A DNA stretch of 64,000 nt from Acidimicrobiales bacterium (GTDB taxonomy: Bacteria; Actinomycetota; Acidimicrobiia; Acidimicrobiales; Aldehydirespiratoraceae). Positions 1 to 64,000 of this stretch are shown here, one piece after another. Below the pieces are notes generated by a model. The model ran no database searches, was not told the origin of the DNA, and saw only the letters and a program-made list of their open reading frames with translations. Every line of letters starts with the position of its first letter. Positions within the stretch are counted from its first letter, which is position 1. The stretch covers positions 2,372,798 through 2,436,797 of the forward strand of contig OZ220727.1 of NCBI GenBank assembly GCA_965116865.1. The letters run 5' to 3'. Position numbers and translations under genes: made by a program.

Positions 1-239
1 AGGGTCAGGGCCGGTGCGGCCTCCGCAAGACGGGCGGTGGTGTAGGCCGCGATCCCGAAGGGCAAGAGTTGGCCCAGCGAGAGGATCCCCGCGTGGCCCC
101 AGACCAGGTCGAGGCTCACCGCCAGCACGGCGAGGCTCAGGAATAGCGACAGCTGCCCGGCCCGGAAGTCCCCCAGGGTGACGCTGGCCACCGCGACGGC
201 CACCGCCGCAGTCGCGCCGTAGCCGAGCGGCCGCTTCAC
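1..239 (-). CDS. ABC transporter permease, LivM-like (N-terminal part; gene runs off the window)
   Basis: The minus-strand frame starts with GTG at 239-237, overlapping the livH stop (GTGA). It reads KRPLGYGATAAVAVAVASV...LDLVWGHAGILSLGQLLPFGIAAY, typical of a LivM permease N-terminus. It is absent from the ORF track because it is truncated. Confidence 0.6.
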   Translation of the reverse strand, partial: MKRPLGYGATAAVAVAVASVTLGDFRAGQLSLFLSLAVLAVSLDLVWGHAGILSLGQLLPFGIAAYTTARLAEAAPALT

Positions 240-1090
240 GCCACCGCCCCCGCCGGTGCGGGACGCCGGAACTGAAGGACCAGCACCGCCAGTGCCAGGG
301 ACGCGATCTGGGCCCACACCGCGTCGTAGAAGTGGATGACGCCCGTCTGGACCGCGGCCACGACCAGCGCGCCCGCTGCCACGCCCCAGAGCCGATTGTA
401 GCCCCCGACGATCACCACCAGGAAGGCGCCCGGGAGATAGGCGAGGCCGGTCTGCGGCTCGACGGCACCGAGCGGCGCCACCAGCGCTCCCGCTATCCCC
501 GCGGTGGCAGCACCGACACCGAACGCGCACAGATTGGTCACTCCGGTACGGATGCCCGCCGATTCGGCCAGGTCGCGATCGGCGACGATGGCCCGCACCA
601 CCAGACCGAAACGGGACCGGGTGAACGCCAGCAGGGTGACCGCCACGACCATGGCTGCGATCGCGATGAGCAGGTAGCGGTACGTGGGGAACAGGACGCC
701 GAAGGCCCTGGTGGCGCCCGGCACCGGGTTGGGGACGCTCTGGAAGTCTTTGCTGAACACCAGCTCCGCGATCTGCCGCAGGCACACCGACAGCCCGAAC
801 GTGGCCAGGATCGTCAACTCGGGTTGGCGATGGATGCGCCTGATCAGGCCCACCTCGATCACCACGCCCAACACGAACAGAACGACCGCGGCCAGCGGCA
901 CGCTCAGCCAGTGGTTGAGGCCGACGGTATGCACGACGTAGGCCACGTAGGCGCCGAGCATTACGAACTCGCCGTGGGCCAGGTTGATCACGCCCATGAG
1001 GCCGAAGACGATTCCGAGTCCGAGCGCGACGATGGCGAGGATCGCGAAGAGGCTGACGCCGTTGAGCAGTTGGAGTGTCAGCGCGTCCAA
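236..1090 (-). CDS. livH: Branched-chain amino acid-type ABC transporter permease (LivH family)
   Basis: A 284-aa polytopic membrane protein. The N-terminus LLNGVSLFAILAIVALGLGIVFGLMGVINLAHGEFVMLGAY is the LivH signature. It lies downstream of a solute-binding protein gene. Confidence 0.9.
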   Translation of the reverse strand: MDALTLQLLNGVSLFAILAIVALGLGIVFGLMGVINLAHGEFVMLGAYVAYVVHTVGLNHWLSVPLAAVVLFVLGVVIEVGLIRRIHRQPELTILATFGLSVCLRQIAELVFSKDFQSVPNPVPGATRAFGVLFPTYRYLLIAIAAMVVAVTLLAFTRSRFGLVVRAIVADRDLAESAGIRTGVTNLCAFGVGAATAGIAGALVAPLGAVEPQTGLAYLPGAFLVVIVGGYNRLWGVAAGALVVAAVQTGVIHFYDAVWAQIASLALAVLVLQFRRPAPAGAVA

Positions 1091-1188
1091 GTGCTCTCGC
1101 TCCGGTGTCTGGGGCGCTCAGGGTCTGAGTCGGTGCGGGCGCTGGAAGGACCAGTAGCCGGCCGACGGGGCTGGCAGCCCTGGAGTCT

Positions 1189-1232
1189 GAGTCGGTGCGG
1201 GCGCTGGAAGGACACTGCGCCCGCACCGACTC
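1189..1232. promoter_or_regulatory. Perfect 16-bp-stem hairpin in the SBP-livH intercistronic gap
   Basis: GAGTCGGTGCGGGCGC, a 12-nt loop, then GCGCCCGCACCGACTC. The left arm is also part of a 61-bp direct duplication (about 1124-1150 and 1185-1211). Confidence 0.5.
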
Positions 1233-1262
1233 TGTCAACCGGCTGGGAAGGGCCTGCTGGGG

Positions 1263-2651
1263 TCAGGCCGGGTTGCAGGTCTCGTCGGGCTCCACCGAGG
1301 GGAACGACTGCACGATCAACTGCGAGCCGTCGGCCTGGATCTCAGCCACGTAGATGGGCTGGGTCAGATGACGGCTGCCGGTGATCGCAATCTCGCCGGT
1401 CGGGGTGGTCAGCGACAGGCCCTCCATGGCGGCCGCCACCGCGGCGGTGTCTGTGGTTCCGGCCGCGTTGGCCGCGGCCGCGTACAGCAGCGCGGCGTCG
1501 TAGATGTGGGAGCTGAACGTCATGTGGGGCGGCGCATCGGCTCCGAAGCGCTCCAAGTATCGGCTGACGAACTCATTGTTGAGGGCGCTGTCCACTTCCT
1601 TGAAGTAGCCCAGCGTGACCCGCATACCTGCGGTTACCGCCGGACCCATGGCCCCCAGCACGTTCTCCTCGTAGATGTTGGCGAGACGCGGGATGGCGTC
1701 CTGGCCGATGCCGAAGTCCACCGCCTGGGTCTCGAAGGCGATGGCATCGCCGCCGACGAGCGCGGGGAAGATCAGGTCGGCGCCCGATCCCGCGATGATC
1801 TGGGCCACCGACGAGAAGTCCTGGGTGCCCAGCGGGACGTACTCCTCGCCGACCACCTCGCCGCCGGCGGCCTCGATGTACTGCCGGGCCAGCTCGAAAC
1901 TGCGGCGGGGCCACACGTAGTCGTTGCCCAGCAGGAACCAGGTCTGACCGCCCGTCTGCTCCATCATCCACGGGATCACCGGCGCCAGCTGCTGGCTGGG
2001 CACCTCGCCGGTGTTGAACATCACCGACGAGCACTCGCCGCCCTCGTACAGGGCCGTATAGATGTAGAGCACATCGGCGTCCTCCGCGAGGGGCTTGGCG
2101 GCCTGGCGTGTGGCGCTGGAATGCGTGCCGAGGACCACGTCGACGCTGTCGGAGTCGATCAGTTGCTCCATGGCCTGCCGGCCGACGGCCGGATCGGTGG
2201 CGTCGTCGGCCAGGTAGGTCTCAACAGGCCGGCCGTTGATGCCTCCAGCCGCGTTGATGTCCTCCTCGATGAACTCCGCGATGTTGGCTGTCGGGGGCCC
2301 GAACAAGCCCGCCGGTCCGCTGTTGGAGAACAGGATCCCGATGCGCACCGGCTCTCCCGAGGGCTCGGCCTGCTCCAGCGGCTCCGGCTCGGCGGGCGCC
2401 TCGGTGCTCTCAGGCTCAGGCGCCTCGGTCGTCTCCGGCTCATCGGGCGCCTCGGTGGTCTCAGGCTCGGGCATCTCCTCCGAGTCGTCCGGTTCGGCGA
2501 CGTCCGTGTCGGCCGCGGCCGGCTCAGAAGGAGTAGCCGGGGTCGCCTCGTCGTCATCCCCGCAGGCCGCGGCGATCAGAGCAAGGAGCGCGACGAACGC
2601 GGCCACAAACCACAAGCGAGACCGCGAGCGGGAGTCCGATACTGTTCTCAT
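1263..2651 (-). CDS. ABC transporter substrate-binding lipoprotein (LivJ/AmiC-type PBP1) with an acidic Pro/Glu-rich linker
   Basis: Has a signal peptide plus lipobox (LIAAACGDDDE), then a PE/TEAPE low-complexity tether and a type-1 periplasmic binding fold (IGILFSNSGPAG...LGNDYVWPRR). An AGGAGGG Shine-Dalgarno (SD) sequence precedes the ATG. Confidence 0.85.
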   Translation of the reverse strand: MRTVSDSRSRSRLWFVAAFVALLALIAAACGDDDEATPATPSEPAAADTDVAEPDDSEEMPEPETTEAPDEPETTEAPEPESTEAPAEPEPLEQAEPSGEPVRIGILFSNSGPAGLFGPPTANIAEFIEEDINAAGGINGRPVETYLADDATDPAVGRQAMEQLIDSDSVDVVLGTHSSATRQAAKPLAEDADVLYIYTALYEGGECSSVMFNTGEVPSQQLAPVIPWMMEQTGGQTWFLLGNDYVWPRRSFELARQYIEAAGGEVVGEEYVPLGTQDFSSVAQIIAGSGADLIFPALVGGDAIAFETQAVDFGIGQDAIPRLANIYEENVLGAMGPAVTAGMRVTLGYFKEVDSALNNEFVSRYLERFGADAPPHMTFSSHIYDAALLYAAAANAAGTTDTAAVAAAMEGLSLTTPTGEIAITGSRHLTQPIYVAEIQADGSQLIVQSFPSVEPDETCNPA

Positions 2652-2665
2652 GACAAAGCCCTCCT

Positions 2666-2686
2666 ATATGTGAGCAGTTATTGACA
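2666..2686. promoter_or_regulatory. Operator-like motif ATATGTGAGCAGTTATTGACA, directly upstream of the SBP SD
   Basis: A quasi-palindrome (ATATGT..ACATAT) sitting 15 nt from the SBP start. It is 18/21 identical to a motif upstream of arsR (5672-5692). Confidence 0.35.
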
Positions 2687-2866
2687 TATTGTCGGATAGG
2701 AGGGGCGCTGTCAAGTCCCGGAGGGTCGCTGCCAGACAGGAACTCGCCTTCAAGCAAGGCAAGATGCTCGAACCGCTAGGGAGACAGGGCAAGTGCTGAA
2801 CTGCGGTTCGGACGCTTACGCGGCAACGGGGCGCGACGATGACTGTCACACCCCCGTAGCATCCTT

Positions 2867-3151
2867 GTGACAACATCTGTTGGAAAAAATGGCGTTGACT
2901 CTCGAGTTATCGCGCCGAGTTATCGCGCCGAACCGGGCAAGGTGACAGCAATGGGCGACAGCTACTCCGACATCGAGATCGAGGTTCTGGACGACGTTGG
3001 CGTCCGCGAGGCCATCGACAACGCCCTCGCGCTAGCCGGGTGTAGCTGGGAGGAGTTGCAGGAGCAGGCGAGAGTCGGGCGATTCTCAACTGAAATCGCT
3101 CGGAGGACCTGGTTCGTGGTGTCGTCCCTTGTCGAACCGTCGGCGGCCTGA
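2867..3151 (+). CDS. Small hypothetical protein (the true start is probably ATG 2951, giving 66 aa)
   Basis: ORF track only. The acidic N-terminus is MGDSYSDIEIEVLDD, preceded by AAGGTGA. It overlaps the next ORF by 23 nt. No family recognised. Confidence 0.35.
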   Translation: MTTSVGKNGVDSRVIAPSYRAEPGKVTAMGDSYSDIEIEVLDDVGVREAIDNALALAGCSWEELQEQARVGRFSTEIARRTWFVVSSLVEPSAA

Positions 3152-3815
3152 CCTTCAACGTCAGGCCCGGGAGTTCGCAGGCGAGATCTCCACGGCTCTG
3201 AACGGCACCGTCACTGACGGTGTCCGCCTCTCGATCTTCATGAACGCGAGTGGTCGAGCTGTGATCGGCTACAGAGCCAGCAAGAAGAGGCCGCTGGGCG
3301 AGCCCATCACGCTCACAACCTCGCGCGCGCCGGGACAGCTGTGCCTGGACGTGCTGCACCCCCTCGATCTGAACGAATCCGGCCAATTTCTGACCACCAA
3401 CAAGAGCACCTACACCCTCAAGGAGATCGGCACAGGCGAACCAATCGTGACCTACGACTACACGAGGGACCCGCCGAACGAGTACCCCGCGGCCCACTTT
3501 CACCTTCACGGCGAGTCCGACGTCATCCGGGGCATGCTGCAACGCTGTGAGCGCGGGTCCGACAAGCCCTCCGACCTTCACTTCCCAGTGGGCGGGCGAA
3601 GGTTCCGTCCGAGTCTGGAAGACCTGATCGAGTTCTGCGTCCTCGAACGTCTGGTGACACCCCGCGGAGGTTGGCAAGAGGCGTTGGACCAGTCGAGAGA
3701 GCGCTATCGAGAACGCCAACTACAGGCTGCCGTTCGCCGCTATCAGACTCAGGCTGCTGAAGTCCTCGAGCGCGAGGGCTGGAAGGTGTCAAAGCCCGTC
3801 GAATCGAACTCGTAA
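3129..3815 (+). CDS. Hypothetical protein (contains AHFHLHGES)
   Basis: A 228-aa ORF overlapping the preceding small ORF. No family recognised by eye. GC is slightly lower than in the flanks. Confidence 0.4.
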   Translation: MSNRRRPDLQRQAREFAGEISTALNGTVTDGVRLSIFMNASGRAVIGYRASKKRPLGEPITLTTSRAPGQLCLDVLHPLDLNESGQFLTTNKSTYTLKEIGTGEPIVTYDYTRDPPNEYPAAHFHLHGESDVIRGMLQRCERGSDKPSDLHFPVGGRRFRPSLEDLIEFCVLERLVTPRGGWQEALDQSRERYRERQLQAAVRRYQTQAAEVLEREGWKVSKPVESNS

Positions 3816-3839
3816 CGCCGTCGAGTTCGGTGAGACGAA

Positions 3840-5279
3840 CTAGGAGGCTCGGGTGGCGGCGGGGAGTTCGTCCAGGACCCGTACGCCGGAACGGGTCGCT
3901 TCGCCCAGCAGCAGCGACTTGAGGGAGCCGCCCCGGGCGCAGCGCCGGGGACCGTCGAACCTGGATCTGCGCAGGCCGCTCAACAGTGCGGTCGGCTCCA
4001 CGCCCCCGCCGGCCCGGCAGGAGCGGGCCCAGGTGTGGATCGCTTCGTACACGCCCTCCGCGGCGGCCGAGACCGGTGGGGAGCACGACCCGAACCGGTC
4101 CGAGTAGCGCCGGAGGAACTCGCGGTTCTCCGAGGTGTCGAGCGCGACGAAGTAGCCCAGCGCATTCCAGGTGCCCTCACCGGACTCGCCGAGATGCTCG
4201 ACCACGGCGTCGTCCATGAGCGGGGCGAACGTCCGGATGCTGTCTCTGAGGCCGTATGCCGCGAAGTCGCGCTGGAAGCCGACATGGTCCTGGCCGACGA
4301 AGCTCGACACCACATGGTCGGCGCCGCTCCGCTGGATGGCGGCCAGCAGCGGTTCGAAGTTCTGCGATCCCAGCGGCAGGTAGCCCTCCCCGGCGACGTG
4401 GCCGTCCATGCGCTCGATGACGGCCCTCGCCGTCGCGCCGACCGCTCGGGGCCACGAGTAGTCGTTGCCGGCCAGGAACCAGCGCGACCCGCCCGTCTGT
4501 GCAGCCATGCGCGGCAGGGCCCGGTGGAGCTGGTCCATCGGCGTCTCGCCGAAACGGACGAGCAGCGGATGTTCTGCGGTCGGCTCACTCGTCGGCGTGT
4601 AGAGGTAGGGGATGCCCTCCGCTAGCGCCATGGGGGCGGTGACCGCGTAAGTGGCCGAGGAGTGCATCCCGATCACGGCGGCCAGACCCGGTGTGCGGGA
4701 CAGGCGGCGCATGGCGATCGCGCCCACGCCCGGGTCGGTGGCGTCATCGGCCACGACCAGCCTGACGGCCCGGCCCATCACACCACCGTCGGCGTTGATC
4801 TCCTCGACCGCGAGCTGCGCGCAGTTCGCAGTGGAGCGGCCCAGGATCCCCGCTGGGCCCGACAGGGAGATCAGGAGTCCCAGGGGCACCTCCCACCATC
4901 CCGTCTCGTAGCCGCCGAGCAGCCCCAACTCGGCGCCGAGGCGAGCCACCTCGAGGTGATCGATCGTCACACGGACCCGCAGCCGCGTGCCTCCGCTGTC
5001 CAACGGGTCGAAGCGGCAGACGACGCGGCCCGCCCAGGGTGTCTCGTGCATCAGGTCGATACGGCGGTTCGGCTGGCACGAGAGCACCCGGGCCGTGCCC
5101 GGCGACCGGGCCAGGCCGCCGAGGGGAAGCGCCAAGCGGACCAGCGCGCCGGGTGTGAGCAGGGGCGCCTCCGACCCGAACAGCCACCCGACGGCCCCGT
5201 CGCCCTGTCCGAAGAGTGCGAACAGCTCGCTGGGGCACGCCTCCAGCCGCAGTTCGTTGTTCAGGACGAGCTCACCCAT
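3840..5279 (-). CDS. Cytoplasmic fusion protein: SRPBCC/AHSA1-like domain joined to an AmiC/LivK-type ligand-binding (PBP1) domain
   Basis: The N-terminal ~120 aa look START/Aha1-like (the usual partner of ArsR regulators). The rest parallels the SBP at 1263-2651 (LAGNDYSWPRA, GMHSSATY, ADDATDPGVG). There is no signal peptide or lipobox. It lies 8 nt downstream of arsR. Confidence 0.7.
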   Translation of the reverse strand: MGELVLNNELRLEACPSELFALFGQGDGAVGWLFGSEAPLLTPGALVRLALPLGGLARSPGTARVLSCQPNRRIDLMHETPWAGRVVCRFDPLDSGGTRLRVRVTIDHLEVARLGAELGLLGGYETGWWEVPLGLLISLSGPAGILGRSTANCAQLAVEEINADGGVMGRAVRLVVADDATDPGVGAIAMRRLSRTPGLAAVIGMHSSATYAVTAPMALAEGIPYLYTPTSEPTAEHPLLVRFGETPMDQLHRALPRMAAQTGGSRWFLAGNDYSWPRAVGATARAVIERMDGHVAGEGYLPLGSQNFEPLLAAIQRSGADHVVSSFVGQDHVGFQRDFAAYGLRDSIRTFAPLMDDAVVEHLGESGEGTWNALGYFVALDTSENREFLRRYSDRFGSCSPPVSAAAEGVYEAIHTWARSCRAGGGVEPTALLSGLRRSRFDGPRRCARGGSLKSLLLGEATRSGVRVLDELPAATRAS

Positions 5280-5289
5280 GGGACCGCGG

Positions 5290-5652
5290 CTAGGCGCTGC
5301 GCTCTTCGACCCGGCCGACCGGGACGTCCTCCGATGCAGAGGCGTCCTGCACGGCCGACGCGAGCTGCTCCAAGGAGTTCTGGTACACGGAGGTCAGGAA
5401 GGCCACCACCGCGTCGGCCGGGGTGGAGGTGACCGAGTAGTGCCGGAACCGGCCGTCGCGCCGTTCCGCCACGAGCCCGGCCAAACGCAGGATTCGCAGG
5501 TGCGACGAGACCGCGGTGCGTCCCAGCGAATCGAAGTGCGCCGCAATCTCGCCTGCGGTCAATTCCTCGTGCTCGCCGATCAGGCTGAGGATGGCCCTTC
5601 GGGTGGGATCGGCAAGAGTTGAGAAGATGGCGTCACTGTCGGAGGGGGCCAT
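5290..5652 (-). CDS. ArsR/SmtB family transcriptional regulator
   Basis: LADPTRRAILSLIGEHEELTAGEIAAHFDSLGRTAVSSHLRILRLAGLV is the canonical ArsR wHTH. An AGGAGG SD is present. Confidence 0.9.
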   Translation of the reverse strand: MAPSDSDAIFSTLADPTRRAILSLIGEHEELTAGEIAAHFDSLGRTAVSSHLRILRLAGLVAERRDGRFRHYSVTSTPADAVVAFLTSVYQNSLEQLASAVQDASASEDVPVGRVEERSA

Positions 5653-5671
5653 CGCGCCTCCTGTGTCTGTT

Positions 5672-5692
5672 TGTCAATATTTGCGCACATAT
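5672..5692. promoter_or_regulatory. Operator-like motif TGTCAATATTTGCGCACATAT in the arsR/trpG divergent gap
   Basis: Matches 18/21 positions of the reverse complement of the motif at 2666-2686. Sits 20 nt upstream of the arsR start. Confidence 0.35.
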
Positions 5693-5759
5693 GATGCCAC
5701 ACCCGGCGGTCGTCTGTCCCTTCTAGGCGAGGTGGCACCCGACCGGTAGCGTTCCTCCG

Positions 5760-6338
5760 GTGGGACGCCGGATCGTCGTGGTCGACAACTACGACTCGTT
5801 CGTCTACATCCTGGTCCAGTACCTGGGAGAGCTCGGATCTGAGCCGCTGGTGTACCGACACGACGCGGTCACGGCCACCGAGGTCCGCGACCTCAACCCC
5901 GACGGGATCCTGATCAGTCCCGGGCCGGGCACACCCGACGACGCGGGCGTCAGCAACGACCTGCTGGCCACGCTGAGCGGCGAGGTGCCCATCCTCGGGG
6001 TGTGCCTGGGGATGCAGTGCATCGGCCAGGCGTTCGGGGGGACCGTGATCCGGGCTCCGGAGGTGATGCACGGCAAGACGTCGGTCATCGAACACGGCTC
6101 CTCAGGGGTGTTCGAGGGTCTGCCCAACCCCTTCACCGCAACCCGTTACCACTCGTTGATCGTCGAGCGGGCGTCGATCCCTTCCGTCTTGGAGGTCACC
6201 GCCACCTGCGATCAGGGCCTGGTGATGGGTCTGCGCCATCGGCACCACCCGACCGAGGGGGTGCAGTTCCATCCCGAGTCGGTGCTCACCGACGCGGGCC
6301 GGGACCTGCTCGACAACTTCCTGGCCCGCTGCCGCTAG
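5760..6338 (+). CDS. trpG: Anthranilate/aminodeoxychorismate synthase component II (class-I glutamine amidotransferase)
   Basis: VVDNYDSFVYILVQYLGELG, GPGTPDDAG, LGVCLGMQ, and HPTEGVQFHPES. Confidence 0.9.
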   Translation: MGRRIVVVDNYDSFVYILVQYLGELGSEPLVYRHDAVTATEVRDLNPDGILISPGPGTPDDAGVSNDLLATLSGEVPILGVCLGMQCIGQAFGGTVIRAPEVMHGKTSVIEHGSSGVFEGLPNPFTATRYHSLIVERASIPSVLEVTATCDQGLVMGLRHRHHPTEGVQFHPESVLTDAGRDLLDNFLARCR

Positions 6339-6403
6339 CGGAAATCAGGACGCGGCGGCAGCGTCTTCTTCGCCTTGGCCGGCGCCGGTCTGGTCGAGGC
6401 CTG

Positions 6404-6610
6404 ACGATCGGCGCCAAGGTCAACGACGAGCGGTCCCGGGAGCTTCTCGACACGGGCGCGTCGCGCATCGCCACCGCCTGCCCGTTCTGCTGCATCATGA
6501 TGGACGACGGGGTGCGGGCGGCCGGCGTGGAGGAGGACGAGGTTCAGGTCGCCGACATCGCCGTACACGTCCTGCAGGCAGTCGAAGCCCGCGACGCGGA
6601 CCGCGGCTAG
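6404..6610 (+). pseudogene. C-terminal fragment of a (Fe-S)-binding CCG-domain oxidoreductase (GlcF/LutA/HdrD-like)
   Basis: The tail of ORF 6002-6610 reads GAKVNDERSRELLDTGASRIATACPFCCIMMDDGVRAAG. Only about 65 aa of the family is present and there is no N-terminal part. Confidence 0.45.
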
Positions 6611-6661
6611 TGTCCCGGCCTGGCCGGCGCCTGCGCCGCCCTCCGGCCTCGCGCGATCCGG

Positions 6662-8389
6662 CTACTGGTAGACCGGTTCCATCGCGGCGTACCGGTCGGC
6701 AGGCTGGAAGATTCTGATGTAGTCGAGATGCATGTTGGTGACCGGGTCATCCGAGGACGGGGTACTGAAGCCCCACGCCCGAATCCTTACGTCCGCGGGC
6801 ATGTGGCTGACGCCGACTTTCTCCAGCCGCGACGACTCGTCGCCGGGGCGAAACAACTCGAAGAACCTGTCACGCCCCTCACCGGTGACGGTCCTCACGC
6901 CATCGAAACCCGTCACAACGCCGTTGGAGAGACGAGCACCAGGACTTTCCTGTATCTCTGTCTTCGCATGCGGATAGAGAGTGAAGTCGCTGTGCCAGCC
7001 GTCCACCTTCACATGGGTCTGAAAGCCTCGTGGAGTCCACTCGACACCCTTCGTCACTGTGACCTTGCCGTCTATGCCATCTTCACAGCTGGGATGAGTC
7101 CCCCCGATGCTGTAGGTGGGGAGATTCGATCTGCAATAGTAGACCTGCTTGTTGCTGCGCAGCGGAAGGCTCTCAGCGTTCTTGAAGGTAGTGAACCAGT
7201 TGAAGTACTGATGCCAAATGTCCCTGCGGGAGGATGCCACGTACTCGACGAAGTCCAGCTCGATCTCTGCGTACTTCAGGCTCTTCTCCTTACTCGTGAA
7301 GTTCAAGCCGTAGCGGTCGAACATGTATCGAGTCTCCATGGTTCCGCCCCCGTAAATCGCATAGTTCTTGTAACTGACATTGGGCGGCAGATTGACGGTG
7401 TACTTGAGTTCCAGGTACCCGTACTTGAAGGCCGTCTTGCCGAAAGTGTTTAACCCCGCTCCACAGACTGAGGTCCTAGAGATGCGATAGTGCCCGTCCT
7501 CCACGTTCTCGCAAGGCGCCTCGTACTGGCACGGATCTCCCTTGAAGCTCCAGAGGTCGACGCTCAACGTGAGGAAACCGTCCTGACACTCCTCGGAGTC
7601 GGCTGCGTTCTGGTTGCCGTTGAACTCCTCGGCGAACACCAGACTGTAGTTCTCTTTGTCCTGCACCAGCTTCGGCAGGGCGGCGCGCAGTTCCTGACTG
7701 GTCTCGGGCGCGTCGGCCGGGAGCAACTCCCCCAAGAACATGCAGACGTACCTGTCCTCGTTCATCTCGGGATAGTCGCCGCAGTCCGGCCTCCGACGAG
7801 GCGAAGCGACTCTGGACTGCTTGTAGATCTTCTGACCTGAACCGTCCTCAGCCTCCGCCGACAGTTCCGCCACCCAGGCGGGAACATCGTTGAGATAGGC
7901 AACCCAGCCGCCCCAGCCGGGGTCGTACAGATACAGCTCGCCGGTGTCCTCGACCACCCTCAACTCCACATCGAGACAATCCGACTCCGAATAGCAAGGC
8001 TCCCGAAACGGATGGCCCGCGGCATCCTCCACCGCGAACAGCACACCCGAAACCTCGTCGTTCTCGTCCATCACAACGGCCCTGTCCAAGTACAGATCGT
8101 CGCGCGCCGCGCCGTAATTCTTGTCGGCAAACTTCCCCCATACCCGGATCCTGGGCCGCATCGGGTACTCGTCCTCAACAAACCGCAAAGCCGGCAGCTG
8201 CCGGTCGACGACACCCCGCGGACCCTCGTAAGCGGACGGTCCGACGTCGGCAACCGCGGCCCCCGCCCCGTCTGGATCGAAAGCCGCGGCCGACGCACCC
8301 GAAGCCGTCAAAGCCACGACGCAGGCGAGCACCGCCCAACAGCGAAACTTGAGGCGCCTAGGCGGTGTCATTCCCGCCGAGGGGTTCAT
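6662..8389 (-). CDS. Secreted GH16/ConA-like glucanase-fold protein
   Basis: Signal peptide RRLKFRCWAVLACVVALTASGASAAA. GH16-like blocks LVFAEEFNG, FKYGYLELKYTVNLP, EIELDFVEY (ExDxxE) and MHLDYIRIFQ. The start is taken at ATG 8389 (see the uORF feature). GC is lower than in the neighbours. Confidence 0.6.
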   Translation of the reverse strand: MNPSAGMTPPRRLKFRCWAVLACVVALTASGASAAAFDPDGAGAAVADVGPSAYEGPRGVVDRQLPALRFVEDEYPMRPRIRVWGKFADKNYGAARDDLYLDRAVVMDENDEVSGVLFAVEDAAGHPFREPCYSESDCLDVELRVVEDTGELYLYDPGWGGWVAYLNDVPAWVAELSAEAEDGSGQKIYKQSRVASPRRRPDCGDYPEMNEDRYVCMFLGELLPADAPETSQELRAALPKLVQDKENYSLVFAEEFNGNQNAADSEECQDGFLTLSVDLWSFKGDPCQYEAPCENVEDGHYRISRTSVCGAGLNTFGKTAFKYGYLELKYTVNLPPNVSYKNYAIYGGGTMETRYMFDRYGLNFTSKEKSLKYAEIELDFVEYVASSRRDIWHQYFNWFTTFKNAESLPLRSNKQVYYCRSNLPTYSIGGTHPSCEDGIDGKVTVTKGVEWTPRGFQTHVKVDGWHSDFTLYPHAKTEIQESPGARLSNGVVTGFDGVRTVTGEGRDRFFELFRPGDESSRLEKVGVSHMPADVRIRAWGFSTPSSDDPVTNMHLDYIRIFQPADRYAAMEPVYQ

Positions 8390-8436
8390 CCCGATACCGC
8401 CCAGCAGCGAAACTTGAGGCGCCTGGGCGGTGTCAT
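8386..8436 (-). other. 16-codon uORF (MTPPRRLKFRCWAVSG) created by a 65-bp junction duplication
   Basis: Its ATG overlaps the pknB stop (ATGA) and its TGA overlaps ATG 8389 of the GH16-like gene (ATGA). Its first 13 residues copy the signal-peptide start at 8371. Confidence 0.3.
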
Positions 8437-10736
8437 TCCCGCCCGTGTGCACTGCGCTCACGGGCCGCTCGGGCCACGGCCTCGCCCGTATGGGCCGCGT
8501 CGCCCCCGGCGTCGTCTCCGGTCTGGTCGTCGTCTCCGGTCTGGTCGTCGTCTCCGGTCTGGTCGTCGTCTCCGGTCTCTTGGTCTTCGCCTTCCGCCGG
8601 CTCGGTCTCGATGCGGTCGCCTTCCGTCCCCAGCGACTCGCCCACCACCACGTCCACCTGCGTCTCGGACGACACTTCGAGATCGGGGGGAGGCGTCTGG
8701 GCCAGTATCCGGCCCACGTCCGACGAGCCCGGCTCGACCGGTTCGAACGTGACGATGCCGATGACGAGCCCGGCTCGCTCCACGGCCAGCTTCCCCGTGT
8801 CGAACAACAGGCCCTGCACGTCGGGGATCGCCACCAGCGGAGGACCGTCGGAGGTGATCACGAACACTTCCTGTCCGGCCGACACCGGGAAGCCGTTGGG
8901 CGGGTCGGTGCCGATGACCTGGCCCTCTTCGACCTCGGAAGAGGGCTCGCGCCTCTCGTCGACGCGGAACCCTCGCGCCGTCAAAGCCTGGAAGGCGTCG
9001 ATCAAGGACAGGCCCCGCACGTCCGGCACGAAGATCTGCCCCGGTCCGCTCGAGACGGTGATGGTAACCGCCTCGCCCGCGGCGAGCTCGGTGTTCGAGG
9101 AGGGCTCCTGCCCCACCACGATGCCTGCCTCAGCCTGGCTGGTGCCCTCGATGACGATCACCTCGTAGCCCGCGCTGCGGAGGATGCTCTCGGCGTCGAT
9201 GAGGTTGCGGCCCCGCACGGGCGGAACTCTCGGGATCTCGCTCTGGCTGACGGTGAGCGCCACCCTGGCGCCCTCCTCGATCCGTTGGCCTGCAAGCGGG
9301 CTCTGGGCGAACACCGTGTTCGCGGGCACCCCCGTGTTGACCTGGTAGCTGGGCTCCGGCTCCAGGCCGGCCGACCTCAGCAGAGCGTCCGCCTCGCCGT
9401 AGCTGATCCCAGCAACGTCGGGCACCTCGATCAGCCGGCCGATCTCGGACGCGGACGGCGGATCGGCCGGGTCGTCCTCGTCGATGACCAGCGACCGGTA
9501 GAAGGTCACGCCGAGGAAGCCGAGAGCGACCACGAGGACCACCAAGCCCAAGAACATGAGCACGGTCCGCTTCCAGCCGTCGGACCGGTGGACCTCCTCG
9601 TAGTAGTAGGCCGGCGGCATGTACTGGGGCGGAGGCGCCGGCCCCGGCACGGCGGGCGATTGAGCGCGGGTCCCGGTGGGCGGACCGCCGTCGTGCGGCG
9701 GAACGCCTGCGACCAGGCCGGTGTGCTGCCGGTCTGCCGCCGAGCCCGGCGACGCCTGCGACCCGCTCACAGGACGACGGCCCGACCCCACCACAGGCAA
9801 CTGGCCCGACCCCACCACAGGCAACTGGCCCGACCCCACCACAGGCAACTGGCCCGACCCCACCACAGGCGCCTGGCCGGTGCGGGCCGGTATTCGGTGG
9901 GCGCCGGCCAGGTAGCGCTGAAGATCGGCGCGCAGGTCCTCCGCTGCGGGATAGCGGTTGGCCGGGTTCTTGGCCAGGAGCTTGAGGATGATCGCCTCGA
10001 GGGACTCCACGATGCTCGCTCCCATCACAGAAGGCGCCAAAGGCCGCTCCTGCACATGCTTGACGGCCACCGCGGTCGAGGTGTCGGCGGTGAAGGGGGG
10101 CTTGCCTACGATCATCTCGTAGAGCACGACCCCGAGCGAGTACAGGTCGCTGCGACCGTCTAGGGCCTTGCCCTGGGCCTGCTCGGGCGAGAAGTAGGTG
10201 GCCGTGCCCATGACCGACCCGATATGGGTCAGGTTGTCGCCGGTCCTGCGGGCCAGAGCGGTGGCTATGCCGAAGTCGGCCACCTTCACTTGGCCGTCGT
10301 CGCTGACGATGATGTTGCCGAGCTTGATGTCGCGGTGCACGAGCCCGGCGTTGTGGGCGCTGCTGAGCGCTTCGGCCACGTCGGACGCGATCTCTGCCGC
10401 CCGGTCCGGGCTGAGACGCCCGGTGGAGCGCATCACGTCGGCCATGCTGCGTCCCACCACGTACTCCATGACGATGTAGTACGTGCCCTGCTCCTGGCCC
10501 CAGTCGTAGATGCCGACGATCTTGGGGTGGTTCAGATTGGCCGCGGACTTCGCCTCTCGGCGGAAGCGCTCCACGAAGCTCGGGTCGTCGGCGAACTCCG
10601 GGAACAGAACCTTCACCGCCACCTGCCGGTCGAGCGACGCGTCGTGGGCCAAGTAGACGTCGGCCATGCCGCCGCGGGCGATGCGGCGAAGCAGTTCGTA
10701 GCGACCGTTGAAGACGGTCAGCCCCTCATCTGACAC
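8433..10736 (-). CDS. pknB: Ser/Thr protein kinase with a transmembrane (TM) segment and four PASTA domains
   Basis: Kinase motifs VAVKVL, HRDIKLGNI, DFG and SPEQA. TM segment LMFLGLVVLVVALGFLGV. Repeated PASTA modules. GTG start. Contains two in-frame VNTRs. Confidence 0.9.
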   Translation of the reverse strand: MSDEGLTVFNGRYELLRRIARGGMADVYLAHDASLDRQVAVKVLFPEFADDPSFVERFRREAKSAANLNHPKIVGIYDWGQEQGTYYIVMEYVVGRSMADVMRSTGRLSPDRAAEIASDVAEALSSAHNAGLVHRDIKLGNIIVSDDGQVKVADFGIATALARRTGDNLTHIGSVMGTATYFSPEQAQGKALDGRSDLYSLGVVLYEMIVGKPPFTADTSTAVAVKHVQERPLAPSVMGASIVESLEAIILKLLAKNPANRYPAAEDLRADLQRYLAGAHRIPARTGQAPVVGSGQLPVVGSGQLPVVGSGQLPVVGSGRRPVSGSQASPGSAADRQHTGLVAGVPPHDGGPPTGTRAQSPAVPGPAPPPQYMPPAYYYEEVHRSDGWKRTVLMFLGLVVLVVALGFLGVTFYRSLVIDEDDPADPPSASEIGRLIEVPDVAGISYGEADALLRSAGLEPEPSYQVNTGVPANTVFAQSPLAGQRIEEGARVALTVSQSEIPRVPPVRGRNLIDAESILRSAGYEVIVIEGTSQAEAGIVVGQEPSSNTELAAGEAVTITVSSGPGQIFVPDVRGLSLIDAFQALTARGFRVDERREPSSEVEEGQVIGTDPPNGFPVSAGQEVFVITSDGPPLVAIPDVQGLLFDTGKLAVERAGLVIGIVTFEPVEPGSSDVGRILAQTPPPDLEVSSETQVDVVVGESLGTEGDRIETEPAEGEDQETGDDDQTGDDDQTGDDDQTGDDAGGDAAHTGEAVARAARERSAHGRE
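8511..8580. repeat. 18-bp x ~4 in-frame tandem repeat in the pknB 3' end (GDDDQT units)
   Basis: GTCGTCTCCGGTCTGGTC is repeated; the protein tail reads QTGDDDQTGDDDQTGDDDQTGDD. Confidence 0.9.
9781..9876. repeat. 24-bp x 4 in-frame tandem repeat in the pknB juxtamembrane linker
   Basis: CCCGACCCCACCACAGGCAACTGG is repeated; the protein reads VVGSGQLP x4. Confidence 0.9.
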
Positions 10737-11157
10737 TGCCGTCCATTGTAACGGGCACCCACAGGCCGAGATTCAAACCGGGAAGTCGTAACGGCATGGT
10801 TCGGGGAGGCTTGCGCGGCGGGCGAGCATCCCCGCCCCTCCCGGACGGATCGGCTGGTCGCAACGGCATGGTTCGGGGAGGCTTGCGCGGCGGGCGAGCA
10901 TCCCCGCCCCTCCCGGACGGATCGGCTGGTCGCAACGGCATGGTTCGGGGAGGCTTGCGCGGCGGGCGAGCATCCCCGCCCCTCCCGGACGGATCGGCTG
11001 GTCGCAACGGCATGGTTCGGGGAGGCTTGCGCGGCGGGCGAGCATCCCCGCCCCTCCCGGACGGATCGGCTGGTCGCAACGGCATGGTTCGGGGAGGCTT
11101 GCGCGGCGGGCGAGCATCCCCGCCCCTCCCGGACGGATCGGCTGGTCGCAACGGCAT
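10726..11157 (-). other. 143-codon ORF running in frame through the 72-bp array and ending 11 nt inside pknB
   Basis: Reads MPLRPADPSGRGGDARPPRKPPRT repeated. The stop at 10726 overlaps the pknB GTG at 10736. Confidence 0.2.
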
Positions 11158-11182
11158 GGTTCGGGGAGGCTTGCGCGGCGGG
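10786..11182. repeat. 72-bp x ~5.5 tandem array between the PP2C gene and pknB
   Basis: Unit: GGCATGGTTCGGGGAGGCTTGCGCGGCGGGCGAGCATCCCCGCCCCTCCCGGACGGATCGGCTGGTCGCAAC. Each unit has nested inverted repeats (GGGAGG/CCTCCC and GGCGGG/CCCGCC). Confidence 0.95.
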
Positions 11183-11227
11183 CCCGGCCGGCCGCGCTGC
11201 TGAGACCCCGGCCGGACGCCGCCTCTC

Positions 11228-12022
11228 TCAGATCGGCACCGCCTGCTGGAATTCGAGCACCAGCCGGTCCGATCGCGGCAAGCGGGATCGAGGCCCGGCC
11301 ATGACGTCGACGACGACGGCGGTGGCGTTGTCATGGCCGTGGCCGGGCCGCACCGCTCGCTCCACCAGGCTGCGGGCCGCGTCCCCGGCACCGGGGACGG
11401 ACCGCAGGATTGCGGCGATCTCGGAGTCGGGTGCCTCGTTGGTGAGCCCGTCACTGCACAACAGGAAGCGATCCCCGTCCACGACCGCGAGCTCCCAGCC
11501 GTCGACATGCACCGGGCGCTCGCATCCGACCGCTCGGGTGAGGGTGTGGCGGTCGGCACTGGTGGCCGCCTCGGCCGCGGAGATGACGCCGTCGCGGACG
11601 AGGTTCTCGGAGATGGTGTGATCGACGGTTACACGGCTGAAGCCGTCCGAAGTGAGCGCGTAGAGCCTGGAGTCTCCGACGTTGCAGGCAGCCAGCCGCG
11701 GCCGACCGCCTTCGACGTCGATGGCGGCCAGCACGCACAGCGTCGTCGACATCTCGAACAGGCTCGGATCGTTTCTGGCCGCTTCCAGGACGGCCTCGTT
11801 GGCCGATCCCATCCGGACGATCAGCTCGGTCAGGGACGCGACGCCGACGTCGGAGGCGCCACCGGACAGCACCTCGACGGCGATGCCTGCGGCAGCACCA
11901 CCGCCCGCGTAGCCGCCGAGCCCGTCCGCCACCGCGAAGACGGCACCTCCGGCGAGGTAGCGGTCCTGATTCTCGCGGCGGTGCAAGCCCGCATGGGTGG
12001 CGGCCCCGTAACCCAGGCGCAC
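11228..12022 (-). CDS. PP2C-family Ser/Thr protein phosphatase
   Basis: Taking the GTG at 12022, the protein begins VRLGYGAATHAGLHRRENQDRYL and contains FAVADGLGGYAGG and LLCSDGL. The long upstream extension of the ORF (to 12457) crosses repeats and reaches the tRNA. Confidence 0.85.
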   Translation of the reverse strand: MRLGYGAATHAGLHRRENQDRYLAGGAVFAVADGLGGYAGGGAAAGIAVEVLSGGASDVGVASLTELIVRMGSANEAVLEAARNDPSLFEMSTTLCVLAAIDVEGGRPRLAACNVGDSRLYALTSDGFSRVTVDHTISENLVRDGVISAAEAATSADRHTLTRAVGCERPVHVDGWELAVVDGDRFLLCSDGLTNEAPDSEIAAILRSVPGAGDAARSLVERAVRPGHGHDNATAVVVDVMAGPRSRLPRSDRLVLEFQQAVPI

Positions 12023-12029
12023 ACCGCCA

Positions 12030-12380
12030 ATGCTAACGGCCCGTCGGAGTCCCCCTCCCCTCCCACGGCATGCCTCTGCCGGGCGCGCCCGGCGACCACC
12101 AGACATGCTGACAGCCCGTCGGAGCCCCCCCGCGACCACTCCACAAACATGCAGGTGTCCAACCACCGTGACAGCTCCCGAGCCACAGCCGCGACCACTC
12201 CACAAACATGCGGACCAACCATCCAGCGGGCCACCAAACCCATGGACCCACAGCCACCCTCCTCGACATGGCCAACAGCAGCATCCAGCAGGCCACCAAA
12301 CCCATGGACCCACAGCCACCCTCCTCGACATGGCCAACAGCAGCATCCAGCAGGCCACCAAATCCATGGACCCACAGCCG
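12030..12380. repeat. Composite repeat region upstream of the PP2C gene (62-bp x ~2.5, plus 74-bp and 58-bp spaced duplications)
   Basis: CATGGACCCACAGCCACCCTCCTCGACATGGCCAACAGCAGCATCCAGCAGGCCACCAAACC recurs at 12241, 12303 and 12365. ATGCTrACrGCCCGTCGGAG occurs at 12030 and 12104. Confidence 0.85.
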
Positions 12381-12457
12381 CGAGCCGGCGGGCGGCGATT
12401 CGAGTGGCGAGCCGCTAGCCTCGTGGCCCCGAACCGCCCGAAGCGGTTCGGGCCCAC

Positions 12458-12541
<84 letters not shown>

Positions 12542-12547
12542 CATTGA

Positions 12548-12635
12548 GGCTGGCCTACGGTCCAGAGGATCTCGACCACGCGACCACGCCCGTGCTCGTT
12601 GAGGTCACAGTGCCCGCCGGACAGGCAGCCGACGC
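12548..12635 (+). pseudogene. 88-bp fragment of a RES-domain toxin gene abutting tRNA-Leu
   Basis: Reads AYGPEDLDHATTPVLVEVTVPAGQAAD. It is about 88% identical to the reverse complement of 36506-36592, which lies inside the RES toxin pseudogene. Confidence 0.6.
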
Positions 12636-12770
12636 ATACTGGTGCTTCGCGTTTGAGGTCGGAGTGGAGGTGGTAGAGGTCCGCGGCTGGACGCGAGGGA
12701 TCCTCCGGAATTCGGCGCTGACAGGCAGCTGAGCAACTGGAGGATCCCTGGGGAAGACGACCCTGCGCGC

Positions 12771-13128
12771 ATGTGCGAGCTGCTGGTGGGACTGGGCGAT
12801 GTCGAGGTGCTCGGCATCGACGACGAGGCGGGCGCGCCTCTGCGGGTGCATATCCGCCGACGGGTGCCGCGGCCGGTTCCGGGCCAAGGTCTGGGCCACC
12901 GGCATCGTCGCCGTCGGACGGGGCCAGCTTCTGGACAGAGTCCCAGGCCGCACCGCCCGAGCGCCCACACAGTGGCTGCTTGGCCGTCCCCGCCGCTGGC
13001 TCGCCGCCACCGAAGCCGCCAACAACTTCGTCAAACGCGCCGCGTTCGGGTTCACCAACTTCGCCAATCACCGAAGCCGCGCCCTGCTCTACGCCGAAAA
13101 ACCCAACTGGGCGCTGCTCGACACCTGA
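12771..13128 (+). pseudogene. ISL3-family transposase remnant (N- and C-terminal pieces; interior deleted)
   Basis: The 5' piece reads LLVGLGDVEVLGIDDEAGAPLRVHI. The 3' piece reads TEAANNFVKRAAFGFTNFANHRSRALLYAEKPNWALLDT, the typical ISL3 C-terminus. Confidence 0.65.
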
Positions 13129-13208
13129 AGCGGTCAAAACCCATTCTGAAGCTATCCTGAGTGTTCTGATAGACCGGTTGGCACAACGGGCCTACCCCTG
13201 CTCCGAGG

Positions 13209-15548
13209 TTAAGGCGGCGGCAAGTTGGATGAGTACGGGCGAGACTTAATGTACTCTTCCATGAACGCCAGGTCGAGTTCGTTGCCATCAGTGAGAGGCA
13301 GTCGAATACTCGATCGCCGCATGCGTGTTTGGCTGCATTTCCTGCCGTAGTTGTATCGGTACTGTTCTAGGTTGATTATCGTTACAAGAAACATAGCAAC
13401 ATAGGAGTTCATTGAGAACTTCGGAATCAGCTTCTCAACGTGATCGGATGCGGTAAACGGCTGCGCTTGGTAGCTACAATACCCTGCAACCGCACTGTCA
13501 ACCACAAGGACACCACCCCGTTCCGTGTATGTGCCGAAGAAGTGCCTTACTCCGTTATTCGTCGCCTGAGTCGTTACGAATGGGAATCTCAACTGAGTGC
13601 CATAGTCTCCTGCGTGTAGCTCTCTCAGTGGTGTCGTCTGACTGCCAGTTATCTTAAAGATATCGGCAATCTTAACTTCTTTCCACGTTGATACGTCAAG
13701 AGCGAGTGTGGCTTCACAGCTGGACGCATCGGAAACGTTTGGAACAATTCTGTTCGCAAACAAGTACGCCGAGTATTCGTGTAGCGTATTGTCAAACGGA
13801 TTATCAGTAAGCAGGCCGTAATCTGTCTCCATGTATGCCTCAGCGGCCCATTCATCTGCGCTAGTGAGTACCCGATTGACGCTCAACCCTGGAACAGTCC
13901 GTCGATTGAAGTAGAGGTCAAGCCACTGGCACCTGATTTCGTCCCACTTGCCGAAGGCATCGAAGCGTCCACCAACCTTACGTTTGACGAATCCATCGTC
14001 CTTGTAGTAGCCCAAAAAAACTTCTTGGGTCATTGGATGTTCGCGCCATGCTTCGAACACCATGATGCATGAAACAACGCCGACATCTGAGTTGAAGAAG
14101 AGTTCGTCAGGCATGGACAGAACTGCCCTAAGTGTATGCTTCTCCATCAATTGACGCTTCAGGTCACCAATTGTGCCCTTGACGGCAAGAGCGCATTGCA
14201 TTGGCACGATGGCCACACAGATAGAACCTTGAGTTAGGCATTCCAAGTTGTTGAGCACGAACTGGAGCTCTTCGATGTCCTCCTTCTTGTCAGACTTGTA
14301 AGGAGGGTTCAACATGCCGACCGTGGGTCTGTGTTCCTTCATGCTGTTCATTACGTTAGAATCAAAGCAACTGCCTAGTTCAATATTGGACTTACCATCC
14401 TGATGAATGAGCATGTTTGATACCGCCAGTGGGTATATGTCTGATTGAATCTCAACACCGTACAGATGGTCACTCTTTATTGAGTTCTCTGTTGAGGTGG
14501 AGCCCTTAGCATCATCAATCATCCTCTTCATTGCACTGATCAAAAAGCCGCCAGTCCCGGCACAGCTATCGTAGACCACGGATTCGGATCTGACCTGAGC
14601 AAGTTCGGCAAACAGCTCAGTAATGTGAGGAGGTGTCAAGACGATCCCTAGGCCCTTGTCGCTGTTTGCATGTCGTAGGAACTCGACATATATAGTACCG
14701 AGCACGTCTCGATACTGGTGTGTCTTAACGAAAGAGTTCACTTCACGATCAATCTCAGATACGATGCGTCGCAACTCATGCTGTGATCTGATTAGTTCAG
14801 TTTCAAGAGGCAAGAAACCGAACTTCTGTTCGAGCACGTTCAGACGCTTGCTGCCAATGTTTGCTGACTTGAGTTCAGTGATAACTGAATCCACGATGGA
14901 CTTAGCCAGCTGCGTTGAGTCTGTCTCGGACTGGTATGACTTTCGGAAGGCTCTTCGCTCTAGTGCAATCATCACAGCGCTTATCAATAGAGAGCGATTC
15001 TTCTCGGAGACCTTGTTCTTGTGTAGATCGATGTTCAATTGTCGAATGAACTTTTGAAGAGAGTGAAAGTCCTGTCTATACTTGATGGGGTCGTTACGGT
15101 ATCCTTGCAAGTAGTCGTCAACGGGTAGCAGAGCGTGCCCGAAGGCGTCCCTTGGTTCACGCTCTGACCTGAACTTGAAGAAATGAGATATTCTAGCTGA
15201 CTTGGCATCAGTTCCGCTCACCGCTAGGGCCAAGACATCGTAGTTCTCGGAGAGGTAGGACGCATAGTGTAGCGTGCCATCGACGGCATAGTCTCTCGGT
15301 CTAGCGCGAGTGGGACTCTCGTGTTTAGTGATGTCCTCCTTGCATTCGATGACAATCAACAGTTCGGCTTCCTCATTGAAGCGAACGATGAATTCAGGTT
15401 GACCATGTCCTAGACCTGATTTGGAAGCTTGACTTAGCAGTTTTCGAATTCTGGGTTCTGCAGACTGCTGCTCTTCGAGCACTATCTCATCGCGGAACTG
15501 TTTGAAGTGCTCTCGAACGATGTCTTCAGTGGTTCTTTCATTTGCCAT
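13209..15548 (-). CDS. Single-chain restriction-modification protein: PD-(D/E)xK-like N-domain, gamma-class N6-adenine DNA methyltransferase and one HsdS-type target-recognition domain (Type IIG/IIB-like)
   Basis: N-terminal domain GQPEFIVRF...LLIVIECKED. Methyltransferase motif I is VYDSCAGTGGFLISA and motif IV is MLNPPYKSD. C-terminal TRD: WKEVKIADIFKITGSQTTP...RSSIRLPL. The gene is visibly AT-rich (about mid-40s % GC by eye). Confidence 0.8.
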   Translation of the reverse strand: MANERTTEDIVREHFKQFRDEIVLEEQQSAEPRIRKLLSQASKSGLGHGQPEFIVRFNEEAELLIVIECKEDITKHESPTRARPRDYAVDGTLHYASYLSENYDVLALAVSGTDAKSARISHFFKFRSEREPRDAFGHALLPVDDYLQGYRNDPIKYRQDFHSLQKFIRQLNIDLHKNKVSEKNRSLLISAVMIALERRAFRKSYQSETDSTQLAKSIVDSVITELKSANIGSKRLNVLEQKFGFLPLETELIRSQHELRRIVSEIDREVNSFVKTHQYRDVLGTIYVEFLRHANSDKGLGIVLTPPHITELFAELAQVRSESVVYDSCAGTGGFLISAMKRMIDDAKGSTSTENSIKSDHLYGVEIQSDIYPLAVSNMLIHQDGKSNIELGSCFDSNVMNSMKEHRPTVGMLNPPYKSDKKEDIEELQFVLNNLECLTQGSICVAIVPMQCALAVKGTIGDLKRQLMEKHTLRAVLSMPDELFFNSDVGVVSCIMVFEAWREHPMTQEVFLGYYKDDGFVKRKVGGRFDAFGKWDEIRCQWLDLYFNRRTVPGLSVNRVLTSADEWAAEAYMETDYGLLTDNPFDNTLHEYSAYLFANRIVPNVSDASSCEATLALDVSTWKEVKIADIFKITGSQTTPLRELHAGDYGTQLRFPFVTTQATNNGVRHFFGTYTERGGVLVVDSAVAGYCSYQAQPFTASDHVEKLIPKFSMNSYVAMFLVTIINLEQYRYNYGRKCSQTRMRRSSIRLPLTDGNELDLAFMEEYIKSRPYSSNLPPP

Positions 15549-15952
15549 CAGTATATCTCCTTCCAGACAACTATAGTGTTTATGCCGATATGATGATGAA
15601 TCATGAAGCTACTACAGGCATGTGACACAGTGTTGTTGAAGGGCCGACGGCTGTCGCTCACAGATCGCGATTTCGCCTTGCGCTCGCCGACAATCTTGGT
15701 CATGGCCTTCCCAGTCTGTCACCTCCCGCCATGTCGGGCGCGGCAGTCGGGTCTGAAGTCTCCAAGGCTCGGACTTGGAGGGTCACGTCCAGTTCCTGCA
15801 CCGAGAGCCTGCTGCCCCGCGTCCTCGGTGCCGACGACGCTCTCCAACGCAAGCCAACTTCTCGACTTGCCGGGGCGGTGGCATCCGCTCCGCGCCGATC
15901 GAGCAGGACAGATGAGCGGCGACCTGGATCATCCCAGACGGCTCATCATCGA

Positions 15953-16171
15953 CGACGCACAAACTCTAAGTCCCGACACGCAAACCGAAAGCCGCGACGC
16001 TGACCGAGCGCGCCAGCCGCCACACCGACGCACAAACTCTAAGTCCCGACACGCAAACCGAAAGCCGCGACGCTGACCGAGCGCGCCGGCCGCCACACCG
16101 ACGCACAAACTCTAAGTCCCGACACGCAAACCGAAAGCCGCGACGCTGACCGAGCGCGCCAGCCGCCACAC
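15953..16171. repeat. 73-bp x 3 tandem repeat
   Basis: CGACGCACAAACTCTAAGTCCCGACACGCAAACCGAAAGCCGCGACGCTGACCGAGCGCGCCAGCCGCCACAC is repeated with a 73-bp period. Confidence 0.95.
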
Positions 16172-16289
16172 CCTTGCCGTCGCGCTGCCCGACGGCTACG
16201 ACGCCGCCAGCACCGCGGCCGCGGCCATCGCCGCTCCCGCCCGCCAACCGGCGCACCCGGCCAAGACCCCGACCCGGGACCAGGACCGC

Positions 16290-16550
16290 GAGACAGCCCG
16301 CTGGGCCGACATCGAGCAAGCGCTCGGAGCCGAGGTCTACTTCTGTGACCCGCACTCGCCGTGGCAGCACGGAACCAACGAGCACACCAACGGCCAGCTG
16401 CGACGCCGGCCGCCCAACAGCACCGACCTCAACATCGGCCAAGCCCGCCTCGCCGTCATCGAGGACAACCTCAACTCGATGCCCCGCAAGCTCCACGACT
16501 GGGACTCAGCCCACAGCGTCTATGCTGCCCTCTGTCGCAACGACCGGTGG
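16290..16550 (+). pseudogene. IS30-family transposase 3' fragment
   Basis: The frame reads RETARWADIEQALGAEVYFCDPHSPWQHGTNEHTNGQLRRRPPNSTDLNIGQARLAVIEDNLNSMPRKLHDW, the IS30 DDE C-terminal block. No N-terminal part is present. Confidence 0.65.
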
Positions 16551-16581
16551 AGTTCGCCCACCCACATCCTCCCTCAGGAGG

Positions 16582-18177
16582 TCACCCCGACCCGGCCATC
16601 CCCCATCCGTCGCGGCAGGGACAACGTCCGTCCCCCTGTCCGCGCTTGCTCTCGGCCAAGCGGCCGGTCACGGCCTCCACCGCGGGCACCAGGGCCTCGT
16701 CGATGAGCATCTGCTCGGCCGCCGCAAACTCGGGAGACAGCCAGCGGTCAGGCCCGGGCCCGGGCACCCGGGTCCGCAGCAGGGTCACGGCCGCCCCAGT
16801 TCCGGCTGCGGGCTGCAACGGAGCCCGCAGCTCGATGCCGCGGGCGGCCGCAACCCATTCGACGGCCAGGATGCGGCGCAGGTTGTCGATCACCCGGCGC
16901 AGCTTGCGGGCCGCGCCCCAGCCCATCGAGACGTGGTCCTCCTGCATGGCCGAGGTGGGAAGCGAGTCCACCGACGCCGGCGCGGCCAGGCGCCGGTTCT
17001 CAGCGCAGAGAGCCGCAGCCGTGTACTGGCCGATCATCAGGCCGCTGTCCACACCCGGATCGTCGGCCAGGAACGGGGGCAGCCCGTGTGAGCGGTTGTG
17101 GTCGAGCATCCGGTCGGTGCGACGCTCGGCGACCGCGCCGACCTCGGACGCGGCGATGGCCAGGTAGTCTGCCGCCAGCGCGACCGGCGCCCCGTGGAAG
17201 TTGCCGCACGACTCCACCCGGCCGCCGGGCAGCACCATCGGGTTGTCGATGGCGGAGGCCAGCTCCCGGTCGGCCACCGCGGCCACGAAATCGAGAGTGT
17301 CGCGGGCTGCACCGTGGACTTGGGGGGTGCATCTGACGGAGTAGGCGTCCTGCACCCGGTCGTCACCGGTGCGATGGCTGGCGACAATCGGGGAGTCCGC
17401 CAGCACGGCCCGGAGATTGGCCGCACTGGCCTGCTGCCCGGGATGGGGCCGCAACGCCACCAGGTCGGCGGCGAATGCCCGGTCGGTGGCCAGCAGAGCC
17501 TCCACGCTGCAGCCGGCCACGATGTCGGCCACGGCCAGCAGGTGGGCCAGATCGTGCACAGCCAGGCAGAGCATCCCGAGGATGCCGTCGGTGCCGTTGG
17601 TGAGGGCCAAGCCCTCCTTGTCAGCCAGCTCTACCGGCTCTAGCCCGGCCTGCTCGAGGGCTCCGGCAGCGTCCGCGACTCCTTGGTCGGACTGCACCTC
17701 GCCCTCGCCCGTCATCACCAGAGCGACGTGGGCCAGCGGCGCGAGGTCTCCGCTGGCACCGAGCGAGCCGTGCTCGGGCACGGCGGGGACCACACCCGCA
17801 TTGATCAGCCGCACCAGGGCCTCTGCCACTTCGGGCCGCGCTCCGGAAACACCGAAGGCGAGCGTCCGGGCCCGCAGCATCATCATGGCCCGCACCACCT
17901 CCGCCTCGACCGCCGGCCCCATCCCGGCGGCATGCGAGCGGATCAACGACTGCTGGAGCGCAGCCCGCCGGGCCGCGGGGATGACAGTGTTGGCCAGCGC
18001 GCCGAAGCCGGTGGAGACACCGTAGGCGGGATCCCCGTCCGCCAGTGCCTCGACGATGCGGCGGGCCGCGGCCATGCGAGCGACGGCGTCGGCGCTGAGC
18101 CGGAGCTCCTCGCAACGGCGAGCGACCGCGACGACATCGGACACGGTGACCCCGGCGCCGTCGAGCTGCACCGTCAT
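16582..18177 (-). CDS. hutH: Histidine ammonia-lyase
   Basis: Starts at MTVQLDG (ATG 18177). Contains GVSTGFGALA and the MIO-forming GSLGASGDLAPLAH motif. The N-terminal extension of the 854-aa ORF is rejected. Confidence 0.9.
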   Translation of the reverse strand: MTVQLDGAGVTVSDVVAVARRCEELRLSADAVARMAAARRIVEALADGDPAYGVSTGFGALANTVIPAARRAALQQSLIRSHAAGMGPAVEAEVVRAMMMLRARTLAFGVSGARPEVAEALVRLINAGVVPAVPEHGSLGASGDLAPLAHVALVMTGEGEVQSDQGVADAAGALEQAGLEPVELADKEGLALTNGTDGILGMLCLAVHDLAHLLAVADIVAGCSVEALLATDRAFAADLVALRPHPGQQASAANLRAVLADSPIVASHRTGDDRVQDAYSVRCTPQVHGAARDTLDFVAAVADRELASAIDNPMVLPGGRVESCGNFHGAPVALAADYLAIAASEVGAVAERRTDRMLDHNRSHGLPPFLADDPGVDSGLMIGQYTAAALCAENRRLAAPASVDSLPTSAMQEDHVSMGWGAARKLRRVIDNLRRILAVEWVAAARGIELRAPLQPAAGTGAAVTLLRTRVPGPGPDRWLSPEFAAAEQMLIDEALVPAVEAVTGRLAESKRGQGDGRCPCRDGWGMAGSG

Positions 18178-18668
18178 ACGCGCACAGCCCCCGACAGTCG
18201 ATCGCCGACCGGCTCGCACCGCTCGAACCCGCCGAGCACAGTCACGCGAGCACAGCCACCAGCGCAACGACCGCGCGCGACACAACCACCACAGAACCGA
18301 GCTGCCACCGAACACCCCGCCCAAAGCCCACCAGCGCAACAACCGCGCGCGACACAACCACCACAGAACCGAGCTGCCACCGAACACCCCGCCCAAGACC
18401 CAGCGGCGCAACAACCGCGCGCGACACAACCACCACAGAACCGAGCTGCCACCGAACACCCCGCCCAAAGCCCACCAGCGCAACAACCGCGCGCGACACA
18501 ACCACCACAGAACCGAGCTGCCACCGAACACCCCGCCCAAGACCCAGCGGCGCAACAACCGCGCGCGACACAACCACCACAGAACCGAGCTGCCACCGAA
18601 CACCCCGCCCAAGACCCAGCGGCGCAACAACCGCGCGCGACACAACCACCACAGAACCGAGCTGTCAC
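18174..18668 (-). other. 164-codon bridge ORF spanning the array, bounded by GTGA (iclR stop) and ATGA (hutH start)
   Basis: The GTG at 18668-18666 overlaps the iclR TGA at 18667-18665. Its TGA at 18176-18174 overlaps the hutH ATG at 18177-18175. It reads ARFCGGCVARGCCAAGSWAGCSVA repeated. Confidence 0.3.
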
Positions 18669-18712
18669 CGAACACCCCGCCCAAGACCCAGCGGCGCAAC
18701 GACCGCGCGCGA
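18256..18712. repeat. 72-bp x ~6.3 tandem array between iclR and hutH (two alternating unit variants)
   Basis: Unit: CACCAGCGCAACAACCGCGCGCGACACAACCACCACAGAACCGAGCTGCCACCGAACACCCCGCCCAAAGCC. Variants carry AAAGCCCACCAGCGC or AAGACCCAGCGGCGC. Confidence 0.95.
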
Positions 18713-19417
18713 CGCGGCCGTTGCGGCCTCGACCACTGCTGTGGCCGCTCTGTCGAGGCGCCTGCCGACCAGGCGGTCGGCCGGACCCAGCACCGACATG
18801 GCCGCGACGGGACCAGCCGATCCGTACACCGGCGCGCAGACCGCGGTGACGTCGGGCTCGATGCTGCCGGTGTTGAGGACATACGGGGGCCGGTCGCCGG
18901 CCGCCTGTCCGGCGGAGTGCAGCGCCTCGCCCACAGCGGTGCCGTGGATCGGCACGGAGCGGCCGACCCAGCCGACATGGCGAATGGCCCGGCGGCCCTC
19001 GACCGTGGCGATGTAGACCGCCTCGTCGCCGTCGCGCACAGCCAGGTAGGCGGACTCCTCTGTGAGCTCGACAATCCGTTCGAGCTCGGGCTGGGCCGCC
19101 GCCAGGAGCCTGGCGTAGGGGCCCGATTGCAACGAGGCCAAGGCAATGCGCACGAAGGAGGCGCCTACGGAGTACGTCCCGCCGTCGTTCTTCACCAGGT
19201 AGCCGCCGTCGGTCAGCACCCGCAGGTGGCGCAGGGCTGTGCTCGTCGGCATGCCGGTTCGGACCGCTGCCGCGGTCAGGCTGAGCGCGCCCTCGGTGAC
19301 GACGGTGTCCAAGAGCGCCAGCACACGCTCAGCAGAGCGCGACTTGTGCAGCGATGACTCGGGCGTAGCACGGCTGACAGCCGTAGACATTTCAGATTCT
19401 GAAATGATATGCCGCAT
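18665..19417 (-). CDS. IclR-family transcriptional regulator (divergent from hutU)
   Basis: wHTH LSLTAAAVRTGMPTSTALRHLRVLTDGGYLV followed by an IclR effector domain. The C-terminal ~15 aa are encoded by the first repeat unit. Confidence 0.85.
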   Translation of the reverse strand: MRHIISESEMSTAVSRATPESSLHKSRSAERVLALLDTVVTEGALSLTAAAVRTGMPTSTALRHLRVLTDGGYLVKNDGGTYSVGASFVRIALASLQSGPYARLLAAAQPELERIVELTEESAYLAVRDGDEAVYIATVEGRRAIRHVGWVGRSVPIHGTAVGEALHSAGQAAGDRPPYVLNTGSIEPDVTAVCAPVYGSAGPVAAMSVLGPADRLVGRRLDRAATAVVEAATAASRAVVAPLGLGRGVR

Positions 19418-19486
19418 ATTGGCAGAATATGTCGTCGGCGGCTACAGTGCAACCCGCTACCGAGCCGCTGGCACTGAAGGTCCGCG

Positions 19487-21214
19487 ATGCCCGCCAGATC
19501 ACAGCCCAGAGGGAACGCTCCCGCCCGCGGCGCGAGATCTCCGACCCGGGGCGCTCCAACCAGGGGCGTGAGGTCTCCCACCGGCACCGCGCTGACGTGC
19601 CGCGGCTGGCCTCAGGAAGCTGCCTTCCGGATGCTTCAGAACAACCTCGACCCCGACGTGGCCGAACGTCCCGACGATCTCGTGGTGTACGGCGGGACGG
19701 GACGGGCCGCCAGATCCTGGGACGCCTACCATGCCATGATCCGGGCCCTGACCGACCTCGCCGGCGACGAGACCCTGCTGGTGCAGTCGGGCAAGCCCGT
19801 CGGCGTGCTGCAAACCCACGAGTGGGCGCCCAGGGTCCTCATCGCCAACTCCAATCTCGTGGGCGAGTGGGCCACATGGGACGAGTTCCGGCGACTCGAA
19901 CAGCTCGGGTTGACCATGTTCGGGCAGATGACCGCGGGCTCGTGGATCTACATCGGCACGCAGGGAATCTTGCAGGGCACCTACGAGTGCTTCGCGGCCA
20001 TCGCCCGCAAGCGCTTCGGCGGATCGCTGGCGGGAACCCTCACCGTGACCGCCGGCCTGGGCGGCATGGGCGGCGCCCAGCCCCTGGCCATCACCATGAA
20101 CGACGGAGTCGCCTTGTGCATCGAGGTCGACGGCGAGCGGGCCGCCCGGCGGGTGGAGACCCGCTATCTCGACGTGGTCGCCGACGGCTACGCCGATGCA
20201 CTGCGCCGCTGCGAGGAGGCACGCTCCGCCCGTCGGCCGCTGTCGGTGGGGCTGGTCGGCAATGCGGCCGACGTAGTGCCGCGCCTGCTGGCCGACGGCG
20301 TGTCCGCCGACATCGTCACCGACCAGACCTCCGCCCACGACCCGTTGACCTACGTTCCCAACGACCTGCCGCCCGAAGCCGCCGACGAGCTGCGCCGGAA
20401 CCAGCCCGAGGAGCTCATCCGCCGGTCCCGTGTCGCCATGGCCGCCCATGTGGAGGCCATGGTCGGCTTCCTCGACGCGGGCGCCGAGGTGTTCGACTAC
20501 GGCAACAGCCTGCGAGCCGAGGCCCTCCTGGGGGGCTGCGAGCGGGCCTTCGACTATCCGGGCTTCCTGCCCGCCTACATCCGGCCGCTGTTCTGCGAGG
20601 GCAAGGGGCCGTTCCGATGGGTGGCGCTGTCGGGCGATCCGGCCGACATCGCGGCCACCGACCGGGCCGTGCTCGAGGAGTTCCCCCACGACGACGGCCT
20701 CAGGCGCTGGATCACCCTGGCCGCCGAGCGGGTCGAGTTTCAGGGCCTGCCCGCCCGGATCTGTTGGCTCGGATACGGGGAACGTCACCGACTGGGACTG
20801 AAATTCAACGAGATGGTCCGCTCCGGCGAATTGACCGCACCCGTAGTCATCGGGCGCGACCACCTCGACTCGGGCTCGGTGGCCTCGCCCTACCGTGAGA
20901 CCGAGGACATGCTCGACGGCAGCGACGCCATCGCCGACTGGCCCCTGCTCAACGCGCTGGTGAACACGTCGTCGGGAGCGTCGTGGGTGAGCATCCACCA
21001 CGGCGGCGGAGTGGGCATCGGCCGGTCGATCCACGCCGGGCAGGTGATCGTGGCCGACGGGACCGGCCTGGCGGCGCAGAAGCTGGAGCGGGTGCTGCTC
21101 AACGACCCGGCCACCGGCGTGATGCGCCACGCCGACGCCGGCTACGACCGGGCCTGGGAAGTGGCAGCCGAGCAAGGCGTGAACATACCGACAGACACAG
21201 CAGCCCCGCCATGA
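19487..21214 (+). CDS. hutU: Urocanate hydratase
   Basis: [43 protein letters not shown] and [22 protein letters not shown]. Confidence 0.9.
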
Positions 21215-21384
21215 CCGCCGAACACAGCAAGGCGAGCTCCTGGAACAGAGACACACACTGCGACGAGCACACGAACAACCCCGCCATGACCGCCGAACAC
21301 AGCGTTACCGGGCCCGTGGCCTCCTCGCCCAGGTGGCAGGATCCCCGGCCGAGCCGGATGTCCGCCCGGCCGTCGGCGCCATGA
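21211..21384 (+). other. 57-codon bridge ORF between hutU and def, containing a 75-bp duplication
   Basis: The ATG at 21211 overlaps the hutU TGA (21212-21214). The TGA at 21382-21384 overlaps the def ATG at 21381. CCCCGCCATGACCGCCGAACACAGC occurs at 21204 and 21279. Confidence 0.3.
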
Positions 21385-21950
21385 CGGTCCGCGACATACT
21401 CGCCATCGGCCATCCGGCGCTGCGGGTCCCGGCCGCGGCCGTGCCTCCGAGCGAGATCCGCAGCCGGCGGGTGCAGGACGTCGTCGACGACCTCATCGAC
21501 ACGATGCGCCACGCCGACGGAGCAGGGCTGGCCGCCAACCAGATCGGCGAGACAGCCCGGATCGTCGTCATCGAAGTGAACGACAACCCCCGCTACCCCT
21601 ACAAACCGCCGATCCCACTCACCGTCGCCATAAACCCCGAACTGGAGGCGCTCGACGACACGACCGTGATCATCAACGAAGGCTGCCTGTCGGTGCCGCT
21701 GCGAGGCGACGTGGCCCGCTCGGTGAACCTCCGGGTCCGCTACTTCGACCGTGACGGCGCCGAGCACCGCCTCGAGGCCCACGGCCTGGCCGCGGGCACC
21801 TGGCAGCACGAGTGCGACCACCTCGACGGCGTGCTGATCACCGACCGGGCCGACCCGGCGACCCTCGCCACTTGGGACGAGTTCGAGCGGCACCACCGAA
21901 ACGCATTCATCGAGCGCATCTCGAGGTTCGTGCAACTCGTCGGATCATGA
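21381..21950 (+). CDS. def: Peptide deformylase-family metallohydrolase embedded in the hut operon
   Basis: All three PDF motifs are present: GAGLAANQIG, EGCLSVP and QHECDHLDG. The protein is 189 aa, taking the MTVRD start. Confidence 0.85.
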   Translation: MTVRDILAIGHPALRVPAAAVPPSEIRSRRVQDVVDDLIDTMRHADGAGLAANQIGETARIVVIEVNDNPRYPYKPPIPLTVAINPELEALDDTTVIINEGCLSVPLRGDVARSVNLRVRYFDRDGAEHRLEAHGLAAGTWQHECDHLDGVLITDRADPATLATWDEFERHHRNAFIERISRFVQLVGS

Positions 21951-22450
21951 CGGCCCGGCACGTCGACATGTCCCACGGCCGACAATCTGTCAAGAAACCA
22001 CCGCACAGGCAGAAAAACCTGCAGAAGTTCAACAAATGCCCGTCCGGACGGCCTCCAACGACCGGGGCGGCACCAACGTTGACGTTCGGCGCCAGCGAAT
22101 TCAACAAATGCCCGTCCGGACGGCCTCCAACGACCGGGGCGGCACCAACGTTGACGTTCGGCGCCAGCGAATTCAACAAATGCCCGTCCGGACGGCCTCC
22201 AACGACCGGGGCGGCACCAACGTTGACGTTCGGCGCCAGCGAATTCAACAAATGCCCGTCCGGACGGCCTCCAACGACCGGGGCGGCACCAACGTTGACG
22301 TTCGGCGCCAGCGAATTCAACAAATGCCCGTCCGGACGGCCTCCAACGACCGGGGCGGCACCAACGTTGACGTTCGGCGCCAGCGAATTCAACAAATGCC
22401 TGTCCGGACGGCCTCCAACGACCCAGGACACCGGGGAGCCGCGAGCATGA
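21947..22450 (+). other. 167-codon bridge ORF through the array, with ATGA overlaps at both ends
   Basis: The ATG at 21947 overlaps the def TGA (21948-21950). The TGA at 22448-22450 overlaps the hutF ATG at 22447. Both junctions share ATGACGGCCCG (MTAR). Confidence 0.3.
22028..22422. repeat. 72-bp x ~5.5 tandem array between def and hutF
   Basis: Unit: TTCAACAAATGCCCGTCCGGACGGCCTCCAACGACCGGGGCGGCACCAACGTTGACGTTCGGCGCCAGCGAA. Each unit has a perfect 12-bp palindrome (CCGTCCGGACGG) plus AACGTT and GAATTC. Confidence 0.95.
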
Positions 22451-23847
22451 CGGCCCGCTACTGGTGCGAGCGGGCGTGGCTGGGAGGTCCCCGAGCCGAC
22501 ACCGGCGTGGTGATCGAAGTGGAAGGCGACCGCATCGGCCGAGTGGCTGCCGGGGTGCGCACCCGGCCCGAGGACGCCGAGCCTTTGGCAGGCCTCACTC
22601 TGCCGGCGCTGGCCAACGTCCACAGCCACGCCTTCCACCGGGCCCTGCGAGGCCGGACCCACCACGGGCGGGGCAACTTCTGGACTTGGCGCGAACTCAT
22701 GTACCGGGCGGCGTCCCGGCTCGACCCCGACCGCTGCCACCGGCTGGCTCGGGCGGTGTTCGCGGAGATGGCGCTGGCCGGCATCGGAGTGGTCGGCGAG
22801 TTCCACTACGTCCACCACCGGCCCGCGGGCGACGCCTACGAAGATCCCAACGCTATGAGCGCCGCGCTGGTCGCCGCCGCCCGCGACGCCGGAATCCGTC
22901 TGACCCTGCTCAACGCTCTGTACCTGCACGCCGGCCTGGACGCCGTCTCATCCGGCGGTCACAGCCGGCGACGCTCCGACTCAACCCGCGGCTACAGCCC
23001 GCTGCGGCCCGAGCAGGCCCGCTTCAGCGACGGCAGCGCCGCACGATGGGCCGAGCGGGCCTCCGACCTGGAAGCTGCCGTGTCCGGCCCGGCGGTGAGG
23101 GTGGGTGCAGCGGTGCATTCGGTGCGGGCCGTCGATCCGGCCTCCATGAAGGTGGCAGCCGCCTGGGCCCGGGACCGGGACGCGCCGCTGCACTTCCACG
23201 CCTCCGAGCAGCCGGCCGAGAACGAGCAGTGCCTCGCCGTGCACGGCCGAACCCCGGTAGAGGTCATCGCGGAGACCGGAGGGCTGGGACCCTCCACGAC
23301 GCTGGTGCATGCCACCCACGTCACCGAGCAGGACCGGGCGCTGATCGGCGAGACCGGCACCGGCTGCTGCCTGTGCCCGACCACCGAGCACGACCTCGCC
23401 GACGGCGTGGGCCCGGCCGAGGCGCTGGCCCGGACCGGTGCCCGGCTTTGCGTGGGATCGGACTCGCACGCCGTCGTCGACCTCTTCGCAGAAGTCAGGA
23501 CGGTAGAGCTCGACCAGCGCGCCGCCACCGGCGACCGGGGCGTGTTCGGTGTGGAGGAGTTGGCCTCCATGGCCACCGCCGCCGGTTACCGGTCCTTGGG
23601 CTGGCCCGACGGCGGCGTCCTGGAGGTGGGCGCGCTGGCCGACTTCGCCACCGTCGGCCTCGACTCGGTACGCCTGGCCGGCATCGACGACGACAGCGCG
23701 CTGGCCGCGGTGATCTTCGCGGCGACCGCCGACGATGTGCGTCACCTGGTGGTGGGAGGGAGGACCGTCGTGAAGGAGGGACGGCACACTTCCGTCGATG
23801 CCGCCGCAGAGCTCGCCACAGCCATCGCGGAAATGACTGCACCATGA
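22447..23847 (+). CDS. hutF: Formimidoylglutamate deiminase
   Basis: LPALANVHSHAFHRALRGRTHHGRGNFWTWRELMYR and GVVGEFHYVHH; amidohydrolase fold. Starts at MTARYW. Confidence 0.85.
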   Translation: MTARYWCERAWLGGPRADTGVVIEVEGDRIGRVAAGVRTRPEDAEPLAGLTLPALANVHSHAFHRALRGRTHHGRGNFWTWRELMYRAASRLDPDRCHRLARAVFAEMALAGIGVVGEFHYVHHRPAGDAYEDPNAMSAALVAAARDAGIRLTLLNALYLHAGLDAVSSGGHSRRRSDSTRGYSPLRPEQARFSDGSAARWAERASDLEAAVSGPAVRVGAAVHSVRAVDPASMKVAAAWARDRDAPLHFHASEQPAENEQCLAVHGRTPVEVIAETGGLGPSTTLVHATHVTEQDRALIGETGTGCCLCPTTEHDLADGVGPAEALARTGARLCVGSDSHAVVDLFAEVRTVELDQRAATGDRGVFGVEELASMATAAGYRSLGWPDGGVLEVGALADFATVGLDSVRLAGIDDDSALAAVIFAATADDVRHLVVGGRTVVKEGRHTSVDAAAELATAIAEMTAP

Positions 23848-24287
23848 CACCCACGACCGCGCCAGCCGAGGGCCCGCCACAGCCATCACGGAAATGACTG
23901 CACCATGACACCCACGACCGCGCCAGCCGAGGGCCCGCCACAGCCATCACGGAAATGACTGCACCATGACACCCACGACCGCGCCAGCCGAGGGCCCGCC
24001 ACAGCCATCACGGAAATGACTGCACCATGACACCCACGACCGCGCCAGCCGAGGGCCCGCCACAGCCATCACGGAAATGACTGCACCATGACACCCACGA
24101 CCGCGCCAGCCGAGGGCCCGCCACAGCCATCGCGGAAATGACTGCACCATGACACCCACGACCGCGCCAGCCGAGGGCCCGCCACAGCCATCGCGGAAAT
24201 GACTGCACCATGACACCCACGACCGCGCCAGCCGAGGGCCCGCACCGACCATCGCGGAAATGACTGCACCATGACACCCACGACCGC
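23815..24287. repeat. 61-bp x ~7.75 tandem array between hutF and hutI; it copies the hutF 3' end and stop
   Basis: Unit: GCCACAGCCATCrCGGAAATGACTGCACCATGACACCCACGACCGCGCCAGCCGAGGGCCCGCC. Each unit carries two ATGA tetranucleotides. Confidence 0.95.
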
Positions 24288-24534
24288 CTCCCCGGACCGC
24301 CCGCAGGCAGGCATTCGCGTCCCGCGCCGGGATGGGATCGCTCCCGCTGCCGCCCGCTGCAACGACGGACTGCTAGTCAGGATCCGCGTAGCCGGACTCG
24401 TCAACGGGGTCGCTGCCGCTGCCGCCCGCTGCAACCACGGACTGCTCAGACCGCGGCTGTGGCCGCATGGACCGGACTCGCCCAGTTCCTCGGCCGGCCA
24501 CCTACGGGCAGCCTCGGAGGTCGCTGCATCGTGA
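24271..24534 (+). other. 87-codon bridge ORF from the last repeat unit to hutI
   Basis: It starts at the ATGA of the last unit. The TGA at 24532-24534 overlaps GTG 24531, the predicted hutI start (GTGA). Confidence 0.3.
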
Positions 24535-25715
24535 CGCTGGTGGTCGACAACATCTCCGAGCTGGTCACCAACGACCCCACGCTCGGGAAAGGGCCGCTCG
24601 GGATCGTCGATGACGCTTCGGTGGTGGTGGACGGCGGCGCCGTGGTGGCAGTGGGCCCGGCAGGCGCCGCCGCCGACGAGCGCCTCGACGCGGACGGACG
24701 CTGCGTGCTGCCCGGGTTCGTGGACTCCCACACCCATCTGGTCTTCGCGGGCGACCGGGCCGAGGAGTTCAGCCGCCGGATGGCGGGAGAGCCCTACGAC
24801 GGGGGCGGCATCCGCGTCACCACCGAAGCCACACGCACGGCCGGGCGGGCCGCGCTGGGAGCCTCGCTCGACGGGCGGCTGGCCGAGATGCACCGGGCCG
24901 GCACCACCACGGTGGAGATCAAGACAGGCTACGGGCTGTCGGTGGACTCCGAAGCCGAACTTGCGTCGCTGGCCGCCGAGGTCACTCCGGAGGCCACCTT
25001 CCTCGGCGCTCACCTCGTGCCCGGCGAGTACCAGGGGCGCACCGACGACTACGTCGAACTGGTGTGCGGGCCGATGCTCGACGCGGTCCGCGGCCATGTC
25101 CGCTGGATGGACGTGTTCTGCGAGACCGGCGCCTTCGACGCCGACCAGTCCCGAGCGGTGCTCGCCGCCGGCCACCAGGCTGGGCTGGGCCTGCGGCTCC
25201 ACGGCAACCAGCTCGGCCACGGACCGGGAGTGCAACTCGCCGTCGAGATGGGCTGCGCGTCGGTGGACCACTGCACCTATCTCTCAGACGCCGACATCGA
25301 GGCCTTGGCGGCCAGCGGCACGGTGGCCACGTTCCTGCCGGCCACCGACTTCTCGACCCGCCAGCCCTATCCCGACGCCCGACGGGCGATAGACGCCGGC
25401 GTGAGGGTGGCCATCGCCTCGAACTGCAACCCCGGGTCGAGCTACACGAGCTCGCTGTCGTTCTGCGTGGCGCTGGCCGTGCGCGACATGGGCATGACCA
25501 TCGACGAGGCGGTGGCTGCGGTCACCATCGGAGGCGCGGCCGCGCTTCGCCGCACCGACGTGGGCCGGGTCACGCCCGGCGGCGCGGCCCACATGACCGT
25601 CCTCGACGCCCCCAGCCGCCACCACCTCGCCTACCGGCCGGGCGTCCCGTTGATCTGGCGGACCCTGGGATCCGACTACCGGCTCCCGCCCGCAGACGAC
25701 CAGGCTCAGGCATGA
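24531..25715 (+). CDS. hutI: Imidazolonepropionase
   Basis: [34 protein letters not shown]-like LHGNQLGH, and ASNCNPGSS. The GTG at 24531 is preferred over the ORF-track ATG at 24459. Confidence 0.85.
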
Positions 25716-25861
25716 ACCCACAGGAGTACGAACCGCCATCGCCATTCCCGACCCCCCGCGAACGCGCGATCCAGGGGCTTGTCCATGAGCCGCAGATTGC
25801 CAGAGAGCTTGTGCACGGGGCGGCTGCTGTCTCGATTGTGTGCTACAACAAAGTAACACTC

Positions 25862-25946
25862 TCGAGAGGATGCAAGAATCGAGAGGATGCAAGAATCGAG
25901 AGGATGCCAGACTCGAGAGGATGCCAGACTCGAGAGGATGCAAGAG
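25862..25946. repeat. 17-bp x 5 tandem repeat
   Basis: TCGAGAGGATGCAAGAA and TCGAGAGGATGCCAGAC units. Confidence 0.9.
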
Positions 25947-26013
25947 ATGTATGGCGACATCCTCAGGTGGACACAGCAACTGCCAGTCGGCGAGCTGGTC
26001 GACCTCGAGGCCG

Positions 26014-26125
26014 TTCCCGTCCGTGGGCTGAACCGTCTGCCGCAGTCACGGCACCGGAACCGCCGGCTTGGATGCTTCGCACCGTCCTGCACCCTGTCGC
26101 TGTCGCAGTGCGGACACTGTGCCCT
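26014..26125 (-). pseudogene. Zinc-ribbon fragment of an IS1595/IS1-type transposase
   Basis: CPHCDSDRVQDGAKHPSRRFRCRDCGRRFSPRTGT lies within ORF 25706-26245. No catalytic domain follows. Confidence 0.35.
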
Positions 26126-26223
26126 TGGAACTAACCATCTAGAGGCCGGGCTTGCGAGGCCGTGGCCCGAGCAGCCCGTGAGCGCAGCGAACAAGAACGG
26201 GAACCAGAGGCGCCCGGCCTGGC

Positions 26224-26934
26224 TCAGGCGAAGGCGGCCAGCCACTGCTCGCGGCTGGTGGGCCGGAACACGTAGTTGCGCTCGCGGGTGACGCCCATGG
26301 TGGCCGACGACTCCACCGAGTAGCGGTGCCCCGGGTAGAGCACCGCGTCGTCAGGCACCCGGGCCAGACGGGTGGTGAGGCTCTCGTACATCTGGGCCGG
26401 GTCGGAGCCGGGCAGGTCCATGCGCCCGCATCCCTCGAGGAAGAGCGTGTCGCCGGCCACCAGCCGGCCGTCCACCAGGAAGCACTGGCTTCCCGGGGTG
26501 TGGCCCGGCGTGGCGATGAGCTCGATTTCGACCGCGCCCACCGTCACCACGTCCCCTGAGGCGTGGCTGACCAGGCAGTCGCCGTCCACGCCGGTCACTT
26601 TCTTGACGAGATCGGCTTCGGCGGCCTGCACGTGGATCGGTACCGACACCCGCTCCAGCAGCCGGCTGACACCCTCGATGGTGATGCCCATCATCTCGCC
26701 CCCCACGTGGTCGGGGTGGTAGTGGGTGGCCAGCACGCCGGTGCAGGCCATGCCGTCCGCCTCCAGCAGATCAACGAGCCCGCAGGTGTCGTAGGCCGGG
26801 TCGACGAGCACGGCCTGGCCGCTCCGGCGGTCGCCGATGGCGTACACGAAGTTCACCATCTGGCGGGCCAGCCCGTCGCCGGCCGCGAAGTCGCGCCCCG
26901 ACAGCAGCTGCCGGAAGTAGAGCCGGTCGTCCAC
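26224..26934 (-). CDS. MBL-fold metallo-hydrolase (glyoxalase II-like)
   Basis: ATHYHPDHVGG, TPGHTPGS, and CGRMDLPGSD. Confidence 0.85.
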   Translation of the reverse strand: MDDRLYFRQLLSGRDFAAGDGLARQMVNFVYAIGDRRSGQAVLVDPAYDTCGLVDLLEADGMACTGVLATHYHPDHVGGEMMGITIEGVSRLLERVSVPIHVQAAEADLVKKVTGVDGDCLVSHASGDVVTVGAVEIELIATPGHTPGSQCFLVDGRLVAGDTLFLEGCGRMDLPGSDPAQMYESLTTRLARVPDDAVLYPGHRYSVESSATMGVTRERNYVFRPTSREQWLAAFA

Positions 26935-26940
26935 AGCCCA

Positions 26941-27195
26941 TCACCCTATTGCCCATTCCCCGTTCGCCGCCCCCGTTGCCCATTCCCCGTTGCCCATTCC
27001 CCGTTCGCCGCCCCCGTTGCCCATTCCCCGTTGCCCATTCCCCATTGCCCATTCCCCGTTCGCCGCCCCCGTTGCCCATTCCCCGTTGCCCATTCCCCGT
27101 TCGCCGCCCCCGTTGCCCATTCCCCGTTGCCCATTCCCCGTTCGCCGCCCCCGTGCGCCGCCCCCGTTCGCCGCCCCCGTTCGCCGCGACCTGAG
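26941..27195. repeat. Short-period (13-14 bp) compound tandem repeats filling the MBL/pheA divergent gap
   Basis: GCCCATTCCCCGTT and CGCCGCCCCCGTT units alternate. The minus strand carries regularly spaced GGGG/GGG tracts. Confidence 0.9.
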
Positions 27196-27285
27196 GCCCG
27201 CTCGGGCCACGGCCTCGCAAAGCTCGGCCTCCAACGGGCCGCCGGAACGGCACTGAACGGACAGATCGGCCGTATCCTGCAGTAG

Positions 27286-28230
27286 GTGGGGCAACCCGAG
27301 AGGTCGTGCAGTCCGACCGTCGGATACTTGGGCCCGCCGGGGACGTTCACCGAGCAGGCCGTCTATTCCCAGCCCGACCTGGCCGCCATGAACCACCAGC
27401 CCATCGACTCGATCGTCGACGTGCTGCGGGCGGTCGGCAGCGGCGTCGTCGATCTGGGTCTGGTGGCCATCGAGAACATGATCGAGGGGTCGGTGACGGC
27501 CACCCTCGACGCGCTGGCCTTCGACACCGACCTGTTCATCCAGCGCGAGGTGATCATCGACGTCAACCTGAACCTGCTGGGCCCTCCGGGCATGGCGCTG
27601 GACTCGGTGGAGCGGGTCCGCTCCTATCCGGTGGCTCACGCCCAATGCCGCGAGTACCTGGCCGCCAACCTCCCCGGCGCGGTGTTCGAGGCGGCCAACT
27701 CGACCGCCGAAGCGGCCCGCAGCCTGACCGATTCGGGCGACCGCACCACCGCGGCCATCGCGCCTCTGCGCTCGGCGGAGGTGTACGGGCTGGACGTGCT
27801 GGCCGCCGGCATCGCCGACCGTGCCGACAACCAGACCCGCTTCGTGCTGGTCGGAGCCGACGTCATCGCCGTACCGACCGGCCACGACAAGACGAGCATG
27901 GTCGTCTACCAGCGCACCGACATGCCGGGCTCGCTGATCGGCATCCTGGGCGAGTTCGCGGCCCGGGCCATCAACCTGACCAGCCTCCAGAGCCGCCCCA
28001 CCAAGGCCGGCCTGGGCCAGTACTGTTTTCTGCTGGACTGCGAGGGCCACATCGCCGACGAGGTGGTGGCCGACGCGCTGCGCAACCTCAAAATGAAGAC
28101 CTCCCGGGTGAAGTTCCTCGGCTCCTACCCGTCGGCCTCCGCCGACCACCACGACCACGCAACGAACCAGGCGGAGGCACGCAAGGCGGCCGCCTGGATA
28201 GACGACCTCAGGGGCCGGATCCTCGTTTGA
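27286..28230 (+). CDS. pheA: Prephenate dehydratase with a C-terminal ACT domain
   Basis: VGYLGPPGTFTEQA, ENMIEGSV, TRFVLV, and the ACT block DMPGSLIGILGEFAARAINLTSLQSRP. Confidence 0.9.
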   Translation: MGQPERSCSPTVGYLGPPGTFTEQAVYSQPDLAAMNHQPIDSIVDVLRAVGSGVVDLGLVAIENMIEGSVTATLDALAFDTDLFIQREVIIDVNLNLLGPPGMALDSVERVRSYPVAHAQCREYLAANLPGAVFEAANSTAEAARSLTDSGDRTTAAIAPLRSAEVYGLDVLAAGIADRADNQTRFVLVGADVIAVPTGHDKTSMVVYQRTDMPGSLIGILGEFAARAINLTSLQSRPTKAGLGQYCFLLDCEGHIADEVVADALRNLKMKTSRVKFLGSYPSASADHHDHATNQAEARKAAAWIDDLRGRILV

Positions 28231-28273
28231 GTCCGCCGCAGGGCAGGACTTTGCCCCGCCTATCCTTGGCACC

Positions 28274-28360
28274 GGAGGGATGGCAGAGTGGACGATTGCG
28301 ACGGTCTTGAAAACCGTTGGGCCTTCACAGGTCCCGGGGGTTCGAATCCCCCTCCCTCCG
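28274..28360 (+). tRNA. tRNA-Ser (anticodon TGA), class II
   Basis: Acceptor GGAGGGA/TCCCTCC. Anticodon stem ACGGT/ACCGT with loop CTTGAAA. Long variable arm. T-arm GGGGG-TTCGAAT-CCCCC. Confidence 0.9.
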
Positions 28361-28404
28361 CTACACGATTGTTCCACACGTCCTAGTGCTGTGTCGTCGA
28401 AATG

Positions 28405-28479
28405 GCTAGGGCAGCGCAGCAGGACCGCGACCCTGCTTGGGAGCGCTCCGGACGCCCCGATCATTTCAGCGACGGACCA
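28405..28479. mobile_element. Solo terminal fragment (~75 bp) matching the left end of the IS1182-type element in inverted orientation
   Basis: CTAGGGCAGCGC...GGAGCGCTCCGGACGCCCCGATCATTTCAGCGACGGACC aligns with the reverse complement of 29089-29165. Confidence 0.6.
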
Positions 28480-28480
28480 C

Positions 28481-28700
28481 TAGTGTCCCGAGTGGAGAAT
28501 GCGTTGCAGATATGCTGACGTGGTCTCGAAGATCTCGTCGACGGTCATGCTCCATACGGAGGGGTGCGGGTGCTCGTTGCGGTTGTCGATCCAATTGTCG
28601 GTCCAGCCGCGGAGGTCTGCGACGCCTGGGGGGTCCGGCCGTTCTTGATGTAGTTGTGCGTCTCACAGACGGTCAACTGCATCAAGAACGGTCAGGGGGT
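28481..28700 (-). pseudogene. IS630-family transposase 3' remnant including the terminal repeat
   Basis: The terminus is TAGTGTCCCGAG. The minus frame reads GWTDNWIDNRNEHPHPSVWSMTVDEIFETTSAYLQRILHSGH*. Confidence 0.6.
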
Positions 28701-28931
28701 GCGAGACGGTGACATGAGCATGCTCGGCAGCCGGGCGCTGTTCACCGACCGGCGAGCCGTCAGCGTCGCCCTCCACCGCAAAGGCACAAACACGAGGAAC
28801 TAGCCACTCGGGACACTGGAAGCCCGGTCCCTTAACGCCAAGCCCCAAGAGGGCAGGATCAGCATCGCAACTGTAGCAATAGTAGCGTCGTAACTGTAGC
28901 AGATTATGCGTCGTTATTGTAGTGTTAGGGC

Positions 28932-29089
28932 ATGGAGTACCTCCCTCGAGTAATCGACACCGAACTCGATGCGCTTGCCGAGGCGCCAGCGGTGTCAATC
29001 GAAGGGGCACGCGGTGTGGGGAAGACCGCTACCGCGATGCGGCGAGCGCGCACTGTTCATCGGCTCGACGATCCAGGCCAACTAGAGGT
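28932..29089 (+). pseudogene. AAA+ ATPase (DUF4143 family), 5' part, interrupted by the IS1182-type element
   Basis: MEYLPRVIDTELDALAEAPAVSIEGARGVGKTATAM...DDPGQLEV (Walker A). The reading frame resumes at 31163 after a repeat of CTAGAGGT. Confidence 0.7.
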
Positions 29090-31162
29090 CCGTCGCTGAA
29101 TTGATCGGGGCACCTGGAGCGCCTCCGAGCGAGGCTTCGGGCCTTCCGCGCTGCCCTAGGAGGCTGGTGTTTTTCTCGGGTGGGGTTGGGTGTGTGTGGT
29201 AGAGTTGCAGGGATGTTGTTCGGTCTCGTGGGGAGGTTCGTGTCGTGACGGTGGGTGTGGAGCCGTGTCGGGTGGATCTGTTCAAGGGTTCGCATTTCGT
29301 GGGGGAGCGGCTGGCGGCGGATTCGATTTTTTCGGTGTTGGCGCGTGAGGGGCGGCGGTTGTTTCCCGACGGGATGTTCGATGATCTCTTTAGTTCGCGG
29401 GGGCGGCGCAGTGTGCCGCCGCGGGTGGTTGCTGTGGTGATGGTGCTGCAGCGCTGGTTCGGGTTGTCTGAGTGTGAGGCGGTGGCCGCGTTCGAGTTCG
29501 ACGCGCGTTGGCGTTATGCGTGCGGGTGCCTCGACGTGGACGGCGGCGGGTTCGACCACACGGTGCTGGTGGGGATGCGGGCGCGGCTCGCGGCGTCGCA
29601 GCGGCCGCGGCGGATCTTCGAAGCGGTGCTGGGCGCGGCCCGCGAGGCGGGGGCGTTGTCTCGGCGGCGGGTGCTGGACTCGGTGCCGGTCTATGACGCG
29701 GTCGCGACCCAAGACACTGTCACGATGCTGCACCGCGCCATCGGCGCGGTGCTCGCAGCCGGCGGGGGCGACGCCGGCGCGGGCTTGCGTGGCGACTATC
29801 GGCGCGGCAGCAGGCCGGTGTGCGACTGGGACGACCCCGGCGAGCGCTCGGAGTTGGTGGACGCGCTGGGCGCGGACGCCGCGGCGGTGCTCGCCGGGTT
29901 GGAGGGCCGCGAGCTCAGCGGGGCTCTCAGCGAGGCTGCGGAGTTGTTGGCCGCGGTCTGCGGGCAGGACCTCTGCGAGGACCCCGACGGGCGGTTCATG
30001 ATCGCGCGGCGCGTCGCCGCGGACCGGGTCATCTCCACGGTGGACCCCGACGCCCGCCACGGCCACAAATCCACCGCACGGCGCTTCGACGGCTACAAGG
30101 GCCACGCCGCGGTGGACCCCGACTCCGAACTCGTCACCGACACCGCGGTCACCCCCGCTGACACCGCCGACGCCCAACCCGCCCCCCAACTCATACACGA
30201 CCTCCTCAACACCGCCGACACCAACACCAACACCGCCGACACCGACACCGCCGACACCGACACCGCCGACACCGACACCGCCGACACCGACACCGCCGAC
30301 ACCGACACCGCCGACACCGACGCCGACACCGCCGATACCGACACCGACACCGACACCGCCGACACCGCCGACACCGCCGACGCCGACACCGCCGACACCG
30401 CCGACACCGCCGACGGCGGCGGTGTGGTCGAGGAGTTCGAGGGCCGGCCGACGGTCTATGGCGACAGCGCGTACGGCAGCGGAGAGTTCCAAGGGCTGCT
30501 CGAGCGCAGCCGCATAAACTCGAGGTGCCGCACCCAGCCGGCGCGCGCTCCGGGGGGCCGCTTCGCCAAGGACCGCTTCGACGTCGATCTGCCCAACGGC
30601 ACAGTCACCTGCCCCGCGGGGGTCTGCGTCGCTGTCCGCTTCGGCCGCGACGGCTCGGGCGCGGCCCGCTTCGGGCCGGCGTGCGCGAGCTGCGAACTGC
30701 GCGACCGCTGCACCAGCGCAGCCGGCGGAAGGACTGTGCGCGTCGGACCCGACGAGGCCGTGCTCGCCGCGGCCCGCGAACGCCAACAAGACCCACAATG
30801 GCGCCGCGACTACCGCGCCGTGCGCCCCAAAGTCGAACGCAAGCTCGCGCACCTCGTGCACCGCAAAAACGGCGGCCGCCACGCCCGGGTGCGCGGCCGG
30901 CCCAAAGTCGACGCCGACTTCAACCTGCTCGCCGCAGCCGCCAACATCGCGCGCCTCGGCATGCTCGGACTGCGCTCCACACCAACAGGATGGACCCTCG
31001 ACTGACCCCGCCAAAGCCCCAACCCGCCCCCGACACGACCAACCAGCCGCCCCCGACACGACCAACCCTCGCCCAACCCGCCGACCCCGGCCACCACCCA
31101 CCACAACAGCCCACCGAACACCAATTTGGCACCAGCCACCTAGCAATTTGGACGACACACCA
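29090..31162 (+). mobile_element. IS1182/IS5-like insertion sequence (~2.07 kb)
   Basis: Flanked by the duplicated ACTAGAGG(T) at 29081-29089 and 31162-31170. Imperfect inverted repeats (IRs) are GGTCCGTCGCTGAATTG and CAATTTGGACGACACACC. Confidence 0.7.
29245..31005 (+). CDS. IS1182-family DDE transposase with an internal Asp/Thr/Ala tandem-repeat insert
   Basis: DUF772-type N-terminus (SVPPRVVAVVMVLQRWFGLSECEAV), then GYKGHAAVDPDSELV, VYGDSAYGSGEF and KVDADFNLLAAAANIARLG. The repeat lies at 30205-30415 (DTADTDTAD...). Confidence 0.85.
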   Translation: MTVGVEPCRVDLFKGSHFVGERLAADSIFSVLAREGRRLFPDGMFDDLFSSRGRRSVPPRVVAVVMVLQRWFGLSECEAVAAFEFDARWRYACGCLDVDGGGFDHTVLVGMRARLAASQRPRRIFEAVLGAAREAGALSRRRVLDSVPVYDAVATQDTVTMLHRAIGAVLAAGGGDAGAGLRGDYRRGSRPVCDWDDPGERSELVDALGADAAAVLAGLEGRELSGALSEAAELLAAVCGQDLCEDPDGRFMIARRVAADRVISTVDPDARHGHKSTARRFDGYKGHAAVDPDSELVTDTAVTPADTADAQPAPQLIHDLLNTADTNTNTADTDTADTDTADTDTADTDTADTDTADTDADTADTDTDTDTADTADTADADTADTADTADGGGVVEEFEGRPTVYGDSAYGSGEFQGLLERSRINSRCRTQPARAPGGRFAKDRFDVDLPNGTVTCPAGVCVAVRFGRDGSGAARFGPACASCELRDRCTSAAGGRTVRVGPDEAVLAAARERQQDPQWRRDYRAVRPKVERKLAHLVHRKNGGRHARVRGRPKVDADFNLLAAAANIARLGMLGLRSTPTGWTLD

Positions 31163-32272
31163 CTAGAGGTGATCGGGAGTGATCCGCGCCTGGTGACCGA
31201 CGGCGAGCCGCCGGTGCTGATCGACGAGTGGCAGCGGCTGCCTGCCTCATGGGATCTGGTGAGACGAGCGGTGGACGCCGACCCCCAGCCGGGCCGCTTC
31301 CTGCTCACCGGGTCGGCGACGCCAACTGAGACACCGGCCCATACAGGAGCAGGTCGCATCATCAGCATGCGGATGAGGCCCCTGTCGCTCGCTGAGCGCG
31401 GGCTTGCTGCTCCCACCGTCAGCCTCAGCGATCTGCTCACGGGCGACCGCCAACGACTCGACGGCGCGGCAGGAGTCGGTGTGGAGCAATACGCCGACGA
31501 GATCATCCGATCAGGCTTCCCCGGGATCAGGCCACACCCCGATCGGATCCGGCGCGGCCTGCTCGACGGCTATGTCGACCAGATCCTGCGCCACGATGTC
31601 TACCAGTTCGGCCACACCTTCAGAGACGAGGGGTCGTTGCGCAGATGGATCACCGCCTACGCGGCCGCGGTGTCGACTGCGACCCCGTTCGAGAAGATCC
31701 GCGACGCCGCAGCAGCAGGCGAAAGTGACAGGCCGGAGCGCACGACCACGATCCCATACCGATCAGCTCTCGAGGGTCTGCGGCTGATCGAAGAGGTACC
31801 AGCGTGGCTTCCGACCCTCAACCGGCTGCGCAGGGTGGCGTCGGTACCCGTGCATCAACTCACAGACCCAGCGCTAGCGGCTCGACTGCTCGGCGTCGGC
31901 ACCGACGCGCTGATCGCCGGAACTGAACGATGGGAAGGCGACGGGACGCTGCTCGGCGCGTTGTTCGAGTCGCTGATGACCCTCTCGGTGCGGGTGTACG
32001 CACAGGCCTGCGAGGCACGGGTGCACCACTTGCGAACCCAGGGCGGCGAACGCGAGGTCGATCTCATCGTCGAGCGCGCCGACGGCGCCATCGTGGCGCT
32101 GGAGGTGAAGCTCAAGTCGGTCATCAAAGACAGAGACGTCCGTCACCTGCAATGGCTGCGCAACCAGATCGGCTCCCGGATGCTCGACGCCGCGGTGTTG
32201 TCGACCGGCCAACAGGCCTACCGCAGAGCCGACGGTGTCGGAGTCATCCCCGCTGCGCTGCTCGGCCCCTGA
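31148..32272 (+). pseudogene. AAA+ ATPase (DUF4143 family), 3' part
   Basis: PLEVIGSDPRLVTDGEPPVLIDEWQRLP...REVDLIVERADGAIVALEVK. It continues the frame broken at 29089. Confidence 0.7.
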
Positions 32273-32801
32273 CCCGAACGCGGGCCACCTCGGGCGCTGA
32301 TTGAAGAATCAAAGGCTCCCCGTCGGTTGATCCGGCACCCGACACGGACCACACCGATGGCACCAACACTCACAAGACGTGCGAAATCCCCACCCTCGAA
32401 TACGGGAAGTCCCGCCAGAGCCCGTCGGGGTCAGCAAGCGCGGCCTGCAATGCCGCGGCGCGAAGGATGGTGGGAATGAGGCATCACTCGATCAATTTAG
32501 GGGACTTGACCTCATCTTTTGCAAATGGTTCGCATCCTGGCGTCGCTACCAAACCTTTCCGGCGCCATTTGTTGTGGACGCGGTGGCAGCGTAGGAGGGG
32601 TGTGGGACGAGATGTGGGGAAGCGCTAATGCACGCGTCCTTTACGGCCTCTGACCTCGGGGTTTCAGGTGTTCTGCCGCTGGCTCAAGACTGAATCCGTC
32701 GTCGTGCAGAAGTGCCCGCTTGTGCAGTTCGGTGGGCGCTTTCGTGGCAGAAGTGCCCGCTTGTGCAGTTCAGTGGGCAGCATGAACAGTAGCATGAACA
32801 T

Positions 32802-33290
32802 ATGGGGCAGTACCTCGACCGGACCCATGACGGTGTTCTGGGTCCGGAACCCTACAGGGCCTATGTCCCCCACGGCATCACCGGATGGAACCCCGAGATC
32901 AGTGAGCAGACAGCAGAACGCGTGAAGGCCGTCGGGGACCGGATCACGGGTCTGGCCGCTGATCTGCCTCAGCATCGCTCGCGGCCACAGTCGCTTGCGA
33001 CTACACCGAAGCGGTCGCAAAGGTCATCATCGACATGGATGCCAAGTGGCACGCCCTCGACCTGCGGCCCCACTCGGCGGCGGCGGCCACGCTGGAGGCG
33101 ATGTCGACGATGCCAGCGGCCACCATCGACTATCTCCGCGATGCGACAAGCCGTCGCGCCGACTCCGTGAGGCGGGGACTGCGCAGACTCGTCAAAGCCG
33201 GTGCCGTCGCAGAGACACACGACGAAAACACGGGACGCAGAGTGTTCGAGGCGCCCGAACTGCTGCAGATCGTGGACCACCGCCAGCAAC
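32802..33290 (+). pseudogene. Possible Fic/DOC-family gene remnant lacking the catalytic core
   Basis: N-terminal-like YRAYVPHGITGWNPEISEQTAERV and C-terminal wHTH-like IDYLRDATSRRADSVRRGLRRLVKAGAV lie in different frames. No HPFxxGNGR motif is present. Confidence 0.3.
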
Positions 33291-33624
33291 TGCTGAGACG
33301 CTGCTGGGAGACCTACCAGGCAGGCTTCGAGCGATCACCGGCCAAGCTTGTCGCCGAATGGCGCCGCAGCATCGCCATCGACGAAGCACAGAAGCAGCCG
33401 TCGAGACAACGACGACGATGCAGCCACATCGGGGAACGCAGCAAAGTCCAATGCACCCGACGAGCCGGGCACCCTCCGCCACACCGCTACACCTGAAACC
33501 TCTGCAGCCTTGCTGCGTTCCGCAGCAGTTGTTGAGCCACCCGGCCGAGCATCGGGCGCACCGGGCGATCATCTGAACGGCGCAGCACCCGACTCCCTCC
33601 GGTCTTTGCGCAGCGTCAGCCAAC

Positions 33625-33785
33625 TGCCGTGCCACACCAACGAGCCGCCTGGACACAACCGTGCCGCCAACAACGAGGCCACGCACGACCACGCCACACC
33701 AACGAACCGCCTGGACACAACCGTGCCGCCAACAACGAGGCCACGCACGACCACGCCACACCAACGAACCGCCTAGACGCAGCAC
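33625..33785. repeat. 62-bp x ~2.6 tandem repeat upstream of the esterase-like gene
   Basis: CACCAACGArCCGCCTGGACACAACCGTGCCGCCAACAACGAGGCCACGCACGACCACGCCA occurs at 33635, 33697 and 33759. Confidence 0.9.
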
Positions 33786-33832
33786 TTGACTCCCTCCGGT
33801 ATTCGCACAGCAGACGACTAGGCTCCCAAACT

Positions 33833-35149
33833 GTGACTGCCTCCCCCGTCCTCGAAGCGTTGACGAGCCGCGCCCGCCTGCTTGCCGTCCTAGTCCTTGC
33901 TTGTCTTGCGGCCGCCAGCTGCGGCGGCGATGAGGAGGCGGCCGCGCCCACGACGGCTCCCGCCGCCACCGAGGCGACCGCGGCCACGGCCGCGCCCACC
34001 ACGACGGCGGCCCCGACCACGACCGCCGCGCCGGCGACCACTGCGGCTCCCACCACCACGGCCGCGCCCGCCACGACAGCGGTCCCGACCACCACGGCGC
34101 CACCCGCCACGACAGCGGCTGAGACGATCACAGTCGTCGAGCCGTCCAGCTCCGAGCCGGTGGCGACCGCGGGGGAATGGCTGGCCTTCAACGGTGGCGA
34201 GGACTGCACCTGCGCCGACGAAAGCGACTACCACTACTGGGTGCGCGAGGGCGACCCGGAGAAGGTGGTCTTCTACCTGCAGGGCGGCGGGGCGTGCTTC
34301 AGCCGGGAGAACTGCGCGTTCACCAGCGACGCGAACTCGTACGACTTCACTACCGACATCACCGAGATCGGGGACAACCCCAGCGAGTGGAGCGGCATCT
34401 TCGACTTCGAGAACCCGCTCAACCCGGTGAAGGACCATTCGTTCGTGGTGGCGCTGTACTGCACCGGCGACGTGCATCTCGGCAACCGGATCAACGACTA
34501 CGGCGGTGGTCTGTTGGTGCACCACAAAGGCTTCGTCAACGCCACCGCCGCGCTGGACGCGGCGGTGGAACGATTCGGCGGCGCCGCCGAGGAGGTGGTG
34601 GTGGCCGGCTCGAGCGCCGGCTCGGCCTCGGCACCGCTGTACGCTGGTCTGGTCGCCGACCTTTTCGATGGCGCCAGCGTCGCGGTGGTGGCCGACGCCT
34701 CGGGCGCCTACCCGAGCGACCCGAGCATCAACACCTACATCGGCAGCCTGTGGGGGACCACCCGGTCGGTGCCGGACTGGCCCGTCAACGAGGGGGTCAC
34801 CATCGCCGAATACGGCCTGCCCGAATTGTTCATCCGTTCGGGTCTGCACGCGCCCCGCATTCGGTTCGCCCGCTACGACAACGCCTTCGACAGCACCCAG
34901 GAGTTCTTTGCGACTCTGGCCGGGTTCGACGCCGACAGCATCGACCAGCTCATGCACCACAACGAGGCCAGGATCGAGGATGCCGGGGTGAACCAGGCGA
35001 GCTACATGGCCCCCGGCCGCGACCACACGATCCTCGACCGGGACCTGCTCTACACCCAGGAGGTGGAGGGCGTCGCCTTCCTCGACTGGCTCACAGCCTT
35101 CCTGTCCGGCGCCGACGTGGACGACGTGCATTGCGTGGACTGCTCATAG
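33833..35149 (+). CDS. Secreted lipoprotein, pectin-acetylesterase-family alpha/beta hydrolase
   Basis: Lipobox LACLAAASCGG and an Ala/Thr/Pro-rich linker, then VVFYLQGGGACFSRENC and VVVAGSSAGSASAP. The GTG at 33833 is taken as the start. Confidence 0.6.
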   Translation: MTASPVLEALTSRARLLAVLVLACLAAASCGGDEEAAAPTTAPAATEATAATAAPTTTAAPTTTAAPATTAAPTTTAAPATTAVPTTTAPPATTAAETITVVEPSSSEPVATAGEWLAFNGGEDCTCADESDYHYWVREGDPEKVVFYLQGGGACFSRENCAFTSDANSYDFTTDITEIGDNPSEWSGIFDFENPLNPVKDHSFVVALYCTGDVHLGNRINDYGGGLLVHHKGFVNATAALDAAVERFGGAAEEVVVAGSSAGSASAPLYAGLVADLFDGASVAVVADASGAYPSDPSINTYIGSLWGTTRSVPDWPVNEGVTIAEYGLPELFIRSGLHAPRIRFARYDNAFDSTQEFFATLAGFDADSIDQLMHHNEARIEDAGVNQASYMAPGRDHTILDRDLLYTQEVEGVAFLDWLTAFLSGADVDDVHCVDCS

Positions 35150-35187
35150 CGCCGCCGCGTCGGCACACCGGTAGGCTCGGAAGCTCT

Positions 35188-35279
35188 GGAGACGTGGCCG
35201 AGTCCGGTTGAAGGCGCTTCCCTGCTAAGGAAGTAACGATGCAAGTCGTTCGTGGGTTCGAATCCCACCGTCTCCGCCA
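35188..35279 (+). tRNA. tRNA-Ser (anticodon GCT), class II, with encoded CCA
   Basis: Acceptor GGAGACG/CGTCTCC. Anticodon stem CTTCC/GGAAG with loop CTGCTAA. T-arm GTGGG-TTCGAAT-CCCAC. Confidence 0.9.
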
Positions 35280-35324
35280 AATTTGCTTCGTAAGTTTTGG
35301 GCGTTCGGGTTCGCTAGTTTCGCA

Positions 35325-36287
35325 TTAGAGGCCGCGCGGATTGACCATCCGCGGGTCGTCTGGTTGTCCCGACTGGAATATCGGGTGTCCTGTCAACGAG
35401 ACGACCGTGGAGGTCAGACACATCATGCGCGCGTTGGAGTCGGAAGTGGTGGATCCGGTGTGGGCGGCGATCGAGCCGCTTGTGCCGGTGCCTGTGGACA
35501 ACCATCCCACCGGCGGGCACCGGCGCCGGATACCGGACAAGATCGTGTTCTGGAGGATCTTGATCCGGTTGGTGACGGGCTGCTCGTGGGTCACCGCGGA
35601 GAGGCTGTTGGGCGGGCGCGTGTCTGACACGACTATGCGCGCCCGCCGCGACGAGTGGGTCGAGGCCGGAGTCTTTGAAGGCCTGGAGCCTGAGGCGCTG
35701 CGCGCCCATGACCGCATCGTGGGCCTCGACTTGTCCGAGGTGTCGGTGGACGGGTCGATCCACAAGGCGCCCTGCGGCGGCGAAGGCACCGCCAAAAGCC
35801 CTGTTGAGCGGGCCAAACTGGGCTGGAAATGGTCCATATTGGCCGAACGGGCCGGGATGCCGGTCGCGGCGGTCGCCGACGGCGCCAACCGACACGACAC
35901 CATCTTGTTCGAACCCACACTGCGAGCCGCCCCCGAAGGGCTGCTAGCCGACGTGGAGACCCAGCACCTCGACCGCGGATACGACAACGCGCCGGCGCGC
36001 GCGGTGTGCGCCGCGATGGGCATCGACGACGTCGTGTGAGCGAAGAAGCGCCCCCGCCACGCCAAGCGCCGCAAACCCAACACGGCTCCCCTCGGGCTGC
36101 GCTGGAGCGTCGAGCGCACCAACTCGTGGCTGTCGAACTTCGGACAGACACGCCGCAACACAGACCGCCGCCCCCAGCACCGACGAGCCCAACTCTCCCT
36201 CGCCATAACCCTCATTATCACAGCCAAACTCATCGACCACCGCGACCGATGGAACCCCCACCCATGATCAATCCGCGCTCGCTCTTA
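35325..36287 (+). mobile_element. IS5-family (IS427/IS1031-like) insertion sequence immediately 3' of tRNA-Ser
   Basis: Terminal IRs are AGAGGCCGCGCGGATTGACCAT and ATGATCAATCCGCGCTCGCTCT. TTAG-like flanks on both sides. Confidence 0.65.
35425..36267 (+). pseudogene. IS5-family transposase with a single in-frame TGA at 36037
   Basis: MRALESEVVDPVWAAIEPLVP...GANRHDTILFEP...HLDRGYD, then a stop, then LRWSVERTNSWLSNFGQ in the same frame. Confidence 0.65.
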
Positions 36288-36783
36288 GTGTTGCCACCAG
36301 TCGTCGAAGGTGCGTCGCGATCTCTGTTGCGCGGCGACGCCGCGGGGGAACCACGCCAGTTCGCGGTCGCCGCCAGCGGCCGCGGAACGGTAGTCGACAC
36401 CGTCGAGGACCGCTGTGCCGATGGGCTGGCAGGTGCTGTGGGGTATGAGGCTGCCGTCGGCGGTGTGGGGGTAGGTGTGGGGCAGCCCGAGAGATGCGAG
36501 TCCGTCATCGGAGTTTGCGTCGGCCGCCTGCCCGGCGGGCACGGTGACCTCTACAAGCACGGGCGCGGTCGCAGGGTCGAGATCCTCTGGACCGTAGGCC
36601 AGCCCCGCGAAGCGGCGCGACGTTGGCCCGGGCAGTGGCTTCGTCTCGGTTCAGGTACAGGCACTGCATCTGTGGCGGGTTCCAGCGCTGGCCCCGCGAG
36701 GCGGCATAGGACGGGTCCAGCGGATCGTCCCATTCGGGTTCGACGACGCGGCAGTAGATGCCGGCGATCGCGACAGTCAGCAC
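36285..36783 (-). pseudogene. RES-domain toxin, frameshifted near 36600
   Basis: The N-terminal frame reads YCRVVEPEWDDPLDPSYAASRGQRWNPPQMQCLYL. The C-terminal frame reads AYGPEDLDPATAPVLVEVTVP...IGTAVLDGVDYRSAAAGGDRELAWF. Confidence 0.65.
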
Positions 36784-36786
36784 GGC

Positions 36787-37164
36787 TCAGGCGACACGCG
36801 TGTAGTCGAAGCTGTCCTTGACGGATCGCAGCAGCCACTCATGGTCATCGTCGGCGATTACCTCGAGCATGCTGCGCCCGTCGTAGCCGTCGGCGCGGCG
36901 ACGCACGACCACCGCTGCGGTCCCGTCTCGAAGCCGGTAGCTGAGGATGTCCGCGATCTCTGCCAGAGCGCCGATCTTGGCGATGCGATCAGCAGGCGGC
37001 CCTGCCAGCAGCCACTTCTCGACGGCCTGGCGCTTCACGCCCATCAGCTCCGCGATGTCGCTGCTCGACAAGTCCAGCGTCGTCATAGCCCGACGCAGCG
37101 CAGAAGCGCTGCGAGCCGCGCTCAACGACGCTCTCCGAGAGACCGTCGCGCCTTCATCCATCAT
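36787..37164 (-). CDS. Xre-like antitoxin of the MbcA/ParS (DUF2384) type
   Basis: HTH DIAELMGVKRQAVEKWLL followed by the DUF2384-like tail GRSMLEVIADDDHEWLLRSVKDSF. Lies directly upstream of the RES gene. Confidence 0.75.
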   Translation of the reverse strand: MMDEGATVSRRASLSAARSASALRRAMTTLDLSSSDIAELMGVKRQAVEKWLLAGPPADRIAKIGALAEIADILSYRLRDGTAAVVVRRRADGYDGRSMLEVIADDDHEWLLRSVKDSFDYTRVA

Positions 37165-37210
37165 CTAGTGAATCCCATCGTGTCGTAGGGGTTCAGTATG
37201 GTGCGCTTCG

Positions 37211-38305
37211 GTGGCTGAGCGGGCTGGCAGCGGTGCGTTGAAGCGGCGAAGAACCCGCAACCAGACGCGCCCTACGACGCCAACAGCCACGGGCCGGCCG
37301 GTTCGCGGGGAACCTCGCCATGTCGCAGGGTTCGATGTCGCTGGCGCCCTCCAGCGAGGGCTGCCTGTTGATGAACTCGCGAAGCTCAAGGCCCAGAGCC
37401 GCTATCTAGGTTCTTATGCATGGGAGCTGGGCCTGGACCCCCATGATCTGTGCCCGTTGTGTGGGGAGATGTTCGGCGGGTGGTGCCTTCACGCTGATCA
37501 TGTGATGCCTGAGCACTTCGGGGCGCTATATCGCATCGACGGTGCGTGGCGGGCGGTGCGCGACGCCGAAGATGTCCCAGCGGGTGCCGGGGTCTTCCAC
37601 GCGGTGCAGTGCGCCGCCTACGCGCACGCGCCGTGCAACCTTCGAAAGGGCCGCACCGCCGACGTGTCTGCTTGGCGATTGACGGGGATGGCGCCGCTGA
37701 TAGTGGCGGAATCGGATGCGGGAGAGGCGGTGGCGGTCCCCGGTCCGGTGATCGTGGCCGCAGAGCCGCGAACACCCGAGCAGCGAGCCGCTGAGGCTCT
37801 GGGCCTGCAGCACGCCAAGACCGCCAGCGGCGGCGTGCGCGGCCGGCGTCTCAGCATCGAGGAACGCAACCGCGAGGCCCAGCTGGCCCAGCAGGCCCTC
37901 GCCGCGCACCAACAACGCCGTGTTAGCCAGCAGCGCGCATTGCCCGCACCCAGCACGACATGGGCCTTCTCACAACAACGTCGCAAGCTGGCGCGAGCTC
38001 GACGTCGAGGCGACCGGAGCATCTTGTGCAACTTCACCGGACAGGACCGCCCGAAGTTGTGTGTCGGCAACGGGCCCCGGGAGTGCTGGTGCGCCAGAGT
38101 GCGCCCCGAGGCAGCAGACCGCCTCATCGCCGCGTTCGGAGCTGAGAGGGCGCTCGAGATACTCGTCGAGGACCCGCCCAGGCCAATGCAGGCCCTAGCC
38201 GGCATCCGCGACAATGCCGCCAAGGTCGCGCCTGGCGGAGTGTTCCGGCCGTCGGAGTTCTGCAACAGCGCAAGGGAGCCTGCAGAAGCTGATCGAGGCA
38301 GATGA
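37211..38305 (+). CDS. HNH-motif nuclease domain protein with an uncharacterised C-terminal half
   Basis: CPLCGEMFGGWCLHADHVMPEH...HAPCNLRKG. The start codon is uncertain. Confidence 0.55.
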   Translation: MAERAGSGALKRRRTRNQTRPTTPTATGRPVRGEPRHVAGFDVAGALQRGLPVDELAKLKAQSRYLGSYAWELGLDPHDLCPLCGEMFGGWCLHADHVMPEHFGALYRIDGAWRAVRDAEDVPAGAGVFHAVQCAAYAHAPCNLRKGRTADVSAWRLTGMAPLIVAESDAGEAVAVPGPVIVAAEPRTPEQRAAEALGLQHAKTASGGVRGRRLSIEERNREAQLAQQALAAHQQRRVSQQRALPAPSTTWAFSQQRRKLARARRRGDRSILCNFTGQDRPKLCVGNGPRECWCARVRPEAADRLIAAFGAERALEILVEDPPRPMQALAGIRDNAAKVAPGGVFRPSEFCNSAREPAEADRGR

Positions 38306-38464
38306 GTGATCAGGATTCGTGGGCCGCTAGGAGACCTTGCTCCCCTGGGTCGCGGGCTAGCGGGCTGTTTCCCCGCGATGGGAGTCGCTGCTTGCGACCC
38401 GTTTCGGGTGCCGCCGGTAGGTTGCACCGGGCGCATGCCATGGGTGCACCTCGTGGCTGCGCTG

Positions 38465-41400
38465 TCACCTCGGTACGGCTCCGCCTCTTGGCACGGTGTC
38501 GGACAGCACTACGTCGGCGAGTTGATCGATCGTGCAGAAGGGAACTTCCGCGCTCTGTACGTACGCGGCTGGCTCGGGGGTAACGGTCACCATCAGGCCG
38601 ATGACGGTCCATGATCGTGTAGGCCTGTCAGCACCAAGGCGAGCCGCGATGTCGGCGGCGTTTCGGTGGACATCGTTCACCTTGTGGATGAGCTTGTCGA
38701 CGAAGGCTCCTTCATGCATGAACTTGTTGATGTTGCGGCGCAGAGACCGCGACGAGAACGGCATCGCAAGGTCCTTGGCCTCGATGACCCAGATTCGGGA
38801 GGTCTGAGGGTCGACGCAGAGCACGTCGATCTCGCCGTACAGTTCGTCGATGCCGTATTGGTGCGCCTTCAACGGCTCGATGTTGCTGCGGGTGATCAGC
38901 CTGGATTCTGAGAGCACCCTCACGCATTCGTCCTCGAACGCTTTGGCGACCCCTTGGCGGTATCGGTTCAGAGCCTTACAGACCTCGCTCGGCAGTACCC
39001 GATCTGGCCAAGGCAGTCGCCCCTCAACCAGATAGTTGCGCAAGATTCTCGCCGAGAACTGCGAGGTCCACGGCAAGATATAGATCCCGGTCGCGCCTTC
39101 TATGAACGGTCTTGTGATCACTCTTGCCGCTCGATGTTCGAGTTCCCAATGTTCGATCATGCCGTTGCGGGCATCAGCTAGCAGGCCGGCCCTGTGCAGG
39201 GTCAACCACTCCAACGCCCTCGCATGCTCGTCTCGTGACGCAAGAGGAAATGATGGCGCCAGTCTGTCGAGGAACGCTTCGGCGCTCACGTGAGCGATGT
39301 AGGTCGAAGTGGAGACCTCCCACTCGCACGCCATGTTGAGCACGCCTCGCAGCGCATCAAGGCCGAATCCCAGTGTTGCGTTGAGTTCTCGGTCGACATC
39401 GGCCAAGTCAGGCACCTGGTCGATCAGCGGCAGCGGCTGGATGTCTTCTGGTTCAGGCAGATGCGCCTCTGAGGATCCCATAGGCACCGCTTCGGGAAGC
39501 ATCACCGCTTTGCGCGCTTCCTGGTATGCATGAATGTCGACCTCAGGGAACCTGGCATCTAGGTCGATGCGGTAGTGGTCACTGATCGTCATCGTTGGAT
39601 CGGCCAGATGCAAGTAGATCGACTCGCTGCGCAGGCTCGACTCGACACATAGCTGGGCGACGCTGAGGAGTTCGATCCATCCGAGCCTGTCGGGCGACGA
39701 TTCGCCTTGCGGGGTTTGGGCGAGTGCCTCTTCGACGATGAGCGTGACGCACTTTGTCAGGATCGTCAGCCGGTCTTCTTCTGAACGCTCCTCGTGCGCG
39801 TCGCTGTCGAAGGTGCCCCGTCGCCATGCGATCCGATGCTGGTTGACCAGCCGGTGGTGGTTGGCGCGTTCCAGCTGAGACAACGCGTACTCGATCATCT
39901 CCTCATGTCGGTAACGCGCCAGCAGGGTGTGGAGCTCCTCGAGCAGCCACGGATATATGACGTCGGACTCGATGCGAACCGTCTCGCGGCGACCGTAGCT
40001 CCCCGGCTCGACCCACCCAGCCAGGTATCTGCTCAAGCGGCGCCGGACATCGTTCAATTGCGAGTCATGCGGTTCGATGGCAGGAGGCAGCTCAAAGGCG
40101 TCCTGCACGTATGGCATGCCGTCCACTCGAACAGCCGGCGGAGCGGTGTCCCAGTCCTGTTTGAAGCGCGTCGTAGCGTCAGATTGGGCCAGAGCATCAG
40201 CGACCATGTGACCGATGGCTGATTCCACCTCGACTGAGTCCTGCAGCAGCGCTGGCAGCAGGAGTTCGCTGCATGAGAGCCGAATGACAGAATCAGGGAA
40301 CAGTTCGAGGACCAAGGCGTCATCTGTGTCGCTGGTGTGCCCAATTTCGAAGATCAGGTGTGTAAGGCCCGCAGCGTGTCCCATGGCCAGAAAGGAACGC
40401 TTCGTGTCCTTGAGCTTCGCCGACAGGATCTTCGATAATGCCCACAACGGATCGGTCTCGCGAAATGGCCCGCGCTGGTCACACATCGACACAGCCACCG
40501 GAAGCTCCCAGGCCAGAATTCGATACATCCGTGATTCCGCGGCGTCGCCCACGACGGACTCTTCGGGGTAGTGCCACACGATCGGCAAGTCGGACAGTCC
40601 GGGGAATCCCAGCCGCAGCAGCGCCCGTTCCAGCACCGAGGCGTCGGCTGCGTCGGTCCATTCGGATCTTGTGATGCGAGGATCGACCGATATCAGACCT
40701 AGAGCGACCGCAGCGGTAGGGAAGGACCTGCCACGACCAGTCCAGATCATCCACAGAGGAGCCAGGTTCAATGACCATATGGCGCTGGAGCTCCTGAGAT
40801 GCGAATAGTCTCGCAAGAAGAACCAAAGGTCCGGCGGGCGAGAAGACGTGGACCTGGCGATGTTTTTGAGGTCCGTCAGCGTTGCTCTCGGGTACTTGCT
40901 GATAGGGCCGAGCCCAGCCACCCCCGGCGCGGCAGCGACCTGCAACATGACAATGTCAGCGTCGTCGTCGACTCGATCCAGACCGTCAGCCGCCGTCACT
41001 GCGGCACCGGGCACAACAGTGTCGAGACTGGCGTCGCTGGAATCGAGCGCCCTGTCGAGACCTTCCTGGGTCAACGCTGCGGCGACATCTGTCACGAGAA
41101 GCTGAGTAGGCGAGTACTGCGTCACCGAGTGAACTTTGCACGTCGGGGATACCGCTACGGGCCCGGTGATCGGATGAGCCGAACCCGCGAGCATGTGGCC
41201 GACATGGTCACTCACAAGTGACCGCCAACGCGTCTCGGCGTCGCTGCTGAGCTGCGCTGCGAGTTCGGCGAGACGCACACCGCAAGCGACCAGCGCCTCC
41301 AACAGCAGCCCTCCCGGTACTGGCGCCCACTCCTCGGCGCCCGGCCGCACGCAGATCGTGTCGGCGAACACAGACACCGGATCATCAAGCCCGCAAGCCA

Positions 41401-42061
41401 GTTCGCCGGGAGACACCGAATGCGCCAGCAACGCCTCGCGTACCCTATCTGGCGCCTCGCACGCATCGACCTGGGCGAAGATGCCCTCGATTCGGCTGGC
41501 GGCCTCGAATTCGTCGTTGGTGATGTAGGCGGGCGAGCCCGGTTCAGGCATCTCGTCGTCGGGCCAAGAAGCCGACAGCACACCGGCAATGTGGTTCATC
41601 CGTCGCAAGGCCAACTCGATCAGGTCACCGAGTCCGTAGCCCTGGTGATCCACGAGCACCGGATCTATCGCATCCGCCAACAGGCTGAGTTCGTCGATCG
41701 CCGCGATAGGGCGGTCCAAGAACCCGGGCAGCAGCCGGTGCAGCTCTCCGTTCCATCGCACCACAGCACCCGCTCGAACATCGCACGGCTGGTCTTCCTC
41801 CAGCGTCTGCAGTTGCGGCTCCGACTCGTGAGCTGCAGCCACCAACACCGGAAGCAGCGGAGGATCGGCTGGCCGGCCCTCAACGCTGGCGCGGTTGGCC
41901 ACGGCATGGAACACCACCGCGAGGCTCGGGATGCGGTGACTCGCCGTCGGCGATGAACACGCAGCCTCAAGCAACGCCAACAGCGAGGCCCGTGACACGC
42001 CGGTCATCGCACGCTCAACAGGTTTCAGACGCCGCCTTCGTCGACTCCTTCTCCAATTCAT
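38465..42061 (-). CDS. Large (1198 aa) uncharacterised protein with a C-terminal PD-(D/E)xK nuclease-like motif
   Basis: The start is taken at MNWRR (ATG 42061); an alternative is MTGVS at 42007. The C-terminus has FEDECV...GEIDVLCVDPQTSRIWVIEAKDL. No Walker A was seen. GC is lower than the flanks by eye. Confidence 0.7.
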   Translation of the reverse strand: MNWRRSRRRRRLKPVERAMTGVSRASLLALLEAACSSPTASHRIPSLAVVFHAVANRASVEGRPADPPLLPVLVAAAHESEPQLQTLEEDQPCDVRAGAVVRWNGELHRLLPGFLDRPIAAIDELSLLADAIDPVLVDHQGYGLGDLIELALRRMNHIAGVLSASWPDDEMPEPGSPAYITNDEFEAASRIEGIFAQVDACEAPDRVREALLAHSVSPGELACGLDDPVSVFADTICVRPGAEEWAPVPGGLLLEALVACGVRLAELAAQLSSDAETRWRSLVSDHVGHMLAGSAHPITGPVAVSPTCKVHSVTQYSPTQLLVTDVAAALTQEGLDRALDSSDASLDTVVPGAAVTAADGLDRVDDDADIVMLQVAAAPGVAGLGPISKYPRATLTDLKNIARSTSSRPPDLWFFLRDYSHLRSSSAIWSLNLAPLWMIWTGRGRSFPTAAVALGLISVDPRITRSEWTDAADASVLERALLRLGFPGLSDLPIVWHYPEESVVGDAAESRMYRILAWELPVAVSMCDQRGPFRETDPLWALSKILSAKLKDTKRSFLAMGHAAGLTHLIFEIGHTSDTDDALVLELFPDSVIRLSCSELLLPALLQDSVEVESAIGHMVADALAQSDATTRFKQDWDTAPPAVRVDGMPYVQDAFELPPAIEPHDSQLNDVRRRLSRYLAGWVEPGSYGRRETVRIESDVIYPWLLEELHTLLARYRHEEMIEYALSQLERANHHRLVNQHRIAWRRGTFDSDAHEERSEEDRLTILTKCVTLIVEEALAQTPQGESSPDRLGWIELLSVAQLCVESSLRSESIYLHLADPTMTISDHYRIDLDARFPEVDIHAYQEARKAVMLPEAVPMGSSEAHLPEPEDIQPLPLIDQVPDLADVDRELNATLGFGLDALRGVLNMACEWEVSTSTYIAHVSAEAFLDRLAPSFPLASRDEHARALEWLTLHRAGLLADARNGMIEHWELEHRAARVITRPFIEGATGIYILPWTSQFSARILRNYLVEGRLPWPDRVLPSEVCKALNRYRQGVAKAFEDECVRVLSESRLITRSNIEPLKAHQYGIDELYGEIDVLCVDPQTSRIWVIEAKDLAMPFSSRSLRRNINKFMHEGAFVDKLIHKVNDVHRNAADIAARLGADRPTRSWTVIGLMVTVTPEPAAYVQSAEVPFCTIDQLADVVLSDTVPRGGAVPR

Positions 42062-42337
42062 GTCCTCAACCCTCGAACCAAACGAAGCCCCCCGAAGCCA
42101 ACCCACAGCGTAGACAGCCCCTGTGACCCCACAGGCAGCGCCCATACTTGATCGCCGCGCAGGTGGGCGTTCACAACCTATGACCCGGATCGGCCCACCC
42201 CCGTGGAGGAGTGCGCCGCTTCCGGACGGCGCGTGCACCGACCACCGCCCGTCGATCCTCAAGCCGTGCCGTACCTGCAAGCACCCACGGGGCCTCATCC
42301 CCGCCGACGGCCGCCATATGGATAACGTCACCCGGTC

Positions 42338-42799
42338 GTGAACCCCGTCGACGTCTACACCGACGGCGCGTGCCGCAAGAACCCTGGCCCCGGCGGATGG
42401 GCGTGGCTGGTTCCCGGCGGCCGCTGGGCTACCGGATGCAAACAGCACACCACCAACCAACAGATGGAACTCGCCGCGGTCCTCGAAGCGGTCAGGACCC
42501 ATCCCGATGACCCGCTGCGCATCCATTCCGACTCGCAGTACGTCGTTCACGGCATCAACCACGGCCGGTACAAGCGCTGGCTCAAACAGAACTGGCACAA
42601 CAGCAAACGCAAGCCCGTAGCGAACCGCGACCTGTGGGAACCGCTGATCGAGCTGTGGCTGCCCCGCCGCAGCGAGGTGGCCTTCGTGTGGATACCGGGC
42701 CACGCCGGGAACCGTCACAACGAACTCGCCGACAAGCTGGCCTGCCGGGCAGCCGACACCCAACAGCCCGCCACCGGGATGAACAGCACAACCGCCTAG
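42338..42799 (+). CDS. rnhA: Ribonuclease HI
   Basis: VYTDGAC, TNQQMELAAV, IHSDSQYV and HNELADKLA supply the DEDD residues. The stop codon lies at the IS630 junction. Confidence 0.85.
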   Translation: MNPVDVYTDGACRKNPGPGGWAWLVPGGRWATGCKQHTTNQQMELAAVLEAVRTHPDDPLRIHSDSQYVVHGINHGRYKRWLKQNWHNSKRKPVANRDLWEPLIELWLPRRSEVAFVWIPGHAGNRHNELADKLACRAADTQQPATGMNSTTA

Positions 42800-43955
42800 T
42801 GCATGCTCGCGGTAGTCGTATGGCTGTGTTGGGGTCGGGTTATGACTGTTCCTAGGACTTTGAAGGTGTGCGAGGCTGATCGGGCGGTGCTGGAGGCGCG
42901 GGTGGCTGCGTCGACGACGCCGCGGCGGGATTGGCAGCGTGCCAAGGTGGTGCTGATGGCCGCTGAGGGGCTGTCGTCTCCGGTGATCGGCAAGGCGGTG
43001 GGCCTGAACCGCAACCAGGTGGACGTGTGGCGGCGCCGCTACGGCGAGGCGGGCCTGGGCGGGCTCGCGGACCGGCCGCGCTCGGGCCGGCCGCGTGTGT
43101 ATGGGCCCGCGGAGAGGCTGGCTTTGGTCAAGACGATCACGACGCGGCCCCCCGAGGCGGGCCAGCTCGGCGGGCGGCGGCTCAAGGCCCGCATGTCGAT
43201 GCCCGAGGTCGGCCGGATCATGCGCGAGGACCTCGCCATCGCGATCTCGGACTCGCAGGTGTGGCGGATCTGCACCTCGATGGGCCTCAAGCCGCAGCAG
43301 GCGCGCTCGTGGACGGCCTCCCATGACGCAGACTTCGACGCCGAGGCCGCCGACGTCTGCGGGCTGTGCCTCGACCCGCGGGACAACTGGGCGGTGTTCA
43401 GCGTCGACGAGAAGACCGCCATACAGGCCAAGAGCCGCGTCGGCGCGGCCCGCCCGGCGCGGCCCGCCGACGGCGCCGCCGCCGGGCGGGTCGCCCGACA
43501 GGAGTTCGAGTACCGCCGCCACGGCACCAAGGCACTGTTCGCCGCGTTCGAGTGCGCCACCGGCGAAGTCGTCGCCGCGCCCACAGACTCGGTCCGCTCG
43601 GACAACTTCGTGGCGTTCCTCGCCGAGCTGGACTCCATGGTGCCCGCCCACCTCGAGCTGCGCTGCATCGTCGACAACCCCGCCACCCACTGCACCGCCG
43701 CCGTCGAGGAGTTCCTCGACGGCCACCACCGCGTGTTCCTGCACCGCACCCCCACCCACGCATCCTGGCTCAACCAGATCGAGATGTGGTTCTCCATCCT
43801 CACCCGACAACTCCCCGACACAGCCGAGTTCGCCCACACCAGCGACCTCGCCGGAGCCATCCTCGACCACATCGACGACTACAACAACCGGGCCAAACCC
43901 TTCAAATGGACCTACCACCCAAACCAACAGCCACAGAACTTACGCGCGTGACCAC
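42799..43955 (+). mobile_element. IS630-family element, type A, copy 1
   Basis: Bounded by TA at 42797-42798 and 43956-43957. The ends are GTGCATGCTCGCGGTA and TACGCGCGTGACCAC. It is near-identical to 45121 onward. Confidence 0.8.
42803..43951 (+). CDS. IS630-family DDE transposase (type A)
   Basis: HTH region followed by SVDEKTAIQA, CIVDNPATH and ASWLNQIEMWF. The probable start is MTVPRTL at 42842. Confidence 0.85.
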   Translation: MLAVVVWLCWGRVMTVPRTLKVCEADRAVLEARVAASTTPRRDWQRAKVVLMAAEGLSSPVIGKAVGLNRNQVDVWRRRYGEAGLGGLADRPRSGRPRVYGPAERLALVKTITTRPPEAGQLGGRRLKARMSMPEVGRIMREDLAIAISDSQVWRICTSMGLKPQQARSWTASHDADFDAEAADVCGLCLDPRDNWAVFSVDEKTAIQAKSRVGAARPARPADGAAAGRVARQEFEYRRHGTKALFAAFECATGEVVAAPTDSVRSDNFVAFLAELDSMVPAHLELRCIVDNPATHCTAAVEEFLDGHHRVFLHRTPTHASWLNQIEMWFSILTRQLPDTAEFAHTSDLAGAILDHIDDYNNRAKPFKWTYHPNQQPQNLRA

Positions 43956-45055
43956 TAGTGTCCCGAGTCAGGAATTCGTTGGAGATATGTTGCCGGGTTG
44001 TGGAGTATCTCGTCGGCGCTCTTGTGCCATGTGAACGGGCGAGGGTTGTGGTTCCGGTGGTCGATCCGGTGCTGGATGGAGCCGGTGAGTTCTTTGGTGC
44101 TGGTGTGGGTGCCGCGGCGGATCCATTTGGTGGTGGGCTCGGCGAACCAGCGCTCGACGAGGTTCGTCCACGAGCTGTGGGTGGGGGTGAGGTGGAAGCT
44201 GAAGCGGGGGTGGCGCAGCAGCCGGCGCTGTATGGCGGGGGTCTTGTGGGTGGAGGAGTTGTCCAGCACGACATGTGCCTTGGGGCCCTCGGGGGCTTCG
44301 CTGTCGATGAGGTCCAGGAACTTGCGGAACTCGATGGCGCGGCGGCGCGCGGTCATCGAGGAGATGGCTTTGCCCGAGGCGGCGTCGAGCGCCGCGTGGA
44401 GGTTGGTGGTGCCGAAGCGGCGGTAGTCGTGGGTTCGGCGCTGGGGCACACCCGGCATCAAGGCAAGCACCGGCGCGGCGCGGTCGAGAGCCTGGATCCG
44501 GGTCTTGTCGTCCGCGCAGAGCACCACCGCTGCCTCCGGCGGGTTCAAGCACAGCCCGGCGACGTCGCGCGCCTTGTCGATGAACTGGGGGTCCGGCGAC
44601 ACCTTGAACTCCTCCACGCCATGGGGCCTGAGCCCGAAGGCCCGCCACATCCTCGAGACCGTCGACTGCGACAGCGCCACCTGCGCGGCCATCGAGCGCG
44701 TCGACCAGTGCGTCGCGCCCTCAGGAGCCGACTCCAGCGTCTTGACGATCACCTCCTGCACCTTGTCGTCGCTCACCGTGCGCGGCGCGCCCGGACGCGG
44801 CTCGTCGCAGAGCCCGCCCAACCCGCGCCCCGCGAACCGGCGCCGCCACTTCGACACCGTCGCCTCGCTGCACCCCAGCGACACCGCGATCGACTCGTTC
44901 GTCTCCCCCGCGGCCGCGCCCAGCACTATCCGGCACCGCAGCGCCAGAGCCTGCGACGACTTCGGGCGCCGCGCCCACCGCTCCAGCGTCTCGCGCTGCT
45001 CATCGGCGAGCACCACCTCCACCCCACGACGGCCCCTAGCCACCACTGCCTCCAA
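43955..45055 (-). CDS. IS630-family DDE transposase (type B)
   Basis: 366 aa; CADDKTRIQALDR, VVLDNSSTHK, and SSWTNLVERWF. Confidence 0.85.
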   Translation of the reverse strand: MEAVVARGRRGVEVVLADEQRETLERWARRPKSSQALALRCRIVLGAAAGETNESIAVSLGCSEATVSKWRRRFAGRGLGGLCDEPRPGAPRTVSDDKVQEVIVKTLESAPEGATHWSTRSMAAQVALSQSTVSRMWRAFGLRPHGVEEFKVSPDPQFIDKARDVAGLCLNPPEAAVVLCADDKTRIQALDRAAPVLALMPGVPQRRTHDYRRFGTTNLHAALDAASGKAISSMTARRRAIEFRKFLDLIDSEAPEGPKAHVVLDNSSTHKTPAIQRRLLRHPRFSFHLTPTHSSWTNLVERWFAEPTTKWIRRGTHTSTKELTGSIQHRIDHRNHNPRPFTWHKSADEILHNPATYLQRIPDSGH

Positions 45056-45118
45056 TCACCGCCCGCATCCACACCAACCATACCACAACCAACCCCAATA
45101 ACTAAAGACTCAGGACAC
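43958..45118 (-). mobile_element. IS630-family element, type B, copy 1
   Basis: IRs are GTGTCCCGAGTC and GACTCAGGACAC. It shares single TA dinucleotides with both flanking type-A copies. Confidence 0.8.
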
Positions 45119-46092
45119 TAGTGCATGCTCGCGGTAGTCATATGGCTGTGTTAGGGTCGGGTTATGACTGTTCCTAGGACTTTGAAGGTGTGCGAGGCTG
45201 ATCGGGCGGTGCTGGAGGCGCGGGTGGCTGCGTCGACGACGCCGCGGCGGGATTGGCAGCGTGCCAAGGTGGTGCTGATGGCCGCTGAGGGGCTGTCGTC
45301 TCCGGTGATCGGCAAGGCGGTGGGCCTGAACCGCAACCAGGTGGACGTGTGGCGGCGCCGCTACGGCGAGGCGGGCCTGGGCGGGCTCGCGGACCGGCCG
45401 CGCTCGGGCCGGCCGCGTGTGTATGGGCCCGCGGAGAGGCTGGCTTTGGTCAAGACGATCACGACGCGGCCCCCCGAGGCGGGCCAGCTCGGCGGGCGGC
45501 GGCTCAAGGCCCGCATGTCGATGCCCGAGGTCGGCCGGATCATGCGCGAGGACCTCGCCATCGCGATCTCGGACTCGCAGGTGTGGCGGATCTGCACCTC
45601 GATGGGCCTCAAGCCGCAGCAGGCGCGCTCGTGGACGGCCTCCCATGACGCAGACTTCGACGCCGAGGCCGCCGACGTCTGCGGGCTGTGCCTCGACCCG
45701 CGGGACAACTGGGCGGTGTTCAGCGTCGACGAGAAGACCGCCATACAGGCCAAGAGCCGCGTCGGCGCGACCCGCCCGGCGCGGCCCGCCGACGGCGCCG
45801 CCGCCGGGCGGGTCGCCCGACAGGAGTTCGAGTACCGCCGCCACGGCACCAAGGCACTGTTCGCCGCGTTCGAGTGCGCCACCGGCGAAGTCGTCGCCGC
45901 GCCCACAGACTCGGTCCGCTCGGACAACTTCGTGGCGTTCCTCGCCGAGCTGGACTCCATGGTGCCCGCCCACCTCGAGCTGCGCTGCATCGTCGACAAC
46001 CTCGCCACCCACTGCACCGCCGCCGTCGAGGAGTTCCTCGACGGCCACCACCGCGTGTTCCTGCACCGCACCCCCACCCACGCATCCTGGCT

Positions 46093-47485
46093 GGCAGCGT
46101 CCCACCGGGTGGTGGAAATTGAGGTAGCTGGGAGGGTCCACCTGTAGGGGGGCCATCGGCGTGATCCTCGGTGAGAAGACATCACCGACTCATCGAGGAG
46201 GACACACCGATGACCCTGTCTGATACTGCCACAGCGCAGCTGTTGGAGACCTTCCGCGCCTCAGGTGGCGCGGAGCTGATCCGTGAGGCGGTGGAGCTGG
46301 TGCTCCAGGAGCTGATCGAGGCCGAGGCGACCGCGGCGATCGGAGCGGGCCGCTATGAGCGCAGCGAGACCCGCACGACGGCGCGCAACGGGCACCGCGG
46401 CCGCCTGTTGGCCACCCAGGCGGGGGATCTGGAGCTGAAGATCCCCAAGCTGCGCAAGGGCAGCTTCATGCCGTCGGTGCTCGAGCCGCGCCGGCGCATC
46501 GACCGGGCGCTGTATGCGGTGATCATGGAGGCCTACGTCGCTGGGGTGTCCACCCGCTCGGTGGACGACCTGGTGGCCGCGCTGGGAGCGGAGTCGGGCA
46601 TCTCCAAGTCGGAGGTGTCGCGGATCTGTGCGGGCCTCGACGAGGGCGTGGAGGCCTTCCGCAGCCGGCGCCTGGACCACATCGAGTTCCCCTACGTCTA
46701 CTTGGACGCCACCTACCTCAATGTGCGCAACAGCGTCGCCCAGCCAGCGTCAATGGCGACGGTGGTGGCCACCGGGATCACCTCAGACGGCAATCGTGAG
46801 GTCCTGGGCTGTGACGTCGGCGACAGCGAGAGCGAAGCCTTCTGGCAGCAGTTCATGGGGTCTTTGCGCGACCGGGGCCTCACCGGGGTGCGCCTGGTGA
46901 TCTCCGACGCTCACCGCGGGCTCGCCGCAGCCGCCGACCGCTGGTTCCAGGGCGCCGCCAGACAGCGTTGCCGGGTGCATTTCATCCGGAACCTGCTGGC
47001 GGTGGTGCCCCGCAGCCACCAGCACATGGCCGCCGCCTTGTTCCGCACGATCTTCGCTCAACCCGACACCGACGCCGTCACCGCCGCCTGGGACCAAGTC
47101 ACCACCCAACTCGCCGCCAGCTTCCCCAAAGCGGGCCCGCTGATGGACACAGCCAGAGCCGAGGTGCTGGCCTTCGCCGCGTTCCCCAAGGCCCACCGGC
47201 AAAAGATCCGGTCCACCAACCCCCTCGAACGCATCAACAAGGAGATCAAGAGACGATCACGCGTCGTGGGGATCTTCCCCAACGAGGCCTCCGCCATCCG
47301 ATTGGTCGGAGCCATCCTCGCCGACCTCCACGACGAGTGGCAGGCCAGCGACCGGCGCTACCTCTCAGAGGACTCCATGAGCCTGCTCTACCCCGAGCGC
47401 GATAGTCTCGCCACAGCCGAACTCACAGCCGGCAACTAACCACCGAGGCTCAACCCCAAAGTCCACCACGCCACGGGACGCCCCC
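46093..47485 (+). mobile_element. IS256-family insertion sequence
   Basis: IRs are GGCAGCGTCCCACCGGGTGGTGGAAATTGAGG and the reverse complement of GGGGGCGTCCCGTGGCGTGGTGGACTTTGGGG. The flanking duplication is TCCTGGCT / TCCTGGGCT. Confidence 0.8.
46171..47439 (+). CDS. IS256-family (mutator-type) transposase
   Basis: RNGHRGRLLATQAGDLELKIPKLRKGSFMPSVLE, YLDATYLNVR, and ISDAHRGL. The likely start is MTLSD at 46210. Confidence 0.9.
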   Translation: MRRHHRLIEEDTPMTLSDTATAQLLETFRASGGAELIREAVELVLQELIEAEATAAIGAGRYERSETRTTARNGHRGRLLATQAGDLELKIPKLRKGSFMPSVLEPRRRIDRALYAVIMEAYVAGVSTRSVDDLVAALGAESGISKSEVSRICAGLDEGVEAFRSRRLDHIEFPYVYLDATYLNVRNSVAQPASMATVVATGITSDGNREVLGCDVGDSESEAFWQQFMGSLRDRGLTGVRLVISDAHRGLAAAADRWFQGAARQRCRVHFIRNLLAVVPRSHQHMAAALFRTIFAQPDTDAVTAAWDQVTTQLAASFPKAGPLMDTARAEVLAFAAFPKAHRQKIRSTNPLERINKEIKRRSRVVGIFPNEASAIRLVGAILADLHDEWQASDRRYLSEDSMSLLYPERDSLATAELTAGN

Positions 47486-47681
47486 TCCTGGGCTCAACCA
47501 GATCGAGATGTGGTTCTCCATCCTCACCCGACAACTCCTCGACACAGCCGAGTTCGCCCACACCAGCGACCTCGCCGGAGCCATCCTCGACTACATCGAC
47601 GACTACAACAACCGGGCCACACCCTTCAAATGGACCTACCACCCAAACCAACAGCCACAGAACTCACGCGCGTGACCACTA

Positions 47682-48851
47682 GTGTCCTGAGTCTTTAGTT
47701 ATTGGGGTTGGTTGTGGTATGGTTGGTGTGGATGCAGGCGGTGATTGGAGGCAGTCGTGGCTAGGGGCCGTCGTGGGGTGGAGGTGGTGCTCGCCGATGA
47801 GCAGCGCGAGACGCTGGAGCGGTGGGCGCGGCGCCAGAAGTCGTCGCAGGCTCTGGCGCTGCGGTGCCGGATAGTGCTGGGCGCGGCCGCGGGGGAGACG
47901 AACAAGTCGATCGCGGCGTCGCTGGGGTGCAGCGAGGCGACGGTGTCGAAGTGGCGGCGCCGGTTCGCGGGGCGCGGGTTGGACGGGCTCTGCGACGAGC
48001 CGCGTCCGGGCGCGCCGCGCACGGTGAGCGACGACAAGGCGCAGGAGGTGATCGTCAAGACGCTGGAGTCGGCTCCTGAGGGCGCGACGCACTGGTCGAC
48101 GCGCTCGATGGCCGCGCAGGTGGGGCTGTCGCAGTCGACGATCTCGAGGATGTGGCGGGCCTTCGGGCTCAGGCCCCATGGCGTGGAGGAGTTCAAGGTG
48201 TCGCCGGACCCCCAGTTCATCGACAAGGCGCGCGACGTCGCCGGGCTGTACTTGAACCCGCCGGAGGCAGCGGTGGTGCTCTGCGCGGACGACAAGACCC
48301 GGATCCAGGCTCTCGACCGCACCGCGCCGGTGCTTGCCTTGATGCCGGGTGTGCCCCAGCGCCGAACCCACGACTACCGCCGCTTCGGCACCACCAACCT
48401 CCACGCGGCGCTCGACGCCGCCTCGGGCAAAGCCATCTCCTCGATGACCGCGCGCCACCGCGCCATCGAGTCCCGCAAGTTCCTGGACCTCATCGACAGC
48501 GAAGCCCCCGAGGGCCCCAAGGCGCACGTCGTGCTGGACAACTCCTCCACCCACAAGACCCCCGCCATACAGCGCCGGCTGCTGCGCCACCCCCGCTTCA
48601 GCTTCCACCTCACCCCCACCCACAGCTCGTGGACGAACCTCGTCGAGCGCTGGTTCGCCGAGCCCACCACCAAACGGATCCGCCGCGGCACCCACACCAG
48701 CACCAAAGAGCCCACCGGCTCCATCCAGCACCGGATCGACCACCGGAACCACAACCCCCGCCCGTTCACATGGCACAAGAGCGCCGACGAGATACTCCAC
48801 AACCCGGCAACATATCTCCAACGAATTCCTGACTCAGAACACTAGACATCG
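47682..48851 (+). mobile_element. IS630-family element, type B, copy 2 (inverted relative to copy 1)
   Basis: It has the same IRs as copy 1. TA dinucleotides lie at 47680-47681 and 48852-48853. Confidence 0.8.
47745..48845 (+). CDS. IS630-family DDE transposase (type B, copy 2)
   Basis: 366 aa; differs from the copy at 43955-45055 at a handful of residues. Confidence 0.85.
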   Translation: MEAVVARGRRGVEVVLADEQRETLERWARRQKSSQALALRCRIVLGAAAGETNKSIAASLGCSEATVSKWRRRFAGRGLDGLCDEPRPGAPRTVSDDKAQEVIVKTLESAPEGATHWSTRSMAAQVGLSQSTISRMWRAFGLRPHGVEEFKVSPDPQFIDKARDVAGLYLNPPEAAVVLCADDKTRIQALDRTAPVLALMPGVPQRRTHDYRRFGTTNLHAALDAASGKAISSMTARHRAIESRKFLDLIDSEAPEGPKAHVVLDNSSTHKTPAIQRRLLRHPRFSFHLTPTHSSWTNLVERWFAEPTTKRIRRGTHTSTKEPTGSIQHRIDHRNHNPRPFTWHKSADEILHNPATYLQRIPDSEH

Positions 48852-49257
48852 GCGGCACAACCTTCGACCTCGACCGCTGCGAGGTCACACCGTGCGGGAC
48901 CACATGGCACTACGTCGATGTACGAGCACACACTGACACCTTGGTTTATCAGCGGGTTGTGGAGGCCCTCGCGGCTGCCGCACGGCACCGCTCCTAAGGT
49001 GTCGGACAACGACAGCCCACCGTGACTTTCTTCTGGCCCATTCGATACAACCCGGCATGACACGGCGGCAGGGTCCGCAGGGCTGCGGTATGCTTGCAAT
49101 CGCAAGGGCAACTGAGATTGAAGAGGTGTCCGTGGATGCAGCCGGGCTAGCAGCGAAGGTGGTGCCATCCATGCTGAGACGGCCCGCCGGCGTCCGATCT
49201 GGCCCACCCGTGTCGGAGTTGTCCCTGTCGGGCGATGACGGGAGAATCCGCGACTGG

Positions 49258-49464
49258 GTGACCCAGGCCCATGAGCGCACCGCCGTGGAGGCCATCGAGT
49301 CGCCGCCTGGGTTCGTCGCAGAATGCGACGCGGCCCCCGGCGCGCTGGCCTTCGCTAGCACCGCAGAAGCAGCGATCGAGGAAATGCGCTCAGTCCTGCT
49401 CGGCTGGGCAAGCCTCAGACTCGAACGCGGCCACGACCTCCCGGCCTTGCCGGCGCAGCCGTAG
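49258..49464 (+). CDS. hicB: HicB-family antitoxin-like protein, copy 1
   Basis: AVEAIESPPGFVAECDAAPGALAFASTAEAAIEEMRSVLLGWASLRLERGHDLP (HicB N-domain pattern). The GTG at 49258 is a proposed start; the ORF track gives 49057. Confidence 0.5.
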   Translation: MTQAHERTAVEAIESPPGFVAECDAAPGALAFASTAEAAIEEMRSVLLGWASLRLERGHDLPALPAQP

Positions 49465-49665
49465 CCTCGCCCCGCCCCCCGGCGGGCGACGGGTGCAATC
49501 GTCGCACGCCGCTACTGTGGGGATGTGGCCCCATCTTCTAGACTTGACGCGTCCAAACACCGCCGTGACCGCAGGGGACGTTTCACGCGCAAGAACCGGT
49601 CCGAGCCCAAGACTCCCGACTTGCGCCTGAAGTCCTCTGGCGACAGTCATAGAATCCGCGAGTGG

Positions 49666-49878
49666 GTGGCCCAGGCCCATGAGCGCACCGCCGTGGAGGC
49701 CATCGAGTCGCCGCCTGGGTTCGTCGCAGAATGCGACGCGGCCCCCGGCGCGCTGGCCTTCGCTAGCACCGCAGAAGCAGCGATCGAGGAAATGCGCTCA
49801 GTCCTGCTCGGCTGGGCAAGCCTCAGAGTCGAACGCGGCCACGACCTCCCGCATCTGCACGACACTGTCGCTCGCTAG
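49666..49878 (+). CDS. hicB: HicB-family antitoxin-like protein, copy 2 (directly precedes hicA)
   Basis: A near-identical 201-bp duplicate of 49243-49443, lying 408 bp downstream. Its stop is 2 nt before the hicA GTG. Confidence 0.55.
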   Translation: MAQAHERTAVEAIESPPGFVAECDAAPGALAFASTAEAAIEEMRSVLLGWASLRVERGHDLPHLHDTVAR

Positions 49879-49880
49879 CG

Positions 49881-50105
49881 GTGGCGGCTCGGCTCACCCC
49901 GATCTCGCGTCGGCGACTCATCAAGCGGCTGCGGCGGCTCGGGTGGGATGGCCCACACGCCAGGAGCTCACACGACTACATGACCAAGGACGAGCAAACG
50001 CTCACAATCCCCAACCCCCACCGCGGCGACATCGGCGTTGACCTGCTCGCCAAGATACTGCAACAGGCTGGCATCTCCCGTGAAGACTGGACCAAGTCGA
50101 AGTAA
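49881..50105 (+). CDS. hicA: HicA-family mRNA interferase toxin
   Basis: ISRRRLIKRLRRLGWDGPHARSSHDYMTKDEQTLTIPNPHRGDIGVDLLAKILQQAGIS. Confidence 0.8.
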   Translation: MAARLTPISRRRLIKRLRRLGWDGPHARSSHDYMTKDEQTLTIPNPHRGDIGVDLLAKILQQAGISREDWTKSK

Positions 50106-50295
50106 CTGCGCCGTCAGCTGAGACGGTCGGCTTGTCGGCCGAGACGAGCAGTCTTCGGCCGAGCGACTCCAACTCGTATCCGGCCGTGCGCAGGACCGGT
50201 CGCACAGCGACGATCTTGGGGAGGTCCTCGAGCGCCCACAGCAGGACGTTGAGTTGGAATACGGGATCGGAGACGAGATCGGCGTCTGAGGTCAT
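50002..50295 (-). CDS. Hypothetical 97-aa ORF translationally coupled to the upstream 407-aa gene
   Basis: The ATG at 50295 overlaps the stop of the upstream gene (ATGA). Its 3' end overlaps hicA convergently by about 100 nt, so its true extent is doubtful. Confidence 0.25.
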   Translation of the reverse strand: MTSDADLVSDPVFQLNVLLWALEDLPKIVAVRPVLRTAGYELESLGRRLLVSADKPTVSADGAVTSTWSSLHGRCQPVAVSWRAGQRRCRRGGGWGL

Positions 50296-51515
50296 GCGGC
50301 GATGCCGGCGGCATCGGCCACCGCCTGTTCGTAGGGCTCGCTGCCGAGCCAGGCTCTCGCGGTCGGAGCCAGTTCTCGTTGCACGTTGGTGACAAGCCGA
50401 TGGACTGTGTTCCCGCAGGTGCCGTGGGGCAGTACAGCGAGGAGATGCTGGCTGGTGGCCTCCAGCAGGAACGGTTGCCACAGGTGCCGGTCCACGGCAA
50501 CGACATGTGCCTTGGTGGGCCCCCGGCGCGTGACGAAGCCTCCGATACGGAAGCGACTCGTCCGTCGTTCGAGCGCAAGCTCAACGAAGCGGTTGAACAA
50601 CGGCTCGCTTAGGGGCTCGCCGAACTCGATGACCAGGGGGCTGCCGCGAATCTTGTACCCGTCTTGGCCAGCGTCGGTGGTGTCGACCCAGAGGCGGGCT
50701 TCGGCATGCTCGGTGACGCTGCGGTATAGCGCGAGCACGCGCCGGACCGTCGCCCGGTGGTCGGCAAACGAGTCGCTTCGGTTCGTGGCGCGGCCGTCGT
50801 AGTTGAGGCGGTGGCCACCACGGCCGGCCGCGGGCATCTGCAGGTGCACCAGCGAGCGCAGCGGGTCGTAGGAGTCGATTAGCCGCTGCAGCTTCTCCTC
50901 CAGCACCGACAGGCTCTCGGTGAGCGTCACCACCGAACGTCGGCGCTCAGCAAAGGCGTGCGGCGTCTCGTAGTCGGCATCGTCGGCGCTGTCGTCCTCG
51001 GTACTCGCATCGAGACCGTCGATCGGCTCATAGCGGGCCTCGTGCTCGAATCCGAGCCGCGCGTAGCGCTGCGACGGCGTGGTCGCTTGCACCTGCCTCC
51101 ACAACTCGAACAGGATCGGTGACGACAACCAGAGTCGGTCAAGCCACGGGCTGGTGTCCACCGTCTGGCGCACCCATCGGTCGCTGTGTTCGACAGCCAT
51201 CTTCGTGTAGAAGACAGGATGCCGGTCGTCGAGTTCCTCGACTAGGCCGACCACTCGGCCGCCGTGGCCAGCGTCCTCGACACGGAACAACGTGTCGTCG
51301 AGACGGTGAAGATGCACACGCCCAGCGAACCTGCCGGCCAGGTCAGGCATCTGTTGGTTACTGCCTGCGGTCTCCAGCATGTAGGTCTTGACCAGTTTGC
51401 GACCCGCGTCGGGGTGTTCGATGTCCGCCGCGGCGGGCACGGGGTGGCCCTCCAGGTAGTCGACGAACTCGCTGCGCCTCTCCAGCCGCGGCAGGTATCC
51501 GACATTGTCGGTCAT
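50292..51515 (-). CDS. Hypothetical protein (407 aa), no recognisable family
   Basis: A long ORF with the start taken at MTDNVGYLPRLE. It has an acidic central segment DGLDASTEDDSADDADYE. Confidence 0.55.
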   Translation of the reverse strand: MTDNVGYLPRLERRSEFVDYLEGHPVPAAADIEHPDAGRKLVKTYMLETAGSNQQMPDLAGRFAGRVHLHRLDDTLFRVEDAGHGGRVVGLVEELDDRHPVFYTKMAVEHSDRWVRQTVDTSPWLDRLWLSSPILFELWRQVQATTPSQRYARLGFEHEARYEPIDGLDASTEDDSADDADYETPHAFAERRRSVVTLTESLSVLEEKLQRLIDSYDPLRSLVHLQMPAAGRGGHRLNYDGRATNRSDSFADHRATVRRVLALYRSVTEHAEARLWVDTTDAGQDGYKIRGSPLVIEFGEPLSEPLFNRFVELALERRTSRFRIGGFVTRRGPTKAHVVAVDRHLWQPFLLEATSQHLLAVLPHGTCGNTVHRLVTNVQRELAPTARAWLGSEPYEQAVADAAGIAA

Positions 51516-51765
51516 GGCCGATAGCGTAGGCCGTGCCTCGCCCCCGGCCCCCGCTGAGACGTTGACGGGGTTCTTAGCGCAGATCCCGGCCTGCGAACAA
51601 CTCACCGAGCGATCGCGCCACCGCGCCGACTGCTATTCTGCCGCTATTGCTCCCGCCTTCCCGGCCAAGTCGGGAATGGCGGGGACTTATCGTCTTGGAG
51701 GCAGAAGTCACCGTGACTCGCGTTTCGGTCTTCATCGACTACGCCTACCACTGTGCCCGCGAAGC

Positions 51766-51900
51766 CCTAGTGTCCCGTCTGGGGAATGTGTTGAAGATAT
51801 GAGGCCATGGTCTCGAAGATGTCGTCGGCGGATTTGTGCCATGTGAATGGGCGGGGGTTCTGGTTCCAGTTGCGGAGGTGACGAACACGCTGGTGCCGAT
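51766..51900 (-). pseudogene. IS630-family transposase 3' remnant with terminus
   Basis: Terminus TAGTGTCCCGTC. The minus frame reads NWNQNPRPFTWHKSADDIFETMASYLQHIPQTGH*. Confidence 0.6.
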
Positions 51901-51947
51901 GCGCGCCCCGGTGGGGGCCGCCACCACGAACGGGGCGGCCAGTTGCC

Positions 51948-52184
51948 TCACTCGACCCCCGCGCCGCAGCGCTCCGCGCAGGCCACCGCCCACAGCGCCC
52001 GGCTGCGCGCCGAGCGCCGCCCGTACAGCCGAACGCAGAACGAAGTCAGCACCTCGGTCATGTCGCGCACCAGGTCGTCGTCCACCTCAGAGTCGTCCAC
52101 CACCACCAGACGGCGACCGTGCGCGGCCAGAGCCCGAATAGGGTATAGACGGTGCAGATCAGCAGCAGAAATGCTGATTTGCAA
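51948..52184 (-). pseudogene. IS607-type serine recombinase C-terminal fragment
   Basis: GRRLVVVDDSEVDDDLVRDMTEVLTSFCVRLYGRRSARSRA. Confidence 0.55.
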
Positions 52185-52201
52185 GGTGGTGGGGGTAGCG
52201 T

Positions 52202-53416
52202 GTGGGCATGATCGAGAGGGAGATCACGCCGCATCTGCTCCGTCTGATCGACCAGTACCCGGTCCTGACGATCACCGGCCCGCGCCAGTCCGGCAAGACG
52301 ACCCTGTGTCGCAGGGCCTTTGGGAATCTGCCTTACGCCAACCTGGAGGACCCCGACGTGCGCGAGTTCGCGACGTCGGACTCGCGGGCGTTTCTGGCGC
52401 AGTTCCCCGATGGGGCTGTGCTCGATGAGATCCAGCGCGCCCCGGATCTGCCGTCGTACCTCCAAGGCCTCGTCGACGAGGACCCCCAGCGGTTCCGGTT
52501 CGTCCTCACCGGCAGCGAGCAGTTCGGCTGGACCGACTCGATCAGCCAGTCGCTCGCGGGCCGCACCGCGGTGTTGCGCCTGTTGCCGTTCACGCTGGCG
52601 GAGTGTGCGCTTGCCGGCGCGTCCGGCGATCTCAACGAGGTCCTGTTCGCCGGCGGCTACCCCAGCATCCACGCCCAGGGCCGCTCCCCCGCCGAGGCGC
52701 TCGGCGACTACGTCACGACCTACGTAGAGCGCGACGTGCGCCGGATCGGCGCAATCCAGGACCTCGCCGTATTCGCTCGCTTCATGCGCCTCGCAGCTGG
52801 CCGCGTCGGCCAACTGCTGAACGTGACCAACCTCGCCAACGACACCGGCGTGGCTCCCGGCACCGCCCGGTCATGGCTGTCGGTCCTGCAAGCGAGCAAC
52901 ATCGTGTTCCTCCTGGAGCCCCACCTGCCGAACATCCGCAAGCGCCTCACCAAAGCGCCGAAGCTCTACTTCGTCGACGTCGGCCTCGCCGGCTACCTCA
53001 TCGGGATCCGCACCGCCGAGCAGGTCGCCACTCACCCTCTGCGGGGAAACCTGTTCGAGAACGCCGCAGTCGGCGAGGCCCTCAAGCATGCCTACAACAA
53101 CGCTGTCCGGCACCCGAGACTGTCCTTCTACCGGACCTCGGCGGGCCTCGAATGCGGCCTGCTGCACCCGACCGCCTCGGGCCTGGCCGCAGTAGAGATC
53201 AAGTCCGGCCAGACACTCCACACATCCTGGTTCTCGCGCCTGGCGCGCCTCAAGACAGACCTCCCCGACATCTCGGCGGCCGCCGTCGTCTACGGCGGCT
53301 CGCAGCGCCAACACCGCACCGCCGGCGAGGCCGTGCCACTCACACACTTCGCCGAGTACCTGACCACCCTCGACACCCCGCCACCGGCCCTCAGACCAGG
53401 CGGCCTCGACACCTAA
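52202..53416 (+). CDS. AAA+ ATPase, DUF4143 family
   Basis: Walker A ITGPRQSGKTTL, AVLDEIQRAPDL, and the DUF4143-like YRTSAGLECGLL...EIKSGQT. Confidence 0.8.
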   Translation: MGMIEREITPHLLRLIDQYPVLTITGPRQSGKTTLCRRAFGNLPYANLEDPDVREFATSDSRAFLAQFPDGAVLDEIQRAPDLPSYLQGLVDEDPQRFRFVLTGSEQFGWTDSISQSLAGRTAVLRLLPFTLAECALAGASGDLNEVLFAGGYPSIHAQGRSPAEALGDYVTTYVERDVRRIGAIQDLAVFARFMRLAAGRVGQLLNVTNLANDTGVAPGTARSWLSVLQASNIVFLLEPHLPNIRKRLTKAPKLYFVDVGLAGYLIGIRTAEQVATHPLRGNLFENAAVGEALKHAYNNAVRHPRLSFYRTSAGLECGLLHPTASGLAAVEIKSGQTLHTSWFSRLARLKTDLPDISAAAVVYGGSQRQHRTAGEAVPLTHFAEYLTTLDTPPPALRPGGLDT

Positions 53417-53590
53417 ACGGCCCGACACCCCGCCACCGGCCCTCAGACCAAGCGGCCTCGACACCTAAACGGCCCGACACCCCGCCACCGGCCCTCAGAC
53501 CAGACGGCCTCGACACCTAAACGGCCCGACACCCCGCCACCGGCCCTCAGACCAAGCGGCCTCGACACCTAAACGGCCCGACACCCCGCC
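53371..53590. repeat. 52-bp x ~4.2 tandem array that copies the last codons and stop of the ATPase gene
   Basis: The unit CGACACCCCGCCACCGGCCCTCAGACCAGGCGGCCTCGACACCTAAACGGCC occurs at 53371, 53423, 53475, 53527 and 53579. Confidence 0.95.
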
Positions 53591-53621
53591 GGCGGCGGAG
53601 GCGGCGGGGGCGGGGACGCGT

Positions 53622-54488
53622 TTACTGCGGCAGGCTGGTGCCGCGGTGTCCGAGCCGCTGGCTGATCTGGGTTGTGATCATGCACAGCTGACGCGCCGTC
53701 TCAGCGACTTCGAGAACCTGCGAACCCGCGGTGACCGACACCGCCCCGAGGACCCTGCCCCGGACCTCGAACAGAGGCGCCGCCACCGAATTGAAACCGA
53801 CCACGAACTCTTCTCGCTCGATCGAGTAGCCCCGCCGCCTGGTCAGGGCGAGATCGGCCGCGAGCGCAGTGGAGTCAACGATGGTGTTCGGAGTGACCGC
53901 CTCCAGCGGTCTGGCCAGTATCTCCAGAGTCCTGCCCGGATCCCCGAAGGCGAGCACTGCCTTTCCTGTGGCCGACGCGTGCAGCACGACACGCTCGCCC
54001 ACCTGCGTGGGTGTCGGCGTCGTCGACTGCATCTCGAGCTTCTCGAGGTAGAGGTTCGACTCCCCGCGATGCACGACAAGGTGGATGGTGTGACCCGTCG
54101 AGATGAGCAGCCGCTGAAGATAGGGAAGGGCCAGATCGCGGATGCGACGCTGGCTCGGTACGTGGGCCCCAAGTTCGAAGAGTTTCGGTCCGAGCCGAAA
54201 ACCATCGCCGATGCGCTCCACCACCCCCCACTCGACCAACTCGCCGCACAGCCGGTGAACGCTGGATTTCGCCACCCCGCTGCGACGCGCCAACTCCGAC
54301 AATCCCAGCGTTCCGTCGGCAGCGCTCAAAGCGTCCAGAATGAGCGCCACCTTCGCAAGCACCGACGCCGGATTCACGGCCGGGGTCTCAGTGTCCGCGA
54401 TCTTGCCGGCACCTCCCTGTGGGCTGCTGCCACACTCTGCCCTGACATGCGGCGCACAAGCTACTGCAAACAAGTGCTCCATCAACAA
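53622..54488 (-). CDS. IclR-family transcriptional regulator
   Basis: LGLSELARRSGVAKSSVHRLCGELVEWGVV followed by an IclR effector domain. The start may lie downstream of 54488. Confidence 0.85.
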   Translation of the reverse strand: MLMEHLFAVACAPHVRAECGSSPQGGAGKIADTETPAVNPASVLAKVALILDALSAADGTLGLSELARRSGVAKSSVHRLCGELVEWGVVERIGDGFRLGPKLFELGAHVPSQRRIRDLALPYLQRLLISTGHTIHLVVHRGESNLYLEKLEMQSTTPTPTQVGERVVLHASATGKAVLAFGDPGRTLEILARPLEAVTPNTIVDSTALAADLALTRRRGYSIEREEFVVGFNSVAAPLFEVRGRVLGAVSVTAGSQVLEVAETARQLCMITTQISQRLGHRGTSLPQ

Positions 54489-54833
54489 ACGCTCGTCAGG
54501 GCGCCGCTCCTCGAGGCAGCGGTCAGCTGAAAGCGAACACGGCGCGGCTGGGAGTGAGTCAGTCGTGGCGCAGCGGCGGCGTCACTGCCGTTCCTCCTGC
54601 TGCGCTCACAAGCCGGGCCAGCTACGGCCACCCTCGTCGTATGGGCGGCGTCGCTCCGTCTAGTCGCTCGACCTCTGGCCTATTGAAGTGCGAGTGCCGC
54701 CGACGCTTGAATCCGGCCACACGCGACACACATCCGAACACCCGGAAGAGCCGCTGAGCACGCCGGGCGCGGCTGTGGGGTGCAGGACCGACGGTCCCGC
54801 ACCCCACAGTGCCGGTAACAGTGCTACGAAGTG

Positions 54834-56309
54834 CTACGAAGCTGCAGCGAAGTCGAACACGACGTTGGCCTTGCTGGCGTCGAGGTTCTCCTCGCCGCCA
54901 AGGTTCTTGATGACAGAGATGCGCGCTGCGCCGCAGTCTCCGAAGTTGTCGCAGTTGATCGTGCCGATGATGCCGCTATAGCCCTTGACACTGTTGAGGT
55001 GCTCGCGGACGCCTTGGCGATCGATGTGCAGGTTGCCGCCATCGAGCCAGGACGCGGCCTTGATGGCCTCGAGCAGGAGCGCGGTGCCATCGTAGCTGTG
55101 AGCCCAGAACGCTGCTTCCGGGCTCTCGCCGTAGCGCTCCTCGTAGACGGCCAAGAAGTCGCCGGCGGTCTTGCCGGTGCTCTGGTTGGTGTTGGCGCCG
55201 AAGCGGACGTCCGGACCGGACAGGTACATTCCCGCGGTCTGCGGCAGCTTCAAGTAGCTGTCGACCATCAGACCGTCGCCGGCCAGCAGGACTGTGTCCT
55301 CGAGCCCTGACACCCCGGGCGCCTGGGCGGCCACGAAGTCGCCGGCGGGCTGGAAGATCGGGAAGAACAGCGCTTCCGGGCTGCCCGCGGCGATCTCGGT
55401 CAGCACCGGAACCATGTCGGTGTCTTCCTTGTTGACTGCGGTGAAGCCGGTGACCGTGCCGCCCAAGACCTCGAAGGCGTCGGTGAATGCCTTCGCGAGC
55501 CCCTGGGTGTAGGGGTCGCCGTCATGGATGGCGGCCGCAGTGCTGAGGCCCAACTCCGAGAACACGAACTCGGCCATCGCCCAGCCCTGGTACAGGTCGT
55601 TGTGCGCCGTGCGGTAGTAGCCCTCGCTGTAGTTATCCCCGGGGTTGCCGAGCAGGTCGGACGTCAGCGCAGGCGAGGTGTTGCTCGGCGAGATCATCAC
55701 CATTCCGGCGTTGGTGATCAACGGCGCTGCGGCGGTGGCCGCGCCAGAGCACGACGTGCCGATCACACCGATCACATCCTCGTCGGCGACAATGATCTGG
55801 GCCGCTGCCTGCCCGCCGTCAGCGGAGCACAAGTCGTCGAGCCCGGTTCCCAGATCCACGTCGAAACCGTGGATCGTTCCGTAGTCCTCGATGGCCAGTT
55901 CACTGGCCCGCAGGTTGGGCAGGCCCAAGAAGGACACGTCGCCGGAGATCGCCTGCAGCGAGCGGATCTGGATCGCGTCGCCCGCCTCGACCTCGACGAT
56001 GCCCAACGAACCGTCGCCGAGATGGTCCATCATCGGCTGGTCCTCAGACTCGTCCTGGTGATCGTCGTGAGTATCGTCCATCGGATCATCGGTCATCTCG
56101 CCGGACGGATCCTCCTCGGACCCTGGCGAGTCGTCATCGGACGAAGACGTGTCCTCCCCCGTGTCCGTATCCTCCGAACTCAGCGGCGCTACGGTGCTGG
56201 GGCCGTCGTCACTGTCATCGTCGCTGCAAGCAGCGGCAATGAGCGTGAGCGACGCCAACACTCCAAGAGCGGCCAACATTCGGCCGGATGTACGCCATCG
56301 TGTATTCAT
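54834..56309 (-). CDS. ABC transporter substrate-binding lipoprotein (LivJ-type PBP1) with an acidic linker
   Basis: Lipobox LIAAACSDDDSDD. PBP1 blocks VIGTSCSGAA and ISPSNTSPALT. Confidence 0.85.
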   Translation of the reverse strand: MNTRWRTSGRMLAALGVLASLTLIAAACSDDDSDDGPSTVAPLSSEDTDTGEDTSSSDDDSPGSEEDPSGEMTDDPMDDTHDDHQDESEDQPMMDHLGDGSLGIVEVEAGDAIQIRSLQAISGDVSFLGLPNLRASELAIEDYGTIHGFDVDLGTGLDDLCSADGGQAAAQIIVADEDVIGVIGTSCSGAATAAAPLITNAGMVMISPSNTSPALTSDLLGNPGDNYSEGYYRTAHNDLYQGWAMAEFVFSELGLSTAAAIHDGDPYTQGLAKAFTDAFEVLGGTVTGFTAVNKEDTDMVPVLTEIAAGSPEALFFPIFQPAGDFVAAQAPGVSGLEDTVLLAGDGLMVDSYLKLPQTAGMYLSGPDVRFGANTNQSTGKTAGDFLAVYEERYGESPEAAFWAHSYDGTALLLEAIKAASWLDGGNLHIDRQGVREHLNSVKGYSGIIGTINCDNFGDCGAARISVIKNLGGEENLDASKANVVFDFAAAS

Positions 56310-56565
56310 GGTCCCCCCTCTCTAGGGCTGCGACCCACTGCTTGGGCCGCATCAGCGCGACACCATAGGTCGGATGCCCGGACGCGTGCAGCCCGTTCGG
56401 GCCAATTCGGTCCACTGAGCGGACCGAACCGGCAGGCTGTCGGCGGCGGCCGTGGCGCCGACATCGGACGAGTGCAGCCTCGAAGTCAGGCTCGAACACT
56501 TGCGCGCAACTCTTGAAAATCACGCGCGGCTCTTGAAAGTCGTGCAGCTAGGGTGGCAGTCCCCG

Positions 56566-56640
56566 GCGCTCGTAGCTCAATTTGGATAGAGCATCTGACT
56601 ACGGATCAGAAGGTTGGGGGTTCGAGTCCCTCCGAGCGCG
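56566..56640 (+). tRNA. tRNA-Arg (anticodon ACG)
   Basis: Acceptor GCGCTCG/CGAGCGC. D-arm GCTC..GAGC. Anticodon stem TCTGA/TCAGA with loop CTACGGA. T-loop TTCGAGT. Confidence 0.9.
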
Positions 56641-56686
56641 CTGGATCCCTCCAGTCCCGTCCCGGCGCGGCGTGAGCGGCCGACAA

Positions 56687-58729
56687 TCAGTCGTCGACCT
56701 TGACCTTGGACAGAAGGGCCTGGGGCAACGGCTGGTAGTCGTGGTGCTCGGCGCTGAACGTGCCGGTACCGCCGGTCATCGACCGCAGGTCGATCACGTA
56801 GCTCAAGATCTCCGACGTCGGCACATGGGCCCGGATCACGCTGGTCCCCGCCGACGAGCCCGGCTCGGTGCCGAACACCTGCCCCCGGCGAGAGTTCAGG
56901 TCGCCGAGCACATCGCCCTGGTAGCTGTCGGGAACCTCGACACTGATCTCGCTGATCGGTTCGAGCACCGCGCTGCCCGCCTGCTCCACCGCCTGCCTGA
57001 GAGCCAAGGAGCCCGCGATCTTGAAGCTCATCTCCGACGAGTCCACCGAATGGTGCTTGCCGTCGTAGCACACCGCCCGCAAGTCCACCATCGGGAACCC
57101 GTGCCGGCCGCCGTTGGCCATCGCCTCCTCGATGCCGGCCCCCACCGCCGGGATCAGATTGCGGGGAATGGCGCCCCCGCTCACCTCGGTGTCGAACTCG
57201 TAGCCGCCGCCCCGCGGCAGCGGCTCGAAACGCACCATAGCCACCGCGAACTGCCCATGGCCGCCGCTCTGCTTCTTGTGCTTGGCCTCCACATCGGCCG
57301 GGCGGGCCAGCGTCTCGAGATACGCCACCCGCATGTCCTCGACCTCGAAGTCGATCCCCATGCGCTCCAGCCTCGAGCGCACCACACGGATGTGGGCCTC
57401 GCCGGCGCCCGACAGCACCGTCTGGCGGGTGGTGGGATCCTGGCGGATCACGAGGCTGGGATCCTCGACGGCGAAACGGCGCAGCGCCGAGGCCAGCTTG
57501 TCCTCCTGGGCCGGAGCTGAAGCGTGGACAGCCACGCCGTACACCGGAACCGGCGGAGGGGTGATCGGCACCGACAGCCCGGCGTCGTTGGACAGCGTGT
57601 CCCCGGTGCGCACGTCGCCGAGCTTGGTGACGGCCACGATGTCGCCGGCGGTGACCTGGTCCACTCCCTGATGGTCGGCGCCGGCGAACGACATCAGGTT
57701 GTGGAGCCGCTCCTTGTCGCCGGTGCGGCTGTCGACGAGCGTGTCGTTGGAGCGGACCGTGCCCGACAGCACCTTCATGAACGAGATCTGGCCCAGGAAA
57801 TCATCGATGCGGGTGTTGAACACCAGCACCACCGACGGACCAGCATCGTCGATGTCCAACTCGACCGACTCGCCTCCCCGCACCGCGGCAACCGGACCGG
57901 TGGCGCCGGGGGAAGGACCCACACTGCAGATGAAATCGAGCAGGTGGTCGACACCTATGGGCTTGGCCGCCGAACCGCACAGCACCGGGAACACGCTGCG
58001 ATCGCCGATGGCGTCGCGAATGAGCCGCTGCAGCTGCTCCTGGGTCGGCTCGACCCCCTCCAAGTACTGCTCCAGAAGGTCGTCGTCGCCCTCCACGACA
58101 TCCTCCAACAGCTGGGTGTGGCCGTCGGAAGCGGCCGGGGCCACGTCGCCGGGAATCGGAGCGGACGCCGACTGCCCGCTGCTGTAGTCGAGGGCACTGT
58201 CGCCCACCAGGTCGGCGATGCCGAAGAACGACGCCTCCGCGCCCAGCGGGAGCTCCACCGCCTCGACATGGGAGCCGAAGTGCGACCGCAGGTCGTCCAG
58301 TGTGCGCCCGAACGACGAGCGCTCCCGGTCGAGCCCGTTCACGAACACCATCCGGGGCAGGCCCAACCGCACCGCGTGGCGCCACATCACCTGGTCCTGG
58401 GCCTGGACCCCCGACACGGCGTCCACCACCAGCACAGCCAGGTCGGCGGCGTGCATGCCGTTGACGGCCTCGCCCACGAAATCGGTGTATCCCGGGGTGT
58501 CGATGAGGTTGATCCGGTGATCTCGCCAGTCGAACGACGCCACCGCCACGCTCAGGCTCTGGCGGCGGGCCCTCTCCTCGGGGTCGTGGTCGCAGTGGGC
58601 GGTGCCGTCGTCGACGCGGCCCATCCGGCCCACCACACCGGCCCGGTACAGCATGGCCTCGGCCAGGGTGGTCTTGCCGTTGCCGTTGTGGCCGACGAGG
58701 ACGACATTTCTGATGGATTGCGACGACAC
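56687..58729 (-). CDS. Elongation factor G-like GTPase (EF-G paralogue)
   Basis: G1 GHNGNGKTTL, G3 DTPGYTDF, and EF-G domains II-V (680 aa). Confidence 0.85.
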   Translation of the reverse strand: MSSQSIRNVVLVGHNGNGKTTLAEAMLYRAGVVGRMGRVDDGTAHCDHDPEERARRQSLSVAVASFDWRDHRINLIDTPGYTDFVGEAVNGMHAADLAVLVVDAVSGVQAQDQVMWRHAVRLGLPRMVFVNGLDRERSSFGRTLDDLRSHFGSHVEAVELPLGAEASFFGIADLVGDSALDYSSGQSASAPIPGDVAPAASDGHTQLLEDVVEGDDDLLEQYLEGVEPTQEQLQRLIRDAIGDRSVFPVLCGSAAKPIGVDHLLDFICSVGPSPGATGPVAAVRGGESVELDIDDAGPSVVLVFNTRIDDFLGQISFMKVLSGTVRSNDTLVDSRTGDKERLHNLMSFAGADHQGVDQVTAGDIVAVTKLGDVRTGDTLSNDAGLSVPITPPPVPVYGVAVHASAPAQEDKLASALRRFAVEDPSLVIRQDPTTRQTVLSGAGEAHIRVVRSRLERMGIDFEVEDMRVAYLETLARPADVEAKHKKQSGGHGQFAVAMVRFEPLPRGGGYEFDTEVSGGAIPRNLIPAVGAGIEEAMANGGRHGFPMVDLRAVCYDGKHHSVDSSEMSFKIAGSLALRQAVEQAGSAVLEPISEISVEVPDSYQGDVLGDLNSRRGQVFGTEPGSSAGTSVIRAHVPTSEILSYVIDLRSMTGGTGTFSAEHHDYQPLPQALLSKVKVDD

Positions 58730-58850
58730 GCTGACTATCCCTCCCGTTCGTAGGCCTGCACACGCACAGCGACGCCGACACTAACCGGGTCCGCCGCCAA
58801 CGGCTAGCGGGGTCGCGGGTTGCGATGCGCCGACCCCGCCGACGCGCAGA

Positions 58851-60401
58851 TTACGGCAGGCGGATGGGGAAAGCAGCCCGGATGCGGGCGTCGACGTCGG
58901 CGCTGATGTGGGACGGGCGGTGCTCGGCCAAAACCCGCTGCACGTACTCGTGGGCACGCGTCCGCGAGTCCTTGCCTCCGGCGTCGAGCCAGTTGTCGGG
59001 AGTGTCGCGGTCGCCGATCTCGGGGTAGACGTAATCCCGCTGCATCAGGTCCAGGGTCTGGGGCGCACCCAGGAAGTGGCCCGGCCCCGACACCACATCG
59101 GCGATCAGCTGGGCCGAAAGGGTCTCCTCGTTGACCTCGATGCCCCTGACGGTGCGGTTGATCGAGCCGAGCATGTCGTTGTCGATCACCAGCGCCTCCA
59201 GCGAGCAGCTCAGGATGCTGGCCAGCATGCCGGCTGACTCGTACACCAGGTTGGCGCCGGCCTGGCCGGCCAGCGTGATGTTCATGCCCTTCTCGTAGCC
59301 GGCCTGGTTGTCGGGGACCTTCGAATCGGCCATGCCCGCGGCCACCCCCGACGGCAGGCCCATCCAGTTGACCAGCTGGGCCGCGGCCGCGTTCAAAACG
59401 CCCTCCTCGCCGGAGCCGCCGCTCATCGCTCCTGTGCGCAGATCCGACACGAAAGGCCACATGCCCATCACGCACGGATGGCCCGGGCTCAGCAGGTTCA
59501 CCCCGGTGAGCGCGGCCAGGCACTCGGCCAAGGCCTGGGCCAGCGACCCGGCCAGAGCCGCCGGCGAGGTCGCCCCGGCCTGCCCGGCCGACAGCAGGTT
59601 TATCGGCATACCGGTGGACACCTGAGCCACCAGAGCCTTGGCCGACTCCTCCGCGAAGCGCAGCGGCGGCACCACGAACGTGTTGTTGGCCGCCACGAAC
59701 GGGCGCTTGCGGAACTCGCCGGGCCCGCCGAGAGCCATGTCGAACATGTCCACCGTCTCGTAAACGTGCTCGCGCTCGAACCATGACGTGCCGATCGGCT
59801 TGGCGGTGCCGACCATGGCCGCGTAGGCGGTATTGAGGTCGAGCAGCCGGGCGTCCTCCAAGTCGCGTGCCACCACCGTGCGCACGAAGAAGTGGATGTT
59901 GTCGAGGACGTCCACCAGCCGGGCGCAGTCGTAGACGTCCACCGCGGTGGACGGCCGGAACACGCCGGTCGCATGGTCGTGCATCAGCACGGCGGCGCCG
60001 GCGGTGCCGAAATGGACCCGGTCGGCGCCCACGATGATCGACTGGTCGTCGTCGAAACCGTGCCACACCCACTCCTTCGCCGCGGCGGCGATCGCGCCCT
60101 CCACCACACTCTTCGGGTAGCGCAGCCGGCCGGCGTCGTCGACACGGCCGCCCGCGGCGGTCACCACATCGACGAACTCCTCGATGGGCGAGCCCATCCC
60201 GACGTCTTCGAGCAACGCCAGCGCAGTGTCGTACACCTGCTGCATGTCGGTCTCGCTCAAGGGAGCGAGCTTTCCGCCGGGCATCCCAGGGCGCACCGGC
60301 CGCACATCGGCCTCCAGCGGCGCCTGGCGAGCCGCTATGCGCCCGGCCCGACCGCCGCCACGGCGCCGGCCTCCTCCTCGGCCTCGGTCGCGATCAGTCA
60401 T
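58851..60401 (-). CDS. MttB-superfamily (trimethylamine methyltransferase-like, non-pyrrolysine) methyltransferase
   Basis: Arg/Gly-rich N-terminus, then LSETDMQQVYDTALALLEDVGM and a TIM-barrel length of 516 aa. The frame is continuous with no amber codon. Confidence 0.75.
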   Translation of the reverse strand: MTDRDRGRGGGRRRGGGRAGRIAARQAPLEADVRPVRPGMPGGKLAPLSETDMQQVYDTALALLEDVGMGSPIEEFVDVVTAAGGRVDDAGRLRYPKSVVEGAIAAAAKEWVWHGFDDDQSIIVGADRVHFGTAGAAVLMHDHATGVFRPSTAVDVYDCARLVDVLDNIHFFVRTVVARDLEDARLLDLNTAYAAMVGTAKPIGTSWFEREHVYETVDMFDMALGGPGEFRKRPFVAANNTFVVPPLRFAEESAKALVAQVSTGMPINLLSAGQAGATSPAALAGSLAQALAECLAALTGVNLLSPGHPCVMGMWPFVSDLRTGAMSGGSGEEGVLNAAAAQLVNWMGLPSGVAAGMADSKVPDNQAGYEKGMNITLAGQAGANLVYESAGMLASILSCSLEALVIDNDMLGSINRTVRGIEVNEETLSAQLIADVVSGPGHFLGAPQTLDLMQRDYVYPEIGDRDTPDNWLDAGGKDSRTRAHEYVQRVLAEHRPSHISADVDARIRAAFPIRLP

Positions 60402-60594
60402 CGGCGTCTCCCTCGGCCTCGGTCGCGATCAGTCATCGGCGTCTCCTCCTTCCTGCGAACTGGCTGCATTCGTCCACCGCTGCAGTGGGCAACCGGCAGA
60501 AGTTCGGGAGGCGGCGCCGTCGGTCATGCACGGGGGCCAGATTGGCCGCGCAAGGCGCCTCGTGCTTGCAGCCCCTGGCGGCGCCGTCGGTCAT
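60398..60594 (-). other. Two chained mini-ORFs (53 and 12 codons) linking the DMGDH-like gene to the mttB-like gene through ATGA overlaps
   Basis: The ATG at 60594 overlaps the upstream TGA. The 53-codon ORF ends in an ATGA at 60436-60433. The 12-codon ORF MTDRDRGRGRRR ends in the ATGA at the mttB-like start, 60401. These arise from 67-bp and 35-bp junction duplications. Confidence 0.3.
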
Positions 60595-63263
60595 GCACGG
60601 GGGGCCAGGTTGGCCGGGTCGTAGACAGGGTCGGCCAGAACGGTGGCCGTGCGCCGCTGCCCCAGCAGGTCGAGCTCGAACGTCGATCCGGGCGCCTCAA
60701 ACTCCGGGGCCACATACACGAACGCCAGGCTGCGGCCCACGGTATGGCTCCAGGCGCCGCTCGTGGCGATGCCCATGACGTCGCCGGCGGCGTCGAAAGC
60801 GGGCTCGTTGCCCCGCACGTCGTTGTCGGTGGCGTCCACCTCGCAGTACACCAGCACCATCGACAGGGGCTCGGCCTGTTCTTGCCGGGCCACGGTGGCG
60901 TCGCGGCCGATGAAGGGCCGGCTGAGGTCGACGAAACGCTCGAGGCGGGCCTCTACCGGCGTGATCTCGGTAGTGAGCTCCGAGCCCCACGCCTTGTAGC
61001 CCTTCTCGATGCGCATCACGTTCATGGCGTAGCTGCCGAAGTGGACCATGCCGTGCGGCCCGCCCGCGTCCACCACAGCGTCGTACAGCTCGGCCAGCCG
61101 GTCCATGCCGCAGTGCATCTCCCAGCCCAGCTCGCCCACGTACGACACCCGCAGGGCCAGGCACGGCACGCCCGCCACCGTGATCTCGGCCGCGGTCAGC
61201 CACGGGAACCCCTCGTTGCCGAGGTCGGCGCCGGTGAGCGGCGCCAGCACGTCTCGGGCCCGGGGACCGGTCACGGCCAGCAGGCCGGTGGAGTCGGTGA
61301 CATCCACCACCCTCACGTCTTCGGTGTCAGCGATGTGCTGCACCAGCCAGTCGTGGTCGTGGCTCTGGCCCATGATGGCCGAGGTGAGGTAGAAGCGGTC
61401 GGACGCCAGGCGGGCGATGGTCATCTCGCACTCGATGCCGCCCTGGACGGTGAGCATGTGGGTCAACCGGATGCCGCCGTCGCGAGCCGGCAGCCGGTTG
61501 GCCGACAGCCGGTCGAGGAACACGCCCGCGTCGGCCCCGGTCACCTCGAAGGAGGCGAAGGCGGTGATGTCGGCGATCCCGACCCGCTCACGCACCCCCC
61601 GCACCTCCTCGGCCACCGGGTCGAAGGCATTGGAGCGGCGGAACGAGTGCCGCTCGCCGGTCCCGTCAGGCGAGAAGTACTGAGGCCGCTCCCAGCCGTA
61701 AACCTCCTGCCACTGCGCGCCCAGACGGTCGAGACGGCCATGGATCGGGTCGACCTTCTGGGGCCGCCCCGCGGCCCGGTGCTCACCCGGCAAGCGCACC
61801 TGATACATCTCGTGGTACTCGTCACGGGCCTTGGTTATGGCGAAAGCCGAACGCGGCCCGGTGTGGTCGCCGAAGCGGCGGGGATCCATGCCCCGGACGT
61901 TGATCTCGGTCTGGCCGTGGACCATCCACTGGGCCAGGTACTTTCCCGCGCCGGGGCCCTGGGTGATGCCGATGGAGGCGCCGTTGCAGTGCCAGTAGTT
62001 GCGCAGCCCCGGCGCAGGCCCCATCAAGTACCCGGAGTCGGGGGTGTGGGTTATCGGACCGGACACGATCTGCTTGATGCCGGCCTCGGCGAAAGCGGGG
62101 ATGCGCATGGCGGTGTGCTCCAGGCACTCCTCGAGCACGTCGACGTTCTCGCCGGTGAGGTGGAAGTCGTGGGCCCAGTCGATGCCCTCCACGCCGTACA
62201 CCCTGGAGCCGGACGTCTCGTAGGGGCCGACCAGCAGGCCGTCGATCTCCCGGCGGTAGTAGCACGACGACCGCGGGTCCCGAGTGACCGGCGGCTCGAA
62301 GCCGAGGTCGATCATGGCCTGCAGCGGCTCCGTGACCAGGTACTGGTGGATCACCGACACGATCGGCACGTCCAACCCGACCATGGCCCCGAGCTGCGGC
62401 GCGTAGTGGCCGGCGGCGTTCACGACGTGCTCGCACACGATCCGGTAGCTGTCGCCGACGCCCGAACCCGAACCGACGCCCGAACCCGAACCGACGCCCG
62501 AACCCGAACCGCCGCCCGAGCCCGAACCCGAACCCACGGAGCCCGAACCGCCGCCCGAGCCCGAACCCGAACCCACGGAGCCCGAACCGCCGCCCGAGCC
62601 CGAGCCCGTACCCGCGTCCACGGAGCCCGCGCCCGAGCCCATGCCGCCTGCGCTCATGCCGCCGGGGGTGGCGACGATCTCCCAGCGCCCGTCGGGCAGC
62701 CGGCACATGCCGGTGACCAGCGTGTGGCGCCTGATGTCGCAGCCCAGGTTGCGGGCGCCTCGGGCCATGGCATTGGTGCAGCTCGACGGGTCGGTCCAGC
62801 CGTCGGCGGGGGTGAAGAACCCGAGCTGTACGTCGCTGAGGTCCTCCAGCAGCGGATGCCGCTCACGAATCTCGGCCGGTGAGATCAGGTGCGACTCCAC
62901 ACCGATCTGGGTGAGCATCGCATGCACGTAGCGGTGCCAGTCGACCTCTTCGTCGGTGCGGGCCAGCCGGATCGCGCCGCAGCCGTGCCAGCCGGCCGAC
63001 AGCCCGGTCTCCTCCTCGATGCGGGGATACAGCGCCACCGCCTCCTGGTGGACCTTGGCCATGTTCAAGTCGCCGATGAAGTTGGGGACCAGACCCGCCG
63101 CGTGCCAGGTCGAGCCCGACGTCAGCTCGCCCTTCTCGAGCAGCACGGTGTCGGTCCAGCCCTCATGGGCCAGGTAGTACAGCAGGCCGACCCCCATCGC
63201 CCCGCCTCCGATGATCACGCACCGCGCCTCTTGTGTCAAGGCCCCTCCCGAAGGTGTGCGCAC
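60591..63263 (-). CDS. FAD-dependent dimethylglycine/sarcosine dehydrogenase-like oxidoreductase with a GcvT-type C-terminal domain
   Basis: Dinucleotide fold IIGGGAMGVGLLYYLA, then STWHAAGL, VVNAAGHYA, and a C-terminal aminomethyltransferase-like half. A Gly/Ser repeat insert is present. Confidence 0.85.
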   Translation of the reverse strand: MRTPSGGALTQEARCVIIGGGAMGVGLLYYLAHEGWTDTVLLEKGELTSGSTWHAAGLVPNFIGDLNMAKVHQEAVALYPRIEEETGLSAGWHGCGAIRLARTDEEVDWHRYVHAMLTQIGVESHLISPAEIRERHPLLEDLSDVQLGFFTPADGWTDPSSCTNAMARGARNLGCDIRRHTLVTGMCRLPDGRWEIVATPGGMSAGGMGSGAGSVDAGTGSGSGGGSGSVGSGSGSGGGSGSVGSGSGSGGGSGSGVGSGSGVGSGSGVGDSYRIVCEHVVNAAGHYAPQLGAMVGLDVPIVSVIHQYLVTEPLQAMIDLGFEPPVTRDPRSSCYYRREIDGLLVGPYETSGSRVYGVEGIDWAHDFHLTGENVDVLEECLEHTAMRIPAFAEAGIKQIVSGPITHTPDSGYLMGPAPGLRNYWHCNGASIGITQGPGAGKYLAQWMVHGQTEINVRGMDPRRFGDHTGPRSAFAITKARDEYHEMYQVRLPGEHRAAGRPQKVDPIHGRLDRLGAQWQEVYGWERPQYFSPDGTGERHSFRRSNAFDPVAEEVRGVRERVGIADITAFASFEVTGADAGVFLDRLSANRLPARDGGIRLTHMLTVQGGIECEMTIARLASDRFYLTSAIMGQSHDHDWLVQHIADTEDVRVVDVTDSTGLLAVTGPRARDVLAPLTGADLGNEGFPWLTAAEITVAGVPCLALRVSYVGELGWEMHCGMDRLAELYDAVVDAGGPHGMVHFGSYAMNVMRIEKGYKAWGSELTTEITPVEARLERFVDLSRPFIGRDATVARQEQAEPLSMVLVYCEVDATDNDVRGNEPAFDAAGDVMGIATSGAWSHTVGRSLAFVYVAPEFEAPGSTFELDLLGQRRTATVLADPVYDPANLAPRA
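62455..62640. repeat. In-frame 18/36-bp tandem repeats encoding a ~65-aa Gly/Ser tract inside the flavoprotein
   Basis: GACGCCCGAACCCGAACC and GCCGCCCGAGCCCGAACCCGAACCCACGGAGCCCGAACC units. The protein reads GSGSGGGSGSVGSGSGSGGG...GSGVGSGSGVG. Confidence 0.9.
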
Positions 63264-63455
63264 CTGCGCCGCGCCTGCAGGCCGCAGAGGGCCGAGTGTA
63301 GTTGCGGCGCGGCACGGGCGGGCGCTGGCCGGGCGCCGGGACTCGCCTCGGCGCCGGACCTCAGGGCCGGACCTCGACGAAGCCGGCCGCGCTGAAGTCG
63401 CCGTCGAACGCCCGAGCCTCGACTATCCGCTCGCGCCGCATGATCTCGAAGCTGA

Positions 63456-63712
63456 CAGCAGCGACGTAGGAGGACGCACGCTCGTCATGGAGGTATCTGG
63501 GCGAACTTCGCCATGGTCAGCCACTCGCCTCACGAGTTCACCCTCGATTTCGCCCGGCTGGACTACAACACCCGCCCATTCAGGGCGTCATCGTGCAGAG
63601 GGTGAATATGTCGCCGCTCTTCGTCAAACAACTCATCGACGCTCTAGCAGCGAATCTGGCCGACTACGCTAGAAGCATGCCAGACGGCATGATCACTGAG
63701 GAGGACCAGTGA
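63456..63712 (+). pseudogene. Possible DUF3467-like gene remnant (frameshifted, no start codon)
   Basis: WANFAMVSHSPHEFTLDFARLDY is followed, in another frame, by VIVQRVNMSPLFVKQLIDALAANLADYA. Confidence 0.25.
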
Positions 63713-64000
63713 CCAACCCCGATAACCCCATCGAAATCCGGGAGACGGAGATCGTCATGCATCCCGATAAGCGCCCGGTGCAAGCGCGCGCCCTCATCGA
63801 ATGGGTAAACCCGGCTCCCCCTCCCGGAGAGTCCATGCCCCTATCGCCAGCGTGACAGACCCCGAGCCTAAGCCCGATCCGGCCGATGAGCCGGTGGTGG
63901 ACTGGGAGGATTTCGAGCGGACCTCGGCCCTTCTCATCAAGGATCAGCGGCCCCCCGAGGAGCAGCCGGTGAGTTCTCGCCAGGAGAGGCGCCGCCCCTC

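Follow-up and report, generated by a model that had tools for sequence, protein, structure and literature searches.

MIRUs (mycobacterial interspersed repetitive units) are tandem units of 46-101 bp found in operon spacers, in which the ORFs carried by the units overlap stop to start at -4 nt and the copy number differs between strains (PMC12548453, PMC3914561, PMC4213456). At VNTR3239/ETR-F, between rnc and fpg in the Mycobacterium tuberculosis complex, a junction of 1-6 bp has become a repeat region of 279-358 bp, with tandem units of 55 and 79 bp in one lineage, its length being polymorphic and longer repeats reportedly going with higher downstream expression (PMC2734929). These mycobacterial MIRU/ETR-F repeats are the closest known analogues of the array described here, which lies between the hutF and hutI genes of a sponge-associated member of the Acidimicrobiia, its best relatives being sponge-associated Acidimicrobiia MAGs. 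The array was analysed within a stretch of 64,000 nucleotides (the window) and is probably a lineage-specific minisatellite varying in copy number rather than a dedicated translational device.

The 61-bp array and its chain of ORFs

The plus-strand gene hutF (formimidoylglutamate deiminase, 466 aa) occupies positions 22447 to 23847, scoring above the cut-off for NCBIfam NF006681/TIGR02022, with its start and stop set by alignment to relatives and the longest ORF ending at its stop codon reaching 603 aa. Downstream on the same strand, hutI (imidazolonepropionase, 394 aa) runs from a GTG start at 24531 to 25715, scores above the cut-off for TIGR01224 and is matched by the HutI proteins of relatives from residue 1. 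An identical 394-aa HutI protein is on record; no exact match was on record for the HutF of the window, for the extended ORF of 603 aa or for the MBL-fold protein.

Between the two genes Tandem Repeats Finder identified a 61-bp tandem array on the plus strand (23814 to 24287; 7.8 copies, 98% matches, zero indels, score 897) that begins inside hutF, such that the last 34 nt of the gene form the opening part of unit 1. The units are contiguous and near-identical without spacers, with a base composition of 43% C, 25% G and 7% T, and as a repeat the array clearly exceeds chance. Printed in register, the units show one clustered G/A variant, at offset 13, which runs G,A,A,A,A,G,G,G along the array; the final unit also diverges at its start. 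The original prediction had the unit encoding AIAEMTAP, which holds for the G-variant units only, with units 2-5 encoding AITEMTAP.

A scripted walk from the hutF stop (TGA, 23845 to 23847) to hutI passed through 15 intervening ORFs, hence 16 stop/start junctions, all with a spacing of -4 (NTGA) and so within the stop/start range of -4 to +3 expected for termination-reinitiation. Fourteen of the ORFs are mini-ORFs without a Shine-Dalgarno (SD) match (23844 to 24274, plus strand), in which seven copies of a 17-codon ORF, MTPTTAPAEGPPQPSRK (the seventh reading ..GPHRPSRK), alternate with seven of a 4-codon ORF, MTAP, each stop overlapping the next ATG as ATGA. The fifteenth is an 87-codon bridging ORF (24271 to 24534, plus strand) that starts at the last ATGA and ends in the hutI GTGA, where its TGA overlaps GTG 24531. 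The walk thereby bore out the earlier claim of units copying the hutF 3′ end, of ATGA-linked ORFs and of an 87-codon ORF ending at hutI, and corrected the predicted spacing of 51 and 10 nt to 50 and 11 nt from start to start. The array and its ORF chain are real.

The copy number was reproduced outside the assembly, k-mer depth giving approximately 7-8 units in two independent runs (X2 and X3) from different hosts and different studies. In Logan unitig depth these runs gave 6.0-6.3 unit-to-unit transitions, the window having 7, with A-variant and internal G-variant unitigs at the expected 4:2 ratio. Unitigs from short reads end at the array edges, as they might had a shorter repeat been spuriously expanded during assembly, but the agreement of both total depth and variant ratio in two independent runs, together with the ease with which a 474-bp array fits inside one long read, makes such an artefact barely credible. 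A third run (X1) gave approximately 2.1 unit-to-unit transitions by unitig depth, equivalent to some 3 units, and the neighbouring 72-bp array was likewise shorter there (approximately 2.6 vs 4.5). As estimated indirectly by unitig depth, the unit number thus seems to differ between populations (approximately 3 vs 8), a point in favour of the earlier interpretation.

Duplication of an overlapping hutF/hutI junction

In more than 35 Acidimicrobiia loci hutF and hutI are spaced at -4 nt (ATGA/GTGA), among them L082 and L084, whose HutI is the closest (90-91% identity), and in relatives a GGAGGT SD lies in the hutF tail 11 nt before the hutI start. This comparison showed that the ancestral hutF and hutI overlapped by 4 nt, with the hutI SD (GGAGGT) inside the last hutF codons. 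In the window a second, diverged hutF tail of this ancestral type was detected at 24505 to 24534 (plus strand), carrying GGAGG and a TGA that overlaps GTG 24531; positions 24505 to 24535 are identical to the hutF tails of relatives at 19-22 of 31 nt, within the top 0.07% of window 26-mers. Alignment with relatives shows the junction to be present twice in the host lineage, one copy ending hutF and a diverged copy lying directly upstream of hutI, and by the same alignment the C-terminus of the 87-codon ORF is a remnant of the HutF C-terminus. In the copy that ends hutF the old SD now reads GGAAATG (from GGAGGTC), creating a second ATGA.

The two junction copies are separated by 0.68 kb of non-coding DNA made up of the 61-bp array, a decayed and older tandem duplication and further sequence. 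The duplication, found by repeat search, has a period of 72 nt (24334 to 24477, plus strand) and retains 41-nt cores at 24334 to 24374 and 24406 to 24446 that are 93% identical. Within the 61-bp unit the first 34 nt are hutF coding tail, homologous to the hutF tails of relatives, and the remainder is ACCCACGACCGCGCCAGCCGAGGGCC. Two sources considered for this remainder were rejected: the hutI 5′ end, as expected of a simple junction-spanning duplication, aligned locally no better than shuffles (p=0.54), and the similarity to an insertion in the relative L002 was insignificant (p=0.18). Likewise, the 243-nt gap that follows the array (24288 to 24530) was rejected as a longer hutF 3′ relic, its last 30-40 nt alone being recognisable and blastn and tblastx against the hutF 3′ ends of relatives giving nothing consistent.

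The 61-bp unit had no significant blastn match elsewhere in the 64-kb window or to the other seven long-period arrays there, the array was absent from all the loci of relatives compared, and no Rfam family was found within or near it. Metagenome contigs scanned for the joint between units gave a single chance match in an unrelated contig (L081). The array itself was not found in any RNA run searched, the one metatranscriptome found (X21) containing relatives at 90-95% identity from which the array is absent. In one contig of that dataset hutF may lead into hutI with no array in between. Being unique in the window and present in depth-supported, apparently variable numbers of copies, the unit is consistent with a locally generated variable-number repeat.

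The chain of ORFs is an almost automatic outcome of the tandem copying of ATGA in T-poor, stop-poor DNA, since a shortage of T is also a shortage of stop codons and any array bearing ATGA will read as a chain of linked ORFs. An open ORF path across the unrepeated 243-nt gap was kept in 21-37% of dinucleotide shuffles, and under an array-aware null the unbroken path of NTGA-linked ORFs (the relay) between hutF and hutI was retained in 17-33% of trials, such that the passage through the gap is unremarkable. The 87-codon ORF has no NCBIfam match and, in position-specific GC, is without the third-position pattern of real genes.

Initiation at hutI and the role of the array

A GGAGG motif at 24516 to 24520, 10 nt 5′ of GTG 24531, gives hutI a predicted anti-SD duplex of -10.7 kcal/mol, equalled by approximately 1-5% of random window positions. 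At the 15 mini-ORF starts the duplex is at background (-1.1 to -3.8 kcal/mol) and an SD precedes none of the 15 restart codons, so that in the chain just hutI has one. Since the mini-ORFs lack an SD and that of hutI is strong, independent initiation would be the likeliest mode of hutI translation. That GGAGG was retained would also fit reinitiation with the help of an SD once the 87-codon ORF has ended. In the RNA-unfolding model of coupling a hairpin is needed over the downstream ribosome-binding site; at hutI the structure predicted to sequester this site was no better than shuffles (z -1.2). At the level of sequence the strong SD contradicts the array-dependent hutI start of the original prediction. 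Nor does the sequence support its proposal that more or fewer units would change hutI output, given an SD-led hutI start and SD-less mini-ORFs; in its favour are the apparent variation in unit number and the relay kept in relatives (below).

The explanation judged probable is that slippage during replication, or else unequal recombination, multiplied a 61-bp segment across the hutF stop, and that the array is still expanding and contracting, between approximately 3 and 8 units from one population to another. Each unit would carry the ancestral ATGA and the second ATGA that came from the change in the old SD, with the chain as a by-product. Most hutI translation would start de novo at the SD of the gene itself, and the array would thereby have uncoupled hutI from hutF and would not tune it. 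The ribosomes restarting along the chain would be few, and at most would mean that a C-rich, unstructured spacer does not go wholly untranslated.

A functional relay, in which ribosomes ending hutF would restart at each ATGA and be handed from one mini-ORF to the next and, through the 87-codon ORF, on to hutI, is unlikely but draws on a wider set of junctions. Under it selection would tolerate relay-keeping expansions only, each unit would add two restarts and the number of units would set the coupled fraction. Two sister junctions in the window resemble that of hutF and hutI. Between def and hutF a 167-codon bridging ORF (21947 to 22450, plus strand) links the ATGA of the def stop to that of the hutF start by way of a 72-bp x 5.5 array (22028 to 22423); its opening MTAR is left over from the HutF N-terminus. 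The IclR>hutH junction (18174 to 18713, minus strand) has a 72-bp x 6.3 array (18262 to 18713) overlapping the 3′ end of the IclR-family gene, with one ORF (18668 down to 18174, minus strand) joining the GTGA of the IclR stop to the ATGA of hutH (ATG 18177). All three array-bearing hut junctions (IclR>hutH, def>hutF and hutF>hutI) thus keep an unbroken, non-fused NTGA relay, with a joint chance of approximately 0.02 under the array-aware null or 0.15 when in-frame fusions are counted, but the PP2C>PknB junction carries an array and has no relay, and the null is lenient with two of three frames succeeding in stop-poor DNA. Against a relay through this array there are also the lack of an SD at all 15 intermediate starts, the SD belonging to hutI itself and the need for 16 serial restarts, which at an efficiency of 50% per step would deliver approximately 1e-5 of the ribosomes. 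Coupling without an SD has been noted, and the ORFs of MIRUs have been proposed to deliver ribosomes (reviewed in PMC12548453).

Relatives lend the functional relay further support, as it is unbroken in all eight enlarged hutF>hutI spacers found across them. The relay-keeping junction duplications, apparently separate from that of the window, comprise bridging ORFs of 17 codons in L086, 32 codons in L002 and 12 codons each in L003 and L084/85. In L002 the SD precedes the 32-codon ORF, which is ATGA-linked at both ends, and hutI has none. Where the junction was simply duplicated, the periods are 35, 50 and 95, each equal to 2 mod 3 as a one-step relay requires. Few such cases are available, and they are in part related by descent. 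The hutI>dao junction, overlapped in just two loci, rarely has a relay (4 of 15 spacers). That coupling matters enough in these sponge-symbiont Acidimicrobiia for only junction expansions with an unbroken NTGA relay to be fixed, leaving the hut arrays as slippage-driven heritable rheostats on hutH, hutF and hutI, with the arrays separately perhaps arising from a lineage-specific duplication process having a ruler of approximately 10.5 bp and a strand bias, is a doubtful extension. The arrays have periods of 52, 61-62 or 72-73, with a plus strand rich in C+A and poor in T.

Transcription rather than translation might be affected if the 0.68 kb of C-rich, G-poor and unstructured RNA loads Rho, the array length then modulating how much transcription extends into hutI, whether or not sparse translation of the mini-ORFs gives some protection. 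In keeping with such a polarity spacer, besides the base composition given above, predicted folding of the RNA is less stable than in shuffled controls (781 nt, z +6.1; two units, z +2.5) and neither an intrinsic terminator nor a sigma-70-like promoter was found in 21900 to 24700. Repeat length upstream of fpg in M. tuberculosis correlates with expression (PMC2734929), and the MIRU-containing senX3-regX3 spacer shows promoter activity (PMC4213456). The argument is purely compositional, and arrays in non-operon contexts of the window share the composition, so that it is not specific to operon spacers; we regard a polarity spacer as very unlikely. The insertion of a MIRU-like mobile repeat at the hutI start codon, followed by multiplication, would fit the unit size, tandem layout, orientation and -4 nt ORF overlaps described for MIRUs. 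A mobile origin is already disfavoured, and highly improbable, on three counts: the hutF-derived opening of the unit is homologous to the tails of relatives, inverted repeats are absent and the window holds no second copy. Its eight long-period arrays (at least 96% identity), three of which copy the 3′ end of a gene, are mutually dissimilar, with blastn detecting no shared sequence and no MIRU-like family among them. Such arrays look like a habit of this genome, none having been found where the homologous loci of 16 relatives were compared over approximately 204 kb, and this favours the minisatellite reading.

Comparison with known repeats and coupled genes

The best-supported reading, a variable-number repeat that is not a translational device, is of an ordinary intergenic phenomenon in unusually clear form, the comparison with relatives revealing its origin. 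Such arrays resemble chains of coupled mini-ORFs because the stop/start overlap between two genes was first duplicated and later multiplied, and the ORFs of mycobacterial MIRUs could have a similar explanation. Gene callers will fuse such arrays onto adjacent genes, and short-read assemblies break there. Should the relay be functional, the locus would offer a natural test bed for the reach of serial termination-reinitiation and a simple mutational route to tune operon stoichiometry in uncultured symbionts.

The array lacks the unique spacers of a CRISPR array, whole 61-bp units being identical and contiguous, and differs from REP/MITE-type elements in that the adjoining gap is without inverted repeats, the array RNA is less stable than shuffles and there are no other copies in the window. 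Ancestral hutF/hutI and def/hutF are textbook cases of NTGA-coupled gene pairs, and the -4 spacing most efficient for coupling recurs at every junction of the chain, but known cases couple two genes once, whereas here there are 16 serial junctions via SD-less non-coding mini-ORFs.

With MIRUs such as that of the M. tuberculosis senX3-regX3 spacer, the array shares tandem units in a high-GC actinobacterial operon spacer in the same orientation as the flanking genes, its 7.8 copies of 61 bp lying head-to-tail between the co-oriented hutF and hutI with -4 nt overlaps. MIRUs differ in being a dispersed family of related units at 41 loci that is thought to be mobile, whereas the 61-bp unit is unique in the window and comes from the local hutF tail; furthermore, with two ATGAs per 61-bp unit the ORFs alternate between 17 and 4 codons, and the host is a sponge-associated member of the Acidimicrobiia, not a mycobacterium. 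At ETR-F, as at hutF-hutI, tandem units have enlarged a junction that measures a few bp in related species, but its repeat begins 40 bp past the upstream stop, whereas the hutF array contains the stop, and no ATGA-linked ORF chain has been described for it. In its near-identical contiguous units (98% matches, no indels) the array is like a bacterial VNTR or minisatellite.

The 61-bp array and its ORF chain

The genes hutF (formimidoylglutamate deiminase, 22447-23847) and hutI (imidazolonepropionase, 24531-25715), assigned by NCBIfam together with hutU (19487-21214) and def (peptide deformylase, 21333-21950) upstream, flank an array in which a 61-bp unit is repeated 7.8 times with 98% matches and no indels (23814-24287, Tandem Repeats Finder). 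Unit 1 starts 34 nt upstream of the hutF stop and the units, aligned in register, differ solely at offset 13 (G,A,A,A,A,G,G,G in order), except that the final unit is also divergent over its initial ten bases. A script walk found the ORF chain to be complete from the hutF stop (TGA 23845-23847) to hutI, with seven 17-codon ORFs (MTPTTAPAEGPPQPSRK) and seven 4-codon ORFs (MTAP) followed by an 87-codon ORF (24271-24534), every stop overlapping the following ATG as ATGA and the final stop overlapping GTG 24531 as GTGA. The original prediction is borne out in this anatomy, having described about 7.75 units copying the hutF 3′ end, alternating 17- and 4-codon ORFs joined by ATGA and an 87-codon ORF running from the last unit to the GTGA at hutI. 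The recurring stop/start overlaps also stand, with starts 50 and 11 nt apart rather than 51 and 10, while units 2-5 encode AITEMTAP and not the AIAEMTAP ascribed to every unit.

The array RNA is C-rich and G-poor and folds less than shuffled controls (z +6.1), properties compatible with Rho loading while not being evidence for it. No promoter-like or terminator-like sites were detected inside the array, which has no Rfam match, and a hairpin predicted at the hutI ribosome-binding site was not significant.

No significant match to the 61-bp unit was found in the rest of the window or in the other long-period arrays, and the unit is absent from 21/21 related loci; scanning metagenomes for the sequence joining two units returned a chance match only. 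Copy number was estimated indirectly from Logan unitig depths as unit-to-unit transitions, of which the assembled window has 7 in the 61-bp array and about 4.5-5 in a 72-bp array. Sequencing runs X2 and X3, from different hosts and different studies, gave about 6.0 and about 6.3 transitions respectively (72-bp array about 4.5 in X3), whereas X1, a 2015 sponge metagenome with 96% of the locus's words, gave about 2.1 (72-bp array about 2.6). An assembly artefact is ruled out by the X2 and X3 depths and because both runs reproduce the window's ratio of about 4:2 between A-variant and internal G-variant unitigs. The unitig structure in X1 is unlike that in X2 and X3 and, together with the depth differences, suggests that unit number is likely to be polymorphic between populations.

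Duplicated junctions and other arrays

The nearest HutF and HutI relatives come from sponge-associated Acidimicrobiia MAGs, including Candidatus Poriferisodalis and Candidatus Aldehydirespirator, with the gene order IclR(-) / hutU-def-hutF-hutI-DAO. In more than 35 Acidimicrobiia loci the hutF stop and hutI start overlap by 4 nt, including L082 and L084, the loci with the closest HutI relatives (90-91% identity). The relatives' hutF tail reads ...GCCATCACGGAGGTCACGGCGCCATGAC, which places the hutI Shine-Dalgarno (SD) sequence (GGAGGT) within the final codons of hutF. The window carries two versions of this tail. In that ending hutF (GCCATCGCGGAAATGACTGCACCATGAC) three substitutions destroy the SD and create the unit's second ATGA, while that at 24505-24535 (CGGGCAGCCTCGGAGGTCGCTGCATCGTGAC) keeps GGAGG (24516-24520) 10 nt upstream of GTG 24531 and matches relatives' tails at 19-22/31 positions, in the top 0.07% of all window 26-mers. 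The presence of two versions indicates that the ancestral hutF/hutI junction was probably duplicated in this lineage. The copies are now 0.68 kb apart, with the array, a 72-nt duplication that has decayed (24334-24477) and further sequence matched to no source between them. The two copies (23818-23848 and 24505-24535) resemble different tail types among relatives, the present hutF end being of the ELAAAI.EVTAP*/ATGA type and the relic before hutI of the ELRAA..EVV[AS]*/GTGA type, and recombination, rather than a simple duplication, may have supplied the present hutF 3′ end.

Relatives transcribe hutU-def-hutF-hutI in a sponge metatranscriptome, in which the alignment of one contig breaks off at 23755 and picks up again at 24529, leaving the stretch between as a gap. 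This fits a relative without the array co-transcribing hutF and hutI.

The 64-kb window contains eight long-period arrays (identity 96% or higher), starting at 10785 (72 x 5.5), 12220 (62 x 2.6), 15953 (73 x 3), 18262 (72 x 6.3), 22028 (72 x 5.5), 23814 (61 x 7.8), 33631 (62 x 2.4) and 53371 (52 x 4.2). The homologous loci of 16 relatives, about 204 kb in all, contained no comparable arrays; one further relative (L086) carries a 71-bp x 3 array. Three occupy tight hut-cluster junctions, IclR>hutH (minus strand), def>hutF and hutF>hutI, all overlapped or nearly so in relatives. At the def-hutF junction (21947-22450) 496 nt, including the 72-bp x 5.5 array (22028-22423), split genes that overlap by 4 nt in most relatives, and a 167-codon ORF that begins with MTAR, left over from the N-terminus of HutF, spans the def ATGA to the hutF ATGA. 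This insertion is partly common to the related locus L002, its array seems shorter in X1, and the longest ORF with the hutF stop codon (603 aa) extends wrongly across it. The IclR-hutH junction (18174-18713, minus strand), tight in relatives, is filled by the 72-bp x 6.3 array, which overlaps the IclR-family gene at its 3′ end; a single ORF (18668-18174) runs from the GTGA of the IclR stop to the ATGA of the hutH start codon. The hutU-def distance is 118 nt here (21215-21332) with no bridging relay ORF in the gap; hutU and def overlap or nearly abut in relatives with both genes called, for example by a 4-nt overlap in L084.

Three arrays include a stop codon, those of IclR, hutF and a DUF4143 ATPase gene (52199-53416). 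We infer a simple explanation for siting at gene boundaries, survivorship in a compact genome, because tandem duplication is harmless only across a boundary, where each gene end is left with one intact copy. The eight sequences are unrelated, yet their periods fall into classes of 52, 61-62 and 72-73, spaced by about one DNA helical turn; the decayed 72-nt duplication was considered with them. On the plus strand six of the eight are C-rich (43% or more) and T-poor (8% or less), a skew that intergenic DNA outside the arrays lacks. These patterns come from 64 kb of the genome only.

Several other features were observed. Relatives have a 487-aa FAD oxidase (DAO) gene after hutI, in place of which the window has 508 nt (25712-26223). 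This stretch contains a 140-codon ORF, which matches no family and starts at an ATG overlapping the hutI stop (ATGA), as well as a 17-bp x 4.9 array (25862-25945). An element about 45 nt long (..TTCGCTGCGCTCACGGGCNGCTCGGGCC..), without an Rfam match, is dispersed near gene 3′ ends, with sites at 26150-26200 (minus strand), 8448-8470, L002 5146-5239 and L055 2826-2911 and at the hutI 5′ end of L014, where a reverse-complement, REP-like version is apparently inserted in frame (39 codons) at the hutI start; the bin 25983-26200 containing the element reaches a very high depth (about 11,400) in X21, a sponge metatranscriptome. At 59234-59333 (minus strand) an uninterrupted MttB-family methyltransferase ORF (58854-60428) contains a match, at 47.9 bits, to Rfam PYLIS_3, the pyrrolysine insertion element of mttB. 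Large near-identical repeats at 42796-48845, direct (42796-43770 / 45118-46092, 99.6%) and inverted (43955-45123 / 47677-48845, 98.2%), may represent a duplicated block of genes or else insertion sequences. A low-GC island (12545-15952, about 51-54% against about 68% elsewhere) adjoins a tRNA gene, and a DDE transposase gene (29203-31002) has internal 9- and 15-bp repeats (30209-30414).

By-product repeat or ribosome relay

A repeated unit with ATGA and no other stop must give an ORF chain when its period is not a multiple of 3 and one long fused ORF when it is, and stops are rare in the arrays because they are T-poor (2-8% T in six of eight). Fused ORFs do occur in the 72-bp arrays, namely the def-hutF and IclR-hutH ORFs, and array-aware shuffles kept a relay, an unbroken series of ORFs linked by NTGA overlaps between two genes, in 17-33% of trials at hutF>hutI, 33-64% at def>hutF and 39-70% at IclR>hutH. 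The reading we moderately favour is that the array is a by-product repeat, its chain arising from amplification of an ATGA-bearing unit in T-poor DNA, with hutI probably initiated at its own SD (GGAGG 24516-24520; -10.7 kcal/mol).

A functional relay carrying ribosomes through the chain to hutI appears unlikely. A non-fused relay is kept at 3/3 array-bearing hut junctions (joint chance about 0.02, or 0.15 once in-frame fusions count too) and in each of the apparently separate junction duplications of relatives, with bridging ORFs at hutF>hutI of 17 codons in L086 (period 50) and 32 codons in L002, where the bridging ORF is preceded by an SD and hutI itself lacks one, and 12-codon ORFs at def>hutF in L003 and L084/85 (period 35). 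At hutI>dao, overlapped in two loci only, just 4/15 spacers have a relay. The relay-keeping cases are few and partly related by descent and the null is lenient, and preservation across junctions is suggestive only as a sign of function. The mini-ORF starts lack an SD (-1.1 to -3.8 kcal/mol), an SD is reported to contribute to translational coupling (PMC12548453), and 16 serial SD-less restarts would pass on very few ribosomes; the 87-codon ORF has neither a third-position GC signal nor a family match. The original prediction, that unit number could tune hutI expression, thus holds for anatomy and likely for unit-number variation, but the tuning itself is unlikely given SD-less mini-ORFs and a strong hutI SD.

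Relation to known repeats

The main points of interest are the clade-wide junction duplications that preserve the relay and the period and composition classes of the arrays. The closest analogues of the 61-bp array are mycobacterial MIRUs and ETR-F/VNTR3239. MIRUs occupy operon spacers as tandem units of 46-101 bp, vary in copy number and carry ORFs with -4-nt overlaps to the stop and start codons on either side (PMC12548453, PMC4213456, PMC3914561), while at ETR-F/VNTR3239, between rnc and fpg, a 1-6-bp junction has become 279-358 bp with repeat length correlated with expression (PMC2734929). The array differs from both in its host, which belongs to another class of Actinomycetota, and from MIRUs in that a search within the window found no dispersed, sequence-related family, the defining MIRU test. 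With MIRUs it shares tandem units at an operon junction and -4-nt ORF overlaps, and it probably belongs with the intergenic variable-number repeats of operon junctions, its MIRU-like ORF architecture having arisen locally.

Follow-up and report, generated by a model that had tools for sequence, protein, structure and literature searches.

A probable, highly divergent Upx family member encoded by a solitary gene in a genomic island of an Acidimicrobiales bacterium

The closest described counterparts of the protein considered here belong to Upx, a family of stand-alone anti-phage proteins of about 1200-1270 aa that lack an NTPase, whose reference is SeUpx from Salmonella enterica (1272 aa; cryo-EM structure PDB 9WUF) and for which the divergent homologues HpUpx and PbUpx have also been tested; the experimentally validated members are only 16% identical to each other (PMC13601566). 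Residues D1161, E1176, and K1178 of SeUpx are needed for defence, which activity is lost upon the substitutions E1176A or E1176A/K1178A (PMC13099982, PMC13601566), and a second, atypical nuclease site—D122, D127, R129, E147, and D173—has been proposed in the N-terminal domain (NTD). The two published mechanisms disagree on the trigger: Evans et al. 2026 name the ATPase domain of the large terminase, Zhou et al. 2026 an ejection protein. Other systems to be compared are Avs2, an antiviral STAND NTPase that senses terminase, and the type II or orphan restriction endonucleases and McrC-like nucleases.

Within the window, by which we mean the whole 64,000-nucleotide stretch of DNA analysed, a sequence-only reading had singled out a 3.6-kb gene for a large protein, together with two neighbours with which it was proposed to form a module. 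The genes and landmarks of the locus are the following:

35188-35279: tRNA-Ser(gct)
36505-37164: RES/Xre toxin-antitoxin remnant
37211..38305, plus strand: HNH-motif protein of 364 aa, encoded by an unrelated island gene (conserved CxxC/HxDH/CN motif, 23 homologues)
38465..42061, minus strand: Upx-like gene, a putative single-polypeptide sensor plus PD-(D/E)xK nuclease (translation; profile, hhalign, and Foldseek matches)
42062..42337, no strand: divergent intergenic region of 276 bp between the Upx-like gene and rnhA, kept in the L001 and L034 cassettes
42338..42799, plus strand: RNase HI of 153 aa, encoded by a facultative neighbour (Pfam RNase_H, E=1e-35)

Sequence and predicted structure of the 1198-aa protein

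The Upx-like gene yields an uninterrupted translation of 1198 aa followed by a stop, just as had been read from the sequence. In the public gene calls the protein starts at M19 and has 1180 aa; the basic N-terminal extension ahead of M19 is also kept in distant homologues, which conservation makes the longer start plausible. A motif scan found no Walker A motif, and no Pfam domain is present, NTPase and methyltransferase domains included, so that the initial claim of a protein devoid of an NTPase was upheld. The gene is, as had likewise been noticed, AT-richer than the backbone: the GC content is 0.60-0.64 across 38-41 kb versus about 0.67-0.72 in the surroundings, and the GC3 is 0.73 versus 0.85-0.90 in backbone genes. 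The island, said to be bounded by tRNA-Ser, toxin-antitoxin modules, and IS elements, does contain the tRNA gene and the RES/Xre remnant listed above along with an IS4/5 fragment, three IS630 copies, and one IS256.

The large protein had been deemed unrecognisable outside its C-terminus, which assessment did not hold, since profile searches, hhalign, and Foldseek all identified it as a remote full-length Upx homologue. [quoted passage not shown] The comparison of A2 with classical Upx by hhalign gave a probability of 99.5% (E=2.7e-22) and, with a deeper Upx alignment, of 99.7% (E=1.2e-25, 1058 columns), the full-length alignment being colinear between residues 38-1171 and Upx 8-1197. The family comprises 1701 representative clusters at E<=1e-3, of which the full-length ones nearly all have about 1100-1320 aa.

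Regarding the curated models, the NCBIfam Upx model NF042954, whose cut-off is 1900, gave 11.5 bits, through a weak match to the nuclease core. PADLOC, which had been suggested as a check, returned no match of its Upx model PDLC02221 to the 1198-aa protein, although it detected the classical Upx P0181 and P0188 at 2195 and 646 bits, and Pfam PF28173, the marker of classical Upx, was not among the precomputed domains of the protein's clade. Some relatives gave weak nuclease-core matches to both the NCBIfam and the PADLOC models. These models are narrow, so that a failure to reach them separates the protein from the SeUpx equivalogs, yet does not place it outside the wider family.

We transferred the SeUpx domain limits (PMC13099982) through the profile and hhalign alignments, which for the CTD agree with the mapping onto SeUpx, and thereby obtained the following division:

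40622..42061, minus strand: NTD, residues ~1-480 (approximate), a putative phage-protein sensor
40127..40621, minus strand: MD, residues ~481-645 (approximate), aligned with the SeUpx MD, residue 534 corresponding to SeUpx ~577
38468..40126, minus strand: CTD, residues ~646-1198, of which 674-1170 align with SeUpx 744-1253
38531..38989, minus strand: PD-(D/E)xK nuclease core, residues 1025-1177 (conserved columns, predicted topology, and SeUpx alignment)
38933-38935, 38825-38827, 38780-38782, and 38774-38776, minus strand: codons of E1043, D1079, E1094, and K1096, respectively

The C-terminal PD-(D/E)xK motif that had been recognised at the outset was confirmed. Its segments FEDECV (residues 1042-1047), GEIDVLCVD (1076-1084), and IWVIEAKD (1090-1097) lie in a predicted alpha-beta-beta-beta-alpha-beta fold of canonical topology (helix 1025-1051; strands 1056-1061, 1078-1084, and 1089-1095; helix 1104-1115; strand 1152-1159); across 49 homologues of 21-81% identity, E1077, D1079, and K1096 never vary, and E1043 and E1094 hardly ever do; and in the profile alignments D1079/E1094/K1096 fall on the SeUpx triad D1161/E1176/K1178, with the same D-to-E spacing of 15 residues. 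Because they are conserved in those homologues, set in a predicted fold, and aligned with validated residues, these motifs are not a product of chance.

The AlphaFold (AF2) model of the protein (pLDDT 90.7, pTM 0.88), in which the NTD is also modelled at high confidence, had in the Foldseek search of the PDB a single significant match, that to the defence protein Upx itself (9WUF; E=1.1e-28, TMq 0.62, TMt 0.61, 1334 columns, superposition rmsd 8.6 Å), which structure an earlier low-confidence model had already matched at E=9e-22. A weak tail of NucS/EndoMS, SfsA, McrC, and NucC followed, the McrC, NucC, and NucS matches being all non-significant (E>0.1), and among viral structures (BFVD) the model had no significant match. 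The MD and CTD together (residues 481-1198) make up about 60% of the protein and, taken alone, would need a near-perfect fit to reach a TMq of 0.62, which fit the rmsd excludes; we therefore infer from the model that the NTD superposes in part on the Upx NTD. At the level of sequence, the NTD alone (480 residues) had no significant hhalign match to the Upx NTD (E=0.75 and E=0.5), so that the sensor of this clade may recognise a trigger different from that of Upx. The low-confidence alignment of this domain shows a common local pattern, ED..DP/V...V...G..R.L.G, and pairs SeUpx D127 with L107 and R129 with R109 (R or Q across the family); according to that alignment and to the family columns, the 'DxR' residues of the SeUpx NTD are not conserved in the 1198-aa clade. 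Nor is the atypical site kept in P0188, a classical Upx homologue.

Genomic context and proposed mode of action

The homologues of the gene have a patchy, island-like distribution and do sit in defence islands, where they lie immediately next to BREX (L003), CBASS II (L006), AbiE plus an integrase (L005), a PglX-like methyltransferase with a DUF499 gene as a pair (L007), and AAA_5/GmrSD/SNF2 genes (L002); other neighbours are Gabija, type I R-M, methyltransferases, mad2, CapP, and SLFN_AlbA_2. Neighbour clustering revealed no conserved neighbour, no family being present in more than 3/25 loci, and at the examined loci there was neither an association with Avs1 nor a second Upx in tandem. The Upx-like gene is solitary, without a conserved partner across about 25 homologous loci. 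One part of the sequence-only reading is supported, namely that the large protein is a candidate for defence that carries a nuclease and is encoded in a foreign island rich in mobile elements.

Our preferred reading, to which we assign a probability of about 0.8, is that the product of the gene at 38465-42061 belongs to the Upx family over its full length, although it has diverged greatly (about 14% identity), and that it acts alone. By analogy with the characterised Upx, the protein is most likely a phage-protein-triggered nuclease: it would be made constitutively as an auto-inhibited monomer, whose large N-terminal and middle region would sense a phage protein, which event would free the C-terminal PD-(D/E)xK nuclease (D1079/E1094/K1096); the latter would then degrade either ssDNA and replication intermediates in the 3'-5' direction or cellular DNA in an abortive infection, and the infection would halt. 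The analysis itself establishes the homology, the fold, the conserved catalytic residues, the solitary organisation of the gene, and its setting in defence islands, whereas we infer that the protein acts as a nuclease, what triggers it, and that it protects against phages.

Alternative explanations

The initial proposal had gone further, in that the HNH-like protein, the 1198-aa protein, and the RNase HI would constitute a novel three-gene, nucleic-acid-targeting defence module, in keeping with the adjacency of the genes in an AT-richer island and with the nucleic-acid-related motifs of all three. The 364-aa ORF is a real, conserved gene, convergent with the Upx-like one as had been stated, whose codon-position GC pattern fits the frame and whose product has a conserved motif (CxxC...HxDH...C...H..CN); the HNH assignment is less firm, being derived from that motif and from weak PHROG matches (E=0.2-0.35). 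Nevertheless, tblastn detected this gene in none of the 30 other Upx-like loci (about 25 of them full-length), and its own homologues occupy other islands, which have neither rnhA nor a Upx-like gene, for instance at 0.5 kb from a tmRNA gene (L031) or near McrBC (L032). Furthermore, the gene is not co-transcribed with the Upx-like one, and the segment common to the related loci ends at ~38443-38498, short of it. The HNH-like gene is not part of the Upx-like system. We rejected the module, whose chances we regard as vanishingly small, because the three genes do not co-occur across loci, the HNH-like gene never accompanying the homologues and rnhA doing so in three close relatives only: the proposed three-gene system does not exist.

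A two-gene variant, in which the divergent RNase HI would be a functional accessory—for example, by removing R-loop or primer RNA to expose ssDNA, or by limiting self-damage—we consider unlikely. That this neighbour is a divergently transcribed RNase HI was borne out by its Pfam match, and, in favour of the variant, it scores better with PHROG 531, a family of phage RNases H (E=4.7e-45), than with respect to the cut-off of the housekeeping rnhA equivalog in NCBIfam (129.6 bits, below 160). The accessory role would also agree with the existence of a sharply bounded 4.3-kb cassette, extending from the rnhA stop codon to ~20-35 bp beyond the Upx-like stop, that is common to the window, L001, and L034 at 85-91% nucleotide identity, the flanks being otherwise unrelated, and with the in vitro activity of SeUpx, which cuts D-loop and R-loop substrates in their unpaired 3' ssDNA (PMC13099982). 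The intergenic region within the cassette presumably holds both promoters. Against such a role, rnhA adjoins the Upx-like gene only in the window, in L001/L008 (the same genome), and in L034, relatives that are 90% and 81% identical, which three related genomes represent very few independent events; there is no rnhA next to the gene in L033, a relative of 87% identity, in the four relatives of 70-76% that were examined (L005, L006, L007, and L009), or at about 20 more distant loci. Those relatives without rnhA keep only the first 20-80 bp of the intergenic region. In addition, the GC3 of the RNase HI (0.85) is like that of the backbone and unlike that of the Upx-like gene, and Upx needs no second gene to function in heterologous hosts (PMC13099982, PMC13601566). 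In our preferred reading, the RNase HI is a sporadic passenger, inherited together with the Upx-like gene in one sub-lineage, and is probably not required. We give just as little credence to a two-component Upx variant combining a mobile-element-type RNase HI with an NTD that senses a non-terminase trigger; if it were true, the RNase HI would turn phage RNA:DNA hybrids or R-loops into ssDNA substrate, or would shield the R-loops of the host.

Still less probable is that the protein is a nuclease without an immune role, which would work in DNA repair or for a mobile element, such as an orphan restriction-endonuclease-like or a recombination nuclease. The PD-(D/E)xK fold does occur in repair and recombination nucleases, some of which form the weak Foldseek tail, and the gene sits amid IS elements; but the sole significant match in both sequence and structure is the full-length defence protein Upx, the homologues repeatedly adjoin known defence systems and are not located inside transposons, and their patchy distribution and the lack of a significant BFVD match likewise speak against this possibility, as does the absence of an adjacent methyltransferase in the window. 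A type II/IIG R-M system was rejected as well, the protein having no methyltransferase domain and none being present among the ORFs scanned at 35-47 kb.

Comparison with described systems and significance

The solitary Upx-like protein resembles Upx in being one polypeptide of ~1200 aa without an NTPase, where an N-terminal and middle region precedes a C-terminal PD-(D/E)xK core; in the relative position and spacing of its D...ExK triad; in its profile homology over the MD and CTD and its match over the full-length fold; and in being encoded by a stand-alone gene in defence islands. Its identity of ~14% falls within the range of that among the validated homologues (16%). In contrast to Upx, the protein stays below every curated model (NCBIfam, PADLOC, Pfam), has an NTD that by itself is without significant sequence similarity and apparently lacks the D127-x-R129 of SeUpx, belongs to a host of an Acidimicrobiia/Actinomycetota lineage, has a divergent RNase HI in three close genomes, and is encoded, among the loci examined, without Avs1 or a second Upx in tandem. 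Avs2 is a likely functional analogue, as a large sensor of a conserved phage protein that fires a nuclease effector (PMC13601566), whereas the 1198-aa protein has neither a STAND NTPase nor an Avs match in PADLOC or Foldseek. With restriction and McrC-like nucleases the protein shares the catalytic fold and motif of its last ~150 residues, but no methyltransferase or McrB partner lies next to its gene in the window, and its about 1000 further residues match only Upx.

In other respects an ordinary finding, the assignment places an apparent orphan giant gene, in a way open to testing, within a defence family for which a mechanism was elucidated only in 2026. The clade to which the protein belongs—hundreds of clusters at 50% identity—is found in Actinomycetota, Acidimicrobiia included, and is missed by the Upx models of PADLOC, NCBIfam, and Pfam, so that defence censuses of these phyla under-count Upx; the A2 alignment profile could be used to extend those models. 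The very divergent sensor half, for its part, lends itself to asking whether the sensing of terminase by beta-augmentation is a family-wide feature.

The 1198-aa gene and its island

The minus-strand gene at 38465–42061 has an unbroken translation of 1198 aa. Public gene calls place the start of the protein at the internal M19 (1180 aa); the long form is plausible, since its Arg-rich N-terminal extension is kept in homologues of only 33–39% identity. The host is most probably a member of the Acidimicrobiia near Candidatus Aldehydirespirator. A sequence-only reading had described the gene as AT-richer than the backbone, devoid of an NTPase motif, and situated in an island with tRNA-Ser, toxin–antitoxin modules and insertion sequences, and all of these points were borne out: the GC content is 0.60–0.64 versus ca. 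0.67–0.72 around the gene, the GC3 0.73 versus 0.85–0.90 in backbone genes; a motif scan revealed no Walker A motif and a Pfam scan no domain in the protein; and the island elements were located as follows.

Features of the island
35188–35279: tRNA-Ser(gct)
35341–36039: IS4/5 fragment, closing the other side of the island
36505–37164, minus strand: RES toxin remnant (92 aa) and Xre/HTH-type antitoxin-like gene (125 aa)
37211–38305, plus strand: HNH-like protein, 364 aa, downstream of and convergent with the Upx-like gene
38465–42061, minus strand: Upx-like gene, 1198 aa
42338–42799, plus strand: RNase HI, 153 aa, upstream of and divergent from the Upx-like gene
42803–43951 (plus), 43955–45055 (minus), 45164–46147 (plus): IS630-family copies
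46171–47439: IS256-family transposase, after the third IS630 copy

The genes at 36505–37164 are, by their sequence, a decayed RES–Xre toxin–antitoxin pair, in which the RES-domain match (E = 1.8e-4) lies below the Pfam threshold and the toxin ORF is apparently truncated. The stretch 42803–47439 is a cluster of nested insertion sequences, whose third IS630 copy stops early (327 aa versus 382 aa in the near-identical first copy).

Elsewhere in the window, a further AT-rich island (13000–16000; GC 0.48–0.54 versus ca. 0.70) lies just after tRNA-Leu (12458–12542) and encodes, at 13209–15548 on the minus strand, a 779-aa fusion of an N6_Mtase to a Methylase_S (specificity) domain, which is probably a separate restriction–modification-type element. 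The tRNA-Ser(tga) gene (28274–28361) is followed by a DDE_Tnp_1_6/DUF772 transposase ORF (29245–31005, plus strand) and then by an AAA_14/DUF4143 ATPase (31148–32272, plus strand); the longer opposite-strand ORF 29029–31506, devoid of a Pfam match, is probably a high-GC artefact.

Identification as a distant Upx

With the 1198-aa protein as query, neither Pfam nor a single-sequence PDB search gave any match, and these searches together with PHROGs, PADLOC and NCBIfam yielded only three sub-threshold matches, all to the nuclease core. The match to the NCBIfam "anti-phage protein Upx" (11.5 bits, E = 0.03; residues 1040–1100 versus positions 1094–1154 of the 1240-position model) was taken as a lead, not as a result. 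PADLOC, which the earlier reading had proposed as a check, made no Upx call and returned a HEC-01B match alone (34 residues, E = 0.01), which identity we dropped, the weak match being to a generic nuclease core. Linking through intermediate relatives failed too, in that those relatives reach just 13–17 bits on the NCBIfam Upx equivalog.

A word-indexed search found 28 relatives, and an exhaustive profile search 1701 representative clusters at E ≤ 1e-3, whose full-length members are almost all of ca. 1100–1320 aa and aligned end to end. From these sequence profiles and the models built on them, three independent tests—profile versus PDB, profile versus profile, and structure—tie the family to Upx. 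When compared with the PDB, the 15-sequence profile with which we gathered homologous loci had 9wuf_A as its best match (E = 0.0016, 497 colinear positions), which entry is the cryo-EM structure of the Salmonella Upx, SeUpx (PMC13099982); the 49-sequence profile matched 9WUF at E = 1.7e-29 (positions 512–1160 versus residues 553–1232). In the profile–profile comparison, the 49-sequence alignment matched one of classical Upx proteins (646–2195 bits on the PADLOC Upx model) with 99.5% probability and E = 2.7e-22, and a deeper classical alignment drawn from metagenome loci with 99.7% and E = 1.2e-25 over 1058 aligned columns (residues 38–1171).

As to structure, a first AlphaFold model, for which 15 close sequences were used, had low confidence (pLDDT 69, pTM 0.48; TM 0.30 versus 9WUF) and gave way to an AlphaFold2 model on the 49-sequence alignment (pLDDT 90.7, pTM 0.88). 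The combination of AlphaFold and Foldseek, likewise among the checks proposed, then singled out Upx: the one significant match in the PDB was 9WUF (E = 1.1e-28, 14% identity; TM 0.62 when normalized on the query and 0.61 on 9WUF, 1334 columns, 8.6 Å rmsd), and the viral structures gave no significant match. Because the middle and C-terminal domains, with ca. 60% of the residues, could give a query-normalized TM of 0.62 only if near-perfectly superposed, which an rmsd of 8.6 Å excludes, we infer that the N-terminal domain of the model must superpose in part on 9WUF.

The C-terminal PD-(D/E)xK motif was correctly recognized from the sequence alone (FEDECV 1042–1047, GEIDVLCVD 1076–1084, IWVIEAKD 1090–1097). 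D1079 in beta-2 and E1094-x-K1096 in beta-3 align with SeUpx D1161 and E1176-x-K1178 at an equal 15-residue spacing. Across the 49 sequences, with identities down to 21%, neither D1079 nor K1096 varies, and E1094 hardly does. In SeUpx, E1176A or E1176A/K1178A abolishes both the defence and the terminase-induced toxicity (PMC13099982; PMC13601566).

Neighbouring genes and the RNase HI cassette

The sequence-only reading had proposed a candidate nucleic-acid-targeting module of three genes, of which proposal the defence nuclease is supported and the new three-gene system is not. We compared ca. 25 full-length loci (relatives of 29–90% identity) and a small number of partial loci. Their sources were complete MAG chromosomes, the genomes of isolates (Amycolatopsis, Glycomyces, Lentzea) and contigs from metagenomes. 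The expected co-occurrence with HNH and rnhA genes failed to appear: tblastn with the HNH-like protein of the window found it in none of these loci, and the RNase HI occurs only at L001/L008 (one genome, Upx-like protein 81% identical) and L034 (90%).

The convergent HNH-like gene is real, with 23 homologues of 46–91% identity; the invariant CPLCG...LHADHVMPEH...C..Y.HAPCN.(R/K)KG block looks like a zinc-ribbon HNH, for which assignment Pfam, a PDB profile search and PHROGs gave no support. Its homologues lie elsewhere—at L031 (7001–8167) 0.5 kb from a tmRNA gene and beside a ParE/Phd pair, at L032 (7001–8167) near McrBC—and therefore it is a separate gene of the island that has no connection with the Upx-like gene. 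The copy in the window lies ca. 1.9 kb from tRNA-Ser, and the gene may mark islands integrating at tRNA/tmRNA sites, or have a function in them.

The divergent RNase HI, noted from the sequence, was confirmed by Pfam (E = 1e-35), its score on the NCBIfam rnhA model being 129.6 bits, under the cut-off of 160. A 4.3-kb segment with rnhA and the Upx-like gene is common to the window (38443–42802), L001 (9188–13510) and L034 (1572–5895) at 85–91% nucleotide identity. In the window it ends at the rnhA stop codon (42799–42802) and ca. 20–35 bp beyond the Upx-like stop (38443–38498); outside either end no homology was found among the three, whose flanks are unrelated. Because the shared segment ends so sharply at both sides, the sequences indicate that the two genes move together in this sub-lineage. 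That cassette in three genomes is what favours a functional link between the RNase HI and the nuclease, which we nonetheless regard as improbable: the linkage is patchy even between close relatives, with no RNase HI beside the 87% relative (L033), four relatives of 70–76% (L005, L006, L007, L009) or any distant relative among the loci examined; the GC3 of the RNase HI is backbone-like, unlike that of the Upx-like gene; and Upx alone suffices in heterologous hosts (PMC13099982; PMC13601566).

At L033 and L001 the Upx-like gene is flanked by short sequences, present in several copies in L001 (for example, 9107–9186, 16882–17037, 21632–22103), which repeats suggest IS- or MITE-mediated shuffling.

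All-against-all clustering of every ORF of at least 50 aa within 2.5 kb of the Upx-like gene gave no family in more than three loci, the sole real one being the RNase HI. The remaining neighbours change from locus to locus.

Neighbours of the Upx-like gene at homologous loci
L003: BREX (PglX, PglZ, BrxL) and SLFN_AlbA_2, directly upstream
L006: full type II CBASS, directly upstream
L005: integrase, DACNG/DACNH genes, AbiE
L007: PglX-like methyltransferase and DUF499 gene pair
L002: AAA_5, GmrSD and SNF2 genes
Genome loci: Gabija, type I R-M, several methyltransferases, mad2, CapP, TrwC relaxase, transposases

Such changing defence and mobility neighbours are what marks a defence gene that stands alone, as Upx is described to do. 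The loci searched had neither a second Upx in tandem nor a large neighbour resembling Upx. Three contigs of one Acidimicrobiia MAG (jk18x11bins.4; L010, L022, L028) carry Upx-like matches, that of L028 comprising only a C-terminal piece at the edge of its contig; the copies, on separate contigs, recall the "second Upx" association that Evans et al. describe (PMC13601566). ORFs of ca. 540 aa in Micromonospora and Actinoplanes (L027, 6001–6939; L029, 6001–6660) match only the C-terminal ca. 525 profile positions, and could be short stand-alone forms or have a different N-terminal part.

Predicted mechanism and place in the Upx family

Zhou et al. describe Upx as a Mg-dependent 3'–5' ssDNA exonuclease with a second, atypical nuclease site in the N-terminal domain, activated by the ejection protein gp16 (PMC13099982). 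According to Evans et al., three Upx homologues with identities down to 16% are activated solely by the ATPase domain of the large terminase, the unfolded ATPase being threaded through the N-terminal domain by beta-augmentation in AlphaFold 3 models, and activation is toxic and abortive-infection-like (PMC13601566). The two accounts are thus at odds over details of the mechanism. In the Upx-like protein the N-terminal domain is the least conserved part: its profile alone gave no significant match to either 3 or 16 classical Upx sequences, and in a low-confidence alignment of this domain the D127-x-R129 pair of SeUpx is not kept, nor is it kept in one classical homologue. Such a divergent domain would sit more easily with sensing than with a second active site under conservation.

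By homology with the published Upx, the protein would be an auto-inhibited monomer whose N-terminal and middle region detects a phage protein, which detection would license the C-terminal PD-(D/E)xK nuclease. The published mechanism most likely applies, activity and trigger in this clade being carried over from the known members, and the protein would accordingly work like Upx. It fails the narrow models (the NCBIfam equivalog, the PADLOC Upx model and Pfam PF28173), but by its fold, architecture, catalytic residues and gene organization it falls within Upx as broadly understood by Evans et al., who list 2093 homologues (PMC13601566). The sporadic RNase HI cassette is a small question beside the Upx-like gene. 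Automatic defence annotation would miss this gene because the narrow curated models fail on it, and what it offers is a way to detect Upx in a large actinobacterial clade that lacks annotation.
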